A stretch of DNA of 64,000 nucleotides. Origin: Patescibacteria group bacterium (GTDB lineage: Bacteria > Patescibacteriota > Patescibacteriia > SG8-24 > DYFX01). Within the stretch, counting starts at the first letter, position 1. Every line of letters starts with the position of its first letter. This document shows, piece after piece, positions 1-64,000 of this stretch. Where the stretch lies: contig JBAZZB010000003.1 of assembly GCA_041659045.1 (NCBI GenBank), positions 28,212-92,211 of the forward strand, read 5' to 3'. Below the pieces are notes generated by a model that made no database searches, was not told the origin of the DNA, and saw only the letters and a program-made list of their open reading frames with translations. The position numbers were made by a program, and so were the translations under genes.

Positions 1-254
1 TTCACCGCTTCAAGCATGCGCTCCGGCGTTCGCTTAACCGTACGCACGCCGATCGCCTTGCCAGCCGAAAGAAGTGCTCGCAGTCGTTCTTTCGTTTCGG
101 GTCGTTTGGAAAAAAGATAGCGCAACTCAATTGGAAGATGTGCTTCCCAATCGAGTTCTTCGGGCAAAGAAACAACTTCGACCGTATAGGAACCGATCGG
201 CGATTGCTTGCGCTGCTCTTCGTCGCTCTTGAAAAGTTTGGTGAAGATGTTCAT
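1..254 (-). CDS. hypothetical protein, 5' part only; gene continues beyond the window start
   Basis: Reverse-strand ATG at about 254..252, then more than 84 in-frame codons with no stop to the window edge (MNIFTKLFKSDEEQRKQSPIGSYTVEV...). Absent from the ORF track because it is truncated. Confidence 0.35.
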   Translation of the reverse strand, partial: MNIFTKLFKSDEEQRKQSPIGSYTVEVVSLPEELDWEAHLPIELRYLFSKRPETKERLRALLSAGKAIGVRTVKRTPERMLEAV

Positions 255-258
255 GAGA

Positions 259-726
259 CTAGACCGCGTCATTGATTTTTTTGAAATCCTCGGCCGCCCG
301 ATCAAGCTTTTCTCGCAATTCGGCAAGTGCCTGGGGTGGCAGAGCACCCAGACGTTCGGCGAAGACGAGCCTCAAATCGCTCGGTACCGGCAACTCGAAA
401 AGCTTGCGCCACAGCTCGGCTTCCGCTCGTGGATAGACGGCGGCCTTCCAGCCGCGCACGCGGAATTCCGCGACGCAGCCGGCAAGATACCGCGGATCAT
501 CCGGACCGACTTTCACGTAATCGACATCAATCTGTCCGGGCGAGAAATGCTCGTCACGCACGTGCACGCCTTGCTGCGACAGCTCTTGAAGCGCAAGTGC
601 GACTTTTTCCGAAGCGCCTGCGGTACCGGACACGTATTCCAAACCGGCTTCGCCCGCTTTCAGGAAGCAAGCGACACGACCCTCGGCATCGGCCAAACAC
701 AGAAGTGTATCATGCATAGCATTCAC
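259..726 (-). CDS. hypothetical protein, 155 aa
   Basis: ORF track. Track M1 is GTG, forming a GTGA overlap with the upstream stop; an alternative ATG lies at 717. No recognisable motif. Confidence 0.45.
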   Translation of the reverse strand: MNAMHDTLLCLADAEGRVACFLKAGEAGLEYVSGTAGASEKVALALQELSQQGVHVRDEHFSPGQIDVDYVKVGPDDPRYLAGCVAEFRVRGWKAAVYPRAEAELWRKLFELPVPSDLRLVFAERLGALPPQALAELREKLDRAAEDFKKINDAV

Positions 727-1820
727 GGCATGCGTTTGTTATCTTCTTCATCCTGCATCTCCACCAAAACACCCAGGCGCGCTTGCAGCTCAGCTTCGCG
801 GTCAAAATCAGGATCCTGCTTTGCGATATGCTTCTGAACCAGCTCCTCATCCGCTTCGGGCAGTACCCCGCCTTTCAAATATTCCTCGACGATCTCGGCC
901 CAATATTCTACTGCCTTGGTTTCCAGTTCCTGCGCGTCGTCGTCGTTGTTGCTAATCGCTTCGACGTACGGCGACTTGAAACGATCCTCTGCGGCAACGC
1001 GCGCCATCACTGCAGCTTTCAGTGCGGTGCGATCTTCAGACGACAGGTCGCTGTCGGTGCGCCAGTCGTTGGCGTGGGCGACTTCGTGCAAGAGCGTGCC
1101 GTTCCAGATTTTCATGGAGGGATGCCCCTTCATGCCGCGCCAGAAAACGATGCGGGTACCCGATGTGCCATGGCCGCCTTCCGCCGTGGCTGCACCTTCC
1201 GCATTGCGATGCAGCTCCTCGCCATAGCTTTTATCGAGCTTATACTTCTTGTCACGAAAGCCGATCGAAGCAACGTCGCCTTCAACGAAACCTCCCGGCA
1301 GAGTCGAAAGGATGAGATGCAAACGCTCCGGCGTCGCTTCGGGGTCGAGCTCCCGCAACTCCTCCATAACCAGGGCTTCCGGCGCCGACTCCACAGGAGA
1401 AACCTTTTCCCACTTCGATCGAGCGATCTTTACCGCCGAATACGATGTCGAACCCAAAGCGAACACCAAGGCGGCATGCCTCAAAATAGGATAGCGAGAC
1501 TGCATGCTTCGCATCTCTTCCTCCAAACGTTTGGCGCGTTCTGCCGCAACGCGTCCCTGCGCCAAGGTATTTCCCTCCAGGATATTTAAAACCGTCACCA
1601 TGTACCCACCAAGCACGGCGTGATCGAACTCAGGATTGTTTCCCAGGTGCTTTTTAAACACGTCGCGATAGCCCTCGTTCTTCCAAATCTCCATCCCCTT
1701 TTCATGATCAAAGGCGCCAAGAAACTCAATGAGGCGCCCCTCAATTTTTTTCGCCTCAACCTGCAGATCAAGCGGTTCTAATTCCTTCCCGTCGGGAAGT
1801 TGCGGAGATTCAAGAGACAT
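723..1820 (-). CDS. hypothetical protein with an HExxH zinc-metallopeptidase-like motif
   Basis: 365-aa ORF with HEVAHANDW near residue 235 and an acidic C-terminus. No family assignable by eye. Confidence 0.55.
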   Translation of the reverse strand: MSLESPQLPDGKELEPLDLQVEAKKIEGRLIEFLGAFDHEKGMEIWKNEGYRDVFKKHLGNNPEFDHAVLGGYMVTVLNILEGNTLAQGRVAAERAKRLEEEMRSMQSRYPILRHAALVFALGSTSYSAVKIARSKWEKVSPVESAPEALVMEELRELDPEATPERLHLILSTLPGGFVEGDVASIGFRDKKYKLDKSYGEELHRNAEGAATAEGGHGTSGTRIVFWRGMKGHPSMKIWNGTLLHEVAHANDWRTDSDLSSEDRTALKAAVMARVAAEDRFKSPYVEAISNNDDDAQELETKAVEYWAEIVEEYLKGGVLPEADEELVQKHIAKQDPDFDREAELQARLGVLVEMQDEEDNKRMP

Positions 1821-1823
1821 AGA

Positions 1824-2405
1824 TCACGTTGAAGTTTTCTTCGGCATCGCACACGCTTCCGGCTCGACAATTTTGCGAGCGAGACTGAATGACGAAAGAA
1901 CAACAAGGACGATACCGATCCATGAAAATTCCTGGCCACGGAGCGGAAGAGCGGCCAGAGCACTGCCCGTGCCAAGCAAACTCGCGAGCAAGGCCGATCC
2001 GCAAGCCGCGCAACCGACACCGAGAAGCCCGACAAGCACGCCGATCGCGCTCGCACCTGCGGCTTGATGCAAACGCACCTGGCGGCGCATGTAGCGCTCG
2101 ATGAACGCGGCGTTCACGCCAAAGAGTGCCGCGAGAACGAGCGTGACGGACCCTCCTTCATGCGCGAACGACACGCGACCGCCCCATAAGGTCTGCAGCA
2201 CGGACTTGAACTTCAAGCCGAAGCTAAAATAGTCTTCGTTCAAGATGAACCCGAGCAGTTTCAGATTCGAAATCACGATGGAAAAAAGCACGATGAACGC
2301 GAAACCGCCAAAAGCAACGAGCCAGCCTTCTGGACTGGAAAACGTTTCTTTCAGCGCGGCGCGCAGGTGACCGATTCTTTTGGCGAGAGGATTGACAGAA
2401 AGCAT
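1824..2405 (-). CDS. integral membrane protein, unknown function
   Basis: Several hydrophobic helices and a GVGCAACGS motif. Track M1 at 2432 is TTG and would leave only 7 nt to the divergent gene, so the first ATG at 2405 (MLSVNPL...) is preferred. Confidence 0.45.
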   Translation of the reverse strand: MLSVNPLAKRIGHLRAALKETFSSPEGWLVAFGGFAFIVLFSIVISNLKLLGFILNEDYFSFGLKFKSVLQTLWGGRVSFAHEGGSVTLVLAALFGVNAAFIERYMRRQVRLHQAAGASAIGVLVGLLGVGCAACGSALLASLLGTGSALAALPLRGQEFSWIGIVLVVLSSFSLARKIVEPEACAMPKKTST

Positions 2406-2442
2406 GTACGCATGATAGCTTCGCGGCACCAAGGAGGCAATG

Positions 2443-2907
2443 ATGGAGAAAAGCCGTATCGCTGTGCTTCACGAAGCGACCGTTGGTCTTCCGTATCCAC
2501 TCGCGTTTCCCTCGATCCTGAAGGCGGCCTGGCGACGGGAGTTTTCCGCTCAACACGACGCGTGGACGCCGAGCAATCCCGCTCTTGGCCAGTGCGCCAT
2601 TACGGCACTGCTGGTGCAGGACAAGTTCGGCGGAGAGATTCTCCGCGCCGTCATCTCAGAGAAGCTCGGCTCGCACTACTGGAACCGCATCGGCGGCCAA
2701 GAGCTGGACTACACCCGCTCGCAGTTCCCGGCGGAGACTGTCATTCCGCCCGGACAACTGGTCGACAGAGTCTACATCCTCGAATCCGAGCGCGCCGTCG
2801 CCGCCGGTACGCCCGAACGGTACCAGCTCCTGTGCGACAGCTTCCGCCGCGTCGAAGAGATGCTCGCGGACTATCGCACGCGCCTCAAATCGCAAACCCC
2901 GACCTGA
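2443..2907 (+). CDS. hypothetical protein
   Basis: AAGGAGG at about 2431-2437 gives good spacing to the second ATG at 2443 (MEKSRIAVLHEATVG...). No motif recognised. Confidence 0.5.
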   Translation: MEKSRIAVLHEATVGLPYPLAFPSILKAAWRREFSAQHDAWTPSNPALGQCAITALLVQDKFGGEILRAVISEKLGSHYWNRIGGQELDYTRSQFPAETVIPPGQLVDRVYILESERAVAAGTPERYQLLCDSFRRVEEMLADYRTRLKSQTPT

Positions 2908-2926
2908 TGGCCGGGGCTTTTCTTTT
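2897..2926. terminator. bidirectional intrinsic terminator between convergent genes
   Basis: CCCCGACC-tgat-GGCCGGGG hairpin followed by cttttctttt. Both flanking stop codons lie inside it. Confidence 0.4.
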
Positions 2927-4853
2927 ACTTTTCTTTGGCGACGTAGCGTCCGTCCCAATCCATCGCTGGCGGTTCGGCGCGATAGGCACGACAACGTTCA
3001 ATATAGAGCTCCGCGGAATGGTCGCCAAAACGTTCGACGATATCCTGAAACGCGGCTTCCGCTTCATCCCAGCGACGGGCGAGGAATGAAGCGAGCGCGG
3101 ATTCGAATCGCGAGGCGAGCTCCCGCGCTTTGTCGTCGACGCGCGAGGTCTCCCCCATCAATTCGTAGACGGCGACGGGTTTTACTTTTCCTTTGACCGT
3201 CACGAGATCGAGACGCCGGCAGAAAAAGGCGTCGCCAAGCTGGCGCCTCACGAATTCCGAAATAAGAATCGTCACGCCGTAAAACTTCGTCAGGCTTTCG
3301 AGACGCGAAGAGAGGTTCACTTCGTCGCCGATCGCCGTGTAGTCGAAGCGCTGCTCGGAACCCATGTTGCCGATAACAACTTCGCCACCGTTCAACCCGA
3401 TACCGACGCGTACGTCCGGAAGTTTCCGCTCGGCCCAATCGGCGCGCAGCGTTTCCAAACGATCGCGCATACCGAGCGCCGTGCGAGCCGCGCGAGTGGC
3501 GTGGTCTGCTTGCGGCATCGGCGCGTTCCAAAACGCCATGATGGCGTCACCGATGTATTTATCAACCACGCCTTCGTGATCGAGAACCACCGTGGTCATG
3601 GCCGTCAGGTACTCGTTGAGCAACGAGACGAGTTCCTCTGGAGTCAGACGTTCGGAGAGCGTCGTGAAGCCTCGGATGTCGGAGAACAGAATCGTCGCTT
3701 CGCGGCGCGCGCCTCCGAGCGAGAGTGGTACCTCGCCCGTTTCGATGCGGCGAATCACCTGCGGCGCGAGATAGCGGCTGAAGGCATCACGAATACGGCG
3801 ACGTTCTCCGCGCTCACTGAGGTAGCGCACACACAATTCAACGACGGCTGTACCGACGATGACAAGAAAGGCATACCACACCGGCAGCAGCACGCCGCGG
3901 TTTGAAAGCGACAACGCGGCAAGGACGTACACGAACACGAAACCAGCTGCGATAAAAATACCGTAACGCAAACGTAACGCGCCGAGCGTCAGGGTCACGA
4001 GCAGTGCGAGGAAAATCGAAAGCGCGACGGAGAGTGCCAAAGGAAGTTCAACAAGAAGACGCGCGTCTCCCTCACGCAAAATTGCCGCGAAGTTCGCTTG
4101 GATCTCGACGCCGTTCATTAATTTTCCATTGCCGAACGGGGTCAACGCCGCGTCATGCAAATCGGGAGCTGTTGCACCGATCAACACCGTCTTCCCTTTG
4201 AAGACTTCAGGAGAAACGCGACCTTCGCGCACATCGATGAACGAATAGGTTGGGAAGGTTCCGGGACCGCCGTAGAACGCAACGCGCACAGACGTCTCAC
4301 GAAGCGGCACGCGCGAGGCAACGAGTTCGGCAAACGATTGCGAAAACGTCGCGCGTCGCACAACACCATCGGCGTCAGGCAGAAGTGTCGTCTGTCCGAC
4401 GCGTCCTTTCACCGCTTCCGCAAAACGCGGTAACGGCTTCACGTGCGTTTCCGTCACGCGTTCGTCCGGCAGAACGACATTCGGCGCGCGACGAAGCGCG
4501 GTTTCGAGCTCCGTATCATCCGTTTCCGTCGAGGCTTCCGAAAACGTGACGTCGTACCCAATCGTCGTCGCTCCGGCATTCGTCAGCGTATCGAGCATGT
4601 CGGCATGCAACGCACGCGGCCACGGCCAACGACCGAGCGCCGCGATCGACGCGTCATCAATGCCGATAATCACGATGTCAGTTGGCGGACTCCTCTTCTC
4701 GATCAACTTGTCCTGAAGCCGGGCCTCAAACGAGCGCCAGTAGCCGATCGTTTGGAGCAGCGTCACGCAGGCGACCCACGCCAAAGCCGCCGCAAGTGCC
4801 AAGAGGCGGTTGCGGAGATGGGAGCGAGACGCGGCGCGTGGCTGGCGAGTCAT
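2925..4853 (-). CDS. CHASE2 sensor-domain adenylate/guanylate cyclase (class III)
   Basis: N-terminal TM and CHASE2-like region (IGIDDASIAALGRWPWPR...), multiple TM helices, and a C-terminal class III cyclase core (ATILFSDIRGFTTLSE...KYIGDAIMAFWNAP). Confidence 0.85.
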   Translation of the reverse strand: MTRQPRAASRSHLRNRLLALAAALAWVACVTLLQTIGYWRSFEARLQDKLIEKRSPPTDIVIIGIDDASIAALGRWPWPRALHADMLDTLTNAGATTIGYDVTFSEASTETDDTELETALRRAPNVVLPDERVTETHVKPLPRFAEAVKGRVGQTTLLPDADGVVRRATFSQSFAELVASRVPLRETSVRVAFYGGPGTFPTYSFIDVREGRVSPEVFKGKTVLIGATAPDLHDAALTPFGNGKLMNGVEIQANFAAILREGDARLLVELPLALSVALSIFLALLVTLTLGALRLRYGIFIAAGFVFVYVLAALSLSNRGVLLPVWYAFLVIVGTAVVELCVRYLSERGERRRIRDAFSRYLAPQVIRRIETGEVPLSLGGARREATILFSDIRGFTTLSERLTPEELVSLLNEYLTAMTTVVLDHEGVVDKYIGDAIMAFWNAPMPQADHATRAARTALGMRDRLETLRADWAERKLPDVRVGIGLNGGEVVIGNMGSEQRFDYTAIGDEVNLSSRLESLTKFYGVTILISEFVRRQLGDAFFCRRLDLVTVKGKVKPVAVYELMGETSRVDDKARELASRFESALASFLARRWDEAEAAFQDIVERFGDHSAELYIERCRAYRAEPPAMDWDGRYVAKEK

Positions 4854-4860
4854 ACGTGAA

Positions 4861-6402
4861 TCAGTTCACCGCCGGAGAAACGGGGCCGAGAACGCGCACG
4901 GTATCAGAAGCCGTGAAGAGGCCGAGCGTGTGTTGATACGAAACAGTCAGTTTCGACTCACCATCAGCCTCGCCCGCGAAAAAAGCATTCGCACGCATCT
5001 GGCCGATCGGCATCAAGCCGCTTGTCGACGCAAGCGACCATGCCGCCTGCTTTGTCACGTCTTCGCTGCGCCCATCGCTCCAACGCAAGAACGCGTTGAA
5101 GGAACCGGACTCGCCGAAACCGAACGTAAAGCGCTGCGCTGAAATTTCAAGACGCAGAGGCTTCGGTGCGGTCGGCGCAGGGGGAACGGACGGCGCGATC
5201 GTTTCGTTGTTTGTCGTGACGATCGGTGCCGCGCTCGGTTCATCAACGGGAACCGTTTCTGAAACAGGTGCGGTTCCCTTCTCGAACTTCTCGCGTCGCT
5301 CCAATACGCGGCGCAACGTTTCCGCCATATCAGGCGAAACGCGCATGGCGGCATCCTTCATGCTTGAAGCGAGGTCGGCATGATGCGCGACATACTCAAC
5401 GAGGCGCGGATGCACGCGACAGACGACGCCGTTTACTTGCGCGTAGGTACAGAACTGTTCCGCGCGCTTAACCAGAGCGTCCGTCGCCTCGGCATTGCCG
5501 CGCTGTGCCGCCGCTAAAGCTTCGGCCACAAGACGCGACAAGCCACGTGTCGCGATACGCTGAGCATCTCCGTGGTTTTTCTTGAGTACGGCACGCTCTT
5601 TCGCCTCAACGCGCACGCTCATGTCCGGGCGCGGCACGAAGCGCTCGAGGTCACCCTGCAGGCGTTCTTCGACGCGCTTCTTATACGAAGCGTCCTTCTC
5701 GAGGTTGCCGCGGACCCAGGCATCTTCGCGCAGATCCTTCGCGTCTTCGATCTTCCAAGCGGACGCATTCAAGCGTTGAATCGTGCCAGGCTTCGGCACG
5801 GCGTACCGCAACTTCTTTCCCTCCACGACCTCAGAGGCGGCGCCGCCACTCACCGGAGTAACGCTGACAAGATGCTCGGCGACGTACACGTCGTTCGTCG
5901 CGCTTGTGGCATCGACGAAGAACGCCGTGCCACGCACCGTCGCCACAAGATGCGGCGTTCGCACTTCATAGGAAGATTCCGGCGCCATGAAATCAAGCAA
6001 GCGCGACCACAAACGACCGCTCTCCACGAGAATCTTGCCGACAAAAGAATTTGTTTCCTGATCCCATTCCAAACCGTCGAGCGTGATCGTCGCATTCTCA
6101 TCGAGACGCGCAACACCTTGCTCGAAAAGATTCAGACTGGCCGATGAGTCCTCGCCCGTACGCACGGCGTCGCCCTGCGCGACTTGCGTTTCTTCCGCAA
6201 TCACCGTCCACTCCCCGCTTCCAGCCTTGCGCACTTCAACCGTACCGCGTTCCGGCAGAACAAGCGCGCGATGCGGCACCGTCGCAGGCGTCCGTTCGGC
6301 AAGAGAAGCCGCGGCGGAATCAAGCAGCGCGCGTTCGGCAAAAAATCCGAGCACGAGAAGCGCAAGGACACCGAGCAGGATTTTTTTCAAGTGTTTCATC
6401 AT
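4861..6402 (-). CDS. secreted FecR-domain protein with C-terminal Ig-like (Big_2-like) domain
   Basis: Signal peptide MKHLKKILLGVLALLVLG. FecR-like segment ...HLVATVRGTAFFVDATS... Track M1 is TTG; ATG at 6402/6399 preferred. Confidence 0.55.
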   Translation of the reverse strand: MMKHLKKILLGVLALLVLGFFAERALLDSAAASLAERTPATVPHRALVLPERGTVEVRKAGSGEWTVIAEETQVAQGDAVRTGEDSSASLNLFEQGVARLDENATITLDGLEWDQETNSFVGKILVESGRLWSRLLDFMAPESSYEVRTPHLVATVRGTAFFVDATSATNDVYVAEHLVSVTPVSGGAASEVVEGKKLRYAVPKPGTIQRLNASAWKIEDAKDLREDAWVRGNLEKDASYKKRVEERLQGDLERFVPRPDMSVRVEAKERAVLKKNHGDAQRIATRGLSRLVAEALAAAQRGNAEATDALVKRAEQFCTYAQVNGVVCRVHPRLVEYVAHHADLASSMKDAAMRVSPDMAETLRRVLERREKFEKGTAPVSETVPVDEPSAAPIVTTNNETIAPSVPPAPTAPKPLRLEISAQRFTFGFGESGSFNAFLRWSDGRSEDVTKQAAWSLASTSGLMPIGQMRANAFFAGEADGESKLTVSYQHTLGLFTASDTVRVLGPVSPAVN

Positions 6403-6406
6403 AGGG

Positions 6407-6697
6407 TTAGACGCCAAGCATTGCGCGAAGTTCTTCGGACGGCTCCCATGGCGGATCAAACGTCACTTCGATATCGACAACGCGGAGATCGAGCATCAAA
6501 AGAGATTGCTTCAGTTCGCCGATCAGCTGCGGTCCGTATGGGCACAGCGGCGTCGTGAACGTCATCTTCACGTGCAGCTGCTCTTCGTCTTCTGACAATT
6601 CAAAACCGTAAATCAACCCCAGCGTCCAAATGTCGATGTGGAGCTCGGGATCCTGCGTGTGCTTGAAGACCTCCGTGATTTTTTCTTTCATCGTCAT
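6407..6697 (-). CDS. sufT: Fe-S assembly protein SufT / DUF59 (MIP18 family)
   Basis: ...HTQDPELHIDIWTLGLIYGF...TTPLCPYGP is a typical DUF59. Start chosen at ATG 6697, which leaves 1 nt after the sufC stop. Confidence 0.7.
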   Translation of the reverse strand: MTMKEKITEVFKHTQDPELHIDIWTLGLIYGFELSEDEEQLHVKMTFTTPLCPYGPQLIGELKQSLLMLDLRVVDIEVTFDPPWEPSEELRAMLGV

Positions 6698-6698
6698 A

Positions 6699-7433
6699 TC
6701 AGTTGGCAATCGCTTCATAACCTTCTTTCCCGATCCGTTCCGCGAGTTCGTTTCCGCCTTGCGCCACAATCTTTCCGTCCTTCATGACATGCACGACGTC
6801 CGGCGCCAAGGCCGCAAGCAGTTTGGGATTATGACTGATGACCAAAATGCCGATCTTCGGTCCGCGCAGGCGCGCCAGTCCGTCCGTGACGATCTTGAGC
6901 GCGTCGATGTCGAGCCCGGAATCCGTTTCATCAAGCACCGCGTACGACGGATTGAGCACCGAGAGCTGAAGGACTTCGGCACGTTTCTTTTCACCACCAG
7001 AGAATCCCGCGTTCAAGTGACGTCGCGCGAACGTTGGGTCGATTTTCAAATCTTCCATGCGTGCTTGGAGCAAGGCGTGGAATTCAAGGACTGAAAGCGG
7101 TGCTTCCTTCACGGCGTTAAAAGCCGTGCGGAGGAAACTCGAAAGCGTCACTCCCGGAATCTCCGGTGTAGCCTGCATCGAAAGGAAGAGGCCCGCCTTG
7201 GCACGTTCGTGCGGCGCGGCGTTCGTGATGTCGCGACCATCGAGCGTGATCGCCCCCTCCGTGACGACATACGAAGGATGACCCGCGAGTGCGTTCGCGA
7301 AAGTCGACTTGCCGGAACCGTTCGGCCCCATGAGCGCGTGCACTTCGCCTTTCTTCACTTCAAGAGAGACACCGTGGACGATGTCTTTGCCTTCGCGGGT
7401 GACTTTTAGATTTTCGATTTTGAGAGATTGCAT
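6699..7433 (-). CDS. sufC: Fe-S cluster assembly ATPase SufC
   Basis: Walker A GPNGSGKST plus ABC signature. Start at M13 (MQSLKIENL) by homology with the SufC N-terminus. Confidence 0.9.
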   Translation of the reverse strand: MQSLKIENLKVTREGKDIVHGVSLEVKKGEVHALMGPNGSGKSTFANALAGHPSYVVTEGAITLDGRDITNAAPHERAKAGLFLSMQATPEIPGVTLSSFLRTAFNAVKEAPLSVLEFHALLQARMEDLKIDPTFARRHLNAGFSGGEKKRAEVLQLSVLNPSYAVLDETDSGLDIDALKIVTDGLARLRGPKIGILVISHNPKLLAALAPDVVHVMKDGKIVAQGGNELAERIGKEGYEAIAN

Positions 7434-7434
7434 A

Positions 7435-7839
7435 TCAATGTGAGCACGAGGTGTTAGGATCGGACTCACGAGGCTGGGAGAGGGCGGACTTCAGCGCACG
7501 CAATGAAAGCATCGCGCATTTCATGCGCATCGGTCCGACATCGATACCGAGCAACTCTAGGATATCGCGTTCCGAGATTGCCAGCACCTCCGCGAACGGT
7601 CGGCCCTTGATGCGATCCGTCAGCAGAGAAGCGCTCGCCATGCTGACAGCACAACCTTTTCCATCGAATTTCACGTCGGCCACGCGATCGCAGGCATCCA
7701 GTTTCAGAAACAATTCGATCGTGTCGCCACAACTGGGATTCAACTCGCGCGCGCGTCGCGAAGCATCCTCAAGCCGCCCCGCGTTATGCGGATGCTTGTT
7801 GTGATCGAGGATGTTCTCCATGTAGATATTTTCTTCCAT
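7435..7839 (-). CDS. sufU: SufU / IscU-like Fe-S scaffold (NifU N-terminal domain)
   Basis: ...NPSCGDTIELFLK...GKGCAVSMASASLLT... conserved Cys ligands of SufU/IscU. Confidence 0.85.
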   Translation of the reverse strand: MEENIYMENILDHNKHPHNAGRLEDASRRARELNPSCGDTIELFLKLDACDRVADVKFDGKGCAVSMASASLLTDRIKGRPFAEVLAISERDILELLGIDVGPMRMKCAMLSLRALKSALSQPRESDPNTSCSH

Positions 7840-7840
7840 A

Positions 7841-9049
7841 TCAGAGTTTCAGTGTGACCTTGGCTTTTTCTATCGCCACGACGAGTGCTTCAACATCTTC
7901 CTTTCCATTATAGATGCCGAAGCTCGCGCGGCACGTGCCACTCAGACCCAGCTTGCCCATGAGCGGCATCGCGCAATGATGCCCGCCGCGCACGGCCACG
8001 CCTTCGCGATCAAAAAGCGTCGCAAGATCGTGCGGATGCGCACCAGAGACCTCAAACGAAATCACACCGATACGTTCCCCCACTGTCGGACCAACGATCT
8101 TCACGCCTGGAATTGCGGAAAGCTTTTCAAGCGCGTACGCCGTGAGTTCGAGGTCATGCGCTTCGGCAATATCCATACCGATCGCTTCGAGATACTGGAT
8201 TGCCGCACCGAGACCGATCACGCCCGCAATGTTCGGCGTGCCTGCCTCGAATTTCATCGGCGCATCGTTCCAGGTCGAACCTTCGTATTTCACTTCGCGA
8301 ATCATGTCGCCGCCGTATTGCGCGGGTTCCATTTTTTCCAAAAGCGCTTTCTTGCCGTAGAGCACGCCGACACCGGTCGGGCCGTATGCTTTATGAGCGG
8401 AGAACGCCAGGAAATCGCAATCGAGGTCGCGCACGTCGATCTTCATATGAGGAATCGACTGCGCTGCGTCGAGAATCAGAACGGCGCCAACCGCGTGCGC
8501 AAGCGCTGCGAGTTCTTTCGCGGGGTTGACCGCACCGAGCACGTTGGAGGCGTGCACGATCGAAACCGCTTTCGTCTTCGACGTGATGAGCGCACGCGCC
8601 GCCTCCATATCAAGACGATACTCGCTTGTGATCGGAATAAATTTCAAAACGAACCCATGGCGCTTTGCGGCTTCCTGCCACGGCACCAAGTTGGCGTGGT
8701 GTTCCATTTCGGTCAGCACGACTTCGTCGCCAGGACCGAACGTGCGGCCGAGCGAGGTTGCGAGGAGATTCAAAGATTCGGTTGTACCTTTCGAAAAAAC
8801 AATTTCTTCCGGCGCGGCATTCAAAAAATTCGCCACCGTGCCACGCACGGCTTCATAACGTTCAGTTGCCTCCCCCGCCGTCTTGTACATGCCGCGATGC
8901 ACATTGGAGCGAAAATTTTGGTAGTAGTCGTTCATCGCTTCGATGACGGAAACCGGCGTGAGCGACGATGCGGCCGAATCCAAGAACGCCCGCATGTCCA
9001 TGACATGGAGCGAAGGAAAATCTTTTTGGATGACGTTGGGAAGTTGCAT
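7841..9049 (-). CDS. sufS: cysteine desulfurase SufS (class V aminotransferase)
   Basis: ...HANLVPWQ..., ...SAHKAYGPTGVGVLYG... PLP-lysine region and C-terminal ...GGHHCAMPLM.... Start at M11 (MQLPNVIQKDFP) by homology. Confidence 0.9.
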   Translation of the reverse strand: MQLPNVIQKDFPSLHVMDMRAFLDSAASSLTPVSVIEAMNDYYQNFRSNVHRGMYKTAGEATERYEAVRGTVANFLNAAPEEIVFSKGTTESLNLLATSLGRTFGPGDEVVLTEMEHHANLVPWQEAAKRHGFVLKFIPITSEYRLDMEAARALITSKTKAVSIVHASNVLGAVNPAKELAALAHAVGAVLILDAAQSIPHMKIDVRDLDCDFLAFSAHKAYGPTGVGVLYGKKALLEKMEPAQYGGDMIREVKYEGSTWNDAPMKFEAGTPNIAGVIGLGAAIQYLEAIGMDIAEAHDLELTAYALEKLSAIPGVKIVGPTVGERIGVISFEVSGAHPHDLATLFDREGVAVRGGHHCAMPLMGKLGLSGTCRASFGIYNGKEDVEALVVAIEKAKVTLKL

Positions 9050-9050
9050 A

Positions 9051-9806
9051 TCAAGAAAGCTTGGAGAGGTACGGTTCAACGAACGCTTCGATCAACATTG
9101 CTTCCGCGGACGCGCGATCGAGTCCGCGCGACATGAGGTAGAAAAGTTTTTCCGCATCAATCCGGCCGACCGTCGCGGCATGCGAGCAACGCACGTCCTG
9201 GTTTTCGATCTCGAGCATCGGTACGGCGTCGATTTCGGCGGAGTCGGAAAGCAGCAACGTTTCCTCTTTCTGACGACTGACGCAGCCGGGCGCGTTTTTC
9301 TCGACACGCACGAGACCGCGAATAATTGCTTTCGCGTCACCCGAAAGCACGCTGCCAACGTGCAGATTCGAAATCGTGCGCGGCGCGGCGTGAATAATTT
9401 CGTGCTTCACATCAAAGCGCTGGCGATTCGTGCCGCGCACAAGACTCGTCGCTTCGACTTCAGCACCTTCGCCCTCAAGACGCGTGACAAACAACGCGCG
9501 CGAAAATTCCGGCACGGAGCATTCGTCGATCCATTCAAGTTTCGCATTCTTCGCAAGACGTGCTTCGCGACGCACGAATTCAACCGAAGACGTCGCGCGC
9601 GCGACGTATGTGACGCGTGCGCCTTCGCCGATCTCGAGACGAATCTCAAGATCGCGATCGCCTTCAGGATCTTCGACAATGCGCATCGTGGCGTCAGCCG
9701 GAACTTCGATCGTCTTCGTTTGCGCAACCAAAGCCGCCCGGTCGAAACCTTCCGGGTGTTCAGGCATGAAAATGCCGATGCCGTATTTGAGAAGTTTCGT
9801 TGCCAT
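9051..9806 (-). CDS. sufD: SufD, short form (251 aa)
   Basis: C-terminal SufBD signature ...HAATVGRIDAEKLFYLMSRGL...EAFVEPYLSKLS. The N-terminal half typical of proteobacterial SufD is missing. Confidence 0.8.
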   Translation of the reverse strand: MATKLLKYGIGIFMPEHPEGFDRAALVAQTKTIEVPADATMRIVEDPEGDRDLEIRLEIGEGARVTYVARATSSVEFVRREARLAKNAKLEWIDECSVPEFSRALFVTRLEGEGAEVEATSLVRGTNRQRFDVKHEIIHAAPRTISNLHVGSVLSGDAKAIIRGLVRVEKNAPGCVSRQKEETLLLSDSAEIDAVPMLEIENQDVRCSHAATVGRIDAEKLFYLMSRGLDRASAEAMLIEAFVEPYLSKLS

Positions 9807-9807
9807 A

Positions 9808-11199
9808 TCAGCCGACAGAACCTTCCATTTCGAGTTCGATCAGCTTGTTGAGCTCCACCGCGTATTCGAGTGGCAGCGACTTGATGATCGGCTCGACGAA
9901 GCCGCTCACGATCATGCGCATGGCCGCGTCCTGCGAGAGGCCGCGCGACATGAGGTAGAACAACTCTTCCTCGCCGATCTTGCCGACCGTCGCTTCGTGT
10001 GCGACATCGACTTTATCGGTCGTGATTTTCATGAACGGATACGTGTTCGAAACCGAACCATCATCGATCAAGAGCGCATCGCACGCCACGCTCGACTTTG
10101 AGCCTTCTGCGGCCGACGTCGCGCTGACATAGCCGCGATACGAAGAAATGCCGCCGCCTTTCGAGATGCTCTTGGCGCGGATCGTGCTCGTCGTGTTCGG
10201 CGCGGCGTGAATCACTTTCGAACCGGTGTCCTGATTCTGTCCGGGACCAGCAAAAGCAACGCCGAGTGAATGCGACTGCGAACCTTCGCCGCGCAAAATC
10301 GAGCACGGATAGAGCATCGTGACGCCCGAGCCCATGTTGCCGTTCACCCATTCGACGATGCCGTTCTTGTCGACAACCGCGCGCTTGGTGTTCAAGTTGT
10401 AAGTGTTCTTGCTCCAGTTCTCGACGCTTGAATAACGAATGCGCGCGCCTTCGTGCACATGGAGTTCTACGCAACCAGCGTGAATCGAACTCGCGTTGTA
10501 GCGAGGTGCCGAGCAACCTTCGATGTACTGCACCTCCGAGCCTTCGTCGGCAATGATCAGCGTGTGCTCGAACTGACCGCCGCGTTCGGCGTTCATACGG
10601 AAGTAGGCTTGAAGCGGAACGTTCACCTTCACGCCCTTCGGCACATAGATGAAGGTGCCGCCGCTCCAGACCGCCGCGTGCAGCATGATGAACTTATGAT
10701 CGTGCGGCGGGATACAATCCGTCATGAAGTATTTCTTCACGAGCTCCGGATATTTCCGGACGGCTTCATCCATGTTCTCGAAGATGACGCCCTTCTCCTC
10801 CCATTCTTTTTTCAAATTGTGGTAGACGACTTCGGAGTCGTACTGCGCGCCCACACCCGAAAGCGAGTGGCGTTCCGCTTCAGGAATGCCGAGTTTCTCG
10901 AACGTCTCGCGAATCTTGTCCGGCACCGTCGCCCACGACTGCGATTCTTCCGCGTCGGGACGCACGAAATACGTGATCTGCTCGAGATCGAGTTTCGAAA
11001 GGTCAGGCCCCCACGAAGGCGTCGGCGTGCGCTTGAACATCTCGAACGCTTTGAGACGCAGCTTCAGCATCCAATCCGGTTCATTCTTTGACGCCGAAAT
11101 TTCTCGAACCACTTCTTCAGTGAGTCCGAGTTCTGCTGTATGGCGCGTTACGCCTTCGGCTGCTTTGTCGTAGATGTCGCGAAAATCTTTATCGGCCAT
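9808..11199 (-). CDS. sufB: Fe-S cluster assembly protein SufB
   Basis: Full-length SufB signature including ...HEATVGKIGEEELFYLMSRGL.... Start at M19 (MADKDF), 1 nt after the rrf2 stop. Confidence 0.9.
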   Translation of the reverse strand: MADKDFRDIYDKAAEGVTRHTAELGLTEEVVREISASKNEPDWMLKLRLKAFEMFKRTPTPSWGPDLSKLDLEQITYFVRPDAEESQSWATVPDKIRETFEKLGIPEAERHSLSGVGAQYDSEVVYHNLKKEWEEKGVIFENMDEAVRKYPELVKKYFMTDCIPPHDHKFIMLHAAVWSGGTFIYVPKGVKVNVPLQAYFRMNAERGGQFEHTLIIADEGSEVQYIEGCSAPRYNASSIHAGCVELHVHEGARIRYSSVENWSKNTYNLNTKRAVVDKNGIVEWVNGNMGSGVTMLYPCSILRGEGSQSHSLGVAFAGPGQNQDTGSKVIHAAPNTTSTIRAKSISKGGGISSYRGYVSATSAAEGSKSSVACDALLIDDGSVSNTYPFMKITTDKVDVAHEATVGKIGEEELFYLMSRGLSQDAAMRMIVSGFVEPIIKSLPLEYAVELNKLIELEMEGSVG

Positions 11200-11200
11200 A

Positions 11201-11626
11201 TCACTTCGCCACCCCACTCCGCCCTGCGGGCTCCGCGGGGCAAGCGTCGGCAATCGTCGTATTCATAAGCGTCGCCATGACCTGACCCTGCACTTTCGTG
11301 AGGATGCCCGAGTCATGATGATGCGTGAGCGCCGTACACGCTTCGCGTTCCATCGGACCTTCGACGGCGTTCATCACCTCGGCGACCGTCAGCGTTTTCG
11401 CGTCGCGCACCAAGCGATAGCCGCCTGTCGCGCCGCGCACGCCTTCGATCATCTTGGCCCGACGCAATTCACCCGCAACCTCCTCCAAGAACTTACGCGA
11501 CTCCCCACTCTTCTTCGCTACCTCTTCAATCGAAAGAGGCCCCGCATCCTGAGGACGCTGGGCGAGTTCCGAAACGAGGAGAAGGCCGAGCTGGGCCTTG
11601 CGAGTGACTTTAAGAAGGGATTTCAC
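11201..11626 (-). CDS. Rrf2-family transcriptional regulator (IscR/SufR-like)
   Basis: The N-terminus from a GTG at about 11626 (V)KSLLKVTRKAQLGLLLVSELAQ matches the Rrf2 HTH start (cf. MKLSTKGRYA). AGGAA lies 3-4 nt upstream. The track's ATG at 11659 would add 11 aa and consume the promoter. Confidence 0.7.
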   Translation of the reverse strand: MKSLLKVTRKAQLGLLLVSELAQRPQDAGPLSIEEVAKKSGESRKFLEEVAGELRRAKMIEGVRGATGGYRLVRDAKTLTVAEVMNAVEGPMEREACTALTHHHDSGILTKVQGQVMATLMNTTIADACPAEPAGRSGVAK

Positions 11627-11649
11627 AATTCCTAGTATTCTACTGGGAA

Positions 11650-11678
11650 TTAATACCATAGCCGCAAAATACGGTCAA
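11650..11678 (-). promoter_or_regulatory. candidate sigma70-type promoter for rrf2-suf, overlapped by an imperfect inverted repeat
   Basis: Reverse strand reads TTGACC-N17-TATTAA. The -10 and TSS region is overlapped by the inverted repeat TAGTATT-N12-AATACCA (about 11633-11658). Confidence 0.35.
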
Positions 11679-11693
11679 GAGTACCGCTAAACC

Positions 11694-11723
11694 ATTGACA
11701 AAACCGTATTCCCCTGCTATTCT
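11694..11723 (+). promoter_or_regulatory. candidate sigma70-type promoter for the 11818-13049 cassette
   Basis: TTGACA-N17-TATTCT, about 90 nt upstream of the ATG at 11818. Back-to-back with the rrf2 promoter. Confidence 0.35.
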
Positions 11724-11817
11724 TCTCAGTCCGAAATCCACCTCGTATGAGGGGGTCGGCCGCAAGGCTCAGGGGTCGTTTCTGCCCGTCAGAGACATTC
11801 GAGCTAGGAGGTGCCGT

Positions 11818-12165
11818 ATGGCACAAGAAAAGGTTACGTTCGACGTTCTCCAAGGTCCTTCGAAGGGAGACCTGCAAACCGCAGTGTTCCACGGAAAGTC
11901 CGAAGAGCAGCTCCGGGTCCGGTTCAAGATCAAGGCAACGCAGGAGACGACCAAAAAGTCTCATCTCCGCCAAGATCTCCGTCTGGCCACGCTCTTCTTG
12001 AAGGCTCGCCTCCAGGGGGCCGTGCGTGCCGATGGTTCCGGTGAGAACTGGGTGATCAACGGCATGCTCTACCTCGACGATGTGGAGACCGCCTTCTCTG
12101 GCACGTACAGCACCCAGCGCCGCACCGGATTCTTCACCCTCACGTTCGAAGGAGTCGCTCCATGA
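11818..12165 (+). CDS. hypothetical protein, about 115 aa
   Basis: AGGAGG 6 nt upstream of ATG 11818 (MAQEKVTFDVLQGPSKGDLQ...). The track's longer ORF from 11695 lacks an RBS. High GC at third codon positions. Confidence 0.5.
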   Translation: MAQEKVTFDVLQGPSKGDLQTAVFHGKSEEQLRVRFKIKATQETTKKSHLRQDLRLATLFLKARLQGAVRADGSGENWVINGMLYLDDVETAFSGTYSTQRRTGFFTLTFEGVAP

Positions 12166-12605
12166 TCCAACGCGTTCTTTCCTACGTCTGCCTCTCCCTC
12201 GCCACCGCACTCCTCCTCTCCGTGCTCGTCAACGACTGCGGTGACGAAGTTGCCGACGGCAGGCGCGAGCGCAACACGCTCGTCTCCCGGATCGCCGGCA
12301 TCGAGCGTTACTACCACTGCGAGCACACGGAGACCGTCTACCACGATGGCGACGGCGTCCTGGAAGAGCGAGGATACGAATGGGTCTGGGTCTGCGACGA
12401 TGCACCCACCCTGATGCCGAAGAACGGCACCTACGTACCGCTCTCTACGGAGACGATCACACAGAGCCACTGGCTCCGCACGGTCGCGACGATCGAAACC
12501 TGGCACGAAGGCGTCCTCGGAGGCCTTCTCGCCGTGATCGGTCTCATCCTGCTCGTGCGTTCGTTGCCACCTCTTCCACCGAAGCCCGACACGCCTCTCC
12601 CCTAG
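12162..12605 (+). CDS. hypothetical secreted/membrane-anchored protein, 147 aa
   Basis: ATGA overlap with the upstream gene. N-terminal hydrophobic signal (LSYVCLSLATALLLSVLVNDCGDE), C-terminal hydrophobic segment and Pro-rich tail. Third codon positions almost all G/C. Confidence 0.5.
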   Translation: MIQRVLSYVCLSLATALLLSVLVNDCGDEVADGRRERNTLVSRIAGIERYYHCEHTETVYHDGDGVLEERGYEWVWVCDDAPTLMPKNGTYVPLSTETITQSHWLRTVATIETWHEGVLGGLLAVIGLILLVRSLPPLPPKPDTPLP

Positions 12606-12701
12606 CCTCCGCGCACCCGCGCACGAAGAGCATTCCTCGCTCTCGTGTCGGGTGCTCTTTGTTTTCAAAAATTTTGTCGTATACTCGGTGCGGAGGTACC
12701 T

Positions 12702-13049
12702 ATGGAATCCTGGCACTTGGACCTGTTGGCCAAAGCACGACTGCCGAGCGATCTCAATCGGCTGATCGGTCAAACTGTCGAGTATGCTTGTCGCTTGGAC
12801 GGTAGCGACAAGCACTCGCGCATCATCCGCGGCGTCGCTTTCGGCGGAATTCCTGACGACAAGCCGATCGATCCCGGCGATCGTATCGATGCAACACTGT
12901 TTCTGATCCTCTCAGATGATGGGCCTTCGCGTGAGTCGCAAGAACTCTTTCCCTCACTCGCCTTCGACGGCGCGCGTTGGACGCTCTATGCAAAAGACCC
13001 GCTGAACACCGAAATACACTATGCAGTCGTCTCTATCCGTTTCCCGTGA
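12702..13049 (+). CDS. hypothetical protein, about 115 aa
   Basis: GGAGG 5 nt upstream of ATG 12702 (MESWHLDLLAKARLPSD...). Ends inside the terminator hairpin. Confidence 0.5.
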   Translation: MESWHLDLLAKARLPSDLNRLIGQTVEYACRLDGSDKHSRIIRGVAFGGIPDDKPIDPGDRIDATLFLILSDDGPSRESQELFPSLAFDGARWTLYAKDPLNTEIHYAVVSIRFP

Positions 13050-13067
13050 CTTCGTCACGGGTTTTTC
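13043..13067 (+). terminator. intrinsic terminator
   Basis: CCCGTGAC-ttc-GTCACGGG followed by TTTTT. The stop codon lies in the 5' arm. Confidence 0.6.
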
Positions 13068-13545
13068 ATAAAAAATGACGCGGACAGAGTCCGCGCCGAG
13101 GTGGGGGTTCAGTGTGTCCGATCATCCGTAGCTCGGATGTCGAACGGGTGCGATCAGTGATCGCGGGGGTTGGCGGCCTTCACGAGGCTCAGCCGCAGCA
13201 GACGCGACCCCATCGCACCCGGCGCCGACCGATCACATGGTCTCGGTCGAGCCGCCGACGCCGGCGCCGATGCCGGTGTTGGTTGAGGTGTCGCTATCAC
13301 GGGCGTCGTCGTTGACCCCGAGGTTCCACTTGATGTGGGTGGGGTGCTTCGGCACCATGGACGGATGGATCTTCATCGTTGCGAGCCTCCATGAGGAGTT
13401 GCGTCACGACCCAACGCGGGCCGCTTCGGAATCCAAGCTATCAAAACTTTTTAAGGTCGTCAAGGGGAATACCCGGCAACCTTGCTTGTTTTCGGCCTTT
13501 TCGCTATAGTAGCCCTCGTAATCAACTTTCCGAGATCGGCCCCCA

Positions 13546-14097
13546 ATGCGTATTCACCCGAAAAAATTCCGCCGCCCCGTCGACGTCGCGCCGCTCTATC
13601 GGGCCAACTTGCAAATCCAGGCACCCGAAGTTCGCGTCATCGATGAAAACGGTGTGAACCTGGGGGTCCTTCCGACGGCACAAGCCGCCGCGACGGCGCA
13701 GGAACGCGGCTACGACCTCGTCGAGGTCGACCCGCGACCGCAGCCGCCGATCTGCAAGATCCTGAACCTCGGCCAATTCAAGTACGAACGCGAGCGCGAG
13801 ATGCGTAAGCAAAAGGCCAAGGCCAAGCAGGTCGAAGTCAAAGGCATCCGCCTCTCCCCGCGCATCGGAGCGCACGACCGCGAGACGCGTATGAGGCTCG
13901 CCGAACGCTTCCTCGAAGAGGGAGATAAGCTCAGAATCGAGATTATCTTGCGAGGTCGCGAGAAGGCCCACGCCGAACTGGCGAAAGGGGTCATCCAGAA
14001 CTTCGTGAAGTCGCTGCAAGAGAAATTCCCTTTGAATATCGAGCAAGCGATCGCCGTTCAAGGAGGCCAGTTGACAATGATCGTTGGAAAGAAGTAA
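13546..14097 (+). CDS. infC: translation initiation factor IF-3
   Basis: ...NLQIQAPEVRVIDENGVNLGVLPTAQA...DLVEVDP..PPICKILNLGQFKYE... and the C-terminal domain. No SD before ATG 13546; infC genes often use non-canonical starts, so the true start is uncertain. Confidence 0.85.
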   Translation: MRIHPKKFRRPVDVAPLYRANLQIQAPEVRVIDENGVNLGVLPTAQAAATAQERGYDLVEVDPRPQPPICKILNLGQFKYEREREMRKQKAKAKQVEVKGIRLSPRIGAHDRETRMRLAERFLEEGDKLRIEIILRGREKAHAELAKGVIQNFVKSLQEKFPLNIEQAIAVQGGQLTMIVGKK

Positions 14098-14109
14098 ACT
14101 ACGCCCGCT

Positions 14110-14310
14110 ATGAAAGCCAAAACGAAGAAGGCCTTCGCCAAGCGCATCAAAGTCACCAAAAACGGGAAACTTTTGAAGCGCGCCGCCGGCCAGGATCACT
14201 TTAATGCCCGTGATACGGGCACGCAGACCAAGCGCAAGCGCCGGGACACCAATATGTCGGAGTCCTACCGCCACTCGCTCAAGAGCCTGCTTCCTCACCA
14301 CAACGTCTAA
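14110..14310 (+). CDS. rpmI: 50S ribosomal protein L35
   Basis: MKAKTKKAFAKRIKVTKNGKLLKRAAGQDHF... is a canonical bL35. Confidence 0.9.
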   Translation: MKAKTKKAFAKRIKVTKNGKLLKRAAGQDHFNARDTGTQTKRKRRDTNMSESYRHSLKSLLPHHNV

Positions 14311-14313
14311 TCT

Positions 14314-14673
14314 ATGCCGCGCGTCAAACGAGGTCTCGTCCGCGCCCGCAAGCGCGCCCGCATCTTGAAAAAGACGAAGGGCATGATGTGGGGCCGCAAG
14401 AGCAAGATCAAACTTGCTAAAACCGCCGCCACCAAGGCTGGCGCCTATGCCTACCGCGACCGCCGCACCAAGAAGCGCGTCATGCGCTCTCTCTGGCTCC
14501 TGCGTATGAACGCGGGTCTCCGCGAACTCGGACTGTCCTACAGCAAGTTCGCAGGCATGCTCAAGAAGGCTAAAATCGGCCTCGACCGCAAGGTTCTCTC
14601 CGATTTGGCCGCCAACCACCCCGAAATCTTCAAGGCTTTGGTCGAAACGACCGTCAAATTGGCCTCGAAATAA
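14314..14673 (+). CDS. rplT: 50S ribosomal protein L20
   Basis: MPRVKRGLVRARKRARILKKTKG...YRDRRTKKR... is a canonical bL20. Confidence 0.9.
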   Translation: MPRVKRGLVRARKRARILKKTKGMMWGRKSKIKLAKTAATKAGAYAYRDRRTKKRVMRSLWLLRMNAGLRELGLSYSKFAGMLKKAKIGLDRKVLSDLAANHPEIFKALVETTVKLASK

Positions 14674-14686
14674 GATCAAATCAAGA

Positions 14687-14720
14687 AAGTCAGGGCGACC
14701 CCAAAAGCCTTGACTTTTTT
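14687..14720 (+). terminator. intrinsic terminator after rplT
   Basis: 8-bp stem GTCAGGGC/GCCTTGAC with one G-U wobble, 10-nt loop, then TTTTTTG. Confidence 0.6.
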
Positions 14721-14847
14721 GCTATTTTGTGATATCTTGGCGTGTCCCTACAACGTAGGGTCCAGCCGTCAAATGGGCGGTTGCCAGCCATTTCATAACC
14801 ACGTCCGTTAACCCGTTCCTTTTAACCATCGACCCAGGAGGTGGCCC

Positions 14848-16329
14848 ATGAGCCACGACGACGGAAAATGCCCTGACTGCAACGGAGATTGGTCGACGCA
14901 CACCCTGTGCGTCAACGACCTCGGCGAGCTGTACGGGGACTGCGAACGCAACCCCGATGACGGCATCGACCCCTACATGAAGCTGTACTGGGACCACGCC
15001 CTGTTGAAGGAGCAGATCGAGAAGATCCGCTCCGGCAACACCGAAGAGATCGACCGGCTCAAGCGTGAGCACGGCACCGAGCTCGACGGCCAGAAGCAGC
15101 AGCTGCAGCAGCTGCGCACCGAACTGCAGAGCGCGAATGCGCGCGTCCGCAGCGTCGACGCGATCGTGAAGTCCGAGACCGCGCGCGTTCAGAGTGTGCT
15201 CGAGGAGGCTCACAAGGCCGCACTCGACACTCGCCTGAAGGCGCTCGAGCAGGCTCACGAGACCGTGCTCCAGGGTCGTCAGACGGTGCTCGACGAGCTC
15301 CAGAACCGGTACGACTCGCTCACGACGCTCCTTCGGGCAACCGAAGACAACGTCGGCGCGCGTGACAACCGGATCGCCGAGCTCGATGCGAACCTCACCG
15401 CCCAACGGCTGGGGTTCGACACGGAGCGGAACGCTCTCGAGTCGCGCTACCGCGAACTGGACGATCGGTTCACGATCGAGGTCAACTCGCGTGTCCAGGC
15501 AGAAGATGCCAGGAGCACGGCCGAGTCCGCCAAGGACAAGGCCGAGCGCCATGCTCGCCTCGCACTGAGCGAGGAGGAGATGGCCAAGAGCGAGCTGAAG
15601 TGCGTGGCGGCAGAGCTCAAGGAGCTCAAGTCGATGCTCGCGCAGCTGGGTGGCGCTGACAGCATTCGCATGCTGAAGGTGATCCAGTGGTACGAGCACA
15701 TGCACGGACCGATCCCGCAGGACGTCGAGATGCAAATTCTCGCCGGCCTCGAGGTTGTTCCGAGCACGGAGTCCGCCGTTTCGGAGGTCCTGTCGGCGTC
15801 TGCTGACGACGCTGTCGTCTCGCAGCTCGACGACTCGACCAACGAAGGCTCCGTCGTTTCGGACTCGCAGCTGGCTTCATCGACGGAACCCGTCGCCGAA
15901 GCCCAGATCGAGAACGAGGCGAATACCGGGAACGGCGAAGTCGGTGCGACCACCGACCCGGTGATCGAGCTCAGCCTGCACAGCTCGCGCATCGTCGGAA
16001 GCGTTGATGACATCATCGCTGAGCTCGACGCGCAGTCGAACAGCGATGGAGCGCAAGCGCCGATGCAGTGCGAGTCGCCCGAAGGGTGCACGAACGGCGC
16101 GACCAAGGTCGCTACGCTCAAGTTCCCGGACGGTACCGAGCTCGAAGTGCCGGCGTGCAACGCGTGCGCGGCGCATCCGGCGCCCTTTCTGCCGGCACTG
16201 TACGGAAACGGCATTCAGCTCGACGAGGACGAGCTGAGGGACCTGTTCATCAACATCGATCCGGACGACAACATCCTCACGTCCTCAACCCACAACCAGC
16301 CCGCACAGGAGGCTTCGCACCATGCCTAG
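14848..16329 (+). CDS. coiled-coil protein with N- and C-terminal Cys4 zinc-ribbon-like motifs, 493 aa
   Basis: N-terminal CPDC...HTLC, about 300 aa with strong heptad/coiled-coil character, acidic Ser-rich linker, C-terminal C-x5-C...C-x2-C. GGAGG before the ATG. Third codon positions almost uniformly G/C. Confidence 0.6.
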   Translation: MSHDDGKCPDCNGDWSTHTLCVNDLGELYGDCERNPDDGIDPYMKLYWDHALLKEQIEKIRSGNTEEIDRLKREHGTELDGQKQQLQQLRTELQSANARVRSVDAIVKSETARVQSVLEEAHKAALDTRLKALEQAHETVLQGRQTVLDELQNRYDSLTTLLRATEDNVGARDNRIAELDANLTAQRLGFDTERNALESRYRELDDRFTIEVNSRVQAEDARSTAESAKDKAERHARLALSEEEMAKSELKCVAAELKELKSMLAQLGGADSIRMLKVIQWYEHMHGPIPQDVEMQILAGLEVVPSTESAVSEVLSASADDAVVSQLDDSTNEGSVVSDSQLASSTEPVAEAQIENEANTGNGEVGATTDPVIELSLHSSRIVGSVDDIIAELDAQSNSDGAQAPMQCESPEGCTNGATKVATLKFPDGTELEVPACNACAAHPAPFLPALYGNGIQLDEDELRDLFINIDPDDNILTSSTHNQPAQEASHHA

Positions 16330-16759
16330 CATGACCTCACTCCGCTCGTCCGCCCCCAAGACGAAGACCAAGGCCGGTTCCGGACGCCACACGATCATCT
16401 GGATCGTCGGCGCCATGATCGTCGCGATTCTGGCCTTCATCGGCCTGAAGAGCTTCATCTGGAGCCCGGACCAGGCCGCGAACGCGACCCAGACCATCAC
16501 GGACCGCAACAACGGCACCGCGGAGGCCCCCAGCCCGAAGAACAACATCTACTGCACGACCCACGCCGACGACCCCGATCCGTTCCCTTCGTGGTACTGC
16601 TCGGAGTTCCGCGACTGGGCCCAGAAGATCGAGACTCGCGAGTCGGGGTCGAGCAACACCCTGCTCTGGATCGCCGTCGCGATCCTCACACTCCTGAACC
16701 TCTTCACCTTGTCGCTCGTCGCCAAGAAGAAGGATGGAGTTCCACCCACAACCCCCTAA
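16322..16759 (+). CDS. small membrane protein with two predicted TM helices, 145 aa
   Basis: Overlaps the upstream gene by 8 nt (ATGCCTAG). Hydrophobic segments IIWIVGAMIVAILAFIGL and LLWIAVAILTLLNLFTLSLVA. Confidence 0.55.
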   Translation: MPSMTSLRSSAPKTKTKAGSGRHTIIWIVGAMIVAILAFIGLKSFIWSPDQAANATQTITDRNNGTAEAPSPKNNIYCTTHADDPDPFPSWYCSEFRDWAQKIETRESGSSNTLLWIAVAILTLLNLFTLSLVAKKKDGVPPTTP

Positions 16760-16777
16760 CCCCACCTCAGCTCAGAA

Positions 16778-16815
16778 GTCCGGTGTGTCGCAAGACGCAC
16801 CGGACCTATTTTTTT
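16778..16815. terminator. strong bidirectional intrinsic terminator
   Basis: GTCCGGTG...CACCGGAC outer stem, extended inner pairing closed by a GCAA tetraloop, then CTATTTTTTT. Shared by the convergent genes 16322-16759 (+) and 16814-18220 (-). Confidence 0.65.
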
Positions 16816-18220
16816 ATTCAAAAATGATGGACTCGGGTGCCGTGACAAAACCTTGCGCTGGCGAGCCGGAGCGGACAATCGATTGCGCATCGGCCCAGGC
16901 ATAGCCACAGCGCTGACCGGCGAGGTCATACAGCGCATACACGGCTTTGCCACCCAGTTCACGACTGAGCGGATCAAACGCACGATAACCGACCAACGCA
17001 CCATCCGTATTCGTGACGGCTCGACAACGAAGCGCGCGTCCACGCTTGCCATAACAGAGAATGGCCGCAGGGCGCTTCCCGTGAGGCGCAGCGCGTAACA
17101 GCGCGTCACCAGGACGAAAGGCGTCCGTACGAAGCTCAGCAGACTCAATTCCCAATGCTTCCGAAAATGAAACCGTCTCGGCGTCGGGATGAGCGCGCAG
17201 TGTCTCCGCAAGAGCTTCGGCCATCAAGCGTTCCGCTTCGGCCGAGCGTGGATCATTCGCGTGTCGTTCCAAGGCATCCGCAGCGTCCGAAGCCGCGACG
17301 TGTGAGAAGCGTTCGTGCCAACGTTCAGGCAAACGAAACGCAACCGTTGAAGCCGCCTGTTGTTGCGGCACGTACGGCGCACTGCTCCCCCGCCCGGTAA
17401 CCGCGCCGGCGGCTGCGGCTCCAAACCGACGCACGGCCTCGGCATCGTATCCATCCCAAAGTCCGAGTCGCACGCCATTCTGCTCTTGCACAGCATTTTT
17501 CAACGCCGTGAGAGCAGATGTTTCTTTCTTGGGTTCGGACGGTTCCGAACGCACCAAAGACGACGCCGCCGCACCCAAAGCCAAGGCAATCGAACGATGT
17601 TGATCGTGCGCGCAAAGCTCCTCTCCTTTCAACACGACCGCCGCCGCGAGTGTGCGCAGTGCCGCTCCTTCGCGAGAATCTCCATGTGCGCGAGCGTTTC
17701 CGGCAAAATGCCCAAGCAGCGCGTGAAGCTTTTTTTCCCAAATAGACACGCCGCCGTTCTCGCGTCGAAGCGCTTCTTGCCGAACTTCCGCTTCAGGAGT
17801 CAGCACTTCACGAAGTGCCAGGATCAATGCCTTGGCAACAGCCGCATCAGCGCGGTCATGCGTCTGAGGCGGTACGCGAGGCACAGAAGCCGGCGCAAAC
17901 GAGCCAAGAACTCGAACAGGAGTCCAAACACCGCGCTTCAAAAGTTCTTCAGAAGCCGCCGCGCGCTCACGCCAATCCCCTCGCGCGTGCAGCAATCGTG
18001 TCTCCACGTCGTCTTCGCTTCTCTCATCATCGAGAAGCGATACGGCGAGGCGCGCGATCCGCTCGCGTTCAAGTCGACCCGCTTCAAACAAGCGCTCACG
18101 GTCCGCGAGACGATCAACGGCGGCACGTAGCGCCGAAAGTAATTCGTCACTGTCATCTGCTTCAACGACACGGATAATGTCCGCATCAGCAAGCAAGCGG
18201 CGTACCGCCTCGGCGTTCAT
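16814..18220 (-). CDS. hypothetical protein, about 468 aa, Ala/Arg-rich
   Basis: Start moved to the ATG forming an ATGA overlap with the upstream stop (MNAEAVRRLL...). No motif recognised. Confidence 0.45.
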   Translation of the reverse strand: MNAEAVRRLLADADIIRVVEADDSDELLSALRAAVDRLADRERLFEAGRLERERIARLAVSLLDDERSEDDVETRLLHARGDWRERAAASEELLKRGVWTPVRVLGSFAPASVPRVPPQTHDRADAAVAKALILALREVLTPEAEVRQEALRRENGGVSIWEKKLHALLGHFAGNARAHGDSREGAALRTLAAAVVLKGEELCAHDQHRSIALALGAAASSLVRSEPSEPKKETSALTALKNAVQEQNGVRLGLWDGYDAEAVRRFGAAAAGAVTGRGSSAPYVPQQQAASTVAFRLPERWHERFSHVAASDAADALERHANDPRSAEAERLMAEALAETLRAHPDAETVSFSEALGIESAELRTDAFRPGDALLRAAPHGKRPAAILCYGKRGRALRCRAVTNTDGALVGYRAFDPLSRELGGKAVYALYDLAGQRCGYAWADAQSIVRSGSPAQGFVTAPESIIFE

Positions 18221-18573
18221 AGATGTAATTCGTCGCGCAAACGCTCGGCGCGTTCCAAACATTCTCGCCCAAACCGATCAAGGGCCGTCATCACGCGCGT
18301 CTGCGCGTCCGGAACCCGAATATCAAAAAATGCGATAAGCTCATCTTCGCTTGCGCCCTCTTCCGCCATCTTACGGAACGCTTCAAGCGAATGCGGATCG
18401 ATCGCGTGCATCAATTCAAACCCAACGCGCCTCTGTGCCTCGGCCGTCAGTGCCGCAACCGTTTCGGCGCGCTCTTCCGCAGGTGCATGCGCGAACCCGG
18501 CCTTGGCAACCAAGGCTTCAACATAGGCGCGAATCGGGTCGTGCGCGAAGACGGAAACGAGCGGTGGGTTCAT
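18217..18573 (-). CDS. hypothetical protein, 118 aa
   Basis: ORF track. Translationally coupled to the downstream 468-aa gene. Confidence 0.45.
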   Translation of the reverse strand: MNPPLVSVFAHDPIRAYVEALVAKAGFAHAPAEERAETVAALTAEAQRRVGFELMHAIDPHSLEAFRKMAEEGASEDELIAFFDIRVPDAQTRVMTALDRFGRECLERAERLRDELHL

Positions 18574-18624
18574 ACCTGAACAGTATAAGGCAAAAACGAC
18601 CTCAAGCGAAGCTCCCAGGAGGAT

Positions 18625-18653
18625 CTTGCTCTCTGGAGAGGCCTATGCTACAC
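18625..18653 (+). promoter_or_regulatory. candidate promoter for tRNA-Asp
   Basis: TTGCTC-N17-TACACT about 20 nt upstream of the tRNA 5' end. Confidence 0.35.
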
Positions 18654-18670
18654 TTTGGCAGTCAAAAAAG

Positions 18671-18748
18671 GGGCCAGTAGCGAAGCCCGGTTATCGCGTC
18701 TCCCTGTCACGGAGAAGGTCGCGGGTTCGAATCCCGTCTGGCCCGCCA
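18671..18748 (+). tRNA. tRNA-Asp (anticodon GUC), CCA encoded
   Basis: Hand-folded cloverleaf: 7-bp acceptor stem GGGCCAG/CTGGCCC, D stem GCGA/TCGC, anticodon stem TCTCC/GGAGA with loop CTGTCAC (U33, GUC, A37), T stem GCGGG/CCCGT with TTCGAAT loop, discriminator G and CCA. Confidence 0.85.
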
Positions 18749-18870
18749 GAGAAAGATCCTCAGAAATGGGGATTTTTCTTTTGTATACCAGAGACGCGAT
18801 GACGAGGACGTGGCTTTTCTTGGAGATTTCGCGCACATAAAAACCGCTCCCAAGAGGAAGCGGTAGCGGC

Positions 18871-19797
18871 TCATTCGCCGCCAAAACCGGCGGCATAGAG
18901 CGTGCGTGCGTGCGCCATTCTCGCATCATGCGGTTTGCGTTCTCCAGTCATGGCATTGAAAGACTCTTTTGCGTCACCTCGTCGCAAGATGAAGACTCTC
19001 CCGCGACCGTCAGGATCACGCTGTACTTCATCAAAAGCCTCGTCGGGTACGCGGAGGCCGTCTTCTCGGCGCACCAGAAACCATGAGGCTTCTTTTTGCG
19101 CGATCGTGAAGGCTTCGTCGGCGTCGGCAGAATGCACTTCGTCGTAGGCAAAGGCCCCGACCTTCTGACCCTGGGCGTTGATCAAGACCCAACCATCTGG
19201 CTCGCGCACCCAGGCGCAACCCTTGTAGAAGTCGCAGGCGTCGTCGTAGCTTTTGCGCCACGCCCGTTGCCCCGAGGTATTCAAGAAAGCGAAGCGAGAG
19301 CCGATGCGAACAAGTGCCAGTCCGGAATCGCTGAAATCGTAGGCGTTGGTAATACCTCGCAATCCCCTCAACTTGCCGTCGGCACCAAGCAGCCGCCACG
19401 TGCCGCCTTTCTCCACCCAACGCACGTCGTTGTATGGTTCGATGCTGATGCGATCGAACGTGCCAATGATCGTGCCGTCGGGCATCACCGCCGTACGAGG
19501 CACAAGATCGTCCTCCGGACTTCTTGACCCGATCCAGACAATAGGACCCGGACCATCTTTGTGACCACGATGATTGCCGGCGAGCACTGCTTCGGCAATC
19601 TCTCGTCCACGCACATCAATCAACCAAGAACGATGATCGTGTTTGTCCGTCACTTCGGCAATGCACGCCTCGCTCAAGACCGCCGCCCATCGATACGGGC
19701 CGCCGATACGCTTTCCTGAGGCGTCGTTGTGGTACCAGTATTCGCCCTGTAGAACGAACAGTGTCGATCCGAATGGCTCACTTTTCTTGTTCTTCAT
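18871..19797 (-). CDS. WG-repeat-like beta-propeller protein, 308 aa
   Basis: Repeated ...G.W..........G... units rich in W/G/D (e.g. GEYWYHNDASGKRIGGPYRW, GCAWVREPDGWVLINAQGQKVG). Family assignment is tentative. Confidence 0.55.
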   Translation of the reverse strand: MKNKKSEPFGSTLFVLQGEYWYHNDASGKRIGGPYRWAAVLSEACIAEVTDKHDHRSWLIDVRGREIAEAVLAGNHRGHKDGPGPIVWIGSRSPEDDLVPRTAVMPDGTIIGTFDRISIEPYNDVRWVEKGGTWRLLGADGKLRGLRGITNAYDFSDSGLALVRIGSRFAFLNTSGQRAWRKSYDDACDFYKGCAWVREPDGWVLINAQGQKVGAFAYDEVHSADADEAFTIAQKEASWFLVRREDGLRVPDEAFDEVQRDPDGRGRVFILRRGDAKESFNAMTGERKPHDARMAHARTLYAAGFGGE

Positions 19798-19935
19798 GGA
19801 AAGACCTTTCTGTCGTGCTGCGTGCCAGACTAGCAGTCATGATCCCCCTTGGCAATGCGGCGCTCATGCACAACACCATGTCCTTACCACACCTACATTG
19901 TGCGTTTCGTCCAAGTGATCGCCGCTTGAACGAAA

Positions 19936-19961
19936 AACGAGGCCTAAGCCTCGTTTTTTTT
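19936..19961. terminator. bidirectional intrinsic terminator
   Basis: AACGAGGC-ctaa-GCCTCGTT with an A-tract on one side and TTTTTTTT on the other. Confidence 0.6.
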
Positions 19962-20223
19962 ATTTGCCGGTCGCCCAGACTTTCAGCGTCTCGTAGTCAA
20001 CCGCGCCACAGAGTTTCGCGCCGGTTTCTTCGTTAACGAAGAACGGCACGCCGCCGCACATGTTCTCCGCATCCTTCTGTCCGCGCAGCTTGTTATTCGC
20101 TTCGTCGTGCCAAGTCTCAAGTTTTTGAACCTCGACGCCGAGTTCCTTTTCCAGCTGTTCGACAAGCGGCGCCATGCGGACGCAGTGTGGGCATTCTTTA
20201 CCGTAGAATTCGAGGAGGGCCAT
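19960..20223 (-). CDS. thioredoxin-family protein
   Basis: 87 aa with a CPHC active-site motif (EFYGKECPHCVRMAP). Confidence 0.8.
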   Translation of the reverse strand: MALLEFYGKECPHCVRMAPLVEQLEKELGVEVQKLETWHDEANNKLRGQKDAENMCGGVPFFVNEETGAKLCGAVDYETLKVWATGK

Positions 20224-20324
20224 GCGGATGCGTAATGAATCTTATCCACACGGTATCCCAGACACGACTGGACGGCAACCGCGCGCACCGATACGGTAGG
20301 GATACCACCAGAAGGAGGCTCGCC

Positions 20325-20792
20325 GTGAGCATGGACAAGCTTTTCAGCCAATTCGCCAGAGCGACCGAGCCGAACGATCGCAAGCTCTACCTGTCGAGCG
20401 TTCTGTATTCGCTCTTTCACCTCGTTGTCATGTGGTACGTCTACGTGCGCGGCGTCCACACCGCGCCGTACGCGCTCGTGATCGTACATATGGTTTTCGT
20501 CGGCGTGCTCTATGCCCTGCCGAAGGAGATCCAGCGCTGGCACAACGGCACGACATCAAGCGCGCCAAAAGCCGGACACCTCCTCGTACTGATCTGGCTC
20601 CTTAGTTTCATCGCCATGTGCATGATCCAGCTCTGCAGCGATGGCGCCTACCGGCTCCCCGAAGGCATGACCGAGATGACAGCCTTCCTGATCGTCGCGC
20701 TCGGACTGACGCACGCGTCGAAACGCAAGCACGAGCTCAAACACGGACCGTGTCCGCCACCGAACGGCACAGACGAAAAAACCCCGACCTAA
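20325..20792 (+). CDS. hypothetical membrane protein
   Basis: GGAGG 6 nt before GTG 20325 (ATG at 20331 is an alternative). Four hydrophobic helices, including LYLSSVLYSLFHLVVMWYVYV. Confidence 0.5.
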   Translation: MSMDKLFSQFARATEPNDRKLYLSSVLYSLFHLVVMWYVYVRGVHTAPYALVIVHMVFVGVLYALPKEIQRWHNGTTSSAPKAGHLLVLIWLLSFIAMCMIQLCSDGAYRLPEGMTEMTAFLIVALGLTHASKRKHELKHGPCPPPNGTDEKTPT

Positions 20793-20834
20793 TCCCACGC
20801 CGCCAAGGCTCTGTGGGACGCGCGTCGGGGCTTT

Positions 20835-21983
20835 TTATGACTTGGCCGATGGTAGCTTGACCGTGAACGTCGTCTCCTTGCCCGGCACGCTCTTGAAAGA
20901 AATCGCGCCGTTCATACCCTCAACGAGACGCTTCACGATGAACAGGCCGAGACCGCTTCCTTCAACACCGCTTGAAGCCTTCGCACGCCAGAACTTTTCA
21001 AAGAGGTGCTTCTGCTCCTCAAGCGCGATACCCGGACCATCGTCGACGACGTCGTATCTGAGGTACGGTTCCTCACGCGCAATGCGGATACGCACGCTAC
21101 CACCTTCTTTGTTGTACTTCACAGCGTTCGAGACGAGGTTTACGAGCACTTCGTCGACGCGTCGATCGTCGGCCAGCGCCATCGGCACGAGTCCATTCGT
21201 CTCCTCGATCACCAGCGACACCTTTTTCTTGGCGGCAATCGGCTCGATCTCTTTAACAATACCCTTGGCCGCGTCAAGTAAATTCACGAACTCTTTCTTG
21301 AACGGAATGCGCTTAGAGTCGAGGCGTGCCATGTTCAGCAAATCTTCCACCAAAGTCGCGAGATTTTTGCTTGCAGAAACAGCGTCTTCAAATGCCTGGC
21401 GAATCTCCGCGTTCATGCGACGATCGGCAATTGATTCAAGACTCCAACGAATCGAGGTTACTGGCGTACGCAATTCATGCGCCGCCACGAAAAGAAATTC
21501 GTCTTTGAGCTTCAAGACTTCCGTCTGACGCTCAATCTCTTTCTTTTGAGCATCTTCGAGCGCACGCGTACGCTCTTTTACTTTGTTCTCCAAAGACTCG
21601 CGCTCCGTCCTAAGCGCGGCCGCCATCGCGTCAAAACGTTCGGCCAGAACCTGCAATTCGTCGCCGGTATTAACCGCGAGATGCAGATCAAGGTTCCCCT
21701 TCATAATTTCCTCTGTACCGCGCGTCAGCTGAGCCACCGGACCAAAGATGCGGGTGATCACCAAGTAGGTGAAATAACCGGCCAACACCAACGTTGAAAT
21801 CAAGATGATTGCGACGAGGTTTTGGCGATCGAGGTTCAAGATATGCGTGAACGTCTGCTCGTCAATAATAATCTGCGTGACGATCATGTACGTCACGATG
21901 AGCAGAATTTCGAAGAAGATGACCGTACCGGCCACCTTGAGTCCGATGTTCGGATGAATTTTCAAACGTTCCCGAAGGCTCAT
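20835..21983 (-). CDS. sensor histidine kinase (2 TM, HAMP, HisKA, HATPase_c), no cognate response regulator nearby
   Basis: H-box FVAAHELRTPVTSI and ATP-binding N/G boxes (...LVSNAVKYNKEGGSV...DDGPGI...GSGLGLFIV...). Confidence 0.85.
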   Translation of the reverse strand: MSLRERLKIHPNIGLKVAGTVIFFEILLIVTYMIVTQIIIDEQTFTHILNLDRQNLVAIILISTLVLAGYFTYLVITRIFGPVAQLTRGTEEIMKGNLDLHLAVNTGDELQVLAERFDAMAAALRTERESLENKVKERTRALEDAQKKEIERQTEVLKLKDEFLFVAAHELRTPVTSIRWSLESIADRRMNAEIRQAFEDAVSASKNLATLVEDLLNMARLDSKRIPFKKEFVNLLDAAKGIVKEIEPIAAKKKVSLVIEETNGLVPMALADDRRVDEVLVNLVSNAVKYNKEGGSVRIRIAREEPYLRYDVVDDGPGIALEEQKHLFEKFWRAKASSGVEGSGLGLFIVKRLVEGMNGAISFKSVPGKETTFTVKLPSAKS

Positions 21984-22005
21984 ACCCCTTCAGTATAGCA
22001 TTGTT

Positions 22006-23442
22006 TCAAGGCAGCTCGCGGATTTCGACGCGATCGGCCAGAGAACCGATCGGATCGCCCCCAACAACGACAATTTTATCACCGGAAGCAGCCAAGCCGA
22101 GCGCGATCACAGACTTCGTCACTTCTTGAAAAAAATCTTCGGCATCCTTGGCACGCTTCTGTAAGACAGGCAGCACACCCCACGAAACACTCAACTGCCG
22201 CCTTACCCGAGCATTGTCCGTCGTCACGAGAATCGGCATTTCAGGGCGGAAACGACTGACCACGCGTCCAAGGTCCCCATGCGCAGAGGCGACGACAACC
22301 AGTTTTACGTCAACATCCCGAACGAGTACGTTCGCGATTTCAGAAACAGCCTCTTCAACAGAGCGAGCATCGCCACGTCGATGATCGACATCAAGATTAT
22401 CAAGCGTCGAATTTTCCGTTTCCCGGACGATTCGGGCCATCATTTCCACCGACTCAAGAGGGTGCGCGCCTCCGGCTGTTTCGCCGGAAAGCATGACGGC
22501 GTCTGCGTGATCGATAACGGCATTCGCGACATCCGACACCTCCGCTCGCGTTGGTCGCGGATTACGGATCATCGAATCAAGCATCTGTGTTGCCACAATG
22601 ACGGGCTTCGAAGCCGCGCGGCATTTCGACACAAGCTGCTTTTGCACGATCGGCACGCGTTCGGGAGCCATTTCAATGCCCAAATCCCCTCGCGCGACCA
22701 TAATCACGTCAACCGCTTCGATAATTTCATCCATGCAATTGACCGCCTCGCGCTTCTCGATCTTCGCCACAATGCGGATTGATGCTTCTTGCGGCGCGCG
22801 CGCGAACGATTCGGCTCGCGTGATCATCTCGCGGAGCTCAATGATTTCTTTCGCGGAGCGCACGAATGAGAGCGCAATAAAATCAACACCTTGAGCTACG
22901 CCGAATTCCAAATCCGCTTTATCCTTTTCCGTAATCGGTGAAATCGATAGCTTTGAATCCGGAAAATTCACGCCCTTGTGAGACGTGAGCAAACCGCCGT
23001 CAATCATTTCGCAAATAACGTCGCGTCCTTTAACCTCTAGCACCTTGGCCGACAACAAACCGTCGTCGAGCAGAATACGTTCTCCCGCCTTCACGTCCTT
23101 GTGCAGGAATTCGTAGGTGACAGGCAATCGCAAATCATCGACCGCCGATTCCCCCGTCGTGAACGTCACGCGTGCGCCCGCTTTAAGTTCAATCCCCTCT
23201 TTCGGCAGCACGCCAGCTCTAATTTTCGGACCTTGAAGGTCTTGAAGAATCGCGATCGGCTCGCCGAGCTCGTCCGCCGCGGCGCGGATTTTACGAATCA
23301 GTTCAGCGTGCTCTTCGTAGGTGCCGTGGGAAAAGTTCAGACGCGCGACGTTCATACCCGCGCGTATCATGTTCGAAAGCATCTCCGGTGAGGAGGAGGC
23401 GGGTCCGATCGTGCAGACAATTTTCGTGCGTTTGAATGTCAT
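22006..23442 (-). CDS. pyk: pyruvate kinase
   Basis: MTFKRTKIVCTIGPASSSPEML...NFSHG...MVARGDLGIE... canonical throughout. Confidence 0.9.
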   Translation of the reverse strand: MTFKRTKIVCTIGPASSSPEMLSNMIRAGMNVARLNFSHGTYEEHAELIRKIRAAADELGEPIAILQDLQGPKIRAGVLPKEGIELKAGARVTFTTGESAVDDLRLPVTYEFLHKDVKAGERILLDDGLLSAKVLEVKGRDVICEMIDGGLLTSHKGVNFPDSKLSISPITEKDKADLEFGVAQGVDFIALSFVRSAKEIIELREMITRAESFARAPQEASIRIVAKIEKREAVNCMDEIIEAVDVIMVARGDLGIEMAPERVPIVQKQLVSKCRAASKPVIVATQMLDSMIRNPRPTRAEVSDVANAVIDHADAVMLSGETAGGAHPLESVEMMARIVRETENSTLDNLDVDHRRGDARSVEEAVSEIANVLVRDVDVKLVVVASAHGDLGRVVSRFRPEMPILVTTDNARVRRQLSVSWGVLPVLQKRAKDAEDFFQEVTKSVIALGLAASGDKIVVVGGDPIGSLADRVEIRELP

Positions 23443-23448
23443 AGGTGG

Positions 23449-24675
23449 TTACGGCGCGTCCGGCAGCACGCCGAGCGTGACCGGAATGACGCGTTCGACT
23501 CCGTCGCGCAAAATACGCACTTGTACGACGTCCCCCGCCCTCTTCTTAGCGATCACGGTGGACAACGGGTGTTCAATTTCCAATCGGACTCCGTCAACAT
23601 CGAGCAAAACGTCGCCCGCCTTGAGTCCAGCCTTGTCTGCTGGAGAATCATGCACGATCGCTGCGCCATCACCCTGTGTCGTTCCGCCGACCAACAACGC
23701 GCCATACCCTACTTCAAGACCGTTACGCTTCGCAGTTTCCGCCGTCAGCATCGAGTAGCGTACGCCCAGCCACGGCCGGACAATCTTGCCGTGAACTTTC
23801 ACACTCTCGATCACGATCTTGACGGCATTGATCGGAATCGCGAATCCGATCGATTGTCCGGAGCGATTGATGGCCGTGTTTACACCAATGACTTTTCCTT
23901 CAAGATCCACGAGCGGTCCGCCGGAGTTACCCGGGTTAATCGCGGCATCCGTCTGCAAAGCCTCTTCGAGCACCTCCGACTCTCCAGAGCCGTTTCCCGC
24001 GATCACGCGGCGGTTGATGGCAGAGATGACGCCTTTCGTAACGGAGTTGCGATATTCCGACAACGAGTTACCGATGGCGATAACGGTTTCGCCCGGCGAG
24101 AGCACATCTGAGTCTCCGAGCGGAGCGACCGTGAGCCCTGTCGCCTGAACTTTCAAGACGGCAATATCAAGAATGGAATCTCGCGCCAAAACGGTGGCTG
24201 GGAGAATAGTGCCGTCGGAAAATACGACTTCGTAGTCGGCTTCGGTATCGGCAGCGACATGGCGGTTCGTAAGGATGAGACCGTCTTCAGAAATAACAAA
24301 GCCCGTGCCTCCGCCGATTTCCTGTTTTTGCCCGGGCACAGTCGGTGCTTGAGGGATTTCAAATCCGAAATAGCCGAGCGGGCCGGTGGTTTCGTACAGT
24401 TTAGAAAGATCTTTTTTAACCACGACGCTCACAACCGCCGGCGACACTTCGCGGACCGCGTCGATCACGCGGCGATCTTCGGCTGACACCGGTTGTCGCG
24501 CAACAGCGGCAGCGGGATCAGCCGTTTCGCGCCACGGATAATACTTTTGATTCAGAGAAACGGCGAAGAGGACGCCAAACGCGGCACCGGAAAAACTTCC
24601 CAAAAGAAAACTCGCCACAATGACGTACGTCAGCGGATTGCGGCGTTCACTTTTCTGCGCGGACGTATCCTCCAT
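23449..24675 (-). CDS. HtrA/DegP-family serine protease with PDZ domain
   Basis: N-terminal TM, catalytic ...GNSGGPLVDLEGKVIGVNTAI..., C-terminal PDZ. Confidence 0.85.
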   Translation of the reverse strand: MEDTSAQKSERRNPLTYVIVASFLLGSFSGAAFGVLFAVSLNQKYYPWRETADPAAAVARQPVSAEDRRVIDAVREVSPAVVSVVVKKDLSKLYETTGPLGYFGFEIPQAPTVPGQKQEIGGGTGFVISEDGLILTNRHVAADTEADYEVVFSDGTILPATVLARDSILDIAVLKVQATGLTVAPLGDSDVLSPGETVIAIGNSLSEYRNSVTKGVISAINRRVIAGNGSGESEVLEEALQTDAAINPGNSGGPLVDLEGKVIGVNTAINRSGQSIGFAIPINAVKIVIESVKVHGKIVRPWLGVRYSMLTAETAKRNGLEVGYGALLVGGTTQGDGAAIVHDSPADKAGLKAGDVLLDVDGVRLEIEHPLSTVIAKKRAGDVVQVRILRDGVERVIPVTLGVLPDAP

Positions 24676-24683
24676 AGTCCGTA

Positions 24684-25148
24684 TCAGCGTTTTTTCTTGG
24701 ACTTGGCCAAATGTTCGAGCGCGTCCTGGAACGTTTTCACGTCCTCAAAGGCGCGATAGACCGATGCGAAGCGAATATACGCGACCGTATCGACTTGCTT
24801 CAGGCGATTCATGACGATCTCTCCGACTTCGCGACTCGTCACTTCGTTCTTCTTTCTCTTTTGCAAATCTCGTTCCACCTGATTCACGAGATCCTTGAAA
24901 ACCTCAGCCGTGATCGGTCGTTTTTGGATGGCCTTGCGGAGTCCAGACTCAAGCTTCTCGCGCATGTAGGTTTCGCGCTGGCCGTCGCGCTTCACGACCG
25001 TGAGATCGAGAATTTCGCTTTCTTCGACAGTCGAGAAACGGAAATGGCACTTGAGACATTGCCGACGACGACGAATGCTCATCCCACCTTGTGACAGGCG
25101 GGAGTCAACAACTTTGGTGTCTTTGTGGTTGCACGCAACGCACCTCAC
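24684..25148 (-). CDS. nrdR: transcriptional repressor NrdR
   Basis: [17 protein letters not shown]...[11 protein letters not shown] zinc ribbon plus ATP-cone. Start is GTG forming GTGA with the ftsZ stop. Confidence 0.9.
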
Positions 25149-26431
25149 AGCATCTTCTTCCGAATGAAGGCGGGGATGTCGAGCTCTTCTTCTTCAGCGG
25201 CCGTGCCGGCCGGTTGCGGTACCGGGGAGGTGCCGCGGAAGCGCTGAGGCTCCGGTTCGAGCGACTTGATACGCTTCGGCATAGCCGAGGCGCGCGACGG
25301 ATCAAATACCGGTTGTGGTTGGGGCTGAACTTGAGGCTTCACTTCAATCGGGCGCACGGCGGCCACGACCGGTTTTTCCTCGGCAGGTTTCGTAGCAAAA
25401 ATAGAAGGCTTCGAAGCGGGGGCAATTGAACCAGCCGAGAGAATACTCTTCATCGACGTGGTCATCTGTGAACGCTCCTGGTTGTCAAAACCCGTCGCCA
25501 CGACAGTGACTTTGATCTCGTCTTTCATCGATTCATCAATGACCGCACCGAAGATCACCTTGGCGCCCTCGTCGGCCTTCTCTGTAATAACAGCGGCCGC
25601 GTCGGCGACTTCTTTCATGCCCAGGCTCGGACCGCCCGTGACGGTAAACAAGATGCCGCGCGCGCCATCGATCGAGACCTCAAGAAGAGGGCTCGCGATC
25701 GCCTGCTTCGCAGCTTCGATCGCGCGGCCTTCTCCGGCACCGCGACCGATACCCATGAGAGCTGAGCCTTGGCCGAGCATGATCGCCTTCACGTCGGCAA
25801 AGTCGACGTTGATGAGGCCCGGCACGGTGATAAGTTCGCTGATACCTTGAACGCCTTGGCGCAAGACGTCATCGACAATTTTGAAGGCGTCGAGAAGCGA
25901 CGTCGTTTTATCGATGAGACCGAGAACGCGGTCGTTCGGAATCGTGATGATGGTGTCGAGACGATCTTTCAATTCCTTGTAACCGGCCTCCGCGACGTCG
26001 CGGCGCTTCGCACCTTCAAACGCGAAGGGGCGCGTAACCACAGCGACGGTGAGCGCGCCGAGGTCACGAGCGATTTCCGCCACGACCGGCGCCGCACCCG
26101 TACCCGTGCCTCCGCCGAGTCCACACGTCACGAACACCATGTCAGCGTCCTTGAGCGCTTCGCGGATTTCGTTGGCGCTCTCTTCGGCGGCGCGCTTGCC
26201 CATTTCAGGATCCATGCCTGCGCCAAGGCCGCGCGTAACGGTTTTTCCGATATGCAACTTCACAGGCGCGTGCGAGTGATGCAGCGCTTGAACGTCCGTG
26301 TTAACGGCGATGAATTCGACACCGCGGATTTTCGACAAAATCATGCGGTTGACGGCGGAGTTGCCCGAACCGCCGACGCCGACGACTTTGATCTTCGCGA
26401 ATGTTTCTACCGCGGGTTTGACTTCGCCCAT
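25145..26431 (-). CDS. ftsZ: cell division protein FtsZ
   Basis: [16 protein letters not shown] tubulin signature; full-length FtsZ with a Pro/Gln-rich linker. Confidence 0.95.
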
Positions 26432-26538
26432 AGTGGCGCTGCGCGCGAGTGGTTATAAATCTTCTCTTTCAGCGTACATAAAAAAATCCCCTTTCTCAAG
26501 GGTCTTTGAACACGATTATTGTTCACCTTATGCCCATC

Positions 26539-27798
26539 TCAAGGCAGGAGCGAGCGTAATAGCTTTTTAAAGCGGCTTCCGACCTGCAAATCACCGAATT
26601 TGCTGGCCAAGCCGTTTTGACCGCGCGCATTCTCCGAAAGGTGGTGGCCCCAAAGAACGAGGCCGACCGCCGTCGAAAAAGCGATGTCGTTTGTGCGATC
26701 GGTGATACTTGAGACGTTTACCGGATAGCCGAGCGCGGCCGGGAGGCGCAGTTCTGTCTTGGCCATGTCGACTAAACCGTTCAACTTCGCTCCCCCACCG
26801 GTCAGGATGATGCCGGCCGGAAGACGTCCGCTGCGGTCGATCTTCTTGAGTTCCTTATCGATTTTGCCAAAAATTTCTTCGACGCGCGCCTCGATAATTT
26901 CAGCGACAAACTTCTTGCTGACAACTTCGTCCTCTTCGGCGCCAAGATCGGCGAGGCGGATGTCTTCGCGCTTCGCTTCACGCGACGAGGCGAGACCATG
27001 TTCAACCTTCACGCGTTCCGCAACTTCAATCGAGGTGCGCAAACCGATCGCCACGTCGGACGTAATGTGATCGCTGCCAATCGGAAGCACGACCGTGCGC
27101 AACACGTCTCCATCTTCATAAACGGCAAGCGACGTAGTGGAGCTTCCGATGTTGGCGACGGCGACACCCAATTCTTTTTGGCGCGAGCTGGCAACGGCTT
27201 CGGAGGCCGCCAAAATACCGAGCACGACGTCGTCGATCTCGATGCCGGTGCGATAGACGCACTTGGAAAGATTTTTGAGCTGCGAAGAAAGACTCTGGAT
27301 GATTTGCGCGTCGACTTCCAAACGAATGCCGGTCATGCCGACCGGATCCTTAATACCCGACTGCCCGTCGACGATAAAACTCTTGGGCAGGACGTGGAGA
27401 ATTTCGTAGTTTAAAGGTGTGGCAACGGTACGAGCAGCTTCAAGAGCGCGCTCGACGTCTTCTTCGCGGATCTCGCCGTCGGAACGCGAGACCGCAACGA
27501 CACCTTTTGATTCCTGGGAAACGATGTGGCTACCGGAAATGCCGACAAAAGCGCGCTCGATTTGCACGCCGGTCATGCGCTCGACTTTTTCCAAACAGGT
27601 AGAGACCGAAGAGATGGCGTCTTCAATCGAGGTGATCACACCCTTGTTGACGCCGACTGACGGAGCTTCTGCCGCGCCGATGATCTGGATCGACTCGCGG
27701 CCACCCGCGGAAGAACTGCGTTGCCCGACGGCAACACGCACCGACGAAGAGCCGATGTCGAGACCTGCGACGATTTCGTTGGAGGAAGACTTCGCCAT
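26539..27798 (-). CDS. ftsA: cell division protein FtsA
   Basis: Actin-fold ...IVAGLDIGSSSVRVAVGQ.... Start at M10 (MAKSSSNEIV) by homology; the track's M1 would overlap dgkA by 22 nt. Confidence 0.9.
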   Translation of the reverse strand: MAKSSSNEIVAGLDIGSSSVRVAVGQRSSSAGGRESIQIIGAAEAPSVGVNKGVITSIEDAISSVSTCLEKVERMTGVQIERAFVGISGSHIVSQESKGVVAVSRSDGEIREEDVERALEAARTVATPLNYEILHVLPKSFIVDGQSGIKDPVGMTGIRLEVDAQIIQSLSSQLKNLSKCVYRTGIEIDDVVLGILAASEAVASSRQKELGVAVANIGSSTTSLAVYEDGDVLRTVVLPIGSDHITSDVAIGLRTSIEVAERVKVEHGLASSREAKREDIRLADLGAEEDEVVSKKFVAEIIEARVEEIFGKIDKELKKIDRSGRLPAGIILTGGGAKLNGLVDMAKTELRLPAALGYPVNVSSITDRTNDIAFSTAVGLVLWGHHLSENARGQNGLASKFGDLQVGSRFKKLLRSLLP

Positions 27799-27803
27799 AA
27801 AGT

Positions 27804-28163
27804 TCACTTGAAGACGTGCGGCCAAAACACCAAAACGCCCGCGAGGAGCGCGCCAACCGAACTGACGAGCACAGCACCCGCCATCATGTCCTTAATTTGC
27901 TCGGCGTACTCATGCATGCGCGGCTTGAACAGATCAACGAGCCGCTCGACGGCGCCGTTGAGTAATTCTAGCACGAGCGTCATCGCAGCGACAACGACAA
28001 GGAGCGCCGTTTCCGCGCGCGAGAGTTTGAAAATGAAGATCAGCACGGTCAGCACGACGGCCGCGAAGAGCTGAAGACGAAAACTCTGTTCTTCGCGAGC
28101 GAGCGTCATGATGCCCTTCACCGCGAAGCGCAGACTGCGCAGAAAACGCCCGGTATCAACCAT
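27804..28163 (-). CDS. dgkA: diacylglycerol / undecaprenol kinase (DgkA family)
   Basis: 119 aa, three TM, N-terminal ...FLRSLRFAVKGIMTLAREEQSFRLQ... matches the DgkA amphipathic start. Confidence 0.8.
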   Translation of the reverse strand: MVDTGRFLRSLRFAVKGIMTLAREEQSFRLQLFAAVVLTVLIFIFKLSRAETALLVVVAAMTLVLELLNGAVERLVDLFKPRMHEYAEQIKDMMAGAVLVSSVGALLAGVLVFWPHVFK

Positions 28164-28578
28164 ATTTTTGCGATTTCAGAATACGCTTTTGGAGCGGAAA
28201 CATGACGTTTTCGTCTTTGAGCGTTTCGTGGTCGTAACCCAAGAGGTGCAGCACGCCGTGGACAACAAGCATCGCGAGCTCGTCACGCAAGGGTTTCTTG
28301 GCTTCCTTCGCTTGGCGCTCGGCTTGCGCGACTGAAATGACAACGTCGCCGAGCAGCCCATGCTCACCGTCTGCGAACGAAAGGACGTCCGTCGTTTTTT
28401 TCTTGTTGCGATGCACCGTGTTGAGCTTTGTCATCTCGCGGTCGGAAACGAAAACGACGCCGACTTCGGCGGAAGTTTTTACCTTCGCGCCGCGCAGCGC
28501 GGCTTCGACCGTTTTTTTAATCCAAGCGTCGCTAACCGGCGCTTTGACGCGCCGAGCGACGGGAACGGTAACGATCAT
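28156..28578 (-). CDS. ybeY: rRNA maturation endoribonuclease YbeY
   Basis: ...VVHGVLHLLGYDHE... metal-binding H-x3-H-x5-H motif. Confidence 0.85.
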   Translation of the reverse strand: MIVTVPVARRVKAPVSDAWIKKTVEAALRGAKVKTSAEVGVVFVSDREMTKLNTVHRNKKKTTDVLSFADGEHGLLGDVVISVAQAERQAKEAKKPLRDELAMLVVHGVLHLLGYDHETLKDENVMFPLQKRILKSQKYG

Positions 28579-29564
28579 GGCTTCTTGCTGAAGCTATTGG
28601 TGAACATACGGAAGGTTGTCTTCAGCGCGTTCGGCCAAGGCTCCGTCGGCCCGCCTGCTTCACCTTCGCCGTAGGACTGGACGTATGCGAGACGATAGAT
28701 CTTGCCTTCAAGGTTGATATACGCGATAACGCCGTCTGACGCACGGACACCTTCAAGTCCGGACTTCGTGGAAAATTGCTCAACCTGCGTCGGGGAAACG
28801 CTTGGATTCCTCGTCAGATACCAGTCTAGGACGGATTGCGCGTCGGGATTTTCCTCTTTGCGCACTTCAAGATATTCGAAACTTCCGATCGCGAAAACAT
28901 AGGCATTCCAGAATTCTTGGAAACTACCGCCGCCCGGTGTCAGCACCCTGAATGCATCGTTGGCGTCCGCAAACGGAACGACAAGATTCGCTTCTTCAAG
29001 TTTTGTCGGCTTGAAACCAATTGGATTGTACAGGTTTGTGACTTCGAGGCCGTCTGAGTAGCCGTCGCCGTCCGTGTCGCTGTTCAGAGGACCTGTCTTG
29101 TACATTCCCTCTTCAAAATTCGTCAGTCCATCATTATCCGGATCCAGCGCGTCATCATTCGGCGGCGTCGCTGGCGTGGTTGTGGCGGGTTCCGGCTGAG
29201 GTTGCGGTTCTGGTTGTGGCTGGGGTTCGGGTTGAGGCTGCGGCGTCGGGAGGGTGACTGAAGGCGCAACAGGCTGCGCGGGCGGATCTGGACGAAGGAA
29301 CCACCAAATTGCAAAGCCCATACCGGCCAAAAGCACGACGGCAATAATCGGGATGAGAATCCATTTCTTGCTGCCAGATTCTTTTTTCGGTTTTGGAGGT
29401 TCGTTCGACGCAGGACTTGGCACGATCGCCATCGATGTCGTCGGGACAGGCATGTCTTTCGGCAGCTGCGCCTTTGCCGCCACGCCATAAAACTGTTCGG
29501 GGATCGTGTAGATCACCGGATCTTTCGGGGCGGCGGCGCTTTGCGGTGCTGGCTGCTCGGGCAT
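28575..29564 (-). CDS. membrane-anchored protein with PQPEPQ linker and thrombospondin-type-3-like Ca-binding repeats
   Basis: Single TM (WILIPIIAVVLLAGMGFAIWWF), (PQPE)n linker, DPDNDGLTNFEE and DTDGDGYSDGLE D-x-D-x-DG repeats, and a C-terminal domain of about 150 aa. Track M1 is TTG; first ATG at 29564. ATGA overlap with the ybeY start. Confidence 0.6.
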   Translation of the reverse strand: MPEQPAPQSAAAPKDPVIYTIPEQFYGVAAKAQLPKDMPVPTTSMAIVPSPASNEPPKPKKESGSKKWILIPIIAVVLLAGMGFAIWWFLRPDPPAQPVAPSVTLPTPQPQPEPQPQPEPQPQPEPATTTPATPPNDDALDPDNDGLTNFEEGMYKTGPLNSDTDGDGYSDGLEVTNLYNPIGFKPTKLEEANLVVPFADANDAFRVLTPGGGSFQEFWNAYVFAIGSFEYLEVRKEENPDAQSVLDWYLTRNPSVSPTQVEQFSTKSGLEGVRASDGVIAYINLEGKIYRLAYVQSYGEGEAGGPTEPWPNALKTTFRMFTNSFSKKP

Positions 29565-29579
29565 GGCTTTCAAACGTGG

Positions 29580-30176
29580 TTACGGAGCGGGCGGGATCTG
29601 AAGGAGTTTTCCCGCGCCTTTCGGATTGTAGCCGTTTCTGACTTCGTCGCCGTCTTTGAACGTATCGGCGTCCGTATCAACATTGTTCGGATCCGTCATG
29701 TAGACTTCGACTTCTTCTCGGTCGGAGAGCCCGTCGTTGTCTGTGTCGACCATGCCGGCATTCGTGCCGATTTGACTCTCACGCATATCACTCAGACCAT
29801 CGCCATCGCTATCGATTTCCGGCTGAGGCGGTGTTGGCTGCAGCTCGGGCTGCGGCTGTGGTTGAGGTTCAGGTTGTGGCTGGGGCGTGGGTTGCGGTTC
29901 GGGCGTAGGAAGTTGCACTGCGGGTTCCACAGGAACTTTACTGCCACGAAGCGAGAAGTAGGCTGCTGCGCCGCCGCCGATCAAGACGACGACAAGCACG
30001 AGAATCAGAATCCCCTTCTTGCCGAAAGCGGCTTGCTGCATCACGACACCTTGGCTCGCCGCGACCGGAGCTGCAGCTCCAGGCATCTGCGGAGGAACGT
30101 TCGTCGGTTTTTCGGAAGGAATCTCGGCGAAGATATCAGCCGGTTCGGTTTTGTCGTCGAAGAGGAAGAAGATCAT
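29580..30176 (-). CDS. membrane-anchored protein with PQPEPQ linker and TSP3-like repeats (paralog)
   Basis: TM (ILILVLVVVLIGGGAAAYF), (PQPx)n linker, DSDGDGLSD / DTDNDGLSD / DTDADTFKDGDE repeats. Confidence 0.6.
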   Translation of the reverse strand: MIFFLFDDKTEPADIFAEIPSEKPTNVPPQMPGAAAPVAASQGVVMQQAAFGKKGILILVLVVVLIGGGAAAYFSLRGSKVPVEPAVQLPTPEPQPTPQPQPEPQPQPQPELQPTPPQPEIDSDGDGLSDMRESQIGTNAGMVDTDNDGLSDREEVEVYMTDPNNVDTDADTFKDGDEVRNGYNPKGAGKLLQIPPAP

Positions 30177-30182
30177 ACCTTT

Positions 30183-30659
30183 TTATTCTACACAAAATAC
30201 CGGACGCTGTCCTGCGGCACTCGCTTCTTGCTGACGCGTCGCGACCCACGTTTTATCCTGCGTCTTGCCGTCCGTCATCGCTTTGAGCGGATCCGTGCAA
30301 AAAGAACGCACTTCGTCGAGGTCGCTGAGCCCGTCACTATCCGTATCCTTGCGATTCGGATCCGTGCGAAGCATCGCCTCTTCCCCATCGATCAAGCCGT
30401 CGTTATCGCTGTCTTTTTGTGCCGCTTCGGACAAGATCGGCGGAGAATCTCTTTCAAGAGGAACAATGCCATCGGGCTTCGACGTCGCCGGGGAGCCTGG
30501 AACCGGCGTCGGTTTCGCCCCAGTTTCTGTAACAGGAGCAGGAACCTCGACCCCCGGAACCGCAAGGCGTGCCGCGCGAGCGCGGAGGATGATCACGACC
30601 GTTGCGGTTCCTGCGAGGAAAACGGCGACAAGGCTAATGATGATGACAAGTCGCTTCAT
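30183..30659 (-). CDS. membrane-anchored protein with TSP3-like repeats (paralog)
   Basis: N-terminal TM (LVIIISLVAVFLAGTATVVIIL), DSDNDGLIDGEE and DTDSDGLSDLDE repeats. Starts 1 nt after the giant gene's stop. Confidence 0.6.
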   Translation of the reverse strand: MKRLVIIISLVAVFLAGTATVVIILRARAARLAVPGVEVPAPVTETGAKPTPVPGSPATSKPDGIVPLERDSPPILSEAAQKDSDNDGLIDGEEAMLRTDPNRKDTDSDGLSDLDEVRSFCTDPLKAMTDGKTQDKTWVATRQQEASAAGQRPVFCVE

Positions 30660-30660
30660 A

Positions 30661-33600
30661 TTAATCGTTCGCGTTCGGGCCGTCGGCTCTGTTTACGTAC
30701 TTGTTCTTCAGTGTGAAACGTCCTTCGGTCGAGGAGGCCGTCTTGTCGATACGACCGATGTACCACATGCAAGGGTTTCCAGAGATGTCCGAGACGCTCG
30801 TGAGTGTGCGAGTCGTGCCGGTTGTGATACCAGAGACGCTCGCAGCTGATCCTGCTTCGATCGTGAAGATGGAGTTTCCTTTGATCGTCGAGCTGGCTCC
30901 CTTCCACCAACCGGTGTTGCGATCGAAGAGCGGTGCCAGGCCGTAGTTTCCATCAACGAAGCAGCTGCCGCCGTTGGCAAAGACATGGTAGGTACCCTGC
31001 GGCAATGACTGGGTCGAGAGCACCATGATTTCAGGGTCTGTTGCGTGCGTGCCGCCCGTTACGTCCCAGAAGAGCTGGATGTGATCGGTCGAGAAGTTGC
31101 CGTTGCCGACATAGCGCGTATCCGGTGAGCCGTCTTTCCAGCCGAAGTAACGCGTTTGTCCCGCGAGCGGACCTGAGCTGTAGACCGCTTTCACGTACAA
31201 GTCGACTTCGTTTGCTGCCGTGTGCGGCGTAGGCCACGAGATCTTGAAGCGGAAGTCGCCTGGGAGAAGTGTGCCGTTGTCGCAACCGCCGGTATAGAGA
31301 CCACAACCTCTTGAGCACAGCACCTGGCCGGCCGTACCGGCACCCTGTGAGGCGCAAGACGGGGCCGCGCCGCCCGCGAATCTGTTTGTGTCGCAGACTT
31401 CACCGTAGGTCGATTGAATCGTATTGTCGCCGCAATAGCCGCCATTCGGATCGTAGACGCAATCGTTACGGCAGACGTACGTCGTGCCTTGGCCGCGCGC
31501 TTCCGGATCACCCTGACCATCGCACTGCTCACCGAACAATCCTTGCTTCACGCCATCACCACAGAACGCCGCGCTCTTCGCATTCGTGCCGAAGCAGGCG
31601 TTTGAACAGTAGTTACAAGAACCATCGAGACGATACGCGACGCACGGACCATTTGCTCCGCATTCGGCATCGCTCGTACAAAGGCGACCGTTGACCTTAC
31701 ATTTTCTGGCCGTCGCGGCCGCTTGCGTGTTGGTGTACGGCTCCGGCTGACACTGCGTGTTATACGCAATGCACTGACCTTCGCCACCCTGACAATACTG
31801 ACCTGCGGCGCAATCTCCAGCAGCGCGGCAAGGCGCACCTTCCGGCGCAGCCGTACCTGTGCCCGTATACGGAGCGTAGGTGCCCGGGTCGAGTTCCAAC
31901 CCCGTACCATCAAAACCGGTATCAGCGCGGTCTGGGGGCGTTGTCGCAGTGGTGACAACGAGGTTCTGCGTGCGCGCCGACATGTTTCCATTGCCATCGA
32001 ACGCGTTGATCGTGATCGTGTGGATGCCCGCTGAAAGCTGACCGACGTTGACGGAGCAAGCCGCGGTCGCCAGGCGCGGATTAAACCGACAGGTTGTTCT
32101 CAATACTTGGACAGCGGCCGTCGTGAGATAGATATCGATGTTGTCGACGAGTGCGGCAGCGTCCGTCACATCCGAAACGGTGATGACAACCGAGTCGTTC
32201 GTTGTCGGACTTGTCGGAGCTGTCGTGATCGCGCCAATCGCGGGAGGAGTCGTGTCGCCAGGAACGCCGGCATTGCACTCACCGGGGCCGCACGTCGCGA
32301 AGGTGACGATCGAACCAGCAAAACGTCGCGCGGCCTCACCAAGAGGACCGAACATCGGAATCTCCACATCAGAACGCGCGAACGTTGATGAGGCGGGTGC
32401 GGCACTCGTGCTCGTGGACGCGCCCGGATAGTTGCGGCAGACGCCCGGCAAGCAGTCGTTGTTCGTCGTGCAACCCTTCACCCCGCTCGTATCAGACGGA
32501 TTCTGGTACGTGCGGCTGCACCAAGCTGTCACCGGACCTGGGTCGCACGTTTCCGGCGGCGCCGAAATTGTCCTATCGCCACAGAAGGCACCGGAAATTG
32601 TTTCAATGGAGCAATCGTTCTTGCAGTAGTTGCAGACAGAACCGTATTGCGGCGTGCAGAGAACTCCGTTGGCCGTGCCGTTGTCGCATTGTTCAACGCC
32701 GGTGCGTACGAAACCATCGTTACAGACGTTGAGCCTGCAGGTCGCGAGACACGTGCCGTTCGGAGAGTTTGCCGCGCCAGCATCGCACTGCTCGGCACCT
32801 TCAACAACACCGTTGCCACAAGCACCGGAAGGACGGCAGATTGACCAATCGTTAAAGGTGCACGCATCGCCAACAGGTTCCGTTGCCGCTTTGCAGCTCT
32901 TGGTACGCGTTTGTGGAAGACCTCCGGTTGTGGCGGCACAGAGCGAGCATGTTTCACCCGTGGCGCAATCAGAAGTTCTGGCGCAAGAAGCGAAGTCGCG
33001 CGGCGCGGTATTTGTATCAACCAACGAGAAGCCGGTTGGGACACAAACACCCTGGGTACTTGTCTGGTTTGCATCGCATTGTTCACCACCGTTGGTACTG
33101 CCATCACCGCAACGAGGACCGGGACCACGGCAGTCCCACGCACAGAAACCGTACTCGCCGTTTCTGGCACCGTCATCACACACTTCAGAACCATTTTTCA
33201 CGCCGTCACCGCAGAAATTCATGCGATCGGTACACACGGACGGATACGGCAAGCCGGAGCAGTCGGAGTTCGTACTGCACGCTTGTCCAAGGTCACAGCT
33301 TCCGTCCGCGCAGTTGCCGTCGAACGACGCGCGCTTGGCGATGTTGACGCAACGCTTCACGCAACCAAGACTACCGCTGCGGCAGCGACCGTACTGGCCG
33401 TTTTGAGCGCCATCATCGCACGATTCACCAGCAAACGATTCAAGGGATCCGTTGCCACACGCAGCAGCTCCAGGGCAAGCCGTCTGCACTTGCCATGTGC
33501 AAGCAGCGTTGCACGTTTCAAAATCTTGTCCGCCGGAGGCACAGGCGACGTTGCGCGTCATGCCGACTTCGCACTCTTCTGTACCTTCAAGCAAACCATT

Positions 33601-36600
33601 ACCACAGGCACCACCAGCAGCTGGGCCGACGAGAGGTACGCCGACTGGCATACACGCATCTTGCGGAGCGCACTGGCTGGAAGAGGTGCAGCTCGCACCC
33701 GTCGCGAGACATGCTCGCGGCGCGGTTGAAGGCTGACCGGAGCAGACTGGAGAAATCGTGATACGCGTCTGGCAGCTACCGGTCGTCGGACCGGAAGGAA
33801 CCCACGAGCAACCCAGCGCAGCATCGCAAGCGAACGCGCTCGGTTTCGATGAACAAGACGTTCCCAACCATTGATAGGTGACGTATTCGAAGTCGACGGC
33901 CATGCGGTAGTCGATGCCGCCGATCGCGCGATACTGGTAGACGTGCGAGTTTGCGGGGCAAGCGAAGATGCCGATCTTGTCGTTGTAGCACGTCTCTGCT
34001 TCGAACGTGGCGCGGCAGACATCCCCTGCTCCACCTGTGCAATCAGAATTCACAGAGCACGCAACACGGCTGATGGAACACTCGGAACCGAACGCTTCGC
34101 AACGATTAAAGGCATTGATCGGATCAACGACACTGCCGGCTCCGCCGAGCTGCTGGCTCCACGAAGGCCACTTGGATGTCGTGAAACCGCGCACGAAACT
34201 GCCGGATTCGAGTTTCGGATAGAAGCCGGTCTGTTCGCGCGACGTCTCGAGCGATTGTTCGATCACACGCATATCCTGCCAGCGGCGCATGTCGCGGCGG
34301 ATCTTGTCTTTGTCGGCGTCACAGCGCATGCCCGCAGGACCGTTCGGCAATGCGCGATCGCAATCAAGATTGCTGCTGCAGGTAATCGGTGCCGTGTTTT
34401 CTGCGGTCAGGTGGAGCAATTCTCCAGCGGCGTTCTTACATACGTTCGTCACGCGATCCGAAGGCACCAAATTCGTGTTGAAGTTGATGTTGCTGACGAG
34501 ACGATTAAAGATTTCCGCCGTGCGCGGGTCCGCGTGATCGTTAAACGCGAAGACGTAGATGTATGAGCGGAGATCCGGATCGCCGTATTTGTCGGCCGCG
34601 CCGATATAGACCGTGCGTTCGTCTTTGATCGCCATGTAGCCATCGACTGTCGCGCTCTGAGTCTTGCCCGAGAAGCGCTGGGCGACGTACCACTCTTGCG
34701 GCGTAAGACGGTCACTGTTTTCGTACACGCGCACACCAATGGCGTCAGAAACCTTCCACTCCGACTGGAAGCGGTACAAGAGGTCTTTGGAGCGGCAGGT
34801 GTCGCCGGCGTTGCAGTCCGCGTTCGTCGTGCAGGCGCGCGATTGCGAGAAATCGGTTGTCGCGGCGCAGAAGCGCAGCAAGCCAGAACCACCAACCGAC
34901 TGTCCTTGCGTCGGAGCGCTCATGAGCTCCGGCAGTGCGGCACCGGCGTTGTCGCGGCAATAATAGAATTCGAAGTGCGTCTGCGGATCGACATACGGTG
35001 CCCAAGCACCCGTCGAGACATCGCGGCGCGGCCACGGCATCTGGCAGAGCATGACCGTGATCGTCGATTTCCCGACTTTGTCCTGACCCGCCGTCGTAGG
35101 CGTGAGTGCCGTATCCGTTGTAATACGAGCGGTCGCAGCAACCTGTTCCTGACCGTTCAAGCCCTTTTTCGCTTGAACGATTGTGGATGGAGCACCCGCA
35201 ACAGCCGTCATGTCGAGAATCGGACCAACCGTGGCGCTCTCCGGGATATTCGCCCAGCTCCACGACCAGTCATAGACGCCAGGAACGGGAGAAATTGCTT
35301 CAAGACGACCACCACGGTCGGTCATCGCCGTCGCGGTGATCGTGAGAGGAATCGCAGAGTCCTGGATGAGTTCCGTCGCCGGCGACGTTTGCACGACGTC
35401 AAAGCGGCAGACATCCGAACCCGTCGTGAAGTCCTGCACGGTGTTGGCGCCTTCGGGATAGCCGACACCCTTGATCGTTTTCACACCCGTCGCTCCGCCA
35501 CGTGCCGTCACGCGATAGAGTCGGTTGGGGCTCAACATCTGTTTCGGAGCGAACGTAGAAATCGTGCGCACCGATGCGTCGGGCGCCGTGACATTCACGT
35601 GCGTAAAGGCGCCTTCGATCGGCGCACAGATATGCGAAGCGGATGCTTCCATGCCGACCAAGGAGCGGAAGAAGCGGCCGACAGAGGAAGCGGCGCGCGC
35701 GAACCACGAGCGCGGGCCTTTTTCGTTGAAGGCGTGGCTCGGGCACGATTCGACGACGAGACCACCCTGCAACGAGCCGGTATTCATTTCTTCGCCGAAC
35801 TCGACGCTGATCTGGACGTTCCGGCATTCGTTGCCGCCCTTCGGATTAATATCCGGCGCGTCCGGACGCGGGAAACAGCACGCTCCGGCGCCGCACGAAA
35901 GATTCGGTCCAAAGGCGGAGCAGTCACTGTCAGCGCGGCAAGAGCACTCAACATTCACGCTCCCCTGTCCGGAGACCGTGCCGATCGCGGCTGTTACCGA
36001 AGCGCTGCAGTTATTGCGGGCGTCGCACTGATTACGCGCTTCGATGACTTGCATCGGATCGATGTTCGCATCGAGCGCCAACGCTTCGCATTCTTCACCG
36101 CCACCGTTTTGAGCATTCGTCAGAGGGTCCGCAGGCTGCATGCTAATAACAGTGTCGCCGCAATAGGCGCGAAGTTCCGGATCGGAACCCGTCCTCGTGC
36201 AACGCGTCGAACAACCGGAAGAGGCGTCGCCGTTCTTGGCGGCCGCGTCGCAGTTTTCACCTTTCGCGGGTTCGATCACGCCGTTGCCACAGCAGTTGGT
36301 GCCGGCAGTGCACGTGACGGGGTTTCCGCGCAGCAAGCAGCTTTGTCCGCAGGCGAAATTCGGACGCGTCGGATTACGTTCATCCGTCGCGCCAAGCGCC
36401 GCAGGCGGGCGTCCAGCGATGAGAAGCTGCGTGGCAAGACCTCCAGCTCCAAGTATGTAGTCGCACTGTTCGCCTGGCGTTTCCAATAAGCCGTTGCCGC
36501 AAACATAGACGTTCTGGCGAGAACCTTCGAGTACGCAGCGCGAGCTGCAGCCGTCGCCATCTTGCGTATTGCCATCGTCGCACGCTTCGCCAACGCCTGT

Positions 36601-39600
36601 GGAGCCGTTGCCGCAAGCCGAGAGTCCAGGGGTGGAACCGACGAGCAAACAGGACGTCGTGCAACCAGCCGCTGCGGTACCATTCGCGGCACCCGCATCG
36701 CACTCTTCTCCGCGATCTGCCTGTACCGTGCTGTCACCGCAACCGTTCGTGAGCGTATTGCCTGTCGACAAGCAGTTCGCATTGCAACCATTCAGCCCGG
36801 GCGTATCACACGCTTCGCCACGTTCAAGCGTGCCGTTGCCGCATGAAGGCGTTCCTGCTGGCTGACTTCCTGTCATGAGACAGTTGGTCGAACAGCCAGC
36901 CGGAAGAATCGGATTGGTGTTGAGAAGCGTACCCGGCGGCACGTCAGGCAAAAGACGAATCGAAACAGGTGAAGCCGGGTTCTGTGCCTTGCTCCATGCC
37001 CAGTTATAGGAAGACGCGTTGAGCATCTGGCCGTTTGCGGCACAGGTGTCAGGAGAGCTCAGTGGCATGGCTGTGATCGGCGATACTTCACCGATGTAGC
37101 GCAGCGTCGTCTGTTGCGGAGCCAGGGTCACGCTTTGCGGACCGCACGGATCGCCGCTTAGGCGCGTGCGGAAAATCCAGCTGAAAGCATTCCCAGAATA
37201 GTTCAGACCCGTGAGAGGCGCTTGGCTCGTACTCTGTGCAGTGCCGAGAATAACGGCGCGGTACCAGGTGTTCGGCGCGAGCGCGACGTTGCCGAACGAC
37301 AAGAGTCTCGCCGGCGCGTTGTAGTTCGGCGCGAGCGGTACTTCACCCTCGAACGTCAGACACGACTCGTTGCGGCAGCGATACAAGCGCACATTCGAAA
37401 GAATGCTGCTGGGACCGCTTTCAGCCATCGGCGTGTTGAAGTAGGCGAAACCGACCGTGTTGACGCAGGCTTCGTTGCAGTCGTGCGGGCCATACTCAAC
37501 AACGCGCGGGTTGGCGTAATCAACCGTCAGCAAACCGGAGTCTGCAAAACCATCGACCGTCGAACGGATTTGGATCGGCGGACCTGGGTCGGTTTCGGAA
37601 ACCGGCGTCGCGACCGCTTCGCACTGGCGCGAACCGCCAAGCGAAACAATCGTCGCTTTACCCGGATCGGTCGAAGCCCAGTTCACGGTGCGACCAGCGC
37701 AGGAAAGAATGATGCAGCGGCTCGATAGCGGGAACGCTTGATAATCCTTGGTTTCGTCGGCAGCGGCAATCAGCGCGCTCGTCGGTTGCACGTCGACACC
37801 GGAAATCACGCAAGGACCAGCCCCTGTTTTGAAGGACGTAACATAGGCGCCACCTGCGCGACCATCGAAGTTGCCGTCGAGCACCTGTGCTCCCCTCTCG
37901 GCTGTACCGAGGCTGCGTACCTGGTCTCGGATCGTCAGCCGATACCACGTGTTCGGCGCGAGTCCGTTTACCGGCAACACGAGTTGCGAGCGGCCGTCGG
38001 TGTCGTAATCGAGAAGACTCGGCGCTCCAGCACCCGCGACAGCAGAACACGTTGTTGAGATCGTTGCTCCCGTGCCACAAGCTTCAAAGACGACGTTCGC
38101 GGCGTTGAACGTGGCAGGATCCATCGGCAAGCTGAAACGTGCCGTCATGGTTCCCATGTCGGTACAGACGTCGGTCATGCCCTTGAAGGGGTTCGGGCTC
38201 GGCATAGCCGAAGGAGCCGTGGCTTGGCACGTCGCGTTCTCCATGACGATCGGGAACACCGGAATCGGTCCGGTCGAGAACTGCCATGCAAAACCACCAG
38301 CAGCGGCCGCAGCACCGCACGACGCGCGGCAAGCACCATCATCGCAGCAGCTGCGTCCGCTACCGCACGAAGCATCGCCACCACTCTCGCGGCAATCACG
38401 AATCTGGAAATTTACACCATTGGATTCAGCCGGTGTCGCACCAACAAACGTGCGCACACGCACCGGACCCGTCGTCGCGCCATCGGGAACCGACGCAGCA
38501 ATCGAAGACGACTGCCACTGGCCGATTGAAGAGGCGTTGATGTTGTCGTTGAAACGAACAGCGTCAGGATGCGCGGTGATGAAGGCCGGAAGATCGGCGC
38601 CGGAAATCGTGCCGAAACCGTCGCCGTAGAGCGTCACCGCGGTGCCGATCGGGCCGTTGTCGGGATCGACGCGGCAGAGGCCAGGCGTGAGCGGATCGGT
38701 ATTGATCGTAAACGGAATTGCGTTTGATACGCGACCGTCGGAACGCACAACCGTGACGTTGTACGCACCAAGCGCGACCGCCGTGTCAGCCGGCGTCGTG
38801 AAACGCGCAGGAACTTTGACGGTGACGCTGGCGTTCGTCCAATAGCCCGCCGCGCATTGCGCCGGGAAACTGATATCACCGACCGCTTCGCCCGCAGCAT
38901 TCCTGAAACGCACCGTGCCGCCGGAACCAAAGTTCGAACCGAAGAGCGACACGTACGTGCCAACCGATCCGTCTTCTGGCGTGATGAATTCGACGCGCGG
39001 TTCGGTTCCCGCTTCAGGAGGTTCGACGCGAAGACATGCTGTGTTCGAGGGCTGTCCCGCAACCGTTACGCGCAACAAGAAATTCGAACCATCAAAATCT
39101 GTTTCAACGTTCGGAATTGTCGGCGAGAAGGACGTTTCACTCCACGGAGACACCTGGGAAGCTTCCGCAGCCGTCGTCCAATCTTGAATTTGAGAACAAT
39201 CGGCACCGGCGCGCGTAATTTGCACGCGTGAATCACCCTGTGCCGCGCCAAAGGCGAGACCGGTCACAACGACCGTATTCCCCGTTTTCACCGAAGCCGG
39301 AGCGACCGAACAAATACCCGGACGTGCGACGTCGTTCACCTGGAAATCGGTGATGATCGGTCCGTAGGCATCGTTCGTCGCGTCTTGGCGTCCTCCGGAA
39401 GCAGCGACGCGAATCGGTCCCGTAACCGCGCCTTGCGGCACGAGTACGACAATACGATTGTCACTCCAAGCGTTTGCGCATTGTGCGACGGTCGCCACTT
39501 GATCATCCCCTGCCGCCGCCGTACCCAAGAACGTCACGGTACCCGCCGTCGATCCGAAACGATCACCCGTGATCGTCACGAGGTTACCGGGACGACCGTC

Positions 39601-40923
39601 GCGAAGTTGCACGTCGGTGATCTGCGGATTCTCGACGCACTGGCCGTTCTGGCAGAGACCGGAAGAGCATTGGCTGTTGTCGGTGCAGCTGCCGCCGGTG
39701 CAGGCACCGCATGAACCACCGCAATCGACCGCGACTTCGTCTCCATCGCGTACATTGTTGAAACAGAATTGCGGGCGCACCGTCACACGCACCGCGCTCG
39801 AACGCGCTTCGTCGCCGTCGATGTTGACCGCGCGAGCCGAGAGAGAAACCGTTCTGACCGGTGCTAGGCCTGTGGTGTCCCACACCGACTGGCTCGAATA
39901 CGTTGAAGGCGCGATGTTTTGAACGTTGCCGTCCGCCGTGAAGAAAGCGCCATCCGCCGAATATTCAACCGTCGCGATACCGCTTTCGTCGGTAGCGATC
40001 GCTTGGATCGGCACGAGGTCGCCGGCCGGAACGGACTGGCCGTCGGTCGGGCTGGAAATCGTAATCGTCGGCGGTTCCGTCATGACGGTTTCGCCGGTTC
40101 TGAAACTCCGCGAGCACATCGCGCCGAGGCCACAGCTCACCGTGCGCGGATCAGACGTCGAAGCATTGCGGAGTCCCGCGCGCACCGTGATCTGGTAGTC
40201 GGTGTTTTGTTCGAGACAGCGGCGATCAGCGTTCGGTGCCGGGCACGGCGTTACCGGACGCAAACGAATCGTAAAATTTTCAACAACGGGTTCGTAGTCG
40301 ACGCTCGTGCGCGTTGTGCCTTCAACCTTCTCAAGAAGAATGTTGGCGCGAATGTTGGTCGCGTCATCGGTCGGCGCGGCGCTGAAGGTCACGGCCGCCG
40401 TGACGTCGTATTTCGGAAGCGAGCCGCTCGGCTGAATCGCCGTCGGTCGGAAAGCACCACCGGAACCGCCACCAAAACCGCCTCCCCCGCCTCCGCCGCC
40501 GCCAGGACCGCCACCGCCAGGGCCACCCGTCGTCGCACTGATCAGCGAACTCAGAACGTAGGAAACGATCGCGAAGGCCGACATGATAATGACGAGTCCG
40601 ATCACCGCGCCCGAGAGCGTTTTCTTCGCGCGCGTGATTTTGGTCTCATCCCCCGCCGCCGTCATCCAAGTGAAACCCGCGTACAAAACAAGAAGCAGTG
40701 CGATCGTGCCGAGAAGGCCGAGCCCTACGCGAATGATGCGAGCGATCGTGATGCGAATGTCGGTCGTGCCGGTTCCAAGCTCCGCGCCAATTTGGCCCGG
40801 AAGAATCTCGTTCGAGGTCACGCCCTGCGCGTTTACCACGCCATGAGACGCAAACCACAAGCACGGCGCGAGAAGCGCCAGGCTGATGATCCATGATCGA
40901 TGACGTCGGAAGAACGCGCGCAT
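30661..40923 (-). CDS. giant secreted/surface protein (3420 aa): pilin-like two-helix N-terminal module, Gly-rich linker, IPT/TIG-like and Ig-like domains, at least 15 Cys-rich CGNG...GE.CD repeats
   Basis: Single uninterrupted ORF in the track. N-terminus has a signal peptide, two hydrophobic helices and a poly-Gly run. IPT/TIG-like units (e.g. PQITDVQLRDGRPGNLVTITGDRFG). Repeats such as CGNGSTGVGEACDDGNTQDGDGCSSRCVLE resemble the Myxococcus-type cysteine-rich repeat. Confidence 0.8.
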   Translation of the reverse strand: MRAFFRRHRSWIISLALLAPCLWFASHGVVNAQGVTSNEILPGQIGAELGTGTTDIRITIARIIRVGLGLLGTIALLLVLYAGFTWMTAAGDETKITRAKKTLSGAVIGLVIIMSAFAIVSYVLSSLISATTGGPGGGGPGGGGGGGGGFGGGSGGAFRPTAIQPSGSLPKYDVTAAVTFSAAPTDDATNIRANILLEKVEGTTRTSVDYEPVVENFTIRLRPVTPCPAPNADRRCLEQNTDYQITVRAGLRNASTSDPRTVSCGLGAMCSRSFRTGETVMTEPPTITISSPTDGQSVPAGDLVPIQAIATDESGIATVEYSADGAFFTADGNVQNIAPSTYSSQSVWDTTGLAPVRTVSLSARAVNIDGDEARSSAVRVTVRPQFCFNNVRDGDEVAVDCGGSCGACTGGSCTDNSQCSSGLCQNGQCVENPQITDVQLRDGRPGNLVTITGDRFGSTAGTVTFLGTAAAGDDQVATVAQCANAWSDNRIVVLVPQGAVTGPIRVAASGGRQDATNDAYGPIITDFQVNDVARPGICSVAPASVKTGNTVVVTGLAFGAAQGDSRVQITRAGADCSQIQDWTTAAEASQVSPWSETSFSPTIPNVETDFDGSNFLLRVTVAGQPSNTACLRVEPPEAGTEPRVEFITPEDGSVGTYVSLFGSNFGSGGTVRFRNAAGEAVGDISFPAQCAAGYWTNASVTVKVPARFTTPADTAVALGAYNVTVVRSDGRVSNAIPFTINTDPLTPGLCRVDPDNGPIGTAVTLYGDGFGTISGADLPAFITAHPDAVRFNDNINASSIGQWQSSSIAASVPDGATTGPVRVRTFVGATPAESNGVNFQIRDCRESGGDASCGSGRSCCDDGACRASCGAAAAAGGFAWQFSTGPIPVFPIVMENATCQATAPSAMPSPNPFKGMTDVCTDMGTMTARFSLPMDPATFNAANVVFEACGTGATISTTCSAVAGAGAPSLLDYDTDGRSQLVLPVNGLAPNTWYRLTIRDQVRSLGTAERGAQVLDGNFDGRAGGAYVTSFKTGAGPCVISGVDVQPTSALIAAADETKDYQAFPLSSRCIILSCAGRTVNWASTDPGKATIVSLGGSRQCEAVATPVSETDPGPPIQIRSTVDGFADSGLLTVDYANPRVVEYGPHDCNEACVNTVGFAYFNTPMAESGPSSILSNVRLYRCRNESCLTFEGEVPLAPNYNAPARLLSFGNVALAPNTWYRAVILGTAQSTSQAPLTGLNYSGNAFSWIFRTRLSGDPCGPQSVTLAPQQTTLRYIGEVSPITAMPLSSPDTCAANGQMLNASSYNWAWSKAQNPASPVSIRLLPDVPPGTLLNTNPILPAGCSTNCLMTGSQPAGTPSCGNGTLERGEACDTPGLNGCNANCLSTGNTLTNGCGDSTVQADRGEECDAGAANGTAAAGCTTSCLLVGSTPGLSACGNGSTGVGEACDDGNTQDGDGCSSRCVLEGSRQNVYVCGNGLLETPGEQCDYILGAGGLATQLLIAGRPPAALGATDERNPTRPNFACGQSCLLRGNPVTCTAGTNCCGNGVIEPAKGENCDAAAKNGDASSGCSTRCTRTGSDPELRAYCGDTVISMQPADPLTNAQNGGGEECEALALDANIDPMQVIEARNQCDARNNCSASVTAAIGTVSGQGSVNVECSCRADSDCSAFGPNLSCGAGACCFPRPDAPDINPKGGNECRNVQISVEFGEEMNTGSLQGGLVVESCPSHAFNEKGPRSWFARAASSVGRFFRSLVGMEASASHICAPIEGAFTHVNVTAPDASVRTISTFAPKQMLSPNRLYRVTARGGATGVKTIKGVGYPEGANTVQDFTTGSDVCRFDVVQTSPATELIQDSAIPLTITATAMTDRGGRLEAISPVPGVYDWSWSWANIPESATVGPILDMTAVAGAPSTIVQAKKGLNGQEQVAATARITTDTALTPTTAGQDKVGKSTITVMLCQMPWPRRDVSTGAWAPYVDPQTHFEFYYCRDNAGAALPELMSAPTQGQSVGGSGLLRFCAATTDFSQSRACTTNADCNAGDTCRSKDLLYRFQSEWKVSDAIGVRVYENSDRLTPQEWYVAQRFSGKTQSATVDGYMAIKDERTVYIGAADKYGDPDLRSYIYVFAFNDHADPRTAEIFNRLVSNINFNTNLVPSDRVTNVCKNAAGELLHLTAENTAPITCSSNLDCDRALPNGPAGMRCDADKDKIRRDMRRWQDMRVIEQSLETSREQTGFYPKLESGSFVRGFTTSKWPSWSQQLGGAGSVVDPINAFNRCEAFGSECSISRVACSVNSDCTGGAGDVCRATFEAETCYNDKIGIFACPANSHVYQYRAIGGIDYRMAVDFEYVTYQWLGTSCSSKPSAFACDAALGCSWVPSGPTTGSCQTRITISPVCSGQPSTAPRACLATGASCTSSSQCAPQDACMPVGVPLVGPAAGGACGNGLLEGTEECEVGMTRNVACASGGQDFETCNAACTWQVQTACPGAAACGNGSLESFAGESCDDGAQNGQYGRCRSGSLGCVKRCVNIAKRASFDGNCADGSCDLGQACSTNSDCSGLPYPSVCTDRMNFCGDGVKNGSEVCDDGARNGEYGFCAWDCRGPGPRCGDGSTNGGEQCDANQTSTQGVCVPTGFSLVDTNTAPRDFASCARTSDCATGETCSLCAATTGGLPQTRTKSCKAATEPVGDACTFNDWSICRPSGACGNGVVEGAEQCDAGAANSPNGTCLATCRLNVCNDGFVRTGVEQCDNGTANGVLCTPQYGSVCNYCKNDCSIETISGAFCGDRTISAPPETCDPGPVTAWCSRTYQNPSDTSGVKGCTTNNDCLPGVCRNYPGASTSTSAAPASSTFARSDVEIPMFGPLGEAARRFAGSIVTFATCGPGECNAGVPGDTTPPAIGAITTAPTSPTTNDSVVITVSDVTDAAALVDNIDIYLTTAAVQVLRTTCRFNPRLATAACSVNVGQLSAGIHTITINAFDGNGNMSARTQNLVVTTATTPPDRADTGFDGTGLELDPGTYAPYTGTGTAAPEGAPCRAAGDCAAGQYCQGGEGQCIAYNTQCQPEPYTNTQAAATARKCKVNGRLCTSDAECGANGPCVAYRLDGSCNYCSNACFGTNAKSAAFCGDGVKQGLFGEQCDGQGDPEARGQGTTYVCRNDCVYDPNGGYCGDNTIQSTYGEVCDTNRFAGGAAPSCASQGAGTAGQVLCSRGCGLYTGGCDNGTLLPGDFRFKISWPTPHTAANEVDLYVKAVYSSGPLAGQTRYFGWKDGSPDTRYVGNGNFSTDHIQLFWDVTGGTHATDPEIMVLSTQSLPQGTYHVFANGGSCFVDGNYGLAPLFDRNTGWWKGASSTIKGNSIFTIEAGSAASVSGITTGTTRTLTSVSDISGNPCMWYIGRIDKTASSTEGRFTLKNKYVNRADGPNAND

Positions 40924-40926
40924 AGG

Positions 40927-42708
40927 TTATGGGAGGAAGCCGCAAGCGACCTGTGAAGGCACGCCATTGCAGCAATACGGTTCAGTTCCGGTACAGACCG
41001 TCTGGCCGCCGCCTGGGTAGAAGCAGTTCTGGCGCAAATCGCGCAGGCCGGAGGTGAGGTTGATGGCGTACGGCTGGTTGATCGACAGAAGATCGTGATC
41101 AATGATGCCTTTCGTTTGATCTGGATCACCACCAACGACGGAAGAAATCGCTTCGGTCTCGATCGAGTAGTTCGTCGGGGCACCATTCGCTCCCGGCACG
41201 AGCCTGGCATTATCCGTCGTGAAGCTCGTCGAGCTCATGAGTTTCGAGAACGTCACCGCCATCGCGAGATCGCGCGCGATGTTGCCCTGCAGCACCGCCG
41301 GTTCCTGAGAGACAACTTTCGGCGGCACGAGATCGATCTCGTTGGACGTGCGGAAGTCAGACGTGTAGTCGTCATCGGGAGAACCTTGCGCCGTACCGTT
41401 GCCGTTACCATCGAGCGCGTTACCCGCCATGTCGGTGATGCCGTTGGGAGGATAGATGCCGAGCGGCGGAGTCGATGTCAGCGCGTCGGTGCGCACGCGT
41501 ACGTTGATTTGTTGGTTGCCTGGGAGGCAGAACACTTCTTCGCCGCAAGAGTTCGTGCCGCAAGCTTCGTTGGTGTGGAATTCGACGGTGCGATAGGCGT
41601 TACCGATCTGCTGCACGCCCGGAACGACGTTGCCGCCCGTGCGCGTGATCGAGAGGCCGGAGGTCACACTGACCGGATCAACCGCTTCATCGAACGTCAC
41701 CTGGACCAGCGAGTTGCGCGGCACGCCACTCGCGCCGTCGTTCGGGATGACGTAGGAAACTTTCGGCGGCGTAAGGTCGAGCACTGTTGAAACCTGGAAC
41801 TCCCAGAGATACCCGGAGTTGAAAGTGCCCGTGAAAGCCGGAGCGCCTCCTTCGCGGCGCACGCCGTCCGTACCACCGCGGAGACCGATCGTATAGAAGA
41901 CGTTTTCTGATGGGCTGCCGAAGCAGTTCGTCGGACAATTGCGCTGCACAAACGTCACGCTGCGACCATCAGCGGAAACAGCGACGTCGATATCGGCAGA
42001 CGTCAGGCTCTGTGAGAATTTTTGCGCGAATTGGTTCGACGAAGTAACGTCAGCGGATTTTGAAATCGCGACCGTTGCGTTCGCGCCACCAACGACGATC
42101 GAAGCAGGGTCGATGCGTTGCTTGAATGTGACGACGACACGCGTGTTGCGCGCGACACCTGTCGCGTTGCGATTCGGATAATGGCTCTCAATAATACCGT
42201 TACCGAGCGCGCCAGCCGGGCAGGTTGCCGAAAGGCCGATGCACGCACGATCGTCCGGCGCGCTGGAGCCGCTGCCCGGGCCTCCCCCGCCGGGGCCGCC
42301 GCCTTCAGCGAGCAAACGACTGATGACAAACGAGGTGATCGCAAAAGCAGACAACATGATGACCAACCCGATGACGGCGGACGTCAGGATTTTCTTGGCG
42401 CGATCGACCTTCTCGGGTTCGCCGGCGGCTGTCATCCAAATGAAGCCGGCGTACAAAATAAGGAGAAGCGCGATCGTGCCGAGGAAACCGAAGAATGCGC
42501 GAATAATACGGGCAATCGTCACGCGAATGTCGCCCGTGCCTGTTCCAATAACGTTTCCAAGTTCCGTCGGCAACACTTCATTGGCCGTCACCTGCGCTTG
42601 CGCCAGATGTGCAAAAGCGAAGGACGCAAAAACCACCAACACGAAACTGGCGACCGTGAAGGTGGCTTTAACGAGTACTTGGGAGAGTGACTTCCTTCCT
42701 GAGAGCAT
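40927..42708 (-). CDS. secreted protein (593 aa) with the same pilin-like N-terminal module followed by Ig-like domains
   Basis: About 70 % identity to the giant protein over the first 130 aa or so (...DIRVTIARIIR...GTIALLL.LYAGF.WMTAAG...RAKK.L..AVIGLVI..SAFAI.S.V.S.L..GGPGGGGPG). Ends 3 nt before the giant gene's start. Confidence 0.75.
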   Translation of the reverse strand: MLSGRKSLSQVLVKATFTVASFVLVVFASFAFAHLAQAQVTANEVLPTELGNVIGTGTGDIRVTIARIIRAFFGFLGTIALLLILYAGFIWMTAAGEPEKVDRAKKILTSAVIGLVIMLSAFAITSFVISRLLAEGGGPGGGGPGSGSSAPDDRACIGLSATCPAGALGNGIIESHYPNRNATGVARNTRVVVTFKQRIDPASIVVGGANATVAISKSADVTSSNQFAQKFSQSLTSADIDVAVSADGRSVTFVQRNCPTNCFGSPSENVFYTIGLRGGTDGVRREGGAPAFTGTFNSGYLWEFQVSTVLDLTPPKVSYVIPNDGASGVPRNSLVQVTFDEAVDPVSVTSGLSITRTGGNVVPGVQQIGNAYRTVEFHTNEACGTNSCGEEVFCLPGNQQINVRVRTDALTSTPPLGIYPPNGITDMAGNALDGNGNGTAQGSPDDDYTSDFRTSNEIDLVPPKVVSQEPAVLQGNIARDLAMAVTFSKLMSSTSFTTDNARLVPGANGAPTNYSIETEAISSVVGGDPDQTKGIIDHDLLSINQPYAINLTSGLRDLRQNCFYPGGGQTVCTGTEPYCCNGVPSQVACGFLP

Positions 42709-42736
42709 GGGACAGGAGGGTAGGTGATTCCCGGAA

Positions 42737-43192
42737 CTACGCTTTGTTTTGCAAGAACTCTTTGACCGCTTTGCCGACCGAGTTGCCGTCGGCTTTTCCT
42801 TTCAGTTCCTTCATGACCTCACCCATGAGGCGTCCGTAGGCAGCTTCTCCGGAGAGTCCGAGTTCAGCGGCTTTTTTGGCCACAGCGGCTTGGACTTCTT
42901 CTTCGGAGCACTGCGCGGGAAGGAACGTCGTGAGAAGCGCGAGTTCGACTTTCGTCGACTCGGCGAGATCCTGACGATCCGCTTTCTCGAAGTCCGAGAG
43001 CGCATCGCGCAGTTTTTTGACCTCGCGTCCGATGACCTCGAGAGCTTCTTCGTCGTTCAACTCTTTGGTTTGCTTGTCGATTTCGACGTTTTTCATCGCC
43101 GCACGGAGCATGCGGAAGGTCGAGACCGCCGAAGCGTCCTTGGCCTTCATTGCTTCCATGAACCGTTTTTCGATGTCGCTTCGGAGGGACAT
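42737..43192 (-). CDS. GatB/YqeY domain protein
   Basis: 151 aa; ...EEALEVIGREVKKLRDALSDFEKA...AEL...GKADGNSVGKAVKEFL matches the YqeY family. Confidence 0.85.
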   Translation of the reverse strand: MSLRSDIEKRFMEAMKAKDASAVSTFRMLRAAMKNVEIDKQTKELNDEEALEVIGREVKKLRDALSDFEKADRQDLAESTKVELALLTTFLPAQCSEEEVQAAVAKKAAELGLSGEAAYGRLMGEVMKELKGKADGNSVGKAVKEFLQNKA

Positions 43193-43236
43193 GTGGGTTT
43201 CACTAGGACCGGGTTCCGGTTTCAGCCGGAGGCGGT

Positions 43237-43482
43237 TTAACGGCGGCGCTTTTGCTTCAGGTCTTCTTCCTTCAACTTGCCGCTTTTGAGCAGATACTCG
43301 CGACGAGAGGCCAGGAACTGGCGGCGGAGCGCGGCGTCGCGCTGGCCATTCTTGTTCTTTTCAGCCGTGTGAAAACGAGTTTTCTTGGCTTGCAGAACGC
43401 GGCCGGACTGCTGAATGCGGCGGCTGAAACGACGAAGCAGAGCTTCAAAGCTCTCTCCCTTTTTGCGTTTGACTTCAACCAC
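43237..43482 (-). CDS. rpsU: 30S ribosomal protein S21
   Basis: (M)VEVKRKKGESFEALLRRFSRRIQQSGRVLQAKKTRFHTAEKNKN...; GTG start with GGAAGG 8 nt upstream. Confidence 0.85.
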   Translation of the reverse strand: MVEVKRKKGESFEALLRRFSRRIQQSGRVLQAKKTRFHTAEKNKNGQRDAALRRQFLASRREYLLKSGKLKEEDLKQKRRR

Positions 43483-43606
43483 AACAATACACCTTCCTTT
43501 CTACTTAAAAATAGTGAGACCGGGTCTCAGATATAAGATAGCAAGACTGTCGAATAAGGTCAACTTTGGAAGAAACGGGGCTGTCACAGTCTTTTTAGGC
43601 CGATAT

Positions 43607-43936
43607 TTACGCTGTTCCCCCGCCATTACCCTCCCTGCCTCTCCACCCCAGCAAGTACAGCAAGAACAAGGCACAGAAGTAGAAAGTCGTAAAATCAATG
43701 ATGAGACCGAACCAAAGGAGCTCGGTGGGGTTCTCCCATGGAGACGAGAATCGATAGAGGTGGGGAACGGTAAAATCAATCGCGGTGATGTCCTGTCGAA
43801 CAAAGTTGACCGGAAAGCCTTTTCCGACAGACCTCATTTCCCCTCTGCTTTGCAGAGTTATTGGCAACAACAGCTGCAGAAGCATAATCGCCACAGCGGC
43901 TATTGTTGCGAGTAGGTTCTTTGGTTTCACAAACAC
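43607..43936 (-). CDS. possible small membrane protein in the lower-GC insertion
   Basis: 109-aa ORF with two hydrophobic segments; lies in the AT-richer region next to the transposase. Weak. Confidence 0.25.
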   Translation of the reverse strand: MFVKPKNLLATIAAVAIMLLQLLLPITLQSRGEMRSVGKGFPVNFVRQDITAIDFTVPHLYRFSSPWENPTELLWFGLIIDFTTFYFCALFLLYLLGWRGREGNGGGTA

Positions 43937-44015
43937 GCAAAACGATAAACGGAAACAAACTCTTGATTCAGTACATGGTCAAAAGAACTTAACCAATGTT
44001 ACCTCTAGAGTCAAC

Positions 44016-44270
44016 CTATTTTTGTTCCTTTTTCAAGCCACTCATCAAGAGAAGACCTGAAACCAAGATCAACACCTCCTGTATCACAAGCACGTTCATT
44101 TTTCTGTTCTCTAAATGAGAGAAGTAATCAGGAGCTTCTTGAAAGTCATAACCATTAAGATTGTCCGAACGCCAGCTGTTGTACCAAACCTCATCGTGGC
44201 GAGAGAAGTTAAACCAAAGAGCAGTTACTGTGATAAACGCGATAGCAAACCTAACGTTAATCTTGCTCAT
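44016..44270 (-). CDS. possible small membrane protein in the lower-GC insertion
   Basis: About 84 aa from MSKINVRFAIAFITVTALWF... with a C-terminal TM. Weak. Confidence 0.25.
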   Translation of the reverse strand: MSKINVRFAIAFITVTALWFNFSRHDEVWYNSWRSDNLNGYDFQEAPDYFSHLENRKMNVLVIQEVLILVSGLLLMSGLKKEQK

Positions 44271-44289
44271 AGGAAAGTTATACACTTAG

Positions 44290-44351
44290 TATCCGTGCCT
44301 GACACCAGAGGGACAGCTTGTATCCGTGCCTGTCACCAGAGGGACAGCTTG
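44290..44351. repeat. two tandem 31-bp REP-like direct repeats
   Basis: TATCCGTGCCTGACACCAGAGGGACAGCTTG twice with 1 mismatch, immediately downstream of the transposase stop. Confidence 0.6.
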
Positions 44352-44378
44352 GATAGCATATCACGTGGGCTTTCAGGA

Positions 44379-44933
44379 TCAGACGGGGCGCGTTCGTGTG
44401 ATGGACTGGTGATACGCCTCCTGCCGATCTTCATTCGTGCGCCCCAATGTCGCATAGAAAGGATCGATCGTGACGAGATTGTCGCGCTCTCCAAGCGCGT
44501 AGGTTTTGTAGCTCGAATGTTTCCATTCCTCCGGCGTGCGTACCAACGCGGCACGAACCGGGTTCATCTCAATGTAGTTCCCGCAGGCGAAAAGGTAGGC
44601 GTCGGAACCGATCGGCAGACTCTTGTATCTTCCCTGCCAGGTATGGCCAACCCGCTTGTAGAGCCGATGGTGGCGTTTGGAATAGGTGCCTTGGACCCAT
44701 TGCATGAATACCGATAGCTGTTCGGCTTTTCCGACCAGAAGATGTGCGTGGTTCGGCATGAGCACATAGTGGTAGATGGCTACGCCGAACATGCCTTTGG
44801 CGGCCAATAGGAGGTCGTAGTAGGCGTCGTAGTCATCCGCGTCATGAAAGACGCGCATGCGATTGTTGCCGCGTACGATCAAGTGGTACACACCTTCATC
44901 GGTCACGAGTCCTGAACGTGGAATCCGCGGCAT
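44379..44933 (-). CDS. IS200/IS605-family Y1 (HUH) tyrosine transposase, RAYT-like
   Basis: 184 aa; HUH motif ...YVLMPNHAHLLV..., catalytic Tyr region ...GHTWQGRYKSL..., typical size. Confidence 0.85.
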   Translation of the reverse strand: MPRIPRSGLVTDEGVYHLIVRGNNRMRVFHDADDYDAYYDLLLAAKGMFGVAIYHYVLMPNHAHLLVGKAEQLSVFMQWVQGTYSKRHHRLYKRVGHTWQGRYKSLPIGSDAYLFACGNYIEMNPVRAALVRTPEEWKHSSYKTYALGERDNLVTIDPFYATLGRTNEDRQEAYHQSITRTRPV

Positions 44934-44979
44934 ATATCATGCCGCCTACAACAGATCTCTCTATTCACGCAAGTCTAAG

Positions 44980-45007
44980 GTGTCCCTTTGGTGTCAGGCA
45001 CGGACAC
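44980..45007. repeat. inverted copy of the REP-like repeat
   Basis: GTGTCCCTTTGGTGTCAGGCACGGACAC; its reverse complement matches the left repeats with 2 mismatches over about 25 nt. The ends form a GTGTCC/GGACAC hairpin. Confidence 0.55.
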
Positions 45008-45073
45008 TTAATACATAGCATGGCTTTACGCTTGGGTATAAAAAACCCCCGACATCACATCGGGGGAGTTTTT

Positions 45074-46636
45074 TTATTCCTCGTCTTTCTTCTTCTTGTC
45101 CTTATCGTCCCCTTCTTCTTCCTCTTCGTCGACTTTCATCGCTTCTTCCGCGAGGAGCGGTTCTTCCGGTTCCGGCGGCGGGGGCGGGGTGATTTTTGGC
45201 GGGGCGGGTTGGGCGAGCTTTTTCTTGAGCTCGATCGCGCACTTCTTGAAGTCAACGATTTCCTGGATGCCCGAGTCCATGTCGCGGATCAGGGCGGTGC
45301 CGTCGAGCACTTCCTTTTGTCCGAGGATCACGGTGAAGCGGACGCCCATGCGGTTGGCGATTTCAAGCTGTTGCTTGAGCGCATCGCGCGAGAAGCTTTC
45401 GGCTACGCGGACGCCGTCTTTGCGGAGGGCGTTGAAGAGTGCGAGCGTCTTGCGGCGCGCGGGTTCTCCGAGCTGGGCGACGAACACATCCGGCGTGTGG
45501 ATTTCAGGAACCGGAACGCTCTTGTCTTTCAAGGCGAGGATGATGCGCTCGATGCCCCACGAGAAGCCGACAGCCGGCGTGGCGGTGCCTCCGAGCGTTT
45601 CGATCAAGCCGTCGTAGCGTCCGCCCGCGGCGAGCGCAGACTGCGAAGCCTGGGATTCGGAATCGGCAGCAAGCACGACTTCGAAGACGGTGTGGCTGTA
45701 GTAATCCAAACCGCGCACGAGGTGCGGCTGGAGCTGGTACGGCACCTCGAGCTCGTCGAGATACTCGAGGACGCGGATGAAGTGGTTTTTCGATTCTTCG
45801 TTCAAGAAATCGACGATCTGCGGCGCTTCAGCTTTGACCGCGACGCAACCCTCTTCCTTGCAGTCGAGGACGCGCAGCGGATTGCGCTGGAGACGCTTCT
45901 TGCAGTTCTCGCAAATCTGCGAGCGCTTGCTGCGGTAGTAGTTGACCAGCTCGTTCTTGTAGGCCTCGCGCGAAGGAACGTCGCCGATCGAGTTGACCAG
46001 GACGAGCGCGTCGAGTCCGATCTCTTTGAAGAGAGCGTGTGCCGCGAAGATGAGGTTAGCGTCGATGACAGGGTGCTTGTCGCCGAAAACATCGAGGCCG
46101 GCTTGGGTGAACTGGCGGTAGCGGCCGGACTGCGGACGTTCGTGGCGGAAGACGCGGCCCCAGGTGAACCATTTGATTGGTTGCGGCTGGTTCCACATGC
46201 CGTGGTTGACGTAGGCGCGCGCGAGCGGAGCGGTGAGCTCCGGGCGAAGCGTCATTGATTCGCCGCCTTGGTCGACAAACGAATACAATTCTTTTTCAAC
46301 AATGTCCGTTTGCTTGCCGACGCCGCGCACGAAAAGCGCGGTCTCTTCAAGCGTCGGAGTGTCGACGCGTTCAAAACCAAAACCGCTTGCGAGCGATTCG
46401 ACGGCATTGCGAATAAGCGTCCAGAATTTCTGTTCGCCAGGCAAGACGTCTTTCATGCCGCGCAGGAGGTTCGGGGGCGGTGAGGTGCGCTTCGGCTTCG
46501 GGGCCTCGCCCTCGGGTGCCGGAACGGCTGCGACCGGTTTTACGCCGGCGGCGGACACGCCTTTGACGGGCGGGATCATCTTTGCGGGCTTGTCCCCCGT
46601 AGCCTTGGCGGAGGGGGATTTTTTGGTCTTAGGCAT
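45074..46636 (-). CDS. hisS: histidine--tRNA ligase with Lys/Pro-rich N-terminal and poly-acidic C-terminal extensions
   Basis: Class II core from ...LRGMKDVLPGEQKFW... through the anticodon-binding domain. Roughly 60 extra N-terminal residues (KKSPSAKATGDKPAK...APKPKRTSPPP) and a C-terminal ...PPPPPEPEEPLLAEE...DEEEEEGDDKDKKKKDEE tail. Confidence 0.9.
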   Translation of the reverse strand: MPKTKKSPSAKATGDKPAKMIPPVKGVSAAGVKPVAAVPAPEGEAPKPKRTSPPPNLLRGMKDVLPGEQKFWTLIRNAVESLASGFGFERVDTPTLEETALFVRGVGKQTDIVEKELYSFVDQGGESMTLRPELTAPLARAYVNHGMWNQPQPIKWFTWGRVFRHERPQSGRYRQFTQAGLDVFGDKHPVIDANLIFAAHALFKEIGLDALVLVNSIGDVPSREAYKNELVNYYRSKRSQICENCKKRLQRNPLRVLDCKEEGCVAVKAEAPQIVDFLNEESKNHFIRVLEYLDELEVPYQLQPHLVRGLDYYSHTVFEVVLAADSESQASQSALAAGGRYDGLIETLGGTATPAVGFSWGIERIILALKDKSVPVPEIHTPDVFVAQLGEPARRKTLALFNALRKDGVRVAESFSRDALKQQLEIANRMGVRFTVILGQKEVLDGTALIRDMDSGIQEIVDFKKCAIELKKKLAQPAPPKITPPPPPEPEEPLLAEEAMKVDEEEEEGDDKDKKKKDEE

Positions 46637-46657
46637 GCGGGCAATTAGTGGTCGTGT

Positions 46658-47272
46658 TTAGGGAGCGCGGAAGAGCGTGACGCGATCGATAGGCCAACCT
46701 CGGATCCAGACGCGGCCGACAATGTTGGTAAGGGGAAGGGGTCCGAAGGTGCGGGAGTCGAGACTGGCAGTGCGATTGTCTCCGAGAACGAAGTACTCGC
46801 CTTCTCCGAGCTTGATGGTGCGATCCCCGCGCGTCGGCACATCCGATGGTAAGTAACTACTTTCGTCGAGGACTTCTCCTTCAGGCGTTGCTTCATTGAA
46901 GAGCACAACATGATCGCCGGTGATCTTCACGGTTTCACCCGGCAAGCCGACAACACGCTTGATGAAGTACTGGCGCGGATCGAGCGGATAGCGGAAGACA
47001 ACGACTTCTCCGCGTTCGGGTGTACGGAATCGATAGCTCAGTTCATCGATGATCAAATACTCGTGATCATCGAAGGTCGGTTCCATCGACGCGCCTTTGA
47101 CGTAGAACGGCTGGATCAAGAAATACCGAATCGGCAAAATGATCGCCAAGGAAATGACGACGATCTCGACCAGTTCAATTGCGAAGCGTCCAACGGCCGC
47201 AAAAAAAGACGGCGTGTCGTCGACTTCTTCGGCGTTGACCGGCGGCTCAGGATTCGGGATGGGATTGTTCAT
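46658..47272 (-). CDS. lepB: signal peptidase I
   Basis: ...VKGASMEPTF... Ser box, ...FVLGDNRTASLDSRTFGP... box E. Start at ATG 47272 (MNNPIPNPEPP). The track's 410-aa ORF runs through tRNA-Val and is rejected. Confidence 0.85.
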   Translation of the reverse strand: MNNPIPNPEPPVNAEEVDDTPSFFAAVGRFAIELVEIVVISLAIILPIRYFLIQPFYVKGASMEPTFDDHEYLIIDELSYRFRTPERGEVVVFRYPLDPRQYFIKRVVGLPGETVKITGDHVVLFNEATPEGEVLDESSYLPSDVPTRGDRTIKLGEGEYFVLGDNRTASLDSRTFGPLPLTNIVGRVWIRGWPIDRVTLFRAP

Positions 47273-47273
47273 A

Positions 47274-47350
47274 TGGTGGACGTTGGTGGATTCGAACCAC
47301 CGACCTCTGTCGTGTGAAGACAGCGCTCTAACCAACTGAGCCAAACGTCC
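47274..47350 (-). tRNA. tRNA-Val (anticodon CAC), CCA encoded
   Basis: Hand-folded: acceptor GGACGTT/AACGTCC, D stem GCTC/GAGC, anticodon stem CTGTC/GACAG with loop TTCACAC, T stem GGTGG/CCACC with TTCGAAT, discriminator A and CCA. Confidence 0.85.
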
Positions 47351-47371
47351 GTGGCAGGAGGGTCGAACGGC

Positions 47372-47400
47372 TGGACAAGCAGCCCCTTTTCCTCTACTAT
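47372..47400 (+). promoter_or_regulatory. candidate promoter for the LCP gene; its -10 overlaps face-to-face with a reverse-strand TATAGT -10 for tRNA-Val
   Basis: TGGACA-N17-TACTAT on the plus strand; the reverse strand reads TATAGT at about 47396-47401. Confidence 0.3.
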
Positions 47401-47450
47401 ACACGGGTAAAGAGCAGTTTAGCAGGCTTTTCGCCCTTGAGCAAGTCCTC

Positions 47451-48905
47451 ATGAGACCACCGAAGATCAACCTGCTCACTCCCGGCGACGCTCCCCGTCG
47501 ACGTTTTTCGTTTTGGAAGGGCGCTTTGATCACCCTCGCGACCGTCGCGATCCTGATCCCGACGCTCTTTTCCTTGGCGGCGGGACGCCTTATTAGCGCT
47601 GCTTCGAACCTCAACCCGAACGCCAAGGGCAAAGAAAAAGTTTCGATCCTCGACCAGGTGCGTCGACTCGTTGGTAACGGAGAAAAACAGCTCCGCGGCG
47701 AAGAGCGCGATCGCATCAACATCTTGGTGCTCGGCGAAGGCGGCGAAGGCCACGACGGCCCGCACCTGACCGACACGATTCTCTTCGTCACCGTCAAACC
47801 ATCGACGGCAGACGTCGGCATTCTCTCGCTCCCCCGCGACTTGTGGATCCCGTCCTCTGATGGAGGCAGTGTGAAGATCAACGCAATCAACGCCTACGCC
47901 GAAGAAAAGCGCGTCGGCTCTGGCGGCGTGGAAACGACAGAAGCGATTTCTGCCCTCCTCTCGCAACCGATCGACTACTACGTGCGCGTCGACTTCTCCG
48001 CTTTCAAAACATTGATCGACGACGTCGGTGGCGTAACGGTCGACGTCGAACGCACCTTCACCGACTTTGCCTACCCGACCGACAACAGCCTCTACAAGAA
48101 AGTCCATTTCGAAAAAGGCTGGCAAACGATGAATGGCGACACGGCGCTTGAATACGTGCGCTCGCGCCACGGCAACAACAACGAAGGTTCCGACTTTGCC
48201 CGGAGCCGCCGCCAGCAGAAAGTTATCCTGGCACTCAAGGACAAGCTCGTTTCCTTCGACACGCTGCTCAACCCCTCGCGCGTCGCGAGTGTCCTCGAAA
48301 CGCTGCAGTCGCACGTCATCACCGACATGGAGCTCTGGGAGATCGTGAAGCTTGCCAAGGAACTTCGGCACATCGATCCGTCGAGAATCATCCATCACGT
48401 CCTCGACGACAATCCAGAAGGCCCGCTCTACGCAACGACGGTCACTGTCTCAAACGGCGACGCCTACGTGCTCCTGCCTCGCAAGAGCGATTGGAGCGAC
48501 ATCAAGAACATGGCGGAACGCATTCTAGAGCGCCCCGCATCGGAAACGGCGCAAATCGAAGCGCGCGCCGTACGCGTCGAGATTCAAAACGGCACCAAGC
48601 TCCCAGGCCTCGCTAAAAAAACACAGGACCTTCTGACGAAAGTCGGTTACGAGATCGTCTCGATCGGTAACGCCCCGGAGACAAACCGTGAGCGTACGAC
48701 CGTCTACGACCTGACCAACGGCGGATATCCCGAAGAACTGCAGACGATCCGGAACCTCCTCGGCGCCGAAGTCGCGCTCACGCTGCCGGGATATCTTTCC
48801 TCAAGCCTGACGCCTTCGAACATCGCGCTCTCGAACGGCGAACAGCCGAAAGCGCAAGGCGGAGCAGACTTCCTCGTCGTCCTCGGTCAAAATTCCGCAA
48901 ACTAA
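47451..48905 (+). CDS. LytR-CpsA-Psr (LCP) family cell-envelope phosphotransferase with C-terminal LytR_C-like domain
   Basis: N-terminal TM, ...RINILVLGEGGEGHDGPHLTDTILFVTVKPS...LSLPRDLWI... LCP core. Confidence 0.85.
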   Translation: MRPPKINLLTPGDAPRRRFSFWKGALITLATVAILIPTLFSLAAGRLISAASNLNPNAKGKEKVSILDQVRRLVGNGEKQLRGEERDRINILVLGEGGEGHDGPHLTDTILFVTVKPSTADVGILSLPRDLWIPSSDGGSVKINAINAYAEEKRVGSGGVETTEAISALLSQPIDYYVRVDFSAFKTLIDDVGGVTVDVERTFTDFAYPTDNSLYKKVHFEKGWQTMNGDTALEYVRSRHGNNNEGSDFARSRRQQKVILALKDKLVSFDTLLNPSRVASVLETLQSHVITDMELWEIVKLAKELRHIDPSRIIHHVLDDNPEGPLYATTVTVSNGDAYVLLPRKSDWSDIKNMAERILERPASETAQIEARAVRVEIQNGTKLPGLAKKTQDLLTKVGYEIVSIGNAPETNRERTTVYDLTNGGYPEELQTIRNLLGAEVALTLPGYLSSSLTPSNIALSNGEQPKAQGGADFLVVLGQNSAN

Positions 48906-48906
48906 T

Positions 48907-50280
48907 ATGCCAGTCAACGCCACCGTCCACGCCACGCCTTCGGTCGCCCTCGTGGGCAGGAAGAACGTCGGCAAATCATCGCTCTTCAACCGCTTGATTG
49001 AAAAAGATCAGGCGTTGGTTTCCGACATCCCAGGTACAACTCGCGACGTCGGTATCGGCATGGCGCGCTGGCGCGGTCAGCTTTTGACGCTGCTCGACAC
49101 GGGCGGTCTCGACATCGTGAAGCGCGACCAGATCGAAGTGAACGTCAGGAAGCAAGCGCTTCGCGCCGCGCAGAAGTCGCACTTGATTCTGTTCGTCGCT
49201 GACGCGCTCACCGGCCCTCTTTCAACCGACGTCGTGCTCGCCAAAGAACTGCGCAAGACCGGCAAGCCCGTCATTCTCGTCATCAACAAAGCGGAGAGTG
49301 CCAGCGTCCGCCGCGAAATTGGCAACCAGTGGCGAAAGCTCGGCTTCGGCGAACCGATTGCCGTCTCGGCCGTAAGCGGCATGGGTACGGGCGATTTACT
49401 CGACCGCGTGTTCGTTGAGATCGCAAAAATCGAATTGCCGCTCGATGAAATTGTTCCGGACGCGACCGTCGCCTTGATCGGACGTCCGAACGTCGGCAAG
49501 TCGTCGCTTCTGAACGCTATGATCGGCGAAGACCGCGTCATCGTTTCGGAGGTGCCGCACACGACGCGCGAGCCGCAAGACACGCTTCTCTTTTACAAAG
49601 ACAAACCAATTCTCGTCGTCGACACGGCGGGTATTCGTAAGCGCGCCAACATTGAACGCGGTCTTGAATCCGCGAGCGTCGGCAAGAGCCTCACGGCGAT
49701 CAAGCAAGCCGACGTCGTCCTTCTCGTCATCGACGTACAAGACGGCATCTTGGCGCAGGACAGCCACTTGGCAGGACTCGCCTCCGATTCCGGCAAGGCG
49801 ATCGTGCTGGTTCTCAACAAGTGGGACACTCTCACCACCAAGACGACCAAAACCGGCGACGAAGCGCGCGAGGAAATCTACAATGCGCTCCCCTTCCTCC
49901 GCTGGGCGCCGATGGCGTTTGTCTCCGCCAAAACGGGCATGCGCGTGCACACGCTCCTCGACCTCGTTCTCAAAGCGAAAGTGAACCGCGAACGCGTGCT
50001 GACGGAAGAAGAGCTCGACCGTTTCGTCGCCAAGCGCGTGAAGCCGTATCTCGAGTCGCGCATCTCGCACAAAAAGACGGCGATGGGTGCCAAGCGCAAA
50101 CAGACGTATGTCTACGGCATCCGCCAAACAAGCACGGCGCCGCCGAAGTTCATGATGATCGTGAAAGACAAGAACTTCACCGACCCGACGATCACCAAAT
50201 TCGTCGAGAACCGCCTGCGTGAAGAGTTCGGTCTCGATGGCACGCCGGTCACGGTGAGCTATCGCGAAATCGAGAAGTAA
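48907..50280 (+). CDS. der: ribosome biogenesis GTPase Der (EngA)
   Basis: Two tandem GTPase domains (GRKNVGKSSLFN... and GRPNVGKSSLLN...) plus a KH-like C-terminus. The stop-start junction TAAtATG leaves 1 nt after the LCP gene. Confidence 0.9.
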   Translation: MPVNATVHATPSVALVGRKNVGKSSLFNRLIEKDQALVSDIPGTTRDVGIGMARWRGQLLTLLDTGGLDIVKRDQIEVNVRKQALRAAQKSHLILFVADALTGPLSTDVVLAKELRKTGKPVILVINKAESASVRREIGNQWRKLGFGEPIAVSAVSGMGTGDLLDRVFVEIAKIELPLDEIVPDATVALIGRPNVGKSSLLNAMIGEDRVIVSEVPHTTREPQDTLLFYKDKPILVVDTAGIRKRANIERGLESASVGKSLTAIKQADVVLLVIDVQDGILAQDSHLAGLASDSGKAIVLVLNKWDTLTTKTTKTGDEAREEIYNALPFLRWAPMAFVSAKTGMRVHTLLDLVLKAKVNRERVLTEEELDRFVAKRVKPYLESRISHKKTAMGAKRKQTYVYGIRQTSTAPPKFMMIVKDKNFTDPTITKFVENRLREEFGLDGTPVTVSYREIEK

Positions 50281-50284
50281 AAAA

Positions 50285-50310
50285 GCCGCCCGAAAGGGCG
50301 TCTTTTTTTT
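50285..50310. terminator. bidirectional intrinsic terminator
   Basis: GCCGCCC-gaaa-GGGCG(tc) hairpin with a GAAA tetraloop, A4 upstream and T8 downstream. Confidence 0.6.
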
Positions 50311-50950
50311 ACCGACAGTGCGTATCGATCACCCGCTTGGTCCGCCGCAGCATTGTGATTTCCACATCATCCATATCCACGCATTGACCCAATGCTTCTT
50401 CAGCCTTCTCCGCAGGCCAGCCGACCAGGTTCCATGCGTAACGGTCGCCATCTGGAGTCGTAAGACGCACTTCGGCCCGTATCGACGCGCCGCCTTTAAC
50501 GCGCGTATGCCGCTCGACGTCGATCTGCGCCGCGCCACGCAGAACGGCTGGACCTTCAATGAGATCGCGAAGAGGATTGAAACTCGCCAACGCGCCAATC
50601 GCCACGCAGACGGCCACGAACAGCCAGGTTCCCGGTCTGCGAAGTCTCGCACCTGTCAAAAGCGCATCGGTCAGGATTGCGAGGCCGAAGAGAAGCGCGC
50701 CGCCGATTTGCCACGCAACCCGCACGACAAGCGCATGCCACCATGTCTCGAGCGTCGGTGAAGAAAAATGCGTGACGAAAAAACCCAGGATGAGACCGGT
50801 AAACCAAAACGTGATCGCCGCGAGCGTCAAAAGGGCCATGCCGATCGGTTCGCCTTTGACGCGATGAGAGGCTGCTGCCCACGTAACGATAAGCGTTACC
50901 GAAAGCGCAATGAACCAAACGATCATCATGGGGAGTGTCATGGTGTACAT
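50309..50950 (-). CDS. hypothetical polytopic membrane protein
   Basis: Start moved to ATG at 50950 (MYTMTLPMMIVWFIAL...) where the hydrophobic helices begin. About 6 TM. Confidence 0.5.
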   Translation of the reverse strand: MYTMTLPMMIVWFIALSVTLIVTWAAASHRVKGEPIGMALLTLAAITFWFTGLILGFFVTHFSSPTLETWWHALVVRVAWQIGGALLFGLAILTDALLTGARLRRPGTWLFVAVCVAIGALASFNPLRDLIEGPAVLRGAAQIDVERHTRVKGGASIRAEVRLTTPDGDRYAWNLVGWPAEKAEEALGQCVDMDDVEITMLRRTKRVIDTHCR

Positions 50951-50991
50951 AGTAGCAGGAGCGTTGGCCTTCTGGCGCCGGCAAAGGCCAG

Positions 50992-51020
50992 CTGTCAAGA
51001 ATACGCACATGCGGTAGAAT
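50992..51020 (+). promoter_or_regulatory. candidate promoter placing the pth TSS at or within about 3 nt of the ATG
   Basis: (c)TGTCA-N17-TAGAAT; the -10 ends 9 nt before ATG 51030, and there is no SD. Confidence 0.35.
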
Positions 51021-51029
51021 GAAGCGGCT

Positions 51030-51590
51030 ATGCACCTCATCGTCGGCCTCGGCAACCCGGGCAAGAAATACGAAAAGACTCGACACAACGTCGGTTTCCG
51101 CGTCGTTGATCTTTTGGCAGAGCGCTGGGAATGCGACCACTACGACACTGCCTTCCAAGGCGAGCTGGTAAAATGCTCGGTGCAAGGGAAGAAAATTTTG
51201 CTTCTCAAGCCGCAAACGTACATGAATCTCTCAGGTTCTTCGGTGGCGGCTTGCGCGAAGTATCACAAAATTCCGGCGACGCAGATTTGGATCATCCACG
51301 ATGAGCTCGATCTGCCGATCGGGAACTTGCGCTTGCGAGAAGGCGGTTCATCGGGCGGCCACAACGGCGTGCAGTCGGTCATCGAAGGCCTTGGCACGCG
51401 CGACTTCACGCGCTTCCGCTTGGGTATCAGCCGCCCAACAGGACCAACACCGATTGAAGACTATGTTGTGCAGCCGTTTTCTCCCGACGAACGCGAAGCG
51501 GCGGAAGCGATGATCCTGCGCGCGGCCGATGCCGTCGAAGCATCGCTCAAAGACGGTCCGCTTAAAGCCATGAACATTTTTAACCGCTGA
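51030..51590 (+). CDS. pth: peptidyl-tRNA hydrolase
   Basis: MHLIVGLGNPGKKYEKTRHNVGF...HDELDLP.G... is a canonical Pth. Confidence 0.9.
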   Translation: MHLIVGLGNPGKKYEKTRHNVGFRVVDLLAERWECDHYDTAFQGELVKCSVQGKKILLLKPQTYMNLSGSSVAACAKYHKIPATQIWIIHDELDLPIGNLRLREGGSSGGHNGVQSVIEGLGTRDFTRFRLGISRPTGPTPIEDYVVQPFSPDEREAAEAMILRAADAVEASLKDGPLKAMNIFNR

Positions 51591-51591
51591 C

Positions 51592-53025
51592 ATGGCCACG
51601 CACGCCGATCACAGCCTTTGGGAAAAAGAACGCGCTTTTTTGGATCGTGAACGCGCCGAAAAACCCGAACTGTTCAAAGTCGACCCGACGACGCGCGCCG
51701 GCATTTTGGCGTCGATCGGCATCACCGGGCTTCACCCCGATCTGCCGACAGGCTACATCCGCTACTCCCCGCTCGACTTCTTGGTTGAGGAGATTGCGAC
51801 GAAAGACGACACCGTCGAAATCACGGCCGAACCGAAAACCGGACGTTCACATGAAACGGACCGCGGCACGGTCTATGCCGACTTAGTGAAAATCGGCATC
51901 TCGACCATTGATGCGGTGCAGCGCGTTACGGTCGGTCTCGGGCTCCAGCCGGAACAGGTTAAATACGCTGGTATCAAGGACGCCACGGCCGTCACGGCAC
52001 AAAGAATCAGCATCCGCGGTTCGTCACTCGAAGCGATCATGAAGCTCGACGTGCCGAACGTTATTTTGAAAAACATCCGCGAGGGCAAGGGCGCGCTCAC
52101 GACCGGCATGCTCGACGGCAACCGTTTCACGCTCTTCGTGCGCGTGCCATCCAATTTCGACGCGACCGTTTTTTCGAATCGCTTGTCCGACATCAACCAC
52201 TACGGCGTCATCAACTACTACGGCCCGCAGCGTTTCGGCGTACCGCGCCATCTGTCGCACGTTTTCGGACTCCATATTTTGCGCGGCGACTTGGACAGCT
52301 TGCTGCGCACCGTGTTCTACGGCCCGAGCCCGACGGAACTGAAGTACCACGCGCAGATCCGCGCCCGTGTCGGCGAAGCCTACGGCGACTGGAAAGCGAT
52401 GCGCGCCCTGCTCGAGCCGCTCCCCTACAGCTTCCGCCACGAGCTCGCCATGCTCGACGCCATCGAAACGGGTGGAGCCGCCGGTCCTGTACGCGCCGTG
52501 CACGCCGTCGAACAACAAGCGAACCTCTGGGTGCGCGCCTACGCGAGCTATCTCGCCAACCATCTCCTCTCGGACTGGGGCCGCGATCCGCAAAAGATGC
52601 CGGCCACGCTCCCACTTCTTCTTTCAATGGATCCCAAAGCGCGCGATCTCTATCTCCCAACACTCAAAGCGCACGGCACCGACCGCTTCATGGAGAACCT
52701 GCGCCCGTTCCGCTTCATCAACATCGGCCGTAATCCCGAAATCGCCACGCGCGTGTTTCCGAAGATGCGCGGCGTGAAAGTCGTGCCGGAAGGCGTCGCG
52801 ATTTCTTTCGAACTTCCGAAAGCGGCCTACGCCACGACGGTCCTCATGCATCTCTTTGATGCGATCACTGGCTCGCCGATTCCCGAATGGATCAAGCCGC
52901 AAGAAATTGATACCAAAGAATTGCTCGGGCTCGGCTCAATGTCCGAAATACAAAAAACCTTCCGCAAGGAACTCGACCTGGCTAGGGCGATGCGGAATGG
53001 CGAATCCGAAGAATCGGAAGGCTGA
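51592..53025 (+). CDS. truD: tRNA pseudouridine(13) synthase TruD-like
   Basis: TruD motifs ...YAGIKDATAVTAQRISI... (catalytic Asp) and ...NYYGPQRFG.... Confidence 0.75.
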   Translation: MATHADHSLWEKERAFLDRERAEKPELFKVDPTTRAGILASIGITGLHPDLPTGYIRYSPLDFLVEEIATKDDTVEITAEPKTGRSHETDRGTVYADLVKIGISTIDAVQRVTVGLGLQPEQVKYAGIKDATAVTAQRISIRGSSLEAIMKLDVPNVILKNIREGKGALTTGMLDGNRFTLFVRVPSNFDATVFSNRLSDINHYGVINYYGPQRFGVPRHLSHVFGLHILRGDLDSLLRTVFYGPSPTELKYHAQIRARVGEAYGDWKAMRALLEPLPYSFRHELAMLDAIETGGAAGPVRAVHAVEQQANLWVRAYASYLANHLLSDWGRDPQKMPATLPLLLSMDPKARDLYLPTLKAHGTDRFMENLRPFRFINIGRNPEIATRVFPKMRGVKVVPEGVAISFELPKAAYATTVLMHLFDAITGSPIPEWIKPQEIDTKELLGLGSMSEIQKTFRKELDLARAMRNGESEESEG

Positions 53026-53123
53026 ACATTCCCAGAAAAGTCGAAAGCCGCCTGTAGAGGGCGGCTTTGAGCTGAGAGTGTGTTGTGGGTTGAGAGGGTG
53101 GGTGGTGCGCCGGCGGAGTTGTG

Positions 53124-53791
53124 CTACTCGAGGTTATAGCCCGACGGGTGCGTCGGGTCGAGGCGCAGGACGTAGCCGGTGTTGGCGTTCTTGCCGCTCG
53201 GGATCTGGCCGGAGAAGCCGTTCAGCGTATCGAGGCGCCACGGGGTGCCGTCGGCGGTCATCTTGGGGTTCGCCCAGTGGAAGAAGCCGTCGACGTACAC
53301 GGTGGTCAGGAAGTCCCGAACGTGGTCGGACATCTCGATCTCCGTGCCCTCGAGGCTGAAGACGAACTCCAGCGTCGGATCGGGCGCGCGGCGGTTCGGC
53401 TGCGCCTTCTTCTGCCGCCAGCGGCCGGCGACGTACTTGTAGCCCGAGGTCTTCAGGTCCTCGAGGAGCTGTCCCAGGCGGACGCGCGCCTCGTTGCTGT
53501 AGACCGGCTGGCCGTTGTGCACGTGGCCCTGCTTGTCGCAGAACGTCTGGGCGTCGATGCCGAATCGCTCGGCGGTGGCCTGGTGCTCCTCGAGCTTCTC
53601 GGTGCGCGTGCCGACGTATTCGGCCTCGGGCAGCCCGAGCTTGTTCTTGCTGTTGATCTTGATGATGACCACCTTGGGCGCACCCAAGGTGAAGACGATC
53701 TCGCGGGCGGCCGCGTCCTCCTTGAAGGCCTGGGCGTGGACGTCGGGCTCGAGCATGCGGGGCTTGCGGTCGGTGCGGTCGGTGTTCTTCA
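53124..53791 (-). CDS. hypothetical protein with C-terminal Vsr/DUF559-like PD-(D/E)xK endonuclease-type domain
   Basis: AAGGAGG then GTG at about 53791. The C-terminal ...PDPTLEFVFSLEGTEIEMSDHVRDFLTTVYVDGFFHWANP... resembles the Vsr ...PDFV...VIFVHGCFWH... layout. Third codon positions almost uniformly G/C. The overlapping 260-aa alternate frame is Arg/Pro-rich and treated as a shadow ORF. Confidence 0.45.
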
Positions 53792-53887
53792 CGATGGCCT
53801 CCTTGGCCTTGATGGGTGGGCTTGTGGCCCTGTTTGTGGGCTTTCGGCCCGGAAATGAGCGGTTGCGGACTGACGAACTCTGGAAGC

Positions 53888-53916
53888 AGTCTAGCACAAA
53901 ACAGCTGTTTTGTCAA
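53888..53916 (-). promoter_or_regulatory. sigma70-like promoter with an 18-bp perfect palindromic operator in the spacer
   Basis: Reverse strand reads TTGACA-N17-TAGACT. The spacer carries ACAAAACAGCTGTTTTGT (about 53896-53913), overlapping the -35 by 3 nt. Sits about 90 nt upstream of the 53791 start. Confidence 0.45.
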
Positions 53917-53933
53917 TACTATATAACAAAAAG

Positions 53934-53956
53934 ACCAGGCATTCAGAATGCCTGGT
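53934..53956 (-). terminator. intrinsic terminator for the MBL-fold gene
   Basis: 10-bp perfect stem ACCAGGCATT/AATGCCTGGT with a 3-nt loop, followed on the reverse strand by a T-rich run that merges into the next promoter. Confidence 0.6.
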
Positions 53957-53973
53957 ACAAGCCTGTGGTAGGC

Positions 53974-55404
53974 CTAGAACTCGAGTTCGACCGTGCGCTG
54001 CAAGTCGCTCCTGACAACCTGGTCGATATCCCCTTCCAGCTGACTGGCGAGCGATGCGAGCGACGCCTCGGATCCGTGACAGAGCACCGCCGTTTCCGGA
54101 CGATAGCCACGGAACCAGTCGGCGATCTTGCCTTGCGAGTCGTGCGCGCCGATGCGGATCTGGAGCACGCGACAGCGGAGTGGGAGCTTTTCGACTCTCG
54201 GCCGCCCTTGCGGATCCGTATCCTCGAACGTCAGCACGGGAATGACCCCCGTCCGACGACGTTCCGCATCCGCTTGGAGGATGCGAGCGCCATCGGTGTC
54301 GGGAGCGAGGTACCCCGTGAAGACAAGGAGCGCATCAGGATTCGGCAGTACATGCCGTCTCCAGAATGACGCCGCGCCGCCGGGTCCGCCCATGCCAGGG
54401 GTTGTCACCACCGCATAGGCATCGTGATCCTGCAGCACGTAGTTTCGCCGATGCACTTCATGATCGATCATGCGCACGCCGTCCAATTGCAACAGCGTGT
54501 CAGATTCCGACCATCGTCCGCGATCGCTCAGGGCGATCTCGGTGAAGTGCCGGCACGCGCCATCGAGGTAGACGGGTGCAATGTCCGGCACGCCGTGACG
54601 ACGAAGTTCGTGAGCAACAGCGCCGCCGCGATGAATGCCGAAGGTGCAGAACAAGACCGGAGCGCCGCTCTTCAGCGTTTGCGCGCAGATCTCGATGCCG
54701 CGATCCATCTCCGCCTGCCAGGTGCGCTGATCCGAATCCGGATCGGCGCCGTACGTGCAGTCGGAGTTGGCGATGACGTGCGGCCACCACTCCGGAGGAA
54801 GCGGCAGAGCACCGCGAACTCCGGGCTGATCGTGCGAACACCGGTCGCCGGAGTAGTGGATGATCCTGCCGCCGACATCGCTCGTGAACGAGCACGCGCC
54901 ACCAATGTGACCTTCGGGATGGACGTAGTCCGTGATTCCGGGAAGAATCTCGAACGGTCCAGGCCGAAAGCGACGACGGATGCGCTGGTTGATCAACGCG
55001 ACGTCACGCTCATCGAAGAGCGGGGTGCGCGAGGACCGCGAGAAGGCCGAAAGGCCATCCTCAAAGACGCGACCGATCATCGCTTCGGACGGACCCGTCA
55101 TCCAAACCTTCGCTTTGGGCGAGAGGTAGGGTGCCAGTGCCGGCAAGAAGCCTGCGTGATCACCATGCACGTGCGTGATGCGGACAGCGTCGATCGGAAT
55201 GTCGTCCTGGAAGAACGACAAGTCCGGGACGTGCCAGGTAGGATCCTGCCCCGTCTCCTGGGCGCGGACAGGGATCAACCCGCAATCAGTGACGACGCGG
55301 TAGATGCGCGAGCCCCAGCGGATGTCCATGACACCGCAGGATGGCTCGATGCCGGTGACGTCCCTTCGGGCGCCAAGGCGAGTAAGCCGGATACGGATAG
55401 ACAT
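53974..55404 (-). CDS. MBL-fold metallo-hydrolase (beta-CASP-like)
   Basis: ...VRITHVHGDHAGFLP... HxHxDH motif and further His/Asp motifs downstream. 476 aa. Third codon positions G/C-rich like the neighbouring nuclease-domain gene. Confidence 0.7.
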   Translation of the reverse strand: MSIRIRLTRLGARRDVTGIEPSCGVMDIRWGSRIYRVVTDCGLIPVRAQETGQDPTWHVPDLSFFQDDIPIDAVRITHVHGDHAGFLPALAPYLSPKAKVWMTGPSEAMIGRVFEDGLSAFSRSSRTPLFDERDVALINQRIRRRFRPGPFEILPGITDYVHPEGHIGGACSFTSDVGGRIIHYSGDRCSHDQPGVRGALPLPPEWWPHVIANSDCTYGADPDSDQRTWQAEMDRGIEICAQTLKSGAPVLFCTFGIHRGGAVAHELRRHGVPDIAPVYLDGACRHFTEIALSDRGRWSESDTLLQLDGVRMIDHEVHRRNYVLQDHDAYAVVTTPGMGGPGGAASFWRRHVLPNPDALLVFTGYLAPDTDGARILQADAERRRTGVIPVLTFEDTDPQGRPRVEKLPLRCRVLQIRIGAHDSQGKIADWFRGYRPETAVLCHGSEASLASLASQLEGDIDQVVRSDLQRTVELEF

Positions 55405-55543
55405 GGGACCTCCGAACAGTGGGCGTGGTTGCTGGGATAGTGACGAAGAACACCTGTCGCGCGACGCGCGCAGGACTTATGAAAATACTTGAAAAACGCG
55501 CCCCTGTCAAGGCGCGTCGTTCGCGAGCGGTGTACCCATGGCG

Positions 55544-56890
55544 CTAGGCCGGACGCTTGGATTCGTCGAAGGCGTGGGCTTCAAAAACCGAGACGAGGAA
55601 TTCCAAAACAGCGCGCGGGTCTTCGGCGTAGACGCGGTTCATCATCATGGCGACGCCGGTGATGCCAAACGCGCGATCAAGCGGGTCGGTTGAGAGCGTG
55701 CCTTTCTTTTCAAAATCGCGCTTGGCGTACGCCAAAAGTTTCCGGAGTTCAGGACGATCAGCGACGCCTAAACGCATGGCCAATGTTGCAGACGCGCACT
55801 CGCCACGGCGTTCAACGAGATAGATTCCATCCTTCATCAGATCGTCCGGTATTTTTCCAGAGGCCATTTCACCACCAAACACAACCTCTGCCTCGGCAAC
55901 GCCTGGGTAGAGTTTTGCGCCGTGCGTGCGCAACAAATAGACGGCACAAGCGGCGTCCGGCATGACTTTCGCCGGCATAAGAAGCGTCTTGATGGCGATC
56001 GGTTCGACTGCGGCCTTGGGAGCAACGGGTACCGCAACCGGTTCTGGTTTTTTTTCTTCAATCACGGGTTTCGGAGCCTCGACGACCGGTTTCGGAGTTT
56101 CGCCAACAACTTTCGGAGCTTCAGGAATCGGGATAGCCATTCCAACAATCGGAGACGGTGTCGGTGCGGGCGCGACCGGTTTCGGTTCTTCAACAACGGG
56201 CTTCGGAGTCTCAACAACCGGTTTCGGCATTTCAACGACAGCTGCCGGCGCTTCAACTTTCAACACCGGTGTTTCAATGATCGGTTTTTTTTCTTCAACA
56301 ACGGGCTTCGGTACCTCGACAACGGGCTTGGGTGCTTCAGCAACAGCCGCTGTCTCTTCAACAAATACGTGCGTCGACGAGTTCCAGAAAAAATGGCGCC
56401 AGCTTTTTCCGTCAAAACCAACAAATGCTAAACGACCCTTCGCTTCGAACGGCTGCTTGAGCGGTCCGCGCTTCGGCTTCTCAAGCGAGAGCGGATCGAC
56501 GCCACCGATGGTGAGATGCAAGTCACGGCAATTTTTCGAGGCGTCATAGAACGACGCGCCGACGACGCGGCCTTTGAGATCGCCTGCTGATCGTGCACCA
56601 CCTGGGGACGGCGAAAAGTAGGCGTAGGTGCCCGGCGTGCTTTCGACGATGCCGTAGCCATCGAAGGCAAGCGTTGCTTCGGCCAACGAGGTTCCTGTTT
56701 CAGATTCCGTTCTGGCAACCAGTTCGTTCACCGCATCGAGTTCGACGGATTCAAAAGACGCTACCAGAAGATGGTATTCGCGTTCTCCGCGTTTTTCGAT
56801 GCCCTGGCTGCGCAGCGTTTTAACTGCCGAATGCGCTTCGATCAGTTCCGGCGCAAGATCGTAGCCGAGCCAGCTTTTGGTGAAGGTCAT
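55544..56890 (-). CDS. hypothetical protein with central PEVK-like (PKPVVE)n tandem repeat linker
   Basis: Start moved to ATG 56890 (MTFTKSWLG); track M1 is TTG. About 10 copies of (E/A/T)PKPVVE(E/T/A) between two globular regions. Confidence 0.5.
   Translation of the reverse strand: MTFTKSWLGYDLAPELIEAHSAVKTLRSQGIEKRGEREYHLLVASFESVELDAVNELVARTESETGTSLAEATLAFDGYGIVESTPGTYAYFSPSPGGARSAGDLKGRVVGASFYDASKNCRDLHLTIGGVDPLSLEKPKRGPLKQPFEAKGRLAFVGFDGKSWRHFFWNSSTHVFVEETAAVAEAPKPVVEVPKPVVEEKKPIIETPVLKVEAPAAVVEMPKPVVETPKPVVEEPKPVAPAPTPSPIVGMAIPIPEAPKVVGETPKPVVEAPKPVIEEKKPEPVAVPVAPKAAVEPIAIKTLLMPAKVMPDAACAVYLLRTHGAKLYPGVAEAEVVFGGEMASGKIPDDLMKDGIYLVERRGECASATLAMRLGVADRPELRKLLAYAKRDFEKKGTLSTDPLDRAFGITGVAMMMNRVYAEDPRAVLEFLVSVFEAHAFDESKRPA
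55960..56350. repeat. coding tandem repeat (about 24-30-nt period) encoding PKPVVE units
   Basis: Repeated ggtttcggag(c/t)(c/t)tc(g/a)ac(g/a)ac... units on the plus strand. A coding low-complexity repeat, not a CRISPR array. Confidence 0.5.
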
Positions 56891-56938
56891 GCGAAGATCT
56901 TGCCAGAAAAAGCGACTTTTTGCTAGACCCTGAGCGCT

Positions 56939-57799
56939 ATGGATATTGCATACCTCCGTCCGGGCGACGCCGCATGGCCGCCGGATCTTCAACAAGCCTC
57001 TCCCCCTCCCAAACGCCTTTTTGTGCGCGGTTGTTTAGCATCAACGCTGGGTATTGGCATTGTCGGTACGCGACGTATGAGTACCTACGGACGCGCTTGC
57101 GTTGAACTGCTTGCGCCCGAAATCGTTCGGCTTGGTTTACCAATCGTAAGCGGTCTCGCGCTTGGCATCGATGGCGTCGCGCACGAGTCCACGCTCGCCG
57201 CGCAGGGTGTAACCATCGCTGTGATCGGCAGTGGTATCGACGACGCGTCAATCTACCCGCGCGCGCACCTTGGACTCGCCAAGAGAATTATTTCGGGGAA
57301 CGGAGCAGTCATAAGCGAGTACGCCTCGGGCACGCCTTCGATGCCGTATCACTTTCCGATGCGCAATCGACTCATCGCCGCGCTCTCACGCGCCGTGCTC
57401 GTCATTGAAGCTCCGAAAAAATCGGGAGCGATGATCACGGCGCGCTTGGCGCTCGAAATGGGGCGCGACGTCTGGGCCGTGCCGGGAGCGATCACGCACC
57501 CGAATTCCGAAGGTCCGAACAGCCTGATTCGGAGCGGCGCGACCCCAATCACCTGCCCGGATGACATCGCCCATGCGCTCGGTCTTGTGCCAAAGCAGGC
57601 GCTGCTACCAACCCTGGATGACTACTCCCCTGACGAGCGCCCGATCCTCGAACTTCTGGCGGCGGGAACGGATACTGCCGATGCCTTAGCGAGGACGCTG
57701 CACAAGCCTATTCCGACGGTTTCAGCGCTCTTAACAGGTCTCGAACTCCGCGGCGCAGTGCGCACGGTTGGCGGCGGGCGGTATACCTTATATACTTGA
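56939..57799 (+). CDS. dprA: DNA processing protein DprA (Smf)
   Basis: Rossmann-like DprA core ...GIVGTRRMSTYG...IVSGLALGIDGVAHESTLAAQGVTIAVIGSGID... plus a C-terminal winged helix. Confidence 0.85.
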   Translation: MDIAYLRPGDAAWPPDLQQASPPPKRLFVRGCLASTLGIGIVGTRRMSTYGRACVELLAPEIVRLGLPIVSGLALGIDGVAHESTLAAQGVTIAVIGSGIDDASIYPRAHLGLAKRIISGNGAVISEYASGTPSMPYHFPMRNRLIAALSRAVLVIEAPKKSGAMITARLALEMGRDVWAVPGAITHPNSEGPNSLIRSGATPITCPDDIAHALGLVPKQALLPTLDDYSPDERPILELLAAGTDTADALARTLHKPIPTVSALLTGLELRGAVRTVGGGRYTLYT

Positions 57800-57835
57800 C
57801 AATACGACCTTCTGATTGGTACCTTCCGCCCCGAT

Positions 57836-60067
57836 ATGAAACTCATCATCGTCGAGTCACCCACTAAGGCGAAAACGATCTCCAAATTCTTGGGAAAGGG
57901 CTACAAGGTCCTGTCCTCTTTCGGACACGTCCGCGACCTCCCAACCTCGACGATGGGCATCGACATCGAGCACGATTTCACGCCGAAATACGTGATCCCG
58001 AAAAAGGCCACGAAAGTCGTGGCCGAACTCCGCACGGCCGCCAAGCACGCCGACGAAATCTACTTCGCGACTGATGAAGACCGCGAAGGAGAAGCAATTT
58101 CGTGGCACCTGCGCGAACTCCTGAAGGTCAAACCGGACAAGGTCAAGCGCATCACCTTCCACGAAATTACCAAGAGCGCGATCGAGCACGCTCTCAAGAA
58201 TCCGCGTGATTTGGATTTGCGCATGGTCGACGCCCAACAGGCGCGCCGCGTTCTTGACCGCTTGGTCGGTTACGAACTTTCTCCGTTTCTTTGGCGCAAA
58301 GTCGCTCGCGGTTTGTCCGCCGGCCGCGTCCAATCCGTTGCCGTTCGCTTGATCGTTGAGCGCGAGCGCGAAATTCAGGCGTTCAAAGCCGAAGAATACT
58401 GGTCGATCGAAGCCGAGTTCGCCAAGCACGGCGCACCCGAGATTTTTGAAGCCAAGCTTCACAGCAAGGATGAAAAGTCCCTCGATAAGATGGCCATCAC
58501 TTCCGAAAAAGAAGCGAAGGACATCTTGAAGACCTTGGACAAAGCTTCCTACTCCATCGAAGCGATGGAAAAGAAGACGACGCACCGCTCCCCTTCCGCG
58601 CCGTTCACGACCTCGACGCTTCAACAGGATGCCAACAACAAGCTCGGCTACTCCGCCAAGCAGACGATGATGATCGCGCAGCAGCTCTACGAAGGTGTCG
58701 AGCTTGGTGACGAAGGTTCGGTCGGTCTCATCACCTACATGCGTACCGACTCGGTGAACCTCGCGCAAAAGTTCCGAGACGACGCCGCTGACTTCATCAA
58801 AACAAATTTCCCGAAAGCCGTCGCGAGCGAACCGCGCGTCTACAAGACGAAAGCCAAGGGCGCGCAAGAAGCGCACGAAGCCATCCGTCCGACGGAAGCC
58901 TCCCGCACGCCAGAATCGTTGGCCTCGCATCTTGATGACCGCCAACTCAAGCTGTACGAACTCATCTGGCGCCGCGCCGTCGCTTCGCAGATGAAAGACG
59001 CCGAGATCGAGACAACCGCCGCGACGATCGCGACCGGTACGCCGTACCGCTTCCGCGCGACCGGTTCCATCGTGATCGAACCGGGCTTCATGGGCGTCTA
59101 TCAGACGGAAATGAAGGAAAACCTTCTTCCTCCGCTCGAAGAGAAAGATACGCTCGAAAAGAAATCGATCGAGCCCAAACAACACTTCACCGAACCGCCG
59201 GCACGCTTCTCCGAAGCCGCCATCGTCAAGGCGCTTGAAGAGCACGGCATCGGACGTCCGTCGACCTACGCGCCGACGATCTCAACGGTTATCGAACGCG
59301 GCTACGTCGAAAAAGACGAGCGCCGCCTGAAACCGACCGATCTCGCCTTCCTCGTCACTGATCTTCTGATCGAACACTTCGCGCAGATCGTCGATCTCGA
59401 CTTCACCGCCAACATGGAAAACTCCCTCGACGACGTCGCCGAGGGTACGCAGGAGTGGGTCCCGGTCATCCGCGACTTCTACAAACCGTTCCACGAGAAC
59501 CTGGAAGTGAAAGACAAGGAACTCTCCAAAAAGACGATCACCGAAACCGCGACCGACGAGAAGTGCGAGAAATGCGGCAAGCCGATGATCATCAAGTTCG
59601 GACGCTTTGGTAAGTTCTACGCTTGCTCCGGTTACCCGGACTGCAAAACGACGAAGCCGTACGACGAAAAAGACAAAGCCGCCCAAGACGCCGCACAAGA
59701 ACAGGCTGCCGGACACGTCTGCGAAACCTGCGGCGCGCCAATGATGGTCAAGCGCGGACGTTTCGGCACGTTCCTCTCGTGCTCGAAATACCCCGAGTGC
59801 AAATTCACCAAACAGATCCAGAAGAAAACGGGGGCGAAGTGCCCGAAGTGCAAAGAAGGCGACATCATCGAGAAGCGCTCCCGCAAAGGACGCAACTTCT
59901 ACGCCTGCTCGCGCTACCCGGAATGCGATCACGCCATGTGGTCAAAGCCGACCGGCGAGAACTGCCCAACCTGCGGCAACCTCCTCGTCTTCGCCAAGGA
60001 CCACAAGATCACCTGCTCCGACAAAGAGTGCGGCTTCTCCAAAGACGCGCCGCAAAAGGAAGAGTAA
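57836..60067 (+). CDS. topA: DNA topoisomerase I
   Basis: TOPRIM MKLIIVESPTKAKTI..., catalytic Tyr region ...GLITYMRTDS..., three C-terminal C4 zinc ribbons. Confidence 0.95.
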   Translation: MKLIIVESPTKAKTISKFLGKGYKVLSSFGHVRDLPTSTMGIDIEHDFTPKYVIPKKATKVVAELRTAAKHADEIYFATDEDREGEAISWHLRELLKVKPDKVKRITFHEITKSAIEHALKNPRDLDLRMVDAQQARRVLDRLVGYELSPFLWRKVARGLSAGRVQSVAVRLIVEREREIQAFKAEEYWSIEAEFAKHGAPEIFEAKLHSKDEKSLDKMAITSEKEAKDILKTLDKASYSIEAMEKKTTHRSPSAPFTTSTLQQDANNKLGYSAKQTMMIAQQLYEGVELGDEGSVGLITYMRTDSVNLAQKFRDDAADFIKTNFPKAVASEPRVYKTKAKGAQEAHEAIRPTEASRTPESLASHLDDRQLKLYELIWRRAVASQMKDAEIETTAATIATGTPYRFRATGSIVIEPGFMGVYQTEMKENLLPPLEEKDTLEKKSIEPKQHFTEPPARFSEAAIVKALEEHGIGRPSTYAPTISTVIERGYVEKDERRLKPTDLAFLVTDLLIEHFAQIVDLDFTANMENSLDDVAEGTQEWVPVIRDFYKPFHENLEVKDKELSKKTITETATDEKCEKCGKPMIIKFGRFGKFYACSGYPDCKTTKPYDEKDKAAQDAAQEQAAGHVCETCGAPMMVKRGRFGTFLSCSKYPECKFTKQIQKKTGAKCPKCKEGDIIEKRSRKGRNFYACSRYPECDHAMWSKPTGENCPTCGNLLVFAKDHKITCSDKECGFSKDAPQKEE

Positions 60068-60082
60068 GTTGCAAAGAAAAAA

Positions 60083-60109
60083 CCTCTCAGACGAGAGGCT
60101 TTTTCTTTT
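60083..60109. terminator. bidirectional intrinsic terminator between topA and the convergent kinase-fold gene
   Basis: CCTCTC-agac-GAGAGG with A6 upstream and CTTTTTCTTTT downstream. Confidence 0.55.
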
Positions 60110-61034
60110 GATATGCTTCGATGCCGAGTTCTCCCAATCGCACTTCCAATTCCTTCAAACTTTTCCGCAACCAGCGCCCATCACCCTCTTTGTGCGCCAA
60201 GGCTATGGCTTTAAGGCTCGACAGAACGCCGATGACACGCACGCAGATATCTTTGTAGTTTCGCTTGAACTTCATTGCACCGTAACCTCTGGCGAATTGC
60301 CGCGCATACTCTTCGCCGATTGTCGGAATAAGCGTAATGAATTGTAAGATCCTCGGTCCAACCGCAAGATCAGCAAAATCAATGATGCCAGAAAGTTCGC
60401 CTCCTGGAGCGATCAAGATGTTTTCAGAATTCCCGTCGCGCCAAATAACCCCGGTGTCAAAGGACCCGACCCGCTTCAACCGCTTCCGTAGTGCATCCGT
60501 GACACGGACATAGAACTCGCGGGGAAATATGTCGAGAGCCAACCGCTTCGCAAACAGCGTCTTTACGCTCTCGTCAAAAAACGCTTTGAAGCTCCCTATC
60601 CGCGGCGCATGAGGTAGCGCACCAGCATCCATATCGTTCATCTTTCGAACCAACTTGCCGAGCTCAACATACGCACTCGGCTTGATACGACGGGTATTGC
60701 GTTTTCCGATAGGCACGCCTGATACCAACGTCATGATAAGTGTCCTTCCTTTGAAGTAGAGCGGCTTCGGCACGCGTGCTTCTTTCAGCGCAGCGACGGC
60801 TTGAAGATTCGCATACTCATTCCGCCGCTCCGAAAGCGAAGTTTTCTGGTAACCTCGATATTGCTCCGAAATCTTGATAACAACGTCCCGTCCATCCACA
60901 AGCTTCGCATGTCCGACCTCGTACGGCATCCCGAAACTCGATGTGAACACACGAACGACTTCGCCCTTAAACCCAGCTTCCGCGAGGGCCTTCCGAAGAC
61001 GTCGTGCGATTTTTATACTGTCAGGTTTCTGCAT
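60087..61034 (-). CDS. aminoglycoside-phosphotransferase / choline-kinase-like kinase fold protein
   Basis: Brenner-type catalytic motif ...VIWRDGNSENILI... and ...IIDFADLAVG.... Substrate unknown. Confidence 0.65.
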   Translation of the reverse strand: MQKPDSIKIARRLRKALAEAGFKGEVVRVFTSSFGMPYEVGHAKLVDGRDVVIKISEQYRGYQKTSLSERRNEYANLQAVAALKEARVPKPLYFKGRTLIMTLVSGVPIGKRNTRRIKPSAYVELGKLVRKMNDMDAGALPHAPRIGSFKAFFDESVKTLFAKRLALDIFPREFYVRVTDALRKRLKRVGSFDTGVIWRDGNSENILIAPGGELSGIIDFADLAVGPRILQFITLIPTIGEEYARQFARGYGAMKFKRNYKDICVRVIGVLSSLKAIALAHKEGDGRWLRKSLKELEVRLGELGIEAYQKKKPLV

Positions 61035-61121
61035 ATCGGCATTCTAGCATGGCACTTCGACGAGTCCGCAACCACGCCCCCTCTTCCCCCGAAGGGGCAT
61101 TTCGGTTTAGGCTAGAGTTCT

Positions 61122-62576
61122 ATGGGACTTACCAGCCTCTTGGAGGCCGTTAAAGAGTATTCGCCAAAATCCGACCTTGAAACGGTTGAGTTGGCGTACG
61201 ATTTTGCGGCCAAGGCGCACGAGGGACAGAAGCGCGCTTCCGGAGAACCCTACATCAATCACTCGGTCGAAGCGGCGATCACGCTCGCCAAGCTTCGATT
61301 GCCGGAAAATATGATCGTCGCCGGACTTCTGCACGACGTGCCAGAAGATACGAACGTGACGCTCAAAGACATCGAAAAGAATTTTGGCCCGGACGTCGCC
61401 TCGATGGTTTCCGGCATCACCAAACTCGGCAAGATCAAATATCGCGGCATGGAGCGCTACGTCGAGAACCTCCGCAAGATGTTCGTGGCCATGGCCTCCG
61501 ACATCCGTGTCATCCTGATCAAATTTGCCGATCGCCTGCATAACCTTTCAACACTCGATGCGTTGCCTCCGCGTAAGCGCCTGCGCATCGCTCTTGAAAC
61601 ACTCGAAATCTACGCACCGATTGCCAACCGCTTGGGCGTCGGTTTCATCCAAGGCATGCTCGAGGACTACTCCTTCAAATACGTAAACCCGAAAGAGTTC
61701 GTGTGGGTCACGGGGCTCGTCAAAGAGCGCTATCGCGCCAAAGAGCGTTATCTCAAAAAAGTCGGACAGAAAATTGTCGACGAATTGAAGAAGAACAACG
61801 TCGAAGTTCTCGATATCCATGGACGCACCAAGCATCTCTACAGCTTGTTCAAGAAGCTGATGAAGTACGACCGCAACATCGATAAGATCTACGATCTCGT
61901 CGCTTTGCGCGTCATCGTTCCGTCCGTCGCCGATTGTTACGCGACGCTCGGCATCATCCACCACATGTGGAAGCCGCTCAAAGGCCGCATCAAGGACTAC
62001 ATCGCCCAACCGAAACCAAACGGCTACCAATCGCTCCATACCACGATCTTCTGCGACGGCGGCGACATTGTTGAGATCCAGATCCGCACCGAACAGATGC
62101 ACCAGGAGTCGGAATACGGTATTGCCGCCCACTGGCAATACGCCGAGGCCGGCAAGGAATCATCCGAGACCGCCAAAGTCCAAATCGCTTGGGTCAAAGA
62201 CCTGATCAAACTCCAGCAGGAAACCCTGGCCGATTCCAGCAAGCTCATGGAATCATTTGAGAGCCTCAAGATCGACGTCTTTCAAAAGCGCATCTTCGTC
62301 TTCACGCCGAAAGGAGACGTGATTGACCTGCCGGAAGACGCTACCCCCGTCGACTTCGCCTACGCCATTCACTCTGACATCGGCGATCGTTGTACGGCCG
62401 CACGCATCAACAACGAGATTACGACGCTCGATGCCAAACTTACGTCTGGCGACATGTGCGAGATCGTTGTCGATAAAAATCGCAAAGGGCCGAACTCCGA
62501 TTGGCTCAAGTTCGTCAAAACGAATCACGCCAAGGATCGCGTCAAAACCTACGCCAAGAAAAAACGCCTGCATTGA
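61122..62576 (+). CDS. short Rel/SpoT homolog (HD hydrolase + synthetase + TGS, no C-terminal ACT/RRM region)
   Basis: HD motif (...INHSVEAAITLA...LLHDVPED...), synthetase core (...LYDLVALRVIV...YQSLHTTI...), TGS (...IFVFTPKGDVIDLPEDATPVDFAY...). Ends at 484 aa. Confidence 0.85.
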   Translation: MGLTSLLEAVKEYSPKSDLETVELAYDFAAKAHEGQKRASGEPYINHSVEAAITLAKLRLPENMIVAGLLHDVPEDTNVTLKDIEKNFGPDVASMVSGITKLGKIKYRGMERYVENLRKMFVAMASDIRVILIKFADRLHNLSTLDALPPRKRLRIALETLEIYAPIANRLGVGFIQGMLEDYSFKYVNPKEFVWVTGLVKERYRAKERYLKKVGQKIVDELKKNNVEVLDIHGRTKHLYSLFKKLMKYDRNIDKIYDLVALRVIVPSVADCYATLGIIHHMWKPLKGRIKDYIAQPKPNGYQSLHTTIFCDGGDIVEIQIRTEQMHQESEYGIAAHWQYAEAGKESSETAKVQIAWVKDLIKLQQETLADSSKLMESFESLKIDVFQKRIFVFTPKGDVIDLPEDATPVDFAYAIHSDIGDRCTAARINNEITTLDAKLTSGDMCEIVVDKNRKGPNSDWLKFVKTNHAKDRVKTYAKKKRLH

Positions 62577-62590
62577 GCAGGCGTTTTCTT
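62565..62590. terminator. bidirectional intrinsic terminator
   Basis: CGCCTGC-attga-GCAGGCG with A5 upstream and TTTTCTTT downstream. The rel stop codon sits in the loop. Confidence 0.55.
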
Positions 62591-63534
62591 TACGATCTCA
62601 AGCGATTGATGAGATCTTTGAACTCTTCGTCAGAATAGAATTCGATGGTGATGCTGCCGTTCGGGCCTTTCTTCTGGACGGCAACTTTGGTGCCGAGGAC
62701 GCGGCGCAGTTCTTCTTCAACCGCGAGCACGTTGGCGTCGCGCAGAGAACTTTTCGGCGCCGACGAACCGCCTTTCCGCTCGCGTGCCTGCGCTTCGGCT
62801 TCGCGCACGTTGAACGCCCCTTCGAGCATGCGGTCGAACATCGCTTTGCGTTCCTTCACCTCGTCCATGCCGCACAAGACGCGCGCCATGCTCATCGAGA
62901 TGCGCCCGTCGGCCAACGCCATTTGCATCTCAGCCGGCAAGTTCAGGAGACGCAGCGTGTTCGCGACGACGGAACGGCTCTTGCCGACGCGCTTCGCAAC
63001 CAGCTCCTGCGTCAGATGAAACTCTTCCATCAACTTGGCGTAGGCATGTGCTTCTTCGATCGGCGAGAGGTCGGCGCGCTGAATGTTTTCAATAAGCGCC
63101 AACTCCAGTTTTTCCTGCTCCGTCGCGGTGCGCACGATCACCGGAACTTTTTTGAGGCCTGCCTCGCGAGCGGAACGCAAACGGCGCTCACCGGCGATCA
63201 GCTCAAACATGCCGTTCGCTTTTTCTGTGACGACAAGCGGCTGCATGATGCCGAACTCCTTCACGGAAGCGATCAGCTCTTCCAATTCTTCTGGATGAAA
63301 TTCGCGCCGAGGCTGGAATGGGTTCGGCACGATATCCGAAACCGACACGTGCAAAATACGGTCGCCAACGGGAACAACCTCGACAGCGTTCTTTGGCAAC
63401 GTGTCCGGAGTCGCAACAGAAACCGGCGCGGCGACAGGCGCGGGAGCTGCGGTTTGGGCGACAACAGGCTTCACGGCTTCAGCCGTGCGATTCGGAATCA
63501 ACGAAGAAAGACCCCTCCCTAATCCTCCCTTCAT
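62590..63534 (-). CDS. parB: chromosome partitioning protein ParB
   Basis: ParB box ...GERRLRSAREAGLKKVPVIV... and HTH ...ELVAKRVGKSRSVVANTLRLL.... Confidence 0.9.
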   Translation of the reverse strand: MKGGLGRGLSSLIPNRTAEAVKPVVAQTAAPAPVAAPVSVATPDTLPKNAVEVVPVGDRILHVSVSDIVPNPFQPRREFHPEELEELIASVKEFGIMQPLVVTEKANGMFELIAGERRLRSAREAGLKKVPVIVRTATEQEKLELALIENIQRADLSPIEEAHAYAKLMEEFHLTQELVAKRVGKSRSVVANTLRLLNLPAEMQMALADGRISMSMARVLCGMDEVKERKAMFDRMLEGAFNVREAEAQARERKGGSSAPKSSLRDANVLAVEEELRRVLGTKVAVQKKGPNGSITIEFYSDEEFKDLINRLRS

Positions 63535-64000
63535 AGCGCTGGTGCTTCGACGCCTTCGACGGCGGCAATAATTTCTTCTGCAAGTCGCTCGTAGGCTTTG
63601 GCGCCTTTCGAGCCCGGGTCGTAATCGGCAATGACTTTTCCGTAGGACGGCGCCTCGGCCAAACGCACGTTGCGCGGCACGGCGGAACGGAAGATCTTGT
63701 TTGGGAAAAACTTGTAGAGCTCGGCCATGACTTCGTTCGAAAGCTTGTTGCGGCTGTCGAACATGGTAATGACGGCTCCAAGCACTTCGAGCTCGGGCTT
63801 CACGTGCTGCTTCACGAGATCAATCGTCTGCATGAGCGCGCCCAAACCTTCGAGCGCGAAGTACTCTGCCTGCACCGGGATCAGCACCTGATCGGCGGCG
63901 ATGAGGCCGTTGATCGTAAGAAGGCCGAGCGACGGCGGAGAGTCGATGATAATGAAGTCGTAGTCGTGCCGCACGCTCATGAGCGCGTCGGAGAGTTTGA
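63531..64000 (-). CDS. parA: chromosome partitioning ATPase ParA/Soj, C-terminal part; gene continues beyond the window end
   Basis: ...YDFIIIDSPPSLGLLTINGLIAADQVLIPVQAEYFALEGL... ParA family. ATGA overlap with the parB start. Confidence 0.85.
   Translation of the reverse strand, partial: KLSDALMSVRHDYDFIIIDSPPSLGLLTINGLIAADQVLIPVQAEYFALEGLGALMQTIDLVKQHVKPELEVLGAVITMFDSRNKLSNEVMAELYKFFPNKIFRSAVPRNVRLAEAPSYGKVIADYDPGSKGAKAYERLAEEIIAAVEGVEAPAL

What the first reader, a model, noticed from the sequence alone, without database searches (positions are those of the whole stretch)
30661..40923. 3420-aa giant protein with at least 15 Cys-rich CGNG...GE.CD repeats and IPT/TIG-like domains
A 10.3-kb uninterrupted ORF. 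After the N-terminal module there are IPT/TIG-like units (e.g. PQITDVQLRDGRPGNLVTITGDRFG, PRVEFITPEDGSVGTYVSLFGSNFG). Two blocks of repeats of the form C-G-(N/D)-G-x4-7-G-E-x-C-D...C...C follow, e.g. CGNGSTGVGEACDDGNTQDGDGCSSRCVLE. These resemble the Myxococcus-type cysteine-rich repeat, here at unusually high copy number. The architecture looks like a giant adhesin or surface fibre and is likely lineage-specific.
Basis: partly seen in the sequence, partly recalled or inferred. Interest (0 to 1): 0.6.

Follow-up and report, generated by a model that had tools for sequence, protein, structure and literature searches.

The report
Giant pilin-anchored surface fibre of Patescibacteria
This is a real 3,420-residue cell-surface protein of an ultra-small (Patescibacteria) bacterium, held in the membrane by a secretion-pilin-like hairpin and built from Ig-like domains and cysteine-rich repeats; it belongs to a large, conserved but uncharacterised family that probably forms the fibre these cells use to contact hosts or surfaces.

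Summary
There is one uninterrupted 10,263-nt ORF on the minus strand, with four IPT/TIG domains and 15 Cys-rich CG(N/D)G…E-x-C-D units. These units lie in three blocks, not two, and score above the curated cutoff of TIGR02232, the Myxococcus repeat model.

- The N-terminus is a signal peptide plus a VirB2-like T4SS_pilin hairpin, so about 3,290 residues lie outside the cell.
- The gene sits in a tight operon: yqeY, a 593-aa paralogue with the same hairpin, the giant gene, three TSP3-repeat membrane proteins, ybeY, ftsA, ftsZ. This order is conserved in 12 related Patescibacteria loci and two distant ones.
- It belongs to a family of more than 1,000 sequence clusters. Many members are 3,000–4,400 aa and colinear. 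They share a central module (PsbP/Mog1-like plus pseudopilin-like fold) with no Pfam model.
- The whole gene is under strong purifying selection (dN/dS 0.02–0.10). The last ~600 residues are swapped or remodelled between clades.

Best reading: a membrane-anchored extracellular fibre with a conserved stalk and a variable distal binding end. It is a new variant of a known kind, widespread in Paceibacteria and not narrowly lineage-specific. Function is inferred, not shown.

The parts
30661..40923 (-). Giant gene, 3,420 aa plus stop
   Evidence: Orthologues 68-93% identical in loci L002-L013. dN/dS 0.02-0.10.
40825..40923 (-). aa 1-33: signal peptide (hydrophobic core aa 11-30; likely cleavage after VNA, read by eye)
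   Evidence: Hydropathy scan. N-terminus MR.FFRRHR conserved in orthologues. The cleavage site is inferred.
40534..40770 (-). aa 52-130: VirB2-like T4SS_pilin hairpin, two TM helices (about 58-91 and 101-131) joined by a K/R-rich loop
   Evidence: PF18895 30.7 bits, cutoff 26.6. NF045849 28.6 bits, below its cutoff of 40. Hydropathy. 72-96% identical among orthologues.
40444..40533 (-). aa 131-160: poly-Gly/Pro linker
   Evidence: Sequence.
40072..40446 (-). aa 160-284: Big_5-like beta-sandwich
   Evidence: hhalign against the Big_5 unit, probability 96.3%; against the aa 1690-1835 unit, 96.8%.
39772..40071 (-). aa 285-384: Big_7 bacterial Ig domain
   Evidence: PF17957 36.6-43.3 bits, cutoff 24.1.
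39628..39771 (-). aa 385-432: 8-Cys knot (CGGSCGAC...)
   Evidence: Sequence and Cys count.
38350..39627 (-). aa 433-858: four IPT/TIG domains
   Evidence: PF01833 58.6 bits, 4 stretches. hhalign 99.1-99.9% between units. The only PDB sequence matches are the TIG-like domain of CGTases.
36859..38238 (-). aa 896-1355: two (Big_5-like + second Ig-like type) pairs: 896-1010, 1011-1130, 1131-1250, 1251-1355
   Evidence: PF13205 40.3 bits. hhalign Big5 vs 1131-1250 99.6%; 1011-1130 vs 1251-1355 98.6%.
36004..36858 (-). aa 1356-1640: Cys-rich repeat block A, 6 units
   Evidence: TIGR02232 54.9 bits, 4 stretches. Own HMM.
35047..35856 (-). aa 1690-1959: third (Big_5-like + second Ig-like type) pair
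   Evidence: hhalign 98.5% to Big_5; 1836-1959 vs 1011-1130 96.1%. Big_5 sub-threshold, E 5e-4.
33877..35046 (-). aa 1960-2349: conserved central module, the family signature; PsbP/Mog1-like alpha/beta domain followed by a long helix plus small sheet resembling a pseudopilin/type IV pilin head
32494..33618 (-). aa 2436-2810: Cys-rich repeat block B, 7 units; 43 Cys
   Evidence: TIGR02232 21.1 bits, 4 stretches. Own HMM.
31342..32493 (-). aa 2811-3194: clade-variable region (linker, Ig-like unit about 2880-3010, Cys-rich stretch with repeat block C, 2 units at aa 3121-3192)
   Evidence: 19-49% identity and large indels among six full-length orthologues, including a 133-aa deletion in L005/L007/L012. 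No match in 150 distant relatives, apart from the Cys-rich stretch (aa 3010-3200) in the closest one, P0002. Block C units found by own HMM only.
30664..31341 (-). aa 3195-3420: C-terminal, fast-diverging, predicted all-beta domain (the presumed distal tip)
   Evidence: A profile of orthologue tips finds it at the extreme C-terminus of 7 distant members (E 1e-19 to 1e-5), and of 38 after iteration. No Pfam hit. AF2 model unreliable, pLDDT 39.8.
40927..42708 (-). Upstream 593-aa paralogue: same VirB2-like hairpin plus three Big_5 domains; its stop lies 3 nt before the giant's ATG
   Evidence: PF18895 36.7 bits, Big_5 73.9 bits with 3 stretches. DNA repeat 40649-40821 / 42419-42591, 72% identical. 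Syntenic in all loci.
30183..30659 (-). Downstream gene 1: 158-aa single-TM protein with TSP3_bac Ca-binding repeats
   Evidence: PF18884 40.1 bits. Syntenic.
29580..30176 (-). Downstream gene 2: 198-aa TM protein, (PQ/PE)n linker, TSP3_bac repeats
   Evidence: PF18884 50.5 bits. Syntenic.
28575..29573 (-). Downstream gene 3: 332-aa TM protein, (PQ/PE)n linker, TSP3_bac repeat, C-terminal domain of unknown type; overlaps the ybeY start by 4 nt
   Evidence: PF18884 27.8 bits. Syntenic.

Best explanation
The gene encodes a membrane-anchored extracellular fibre of a Patescibacteria (class Paceibacteria / 'Minisyncoccota') cell.

Shown:
- The N-terminus has a signal peptide followed by a VirB2-type two-helix hairpin (T4SS_pilin).
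- The rest of the protein has no hydrophobic segments and holds 176 cysteines.
- The architecture is colinear and conserved: at least 12 Ig-like beta-sandwiches (four Big_5-like, one Big_7, four TIG, three of a further type), 15 Myxococcus-type Cys-rich units in three blocks, and a family-defining central module.
- The last ~600 residues are remodelled between clades.
- The gene lies in a conserved, tightly packed operon with a 593-aa paralogue carrying the same hairpin and with three TSP3-repeat membrane proteins.

Inferred:
- The positively charged loop of the hairpin stays in the cytoplasm, so about 3,290 residues project outward.
- The ectodomain is a disulfide-stiffened rod, of the order of 80-100 nm if extended.
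- The Ig and Cys modules act as a rigid stalk.
- The variable C-terminal region and terminal beta domain form the distal binding end that contacts a host cell or a surface. This end is VWA-like in one orthologue and carries an SdrD_B/CarboxypepD_reg-like unit in others.
- The short paralogue and the Ca-binding TSP3 proteins form the base or envelope attachment of the same structure.
For: Topology. PF18895 is above its cutoff in both the giant and its neighbour. The only three hydrophobic segments lie in aa 1-131, the loop is K/R-rich, and 176 Cys lie in the remainder.

Extracellular module types. TIG, Big_5, Big_7 and TIGR02232 are all above their cutoffs. hhalign self-comparison supports the Ig-like domain count.

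Real and constrained. Full-length colinear orthologues exist, including one in a complete genome. dN/dS is 0.02-0.10 over the whole ORF, with dS about 1. 149 of 177 Cys are invariant.

Stalk and tip pattern. Residues 1-2800 are 60-83% identical with no indel over 10 aa. Residues 2800-3420 are 19-49% identical with many indels. Different end modules occur in orthologues: VWA_2 at E 8e-5 with a DISGS motif in L012, and SdrD_B/CarboxypepD_reg-like in L005/L007. The terminal domain is detectable only by profile in distant members, and always at the extreme C-terminus.

Operon. Gaps are 1-6 nt or overlapping. The order SPase-HisRS-YqeY-paralogue-giant-TSP3 genes-YbeY-FtsA-FtsZ is conserved in L002-L012 and in the distant loci L014 and L015.

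Literature.
- VirB2-like pilins are widespread in Patescibacteria, and no PrgB-type adhesin was found there (PMC12102498).
- T4SS_pilin-domain genes are among the genes of Paceibacterales MAGs that a metatranscriptomic study singled out and linked to host adhesion (PMC10936435).
- Large exported Cys-rich proteins with weak Myxococcus-repeat similarity were noted in CPR Peregrinibacteria and linked to rigidity or attachment (PMC4736985).
- A DUF4215-repeat protein is a component of diatom adhesive trails.
Against: - There is no experimental or expression evidence for this gene.
- No recognised ligand-binding domain is found in this window's own tip: no Pfam hit, and the AF2 model is unusable (pLDDT 39.8).
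- Among close relatives the tip is under purifying selection (dN/dS 0.04-0.19). It is swapped between clades, not continuously diversified.
- The deep synteny next to ftsA/ftsZ and the near-universal colinear architecture fit a housekeeping envelope component as well as they fit an adhesin.
- Whether the hairpin stays in the membrane or is handled by a T4SS-like machine is unknown. No T4SS gene lies in the 64-kb window.
Confidence: 0.55

Rival explanations
1. It is a modular VirB2-type pilin. The hairpin is extracted from the membrane by the Patescibacteria T4SS-like machine and incorporated into, or capped onto, a VirB2-like pilus. The 3,290-aa extension is then displayed as a pilus-borne adhesin, by analogy with the modular type IV pilins of Streptococcus sanguinis.
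For: - PF18895 is above its cutoff in the giant and in its paralogue.
- The hairpin is very strongly conserved for a mere anchor: 72-96% among orthologues, and still 59-74% between the two paralogues. This suggests specific helix-helix contacts.
- Patescibacteria carry VirB2-like pilin arrays, and the T4SS genes are essential in Ca. Southlakia epibionticum (PMC12102498; PMC10633639).
- There is precedent for pilin-plus-module fusions in type IV pili (PMC8179133).
Against: - No virB4, virB6 or other T4SS gene lies in the window or in the +/-10 kb flanks of 14 related loci. The gene sits in a housekeeping operon.
- A 350-kDa passenger on every subunit is sterically incompatible with a VirB2 helical polymer, so it could only be a rare tip or minor subunit.
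- No VirB2 family member with a large extension is documented in the papers read.
Confidence: 0.17
2. It is a structural envelope or S-layer-like scaffold, not an adhesin. On this reading it is a core component of the Paceibacteria cell envelope that sets cell shape or spacing and is co-inherited with the division genes.
For: - The operon position between yqeY and ybeY-ftsA-ftsZ is conserved even in members only 35-39% identical.
- The architecture is colinear and purifying selection is strong over the whole length.
- The gene takes about 0.9% of a 1.17-Mb genome.
- The co-operonic Ca-binding TSP3 membrane proteins could tie it to the wall.
Against: - S-layer proteins normally self-assemble into lattices, and no S-layer family was detected by Pfam or NCBIfam.
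- A clade-specific, module-swapping distal end, including a VWA-like unit, is more typical of ligand-binding tips.
- Synteny with ftsAZ may simply reflect a stable core-genome neighbourhood.
Confidence: 0.18
3. It is a polymorphic toxin or effector. A conserved filament would deliver a variable C-terminal toxin domain, with the downstream small genes acting as immunity proteins.
For: A conserved N-terminal 2,800 aa with a variable C-terminal 600 aa, followed by small genes, superficially resembles the layout of CdiA- or Rhs-type loci.
Against: - No toxin, Rhs, or pre-toxin domain was detected in the tips by Pfam or NCBIfam.
- The tips that can be read are VWA-like or beta-sandwich-like.
- The downstream genes are membrane proteins with extracellular TSP3 repeats. 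TSP3b and TSP3c stay homologous across loci whatever the tip type, unlike immunity genes.
Confidence: 0.03
4. It is an artefact: a chimeric or collapsed assembly, or a decaying pseudogene that happens to stay open.
For: Giant repeat-bearing genes are frequent sites of misassembly. Several related contigs end inside the gene.
Against: - Five independent full-length orthologues are colinear over about 2,800 aa, one of them in a closed genome.
- There is no DNA-level repeat inside the gene.
- dN/dS is 0.02-0.10 everywhere.
- The chance of an open frame this long is about 3e-51.
Confidence: 0.01

Closest known systems
Myxococcus-type cysteine-rich acidic repeat proteins (NCBIfam TIGR02232; Pfam DUF4215 / IPR011936)
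   Same: The same C-G-(N/D)-G-x-GE-x-C-D...C-x3-C unit, above the TIGR02232 cutoff in blocks A and B. The context is extracellular and probably disulfide-bonded. A DUF4215 protein is an adhesive-trail component in diatoms. Large exported Cys-rich proteins with weak similarity to these repeats were already noted in CPR Peregrinibacteria (PMC4736985).
   Different: Here the repeats are only about 20% of the protein. They are interleaved with Ig-like domains in fixed positions across a Patescibacteria-wide family, and the protein is anchored by a VirB2-like hairpin. Pfam DUF4215 is not reached. No function or solved structure is known for the repeat itself.
VirB2/TrbC-like T4SS pilins of Patescibacteria (Pfam PF18895 T4SS_pilin)
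   Same: Signal peptide plus two TM helices with a short basic loop. PF18895 is above its cutoff. Two adjacent paralogous hairpin genes recall the reported pilin 'arrays' (PMC12102498).
   Different: Classical VirB2 is a small protein (PMC12102498), roughly 100 aa from general knowledge. This one has a 3,290-aa extracellular extension. It is not next to virB4 or other T4SS genes within the window or the fetched flanks, and sits in a housekeeping operon. The two paralogues are 59-74% identical in the hairpin, against about 25% average within the reported arrays.
Giant Ig-repeat surface adhesins (for example SiiE, LapA/BAP-type, Ebh; Giant1-5 of Apilactobacillus kunkeei, PMC12863079)
   Same: Multi-thousand-residue extracellular rods made of many Ig-like domains, with a presumed role in cell-cell or cell-surface contact.
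   Different: There is no T1SS/RTX signal, no LPXTG and no near-identical tandem repeats. The anchor is N-terminal and pilin-like. The modules are heterogeneous and their order is conserved across a whole bacterial class. The comparison with SiiE, LapA and Ebh rests on general knowledge, not on a test here.
Modular type IV pilins (S. sanguinis PilB/PilC: pilin module fused to VWA or lectin modules; PMC8179133)
   Different: The anchoring module here is T4SS-type (VirB2-like), not a class III signal peptide pilin. The internal pilin-like domain lacks the hydrophobic alpha1-N needed for filament assembly. The extension is more than ten times larger.

Membership tests
TIGR02232 myxo_disulf_rpt (Myxococcus cysteine-rich repeat) | HMM score at or above the curated cutoff (20.8 bits) | tested here: met
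   38.9 bits for the whole protein. Block A 54.9 bits with 4 stretches; block B 21.1 bits with 4 stretches; block C no hit.
TIGR02232 myxo_disulf_rpt (Myxococcus cysteine-rich repeat) | Four-Cys unit with acidic E-x-C-D core, repeated in tandem | tested here: met
   12 strict and 3 relaxed units. About 9 of the 12 strict units show the full C...C[DE]...C-x3-C spacing. The motif is expected 0.0015 times by chance.
Pfam DUF4215 (PF13948) | Gathering score of 27 bits | tested here: not met
   19.7 bits (whole protein), 23.6 bits (block A), 22.2 bits (block B).
IPT/TIG domain (PF01833) | Gathering score of 20.9 bits | tested here: met
   46.8 bits; 58.6 bits with 4 stretches on aa 430-900. hhalign 99% or more between the four units.
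VirB2-like T4SS pilin (PF18895 T4SS_pilin) | HMM score above the gathering score (26.6 bits) | tested here: met
   30.7 bits for the giant; 36.7 bits for the upstream paralogue. The equivalog NF045849 is not reached (28.6 and 37.1 bits, cutoff 40).
VirB2-like T4SS pilin (PF18895 T4SS_pilin) | Signal peptide followed by two TM helices with a short basic cytoplasmic loop | tested here: met
   Hydrophobic segments at aa 11-30, 58-91 and 101-131. The loop is TAAGDETKITRAKKT.
VirB2-like T4SS pilin (PF18895 T4SS_pilin) | Small protein (about 100 aa) that forms the pilus polymer | tested here: not met
   3,420 aa, with about 3,290 aa following the hairpin. Polymerisation cannot be tested here.
VirB2-like T4SS pilin (PF18895 T4SS_pilin) | Encoded with T4SS genes (virB4, virB6 and others) | tested here: not met
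   No T4SS family appears among the window ORFs scanned or among the called genes of L014 and L015. The rest of the genome was not available.
Type IV pilin / T2SS pseudopilin (for the central module, aa about 2200-2350) | Class III signal peptide and hydrophobic alpha1-N helix | tested here: not met
   The domain is internal and there is no hydrophobic segment beyond aa 131.
Type IV pilin / T2SS pseudopilin (for the central module, aa about 2200-2350) | Pilin head fold or a sequence-profile match | tested here: inconclusive
PsbP/Mog1/LpqN-like fold (for the central module, aa about 2045-2160) | Structural similarity of a confident model | tested here: inconclusive
T1SS/RTX or sortase-anchored giant adhesins | C-terminal RTX/T1SS signal, or LPXTG plus a TM tail; near-identical tandem repeats | tested here: not met
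   No RTX nonapeptide or LPxTG motif. No such Pfam hit. No DNA-level repeats in the gene.
Polymorphic toxin systems | C-terminal toxin domain with a cognate downstream immunity gene that co-varies with it | tested here: not met
   No toxin family is detected in the tips. The downstream genes TSP3b and TSP3c stay homologous across loci with different tips.
DGR (diversity-generating retroelement) target | Template/variable repeat pair and a reverse transcriptase nearby | tested here: not met
   No direct repeat involves the 3' end of the gene anywhere in the window. No RT appears among the scanned ORFs.

The most novel reading that the evidence does not exclude
This could be the first described 'modular VirB2 pilin'. 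On this reading a T4SS-type pilin hairpin has been recruited, across the whole class Paceibacteria, as the base of a core surface organelle about 100 nm long. The organelle would comprise the giant fibre, its 593-aa paralogue and three Ca-binding TSP3 membrane proteins. It would carry an internal pseudopilin-like module and an exchangeable distal end that sets host specificity. It would then be the missing adhesin of the Patescibacteria T4SS-like apparatus and a main determinant of episymbiotic attachment.
Probability: 0.25. Interest if true: 0.8.

Novelty: new variant of a known kind. Interest (0 to 1): 0.55.

Why it matters
Patescibacteria are a large share of bacterial diversity, and most are thought to live attached to other cells. 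For the class Paceibacteria the molecules that make contact are essentially unknown. A T4SS survey of the phylum found no PrgB-type adhesin (PMC12102498).

This gene takes about 0.9% of a ~1.2-Mb genome. It is under strong purifying selection, it is conserved in position and architecture across very divergent members, and it is anchored by a VirB2-like hairpin. That makes it a concrete, testable candidate for the attachment or envelope fibre seen on ultra-small cells.

It also defines an unnamed, widespread central domain (over 1,000 sequence clusters, no Pfam model). And it gives a natural handle, the exchangeable C-terminal end, for asking what sets host range.

Tried and rejected
- Whole-protein search of the 5.8-billion-protein index timed out.
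- An exact look-up of the protein found nothing.
- The word-index search with aa 1641-2430 returned only one fragment, P0001. This wrongly suggested rarity; the exhaustive HMMER search then found 1,194 representatives.
- Word-index searches with the tip, as a single sequence and as a profile, found only two fragments from close relatives.
Redone with permitted distant rows, it gave an unusable model (pLDDT 39.8), so no fold search was run on it.
- The afdb50 fold library was unavailable.
- Foldseek against PDB gave nothing at E<0.001. A profile search of the central domain against PDB sequences gave nothing.
- DGR, phase-variation and tandem-repeat ideas were rejected: there is no TR/VR-like repeat and no tandem array in the gene.
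- Concerted evolution of the two hairpins was rejected: orthologues are closer than paralogues.
- Promoter and terminator scans were at chance level.
- The supplement of PMC10936435 did not contain the locus tags I looked for, so expression of homologues could not be confirmed.
- The giant-gene preprint 10.1101/2023.11.21.568195 concerns Omnitrophota-type giants and does not describe this family.
Full report
**1. Observation**

The window carries a single open frame on the minus strand, 30661..40923. It has 3,420 codons plus a stop, starts at ATG and has no internal stop. At the local base composition (about 59% G+C) the chance of 3,420 stop-free codons is about 3e-51.

Pfam finds these families above their gathering scores:
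- T4SS_pilin, aa 68-123, 30.7 bits
- Big_7, aa 285-342
- IPT/TIG, 46.8 bits
- Big_5, aa 902-1005

DUF4215 is below threshold. Scanning sub-segments raises TIG to 58.6 bits with four stretches. NCBIfam TIGR02232, the 'Myxococcus' cysteine-rich acidic repeat, scores 38.9 bits against a cutoff of 20.8.

A strict regex for CG[NDQ][GSRT]…E-x-C-[DE] matches 12 times, against 0.0015 expected in shuffles. An HMM built from these units adds three weaker ones, giving 15. They lie in three blocks, not two:
- aa 1361-1614, 6 units; TIGR02232 54.9 bits with 4 stretches
- aa 2440-2806, 7 units; 21.1 bits with 4 stretches
- aa 3121-3192, 2 units; no hit

So the description is correct apart from the number of blocks.

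**2. Is the ORF real?**

No DNA-level direct or tandem repeat lies inside the gene, so repeat collapse is unlikely.

A scan of one genome per species returned 12 loci with orthologues 68-93% identical. All come from Patescibacteria MAGs; some are mislabelled 'Gammaproteobacteria' in their records. One is the complete genome CP129476.1. Full-length ORFs of 3,202-3,418 aa are present in five independent assemblies. The other loci are cut by contig ends.

Nei-Gojobori dN/dS against three close orthologues is 0.02-0.10 in every 200-codon window, with dS about 1. 149 of 177 Cys are invariant among six full-length sequences. The gene is therefore functional along its whole length.

**3. Anatomy**

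Hydropathy finds only three hydrophobic segments, all within aa 1-131. They are a signal peptide (aa 11-30) and two TM helices (about 58-91 and 101-131). The helices are joined by the basic loop TAAGDETKITRAKKT. This is the VirB2/TrbC layout matched by PF18895. By the positive-inside rule the remaining ~3,290 residues, which hold 176 Cys, are extracellular. That topology is an inference.

After a poly-Gly linker, profile-profile self-comparison together with Pfam gives this order:
- Big_5-like domain (aa 160-284)
- Big_7 (aa 285-384)
- an 8-Cys knot
- four TIG domains (aa 433-858)
- two pairs of Big_5-like plus a second Ig-like type (aa 896-1355)
- Cys-repeat block A
- a third such pair (aa 1690-1959)
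- a central module (aa 1960-2349)
- Cys-repeat block B
- a variable region that includes block C
- a C-terminal 226-aa domain

That makes at least 12 beta-sandwich domains and 15 Cys-rich units. A rough extended length is 80-100 nm (my estimate).

**4. The central module and the family**

The word-index search suggested the central region was nearly unique, with one hit. The exhaustive HMMER search with aa 1960-2430 found 1,194 cluster representatives at E<=1e-3 and 1,077 at E<=1e-10.

Of the best 150, 66 are longer than 2,800 aa. Of these, 62 share the N-terminal hairpin. Most detectable stalk domains occur in the same order and at similar positions. None shares this window's last ~600 residues, apart from the Cys-rich stretch (aa 3010-3200) in the closest relative, P0002. 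The only names sources give are 'IPT/TIG domain-containing protein', from Ca. Magasanikbacteria and Ca. Nomurabacteria.

An AF2 model built with 22 family rows has pLDDT 66.6 and pTM 0.65, and is high in residues 1-280. It shows an alpha/beta domain followed by a 29-residue helix and a small sheet.
- Foldseek ranks the same PsbP/Apa/Mog1 proteins first, but not significantly.
- One of 22 homologues hits Pfam T2SSG at E 0.009.

The conserved motif K-x-K-x-x-RD-x-KR-x-x-D…G-x-YP…LP-x-DP-x-N resembles, from my memory of GspG-type pseudopilins, the start of a pilin head. I treat this as a lead only. The domain has no hydrophobic alpha1-N, so it cannot be a conventional filament subunit.

**5. The C-terminal end**

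Among six full-length orthologues, residues 1-2800 are 60-83% identical with no indel over 10 aa. Residues 2800-3420 drop to 19-49% identity with many indels.

Close relatives (L002, L006, L009) keep this window's tip under purifying selection. More distant orthologues differ:
- L004 has a diverged version.
- L005 and L007 have an SdrD_B/CarboxypepD_reg-like unit (sub-threshold) plus a different beta domain.
- L012 has a VWA-like end (VWA_2 at E 8e-5, with a DISGS motif).

So it is a family-wide but fast-diverging terminal domain. Its fold could not be determined (pLDDT 39.8).

**6. Context**

The gene lies in a compact minus-strand operon:
- yqeY
- a 593-aa protein with the same hairpin plus three Big_5 domains; its stop is 3 nt before the giant's ATG
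- the giant
- three single-TM proteins with TSP3_bac Ca-binding repeats, separated by 1-6 nt
- ybeY, overlapping by 4 nt
- ftsA and ftsZ

The same order is found in all 12 related loci. It is also found in two distant members whose central domains are only 35-39% identical: L014 from GCA_900089805.1 and L015 from a JGI metagenome.

The hairpins of the giant and its neighbour are 59-74% identical. Orthologues are closer to each other, at 72-96% and 67-93%. This indicates an old duplication with strong constraint and no gene conversion.

No T4SS gene, reverse transcriptase or toxin family occurs in the window. No further hairpin or Cys-repeat gene occurs there either.

**7. Mechanism**

The best-supported reading (confidence about 0.55) is a membrane-anchored extracellular fibre. 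It would have a VirB2-like hairpin at the base, a rigid stalk of Ig-like and disulfide-knotted modules, a conserved central module of unknown role, and a clade-specific distal end that binds a host cell or a surface. The short paralogue and the TSP3 proteins would be partners at the base.

What is shown: the domain content, the hydrophobic segments that define the topology, the conservation pattern and the operon. What is inferred: the orientation, the rigidity, the binding function and the partnership.

Rivals:
- A modular VirB2 pilin handled by the T4SS-like machine (0.17).
- A structural envelope or S-layer-like scaffold tied to the division locus (0.18).
- A polymorphic toxin (0.03).
- An artefact (0.01).

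**8. Comparison with what is known**

The repeat is a member of TIGR02232, with the cutoff met. Pfam DUF4215 is not reached.

The N-terminus meets PF18895 and the VirB2 topology. It fails the small-size and T4SS-neighbourhood features, so I describe it as VirB2-like and not as a T4SS pilin.

It works like giant Ig-repeat adhesins. It lacks their secretion and anchoring signals and their tandem-identical repeats.

Prior literature bears on three points:
- Large exported Cys-rich proteins with weak Myxococcus-repeat similarity were noted in CPR Peregrinibacteria (PMC4736985).
- VirB2-like pilins are known to be widespread in Patescibacteria, with no adhesin identified (PMC12102498).
- A metatranscriptomic study of Paceibacterales listed T4SS_pilin-domain genes among candidate host-adhesion genes (PMC10936435).

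I found no paper that describes this family, its central module or its operon. My literature search was limited to the held library.

**9. Verdict**

The finding is real and ordinary in kind: a giant surface protein. Its construction is unusual, and it is unexpectedly conserved and widespread in Paceibacteria. I rate it a new variant of a known kind, with interest 0.55.

Noticed in passing
window 55544-56995 (-), repeats at 56042-56362: A 483-aa ORF with no Pfam hit contains about 9 copies of a 7-residue (E/V)xPKPVVE-type repeat. The DNA period is 21 nt. The flanking domains are of unknown type.
   Followed up: partly
window 46658-47890 (-) and tRNA-Val 47274-47350 (-): The mechanical 410-aa ORF for the S26 signal peptidase runs over a tRNA-Val gene. 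The Peptidase_S26 domain occupies only residues 238-399, and homologues in L014 and L015 are 204-217 aa. The true start is probably downstream of the tRNA.
   Followed up: partly
window 2925-6459 (-): A CHASE2-sensor adenylate/guanylate cyclase (642 aa) sits directly downstream of a FecR-domain protein (532 aa). This looks like a possible extracellular-signal module, which is notable in such a reduced genome.
   Followed up: no
window 13522-18262 (-): Three consecutive ORFs (385, 337 and 482 aa) have no Pfam hit at E<=0.001. They lie in one of the higher-GC stretches of the window (about 0.60-0.61).
   Followed up: no
window 29177-29243 and 29828-29933 (-): The TSP3b and TSP3c proteins carry (PQ/PE)n linkers, encoded by imperfect 12/18/36-nt tandem repeats, between their TM helix and the Ca-binding TSP3 repeats.
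   Followed up: partly
L012:8812-18441; L005:7627-17562; L007:11592-21518: Orthologues of the giant end in different modules. L012 has a VWA-like domain with a DISGS motif. L005 and L007 have an SdrD_B/CarboxypepD_reg-like unit plus another beta domain, and lack a 133-aa segment present in the window protein.
   Followed up: partly
window 30664-30690 (-); C-termini of L002, L005, L007: Very divergent tips still end in a short P-(N/D)-x-x-D motif (GPNAND, LPDNAD, LPDNVD). This could be a sorting, processing or Ca-binding signal.
   Followed up: no
L001:3-5386 (ENA ERZ28564302 scaffold_36045): A distant homologue (27% identity over the central region) is split into two overlapping open frames of 1,085 and 746 codons on a 7-kb contig. 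This is either a frameshift or assembly error, or a decaying copy.
   Followed up: no
method note (vs 32): The word-index protein search returned 1 hit for the central region, while the exhaustive HMMER search returned 1,194 representatives. Cys-rich, low-complexity words seem to have swamped the candidate list, so 'rare' verdicts from the index search on such proteins are unreliable.
   Followed up: yes

Follow-up and report, generated by a model that had tools for sequence, protein, structure and literature searches.

The hisS-rpsU intergenic spot of a Patescibacteria chromosome carries a gene for a small HUH/Y1 enzyme placed between repeated sequences, raising the question of whether the enzyme and its repeats form a RAYT plus REP system or a unit of another kind. 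In the initial annotation the locus was described as a lower-GC insertion in which a RAYT-type transposase is bracketed by REP-like repeats, with two small membrane ORFs as possible cargo. We analyzed the locus within a window of 64 kb, the whole stretch of DNA considered here (64,000 nucleotides), and compared it with the loci of relatives.

A variable segment between hisS and rpsU

The locus is flanked by the conserved genes rpsU (43237-43482, reverse strand) and hisS (45074-46636, reverse strand), and the spot between them varies between related genomes. In a blastn comparison of locus L003, from the related complete genome CP129476.1, with the window, the flanks matched at 81-86% identity up to 43529 and from 45063. 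In place of window positions 43530-45062, CP129476.1 carries 5.97 kb of other content. This comparison bears out the proposal that the rpsU-hisS interval holds a segment differing between related genomes, and bounds it at 43530-45062. A search with rpsU for an empty hisS-rpsU site in a sister strain returned same-sample matches only.

The GC content of the variable segment is 49.2%, compared to 57.9% for the whole window. However, this drop stems mostly from the part with the two small membrane ORFs (43530-44289, 44.2%; 40% in ORF89) and not from the transposase unit, since the stretch comprising the repeats and the gene has a GC content of 55.0%. Thus, the segment is indeed lower in GC, but the transposase unit is not what makes it so.

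The small ORFs, ORF109 (43607-43936, reverse strand) and ORF89 (44016-44285, reverse strand; probably 84 amino acids from a start at 44270), are real genes for small proteins with two transmembrane segments. Both lie outside the repeats. Homologues of ORF89 (64-67% identity) and ORF109 (56-61% identity) were found on other contigs, in surroundings without a Y1 gene. No repeat remnant was found beyond ORF109, and neither ORF showed similarity to the small ORFs adjoining the Y1 genes of relatives (L003, L021 and L002). Because they are outside the repeats and their homologues occur at loci without a Y1 gene, we regard the two ORFs as neighbors of the unit and reject their role as cargo.

Class and residues of the HUH/Y1 protein

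The transposase gene (44379-44933, reverse strand) encodes a protein of 184 amino acids that matched Pfam Y1_Tnp with 53 bits. With the NCBIfam model REP_Tyr_transpos (NF047646) it scored 69.7 bits, below the curated equivalog cut-off of 80, compared to only 17.8 bits with the transpos_IS200 model (cut-off 55). A family profile built from 63 sequences matched E. coli TnpAREP (4ER8) with E=6e-12 and ISDra2 TnpA with 6e-5. Note that 4ER8 was missed by a single-sequence search of the PDB and was found with the family profile only. The AF2 model of the protein (pLDDT 92.5) likewise had 4ER8 as its top PDB fold in Foldseek (TM 0.64/0.71), with 18% identity over the structural alignment. These results confirm the presence of a RAYT-type HUH/Y1 transposase on the reverse strand.

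The HUH motif of the protein is H62-A63-H64, followed by W99-Q100, Y120 within YIEMNP, and S140-S141. In the profile alignment, the HUH motif and Y120 align with HMH and Y115 of 4ER8, and H62, H64, Y120, N124 and P125 are invariant among the 63 homologues. The catalytic tyrosine, as judged from this conservation, is Y120 in GNYIEMNP. The initial annotation had offered GRYKSL as a signature motif; the tyrosine of 'GRYKS' was rejected as the catalytic residue, as both E. coli TnpAREP and a 60%-identical relative have Phe at this position.

Carrying a Y-x3-NP motif, the protein agrees with class 2 of the Y1 enzymes, the RAYT-like ones, and is closer to TnpAREP than to IS200-type TnpA. For subclass 2.1, Table 1 of Quentin et al. 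(2018, PMC6006769) gives the motifs NHVH or NH[YF]H, W[EQ] and YIELNP and, in the proximal tail, SS; this set is matched in the window protein by NHAH, WQ, YIEMNP and S140-S141. By these motifs, compared with the published table rather than placed in a tree with reference sequences, the protein would belong to subclass 2.1, or Group 1 of Bertels et al. The middle residue of the HUH motif deviates: the family consensus is NHVH, and Ala is absent among the middle residues that the table's source gives for the class. The protein aligns to residues 1-174 of 237-residue relatives and thus lacks the distal C-terminal domain. The short form is not peculiar to the window, as the whole Patescibacteria clade of this protein measures 180-195 amino acids. 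A scan of viral contigs for relatives returned two distant ones only.

The gene is preceded by a leader (44934-44976, reverse strand) with CTTGCGTG at 44973-44966 and TGTTGTAG at 44953-44946, conserved in closer relatives only. A 7-bp hairpin at 44927-44945 contains the ATG in its 3' arm (DNA fold z = -3.5). GTAG occurs once in the leader beside this hairpin and is not repeated. We asked whether GTAG and the start-codon hairpin together form a conserved REP-like site and rejected this: the combination is strong in L003 only (z = -5.8), moderate in the window and in L024, and absent in L028 and L034. Given this absence, it is reported as a side observation.

The flanking repeats, their ends and their copy number

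The upstream repeat (44977-45007, reverse strand) reads GTGTCCGTGCCTGACACCAAAGGGACACCTT in gene orientation, with weaker symmetry continuing to 45017; the intrinsic terminator of hisS (45036-45066, reverse strand) lies immediately upstream of it. On the downstream side are an inner copy (44321-44351, forward strand), which forms the end of a 685-bp unit common to relatives, and an extra tandem copy (44290-44320, forward strand) with 1 mismatch to the inner copy and symmetry with the upstream side as far as 44279. The extended inverted symmetry spans 41 nt with 83% complementarity (44279-44319 and 44977-45017). None of 100 shuffled sequences yielded any such repeat match. Thus, the two tandem 31-bp repeats and the inverted copy described initially are all present. 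However, a comparison by eye of the upstream and downstream 31-mers gave 3/31 differences in the best register and 4/31 in the register used initially, for which 2 had been stated; the inverted copy contains a 23-nt core with 1 mismatch.

At its inner end each repeat carries an RGGGWSAS motif, like the TIRYT repeats in the published description (PMC3733652). The upstream repeat contains AGGGACAC, which agrees with GGGGWSAS at 7/8 positions, the window motif being AGGGACAS. This GGGGWSAS-type motif reads AGGGACAC or AGGGACAG in the window and GGGGTCAG or GGGGACAG in L003, L023 and L028. Folded as single-stranded DNA, single repeats gave no significant hairpin (z -0.8 to -2.0 relative to shuffles), whereas REP/REPIN sequences are characterized by a stable palindromic hairpin of 20-40 nt; values were -5.6 kcal/mol with z = -1.9 for a single repeat, and z = -0.8 and +0.3 for the tandem pair. 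The repeats start at the 5' end with GTAT or GTGT, and a GT[AG]G foot is absent. TAAGTG, a possible direct repeat at the ends of the window unit, was considered as a target-site duplication; we rather assign it to the extended inverted repeat, and no such duplication was seen in L002 and L021.

Comparison with relatives defined the ends of the unit. The 685-bp stretch of repeat, gene and repeat (window 44320-45003) occurs in three unrelated contexts with 80-83% nucleotide identity; in L002 and L021 homology starts at the upstream repeat and ends at 44319/44320, that is, at the outer limits of the repeats. In 8 of the 9 loci compared from relatives, the gene likewise has a matching inverted pair, one member close to the start codon and one close to the stop. 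The sequence of this pair varies by lineage, in step with the protein; at the ninth locus (L034) the repeats are arranged differently. Tandem or stuttered copies are also found in L023 and L002. In CP129476.1, the orthologous locus contains a truncated remnant (the same repeat, the leader and the first codons), a solo repeat copy, a second unit, intact and from a lineage with 60% identity, that has repeats of its own (GTATCGGTACCTGGTACCCAGGTGCCAGGTGAG), and ~4 kb of unrelated genes. Since this remnant stands at the orthologous locus of a relative with 81-86% identical flanks, the unit appears to have resided there for long. Solo core copies occur in L003 (9248-9270), in the Minisyncoccota MAG L008 and in L002 (5552-5590), and L002 also has a 130-residue ORF between two repeat copies of the same orientation.

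Searching the remaining 63 kb revealed no additional copy of the repeat and no second Y1 unit. The related complete genome (1.17 Mb) has 2 copies, both at the orthologous locus. Thus, as far as these sequences reach, the repeat does not recur elsewhere, an outcome that the initial annotation had named as speaking against its proposal. A scan for GTRCCTGWCACCARAGGGAC in collections of genome and metagenome contigs other than the window's own genome gave 6 and 11 loci, about the number estimated by chance; clearly non-random among them were the copies from Patescibacteria and, in L010 and L016, the palindromic doublets, and no metagenome match adjoined a Y1 gene. As the window covers 64 kb of its own genome, a modest dispersed family of roughly fewer than 50 copies would still be compatible with these counts. 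The identical proteins of two relatives, found on 12 and 17 contigs, always have one context each.

In conclusion, the repeats are of the terminal inverted type rather than REPs: their folding is weak, the GT[AG]G foot is absent, the 64 kb contain no further copy, and they match the terminal-inverted-repeat type described for TIRYT genes. Of the proposed RAYT plus REP arrangement, the RAYT-type gene inside inverted repeats stands and the REPs do not.

Alternative readings and known systems

The unit is very probably a TIRtron, a single-copy RAYT-like HUH/Y1 gene with ~31-bp terminal inverted repeats as its putative cognate DNA sites, and as such an ordinary example of a class already described, not a genome-wide repeat system. 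It seems improbable that it is a classical REPtron, in which a domesticated RAYT disperses flanking REP/REPIN copies through extragenic DNA. The inverted repeat pair around a TnpAREP-like gene would suit such a system, as would the solo core copies in L003, L008 and L002 and the palindromic core doublets occurring twice within 2.7 kb on the unrelated metagenome contig L016. The low copy number in the 64 kb and in the related complete genome and the absence of both significant folding and a GT[AG]G foot argue against it, as does the replacement of the GTAG-reading residues E100, H101 and R104 of the E. coli enzyme by S, L and G; subclass 2.1 is itself described as being without REPs (PMC6006769).

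An autonomous, actively transposing insertion sequence of the IS200/IS605 type, with a TnpA acting on subterminal hairpins, would account for the Pfam Y1_Tnp match, the variable region and the occurrence of the unit in three unrelated contexts, but is quite unlikely. Its TnpA would be expected to have Y-x3-Q instead of Y-x3-NP, the IS200 model remains far below its cut-off, and profile and fold both favor TnpAREP; moreover, the ends are inverted rather than same-strand subterminal hairpins. Such elements occur in multiple near-identical copies per genome and often with tnpB, but there is neither a tnpB nor a second copy in the 64 kb; the identical proteins of two relatives keep to one context each, and the orthologous remnant argues for long residence. 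That the repeats are palindromes arising by chance or serving regulation (as terminator or operator), without relation to the enzyme, is exceedingly improbable: the upstream repeat does lie just past the hisS terminator and the leader does have a start-codon hairpin, but shuffling gave no comparable match, and the repeat pair is found with the gene in other contexts and varies in step with the protein lineage. The comparative data thus refute this last reading.

For the TIRtron, homology with TnpAREP and IS608 TnpA suggests that H62 and H64 hold a divalent metal and that Y120 forms a 5'-phosphotyrosyl link, so that single-stranded DNA would be cut and rejoined at or beside the repeats. The occasional outcome may be that the whole unit is moved or that repeat copies are duplicated or shed; unlike in REP/REPIN systems, the repeats appear not to have multiplied through the genome. 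Low expression is the probable effect of the start-codon hairpin. A further idea, that the terminal repeats serve as landing pads and the hisS-rpsU spot is a hotspot of gene exchange, is rather unlikely. It was drawn from the remnant, solo repeat, second unit and ~4 kb of genes in CP129476.1 together with the bracketed ORF in L002. If the Y1 enzyme did integrate single-stranded DNA at the repeats, TIRtrons would serve reduced CPR genomes as a small cassette-capture system.

The TIRtron finding reveals no new mechanism. It brings Patescibacteria into the range of the arrangement, here in a short form that lacks the distal C-terminal domain, and lets a gene labelled only 'transposase' in public MAGs be named a TIRYT-type gene whose ends, catalytic residues and 685-bp unit are defined. 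The unit in three contexts, the decayed orthologous copy and the repeat changes linked to the protein provide a comparative set for biochemical tests of the role of subclass 2.1 enzymes at their repeats.

Among known systems, the unit most resembles the TIRtron/TIRYT of Di Nocera et al. (2013, PMC3733652), which equals TnpAY1 subclass 2.1 (PMC6006769) and RAYT Group 1 (Bertels et al. 2017, PMC5581495). As described there, TIRYT genes lie between terminal inverted repeats, of which many contain a GGGGWSAS motif, and not between REPs (PMC3733652). Shared features are a RAYT-like Y1 gene bracketed by long inverted repeats at its termini that bear no relation to GTAG REPs, a low number of repeat copies (here in the 64 kb and the related complete genome), the constant spacing of a GGGGWSAS-type motif from the coding sequence, and the protein motifs NHxH, WQ, YIE(L/M)NP and SS. 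The window protein differs in its length of 184 residues, as the subclass is described with a median of ~238 and a distal C-terminal HTH-like domain (PMC6006769), in the Ala of its HUH motif and in the AGGGACAS form of the repeat motif. Its host belongs to Patescibacteria, which the available text of the three papers does not name among the phyla with reported members of the subclasses.

E. coli TnpAREP and its REPtron (4ER8; subclass 2.2, RAYT Group 2) provide the nearest solved sequence and fold, with HUH and Tyr aligned, and likewise have the gene between inverted copies of a cognate repeat; the 64 kb contain one copy of the gene. In contrast, the window lacks GTAG-footed hairpin REPs and a multi-copy REP/BIME population in the 64 kb, and the E. 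coli residues reading GTAG (PMC6006769) are not retained. With the TnpA proteins of IS200/IS605 elements (IS608, ISDra2) the enzyme shares the HUH/Y1 fold and presumably the chemistry of single-strand cutting and rejoining. It differs from them in its Y-x3-NP motif, in having no tnpB-like ORF nearby, and in being encoded in a unit, with no second copy in the 64 kb, that is bounded by inverted terminal repeats instead of one-strand subterminal hairpins.

Organization of the hisS-rpsU locus

All genes in the window between 42737 and 46636 lie on the minus strand: YqeY (42737-43192; Pfam, 140 bits), rpsU (43237-43482), ORF109 (43607-43936), ORF89 (44016-44285), a 184-aa Y1_Tnp ORF (44379-44933; Pfam PF01797, 53 bits) and hisS (45074-46636). 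The nearest proteins and contigs are from Patescibacteria. The insertion proposed in the initial annotation (43483-45060) was compared with a related genome, the complete 1.167-Mb CP129476.1 (locus L003), which is syntenic. Nucleotide identity in the flanks is 81-86%; the alignment stops at 43529 near rpsU and resumes at 45063 toward hisS. Because the interval between these points measures 1.53 kb in the window versus 5.97 kb in L003, with different contents, the proposed segment is a real variable one. The reported drop in GC content was also confirmed, yet it is uneven: the window has 57.9%, the repeat-gene-repeat unit around the Y1 gene 55.0%, and 43530-44289 44.2% (ORF89, 40%).

ORF109 and ORF89 had been suggested as possible cargo. 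Both are present and have a few homologues (56-61% and 64-67% identity, respectively), but neither falls between the repeats, and the loci of their homologues, where the two are never paired, have no Y1 gene. No repeat remnant was detected beyond them in the window, and they showed no similarity to the small ORFs beside relatives' Y1 genes. Judged from these comparisons, the two ORFs are neighbours at a variable site rather than cargo, and the low GC is theirs. Note that on another contig (L040, 3197-5518) an ORF89 homologue is located beside an IS1595-type DDE transposase, a Peptidase_M78 protein and an SLFN/AlbA_2-like fragment, surroundings that are mobile or defence-like.

A RAYT-type Y1 protein

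The 184-aa protein scored 69.7 bits with the NCBIfam model REP_Tyr_transpos (RAYT), far above the IS200 model (17.8 bits) yet under the 80-bit cut-off. A family profile built from 63 homologues matched E. coli TnpAREP (PDB 4ER8) over residues 1-143 (E=6e-12) and ISDra2 TnpA (6e-5). The AlphaFold model (mean pLDDT 92.5) had 4ER8 as its best solved fold match (TM 0.64/0.71), with the ISDra2, IS608 and IS200 transposases ranking next. Thus, the assignment to the RAYT type is upheld by profile search and fold.

Invariant residues include H62 and H64 (HUH motif, NHAH) as well as Y120, E122, N124 and P125 (GNYIEMNP), in agreement with the HUH/Y1 transposase originally recognized on the reverse strand. 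Y120 aligns with Y115 of 4ER8, which is the tyrosine in the class-2 motif Y-x3-NP of Quentin et al. (PMC6006769). In contrast, the tyrosine of 'GRYKS', quoted in the initial annotation, is not invariant: both E. coli TnpAREP and the 60%-identical L003 relative have Phe at this position. By homology, H62 and H64 would hold the metal, and Y120 would form a phosphotyrosyl intermediate on single-stranded DNA. The positions of E100, H101 and R104 of E. coli TnpAREP, reported as readers of the REP GTAG, are occupied by S, L and G. The protein is short: aligned with 237-aa relatives, it covers their residues 1-174, and the distal C-terminal domain that they have is missing; all Patescibacteria homologues measure 180-195 aa.

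Terminal repeats and the unit they bound

The tandem repeat pair described earlier is present, with the 31-mer TATCCGTGCCTGACACCAGAGGGACAGCTTG at 44290-44320 and a second copy at 44321-44351 carrying one mismatch. The inverted copy on the other side (44977-45007) was likewise found, but by-eye counting gave 3/31 differences in the best register and 4/31 in the register of the initial annotation, versus the 2 claimed; its 23-nt core has one mismatch. Inverted symmetry reaches 41 nt at 83%, and shuffled window sequences gave zero such matches.

The relatives' loci L002 and L021 carry genes 89% and 84% identical to the window Y1 gene in unrelated gene contexts. Nucleotide homology with the window (44320-45003, 685 bp; 80-83% identity) extends exactly between the outer ends of the two flanking repeats. 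At eight of nine loci (window, L021, L002, L022, L003, L023, L024 and L028) an upstream repeat, starting about 50-165 nt 5' of the start codon (~70 nt in the closest relatives), is paired with an inverted copy at most ~70 nt past the stop codon; the arrangement differs at the ninth, L034. The repeat sequence varies with protein lineage (GTATCCGTGCCTGACACC...AGGGACAG in the window, GTATCGGTACCTGGTACC...GGGGTCAGGTGAG in L003), with RGGGWSAS always at the inner end. Some copies are tandem or stuttered (the window has two on the 3' side, L023 has two at each end, and L002 shows partial stutters 5'), and others are solo (L003 9248-9270, L002 5552-5590, and L008, a Minisyncoccota MAG locus). On this comparative evidence the repeats belong to the Y1 gene.

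The closer relatives have in common a leader that separates the upstream repeat from the ATG and consists of CTTGC(G/A)TG, ~16 nt and TGTTGTAG (window 44927-44976, minus strand; L003 9983-10025; L024 about 9890-9930). It is followed by a hairpin with the start codon in its 3' arm or loop and stem sequences that vary by lineage. In L003 this hairpin is strong (11 bp; z = -5.8 as RNA); the 7-bp window version (DNA z = -3.5, RNA z = -1.2) and that of L024 are moderate, and L022, L023, L028 and L034 have a weak one or none. The last two, which are more distant relatives, also lack the leader. It probably serves as an expression brake, a reading we put forward tentatively. IS200 has a similar stem-loop across its ribosome-binding site.

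Several further observations concern the surroundings of the units. In L002, a 130-aa ORF (5037-5429) lies between same-orientation terminal repeat copies (4890-4923 and 5552-5590), so the outermost inverted pair holds the Y1 gene and one passenger ORF. In L028, a 50-bp direct repeat (2894-2943 and 3660-3709; 90% identical), which includes a T-run and TTGACA, surrounds the whole unit of a 46%-identical relative, as in L029-L033; strains also vary by a 480-bp indel with a ~145-aa ORF just upstream. Contigs L001 and L043 of one Logan assembly (SRR18595301) end and begin at window 44244-44270 with ~27 nt overlap, the break falling on a 24-nt palindrome, AGCAAACCTAACGTTAATCTTGCT, that lies immediately beyond the outer repeat. 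Contig L023 likewise stops 74 nt past the Y1 gene, within tandem repeats.

The window contains other repeats. Imperfect repeats of 21-nt period (GGTTTCGG...CAAC units; 7 overlapping copies of an 84-nt register) at 56042-56362 probably encode a repetitive protein segment, and GGTTGNGG-type repeats occupy 29186-29933. A 173-nt direct repeat (72% identity, 1770 nt apart) has one copy (42419-42591) inside a 593-aa ORF (40927-42708) and the other (40649-40821) just past the end of that ORF, whose L003 and L043 counterparts have T4SS_pilin and Big_5 domains.

Nature, residence and relatives of the unit

We consider it likely that the unit is a TIRtron: the 31-bp inverted repeats that end this 685-bp unit would be the cognate sites of the RAYT-like HUH/Y1 enzyme encoded within it. 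Whole-unit relocation, repeat duplication and solo repeats, as read from the sequences, fit such activity, short of proof. A classical REP/RAYT system, the arrangement first proposed, shares the TnpAREP-like protein but is very unlikely, since hairpin, GTAG foot and copy number all speak against it over the sequence covered. Folded as single-stranded DNA, the repeats gave no clear hairpin (z +0.3 to -2.0 versus shuffles, at best barely better), and they start with GTAT or GTGT, not GT[AG]G. All three core copies in the 64-kb window are at the Y1 gene, and 13-mers of the unit recur elsewhere in it only as one chance word. The lack of any further copy in 64 kb speaks against more than ~50 copies by our own estimate, which supposes random placement in a ~1 Mb genome. 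Scanning a collection with one genome for each prokaryotic species, a set without the window's own genome, located the core at six loci: CP129476.1 has two copies, both within hisS-rpsU, the Minisyncoccota MAG has one solo intergenic copy, and the remaining matches are about as many as our chance estimate. A metagenome scan, again without the window's own genome, returned eleven loci, 0/11 adjoining a Y1 gene. The window repeats are therefore terminal inverted repeats, not REPs. An IS200-type element, which would likewise carry a Y1 transposase, is still less probable, with tyrosine motif, end structure and copy number in the 64 kb all against it.

On metagenome contigs L016 (5895-5940 and 8622-8667, within 2.7 kb) and L010 (145-190), the core GTGCCTG(T/G)CACCAAAGGGACA occurs as head-to-head palindromic doublets with a 3-4 nt spacer. 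No Y1 gene was present on the stretches examined. By sequence, the doublets look like a REPIN-style family made from the window core motif.

L003 11212-11313 is 91% identical to window 45009-44908, and the left repeat, leader and about the first ten codons remain, adjoining rpsU. It follows from this truncated remnant of a window-type gene that the common ancestor already had the unit at this site. L003 also has a second unit (9927-10581), intact and of the 60%-identical lineage with repeats of its own, 650 bp away. For two more distant relatives, identical copies of the protein turned up on 12 and 17 contigs, respectively, which come from different samples, and each protein is always in a single gene context. 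The picture is of a unit that is low-copy and mostly stable, with occasional relocation.

The orthologous spot in L003 (5447-11419), with its two unit lineages, also carries ~4 kb of unrelated genes (156 aa; 420 aa, with a faint YD-shell match; 239 aa; 196 aa; DUF2283; 86 aa). Its solo window-type repeat (9248-9270) is inverted and sits beside a perfect CCTGGCAC/GTGCCAGG hairpin (about 9206-9229). That repeats serve as landing pads and make the intergenic spot a cassette hotspot, as the L003 spot and the L002 passenger ORF might suggest, is rather unlikely.

In conclusion, the probable TIRtron in the window is of an already described kind, in a short protein form. Patescibacteria is a phylum absent from the taxa named in the available text of the papers defining TIRYTs and the subclass. 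The motifs NH(V/A)H, WQ, YIE(M/L)NP and SS, combined with the lack of REPs, correspond to what Quentin et al. 2018 (PMC6006769) list in their Table 1 for subclass 2.1. Those authors treat this subclass as the equivalent of Bertels' Group 1 and, probably, of 'TIRYT' as described by Di Nocera et al. 2013 (PMC3733652). The inner-end RGGGWSAS matches the GGGGWSAS motif that the latter describe in repeats flanking TIRYT genes. A low-copy, mostly stable and occasionally relocating unit fits published findings on Group 1 RAYTs, whose flanking 16-mers have low abundance and which show some duplication and transfer (PMC5581495).
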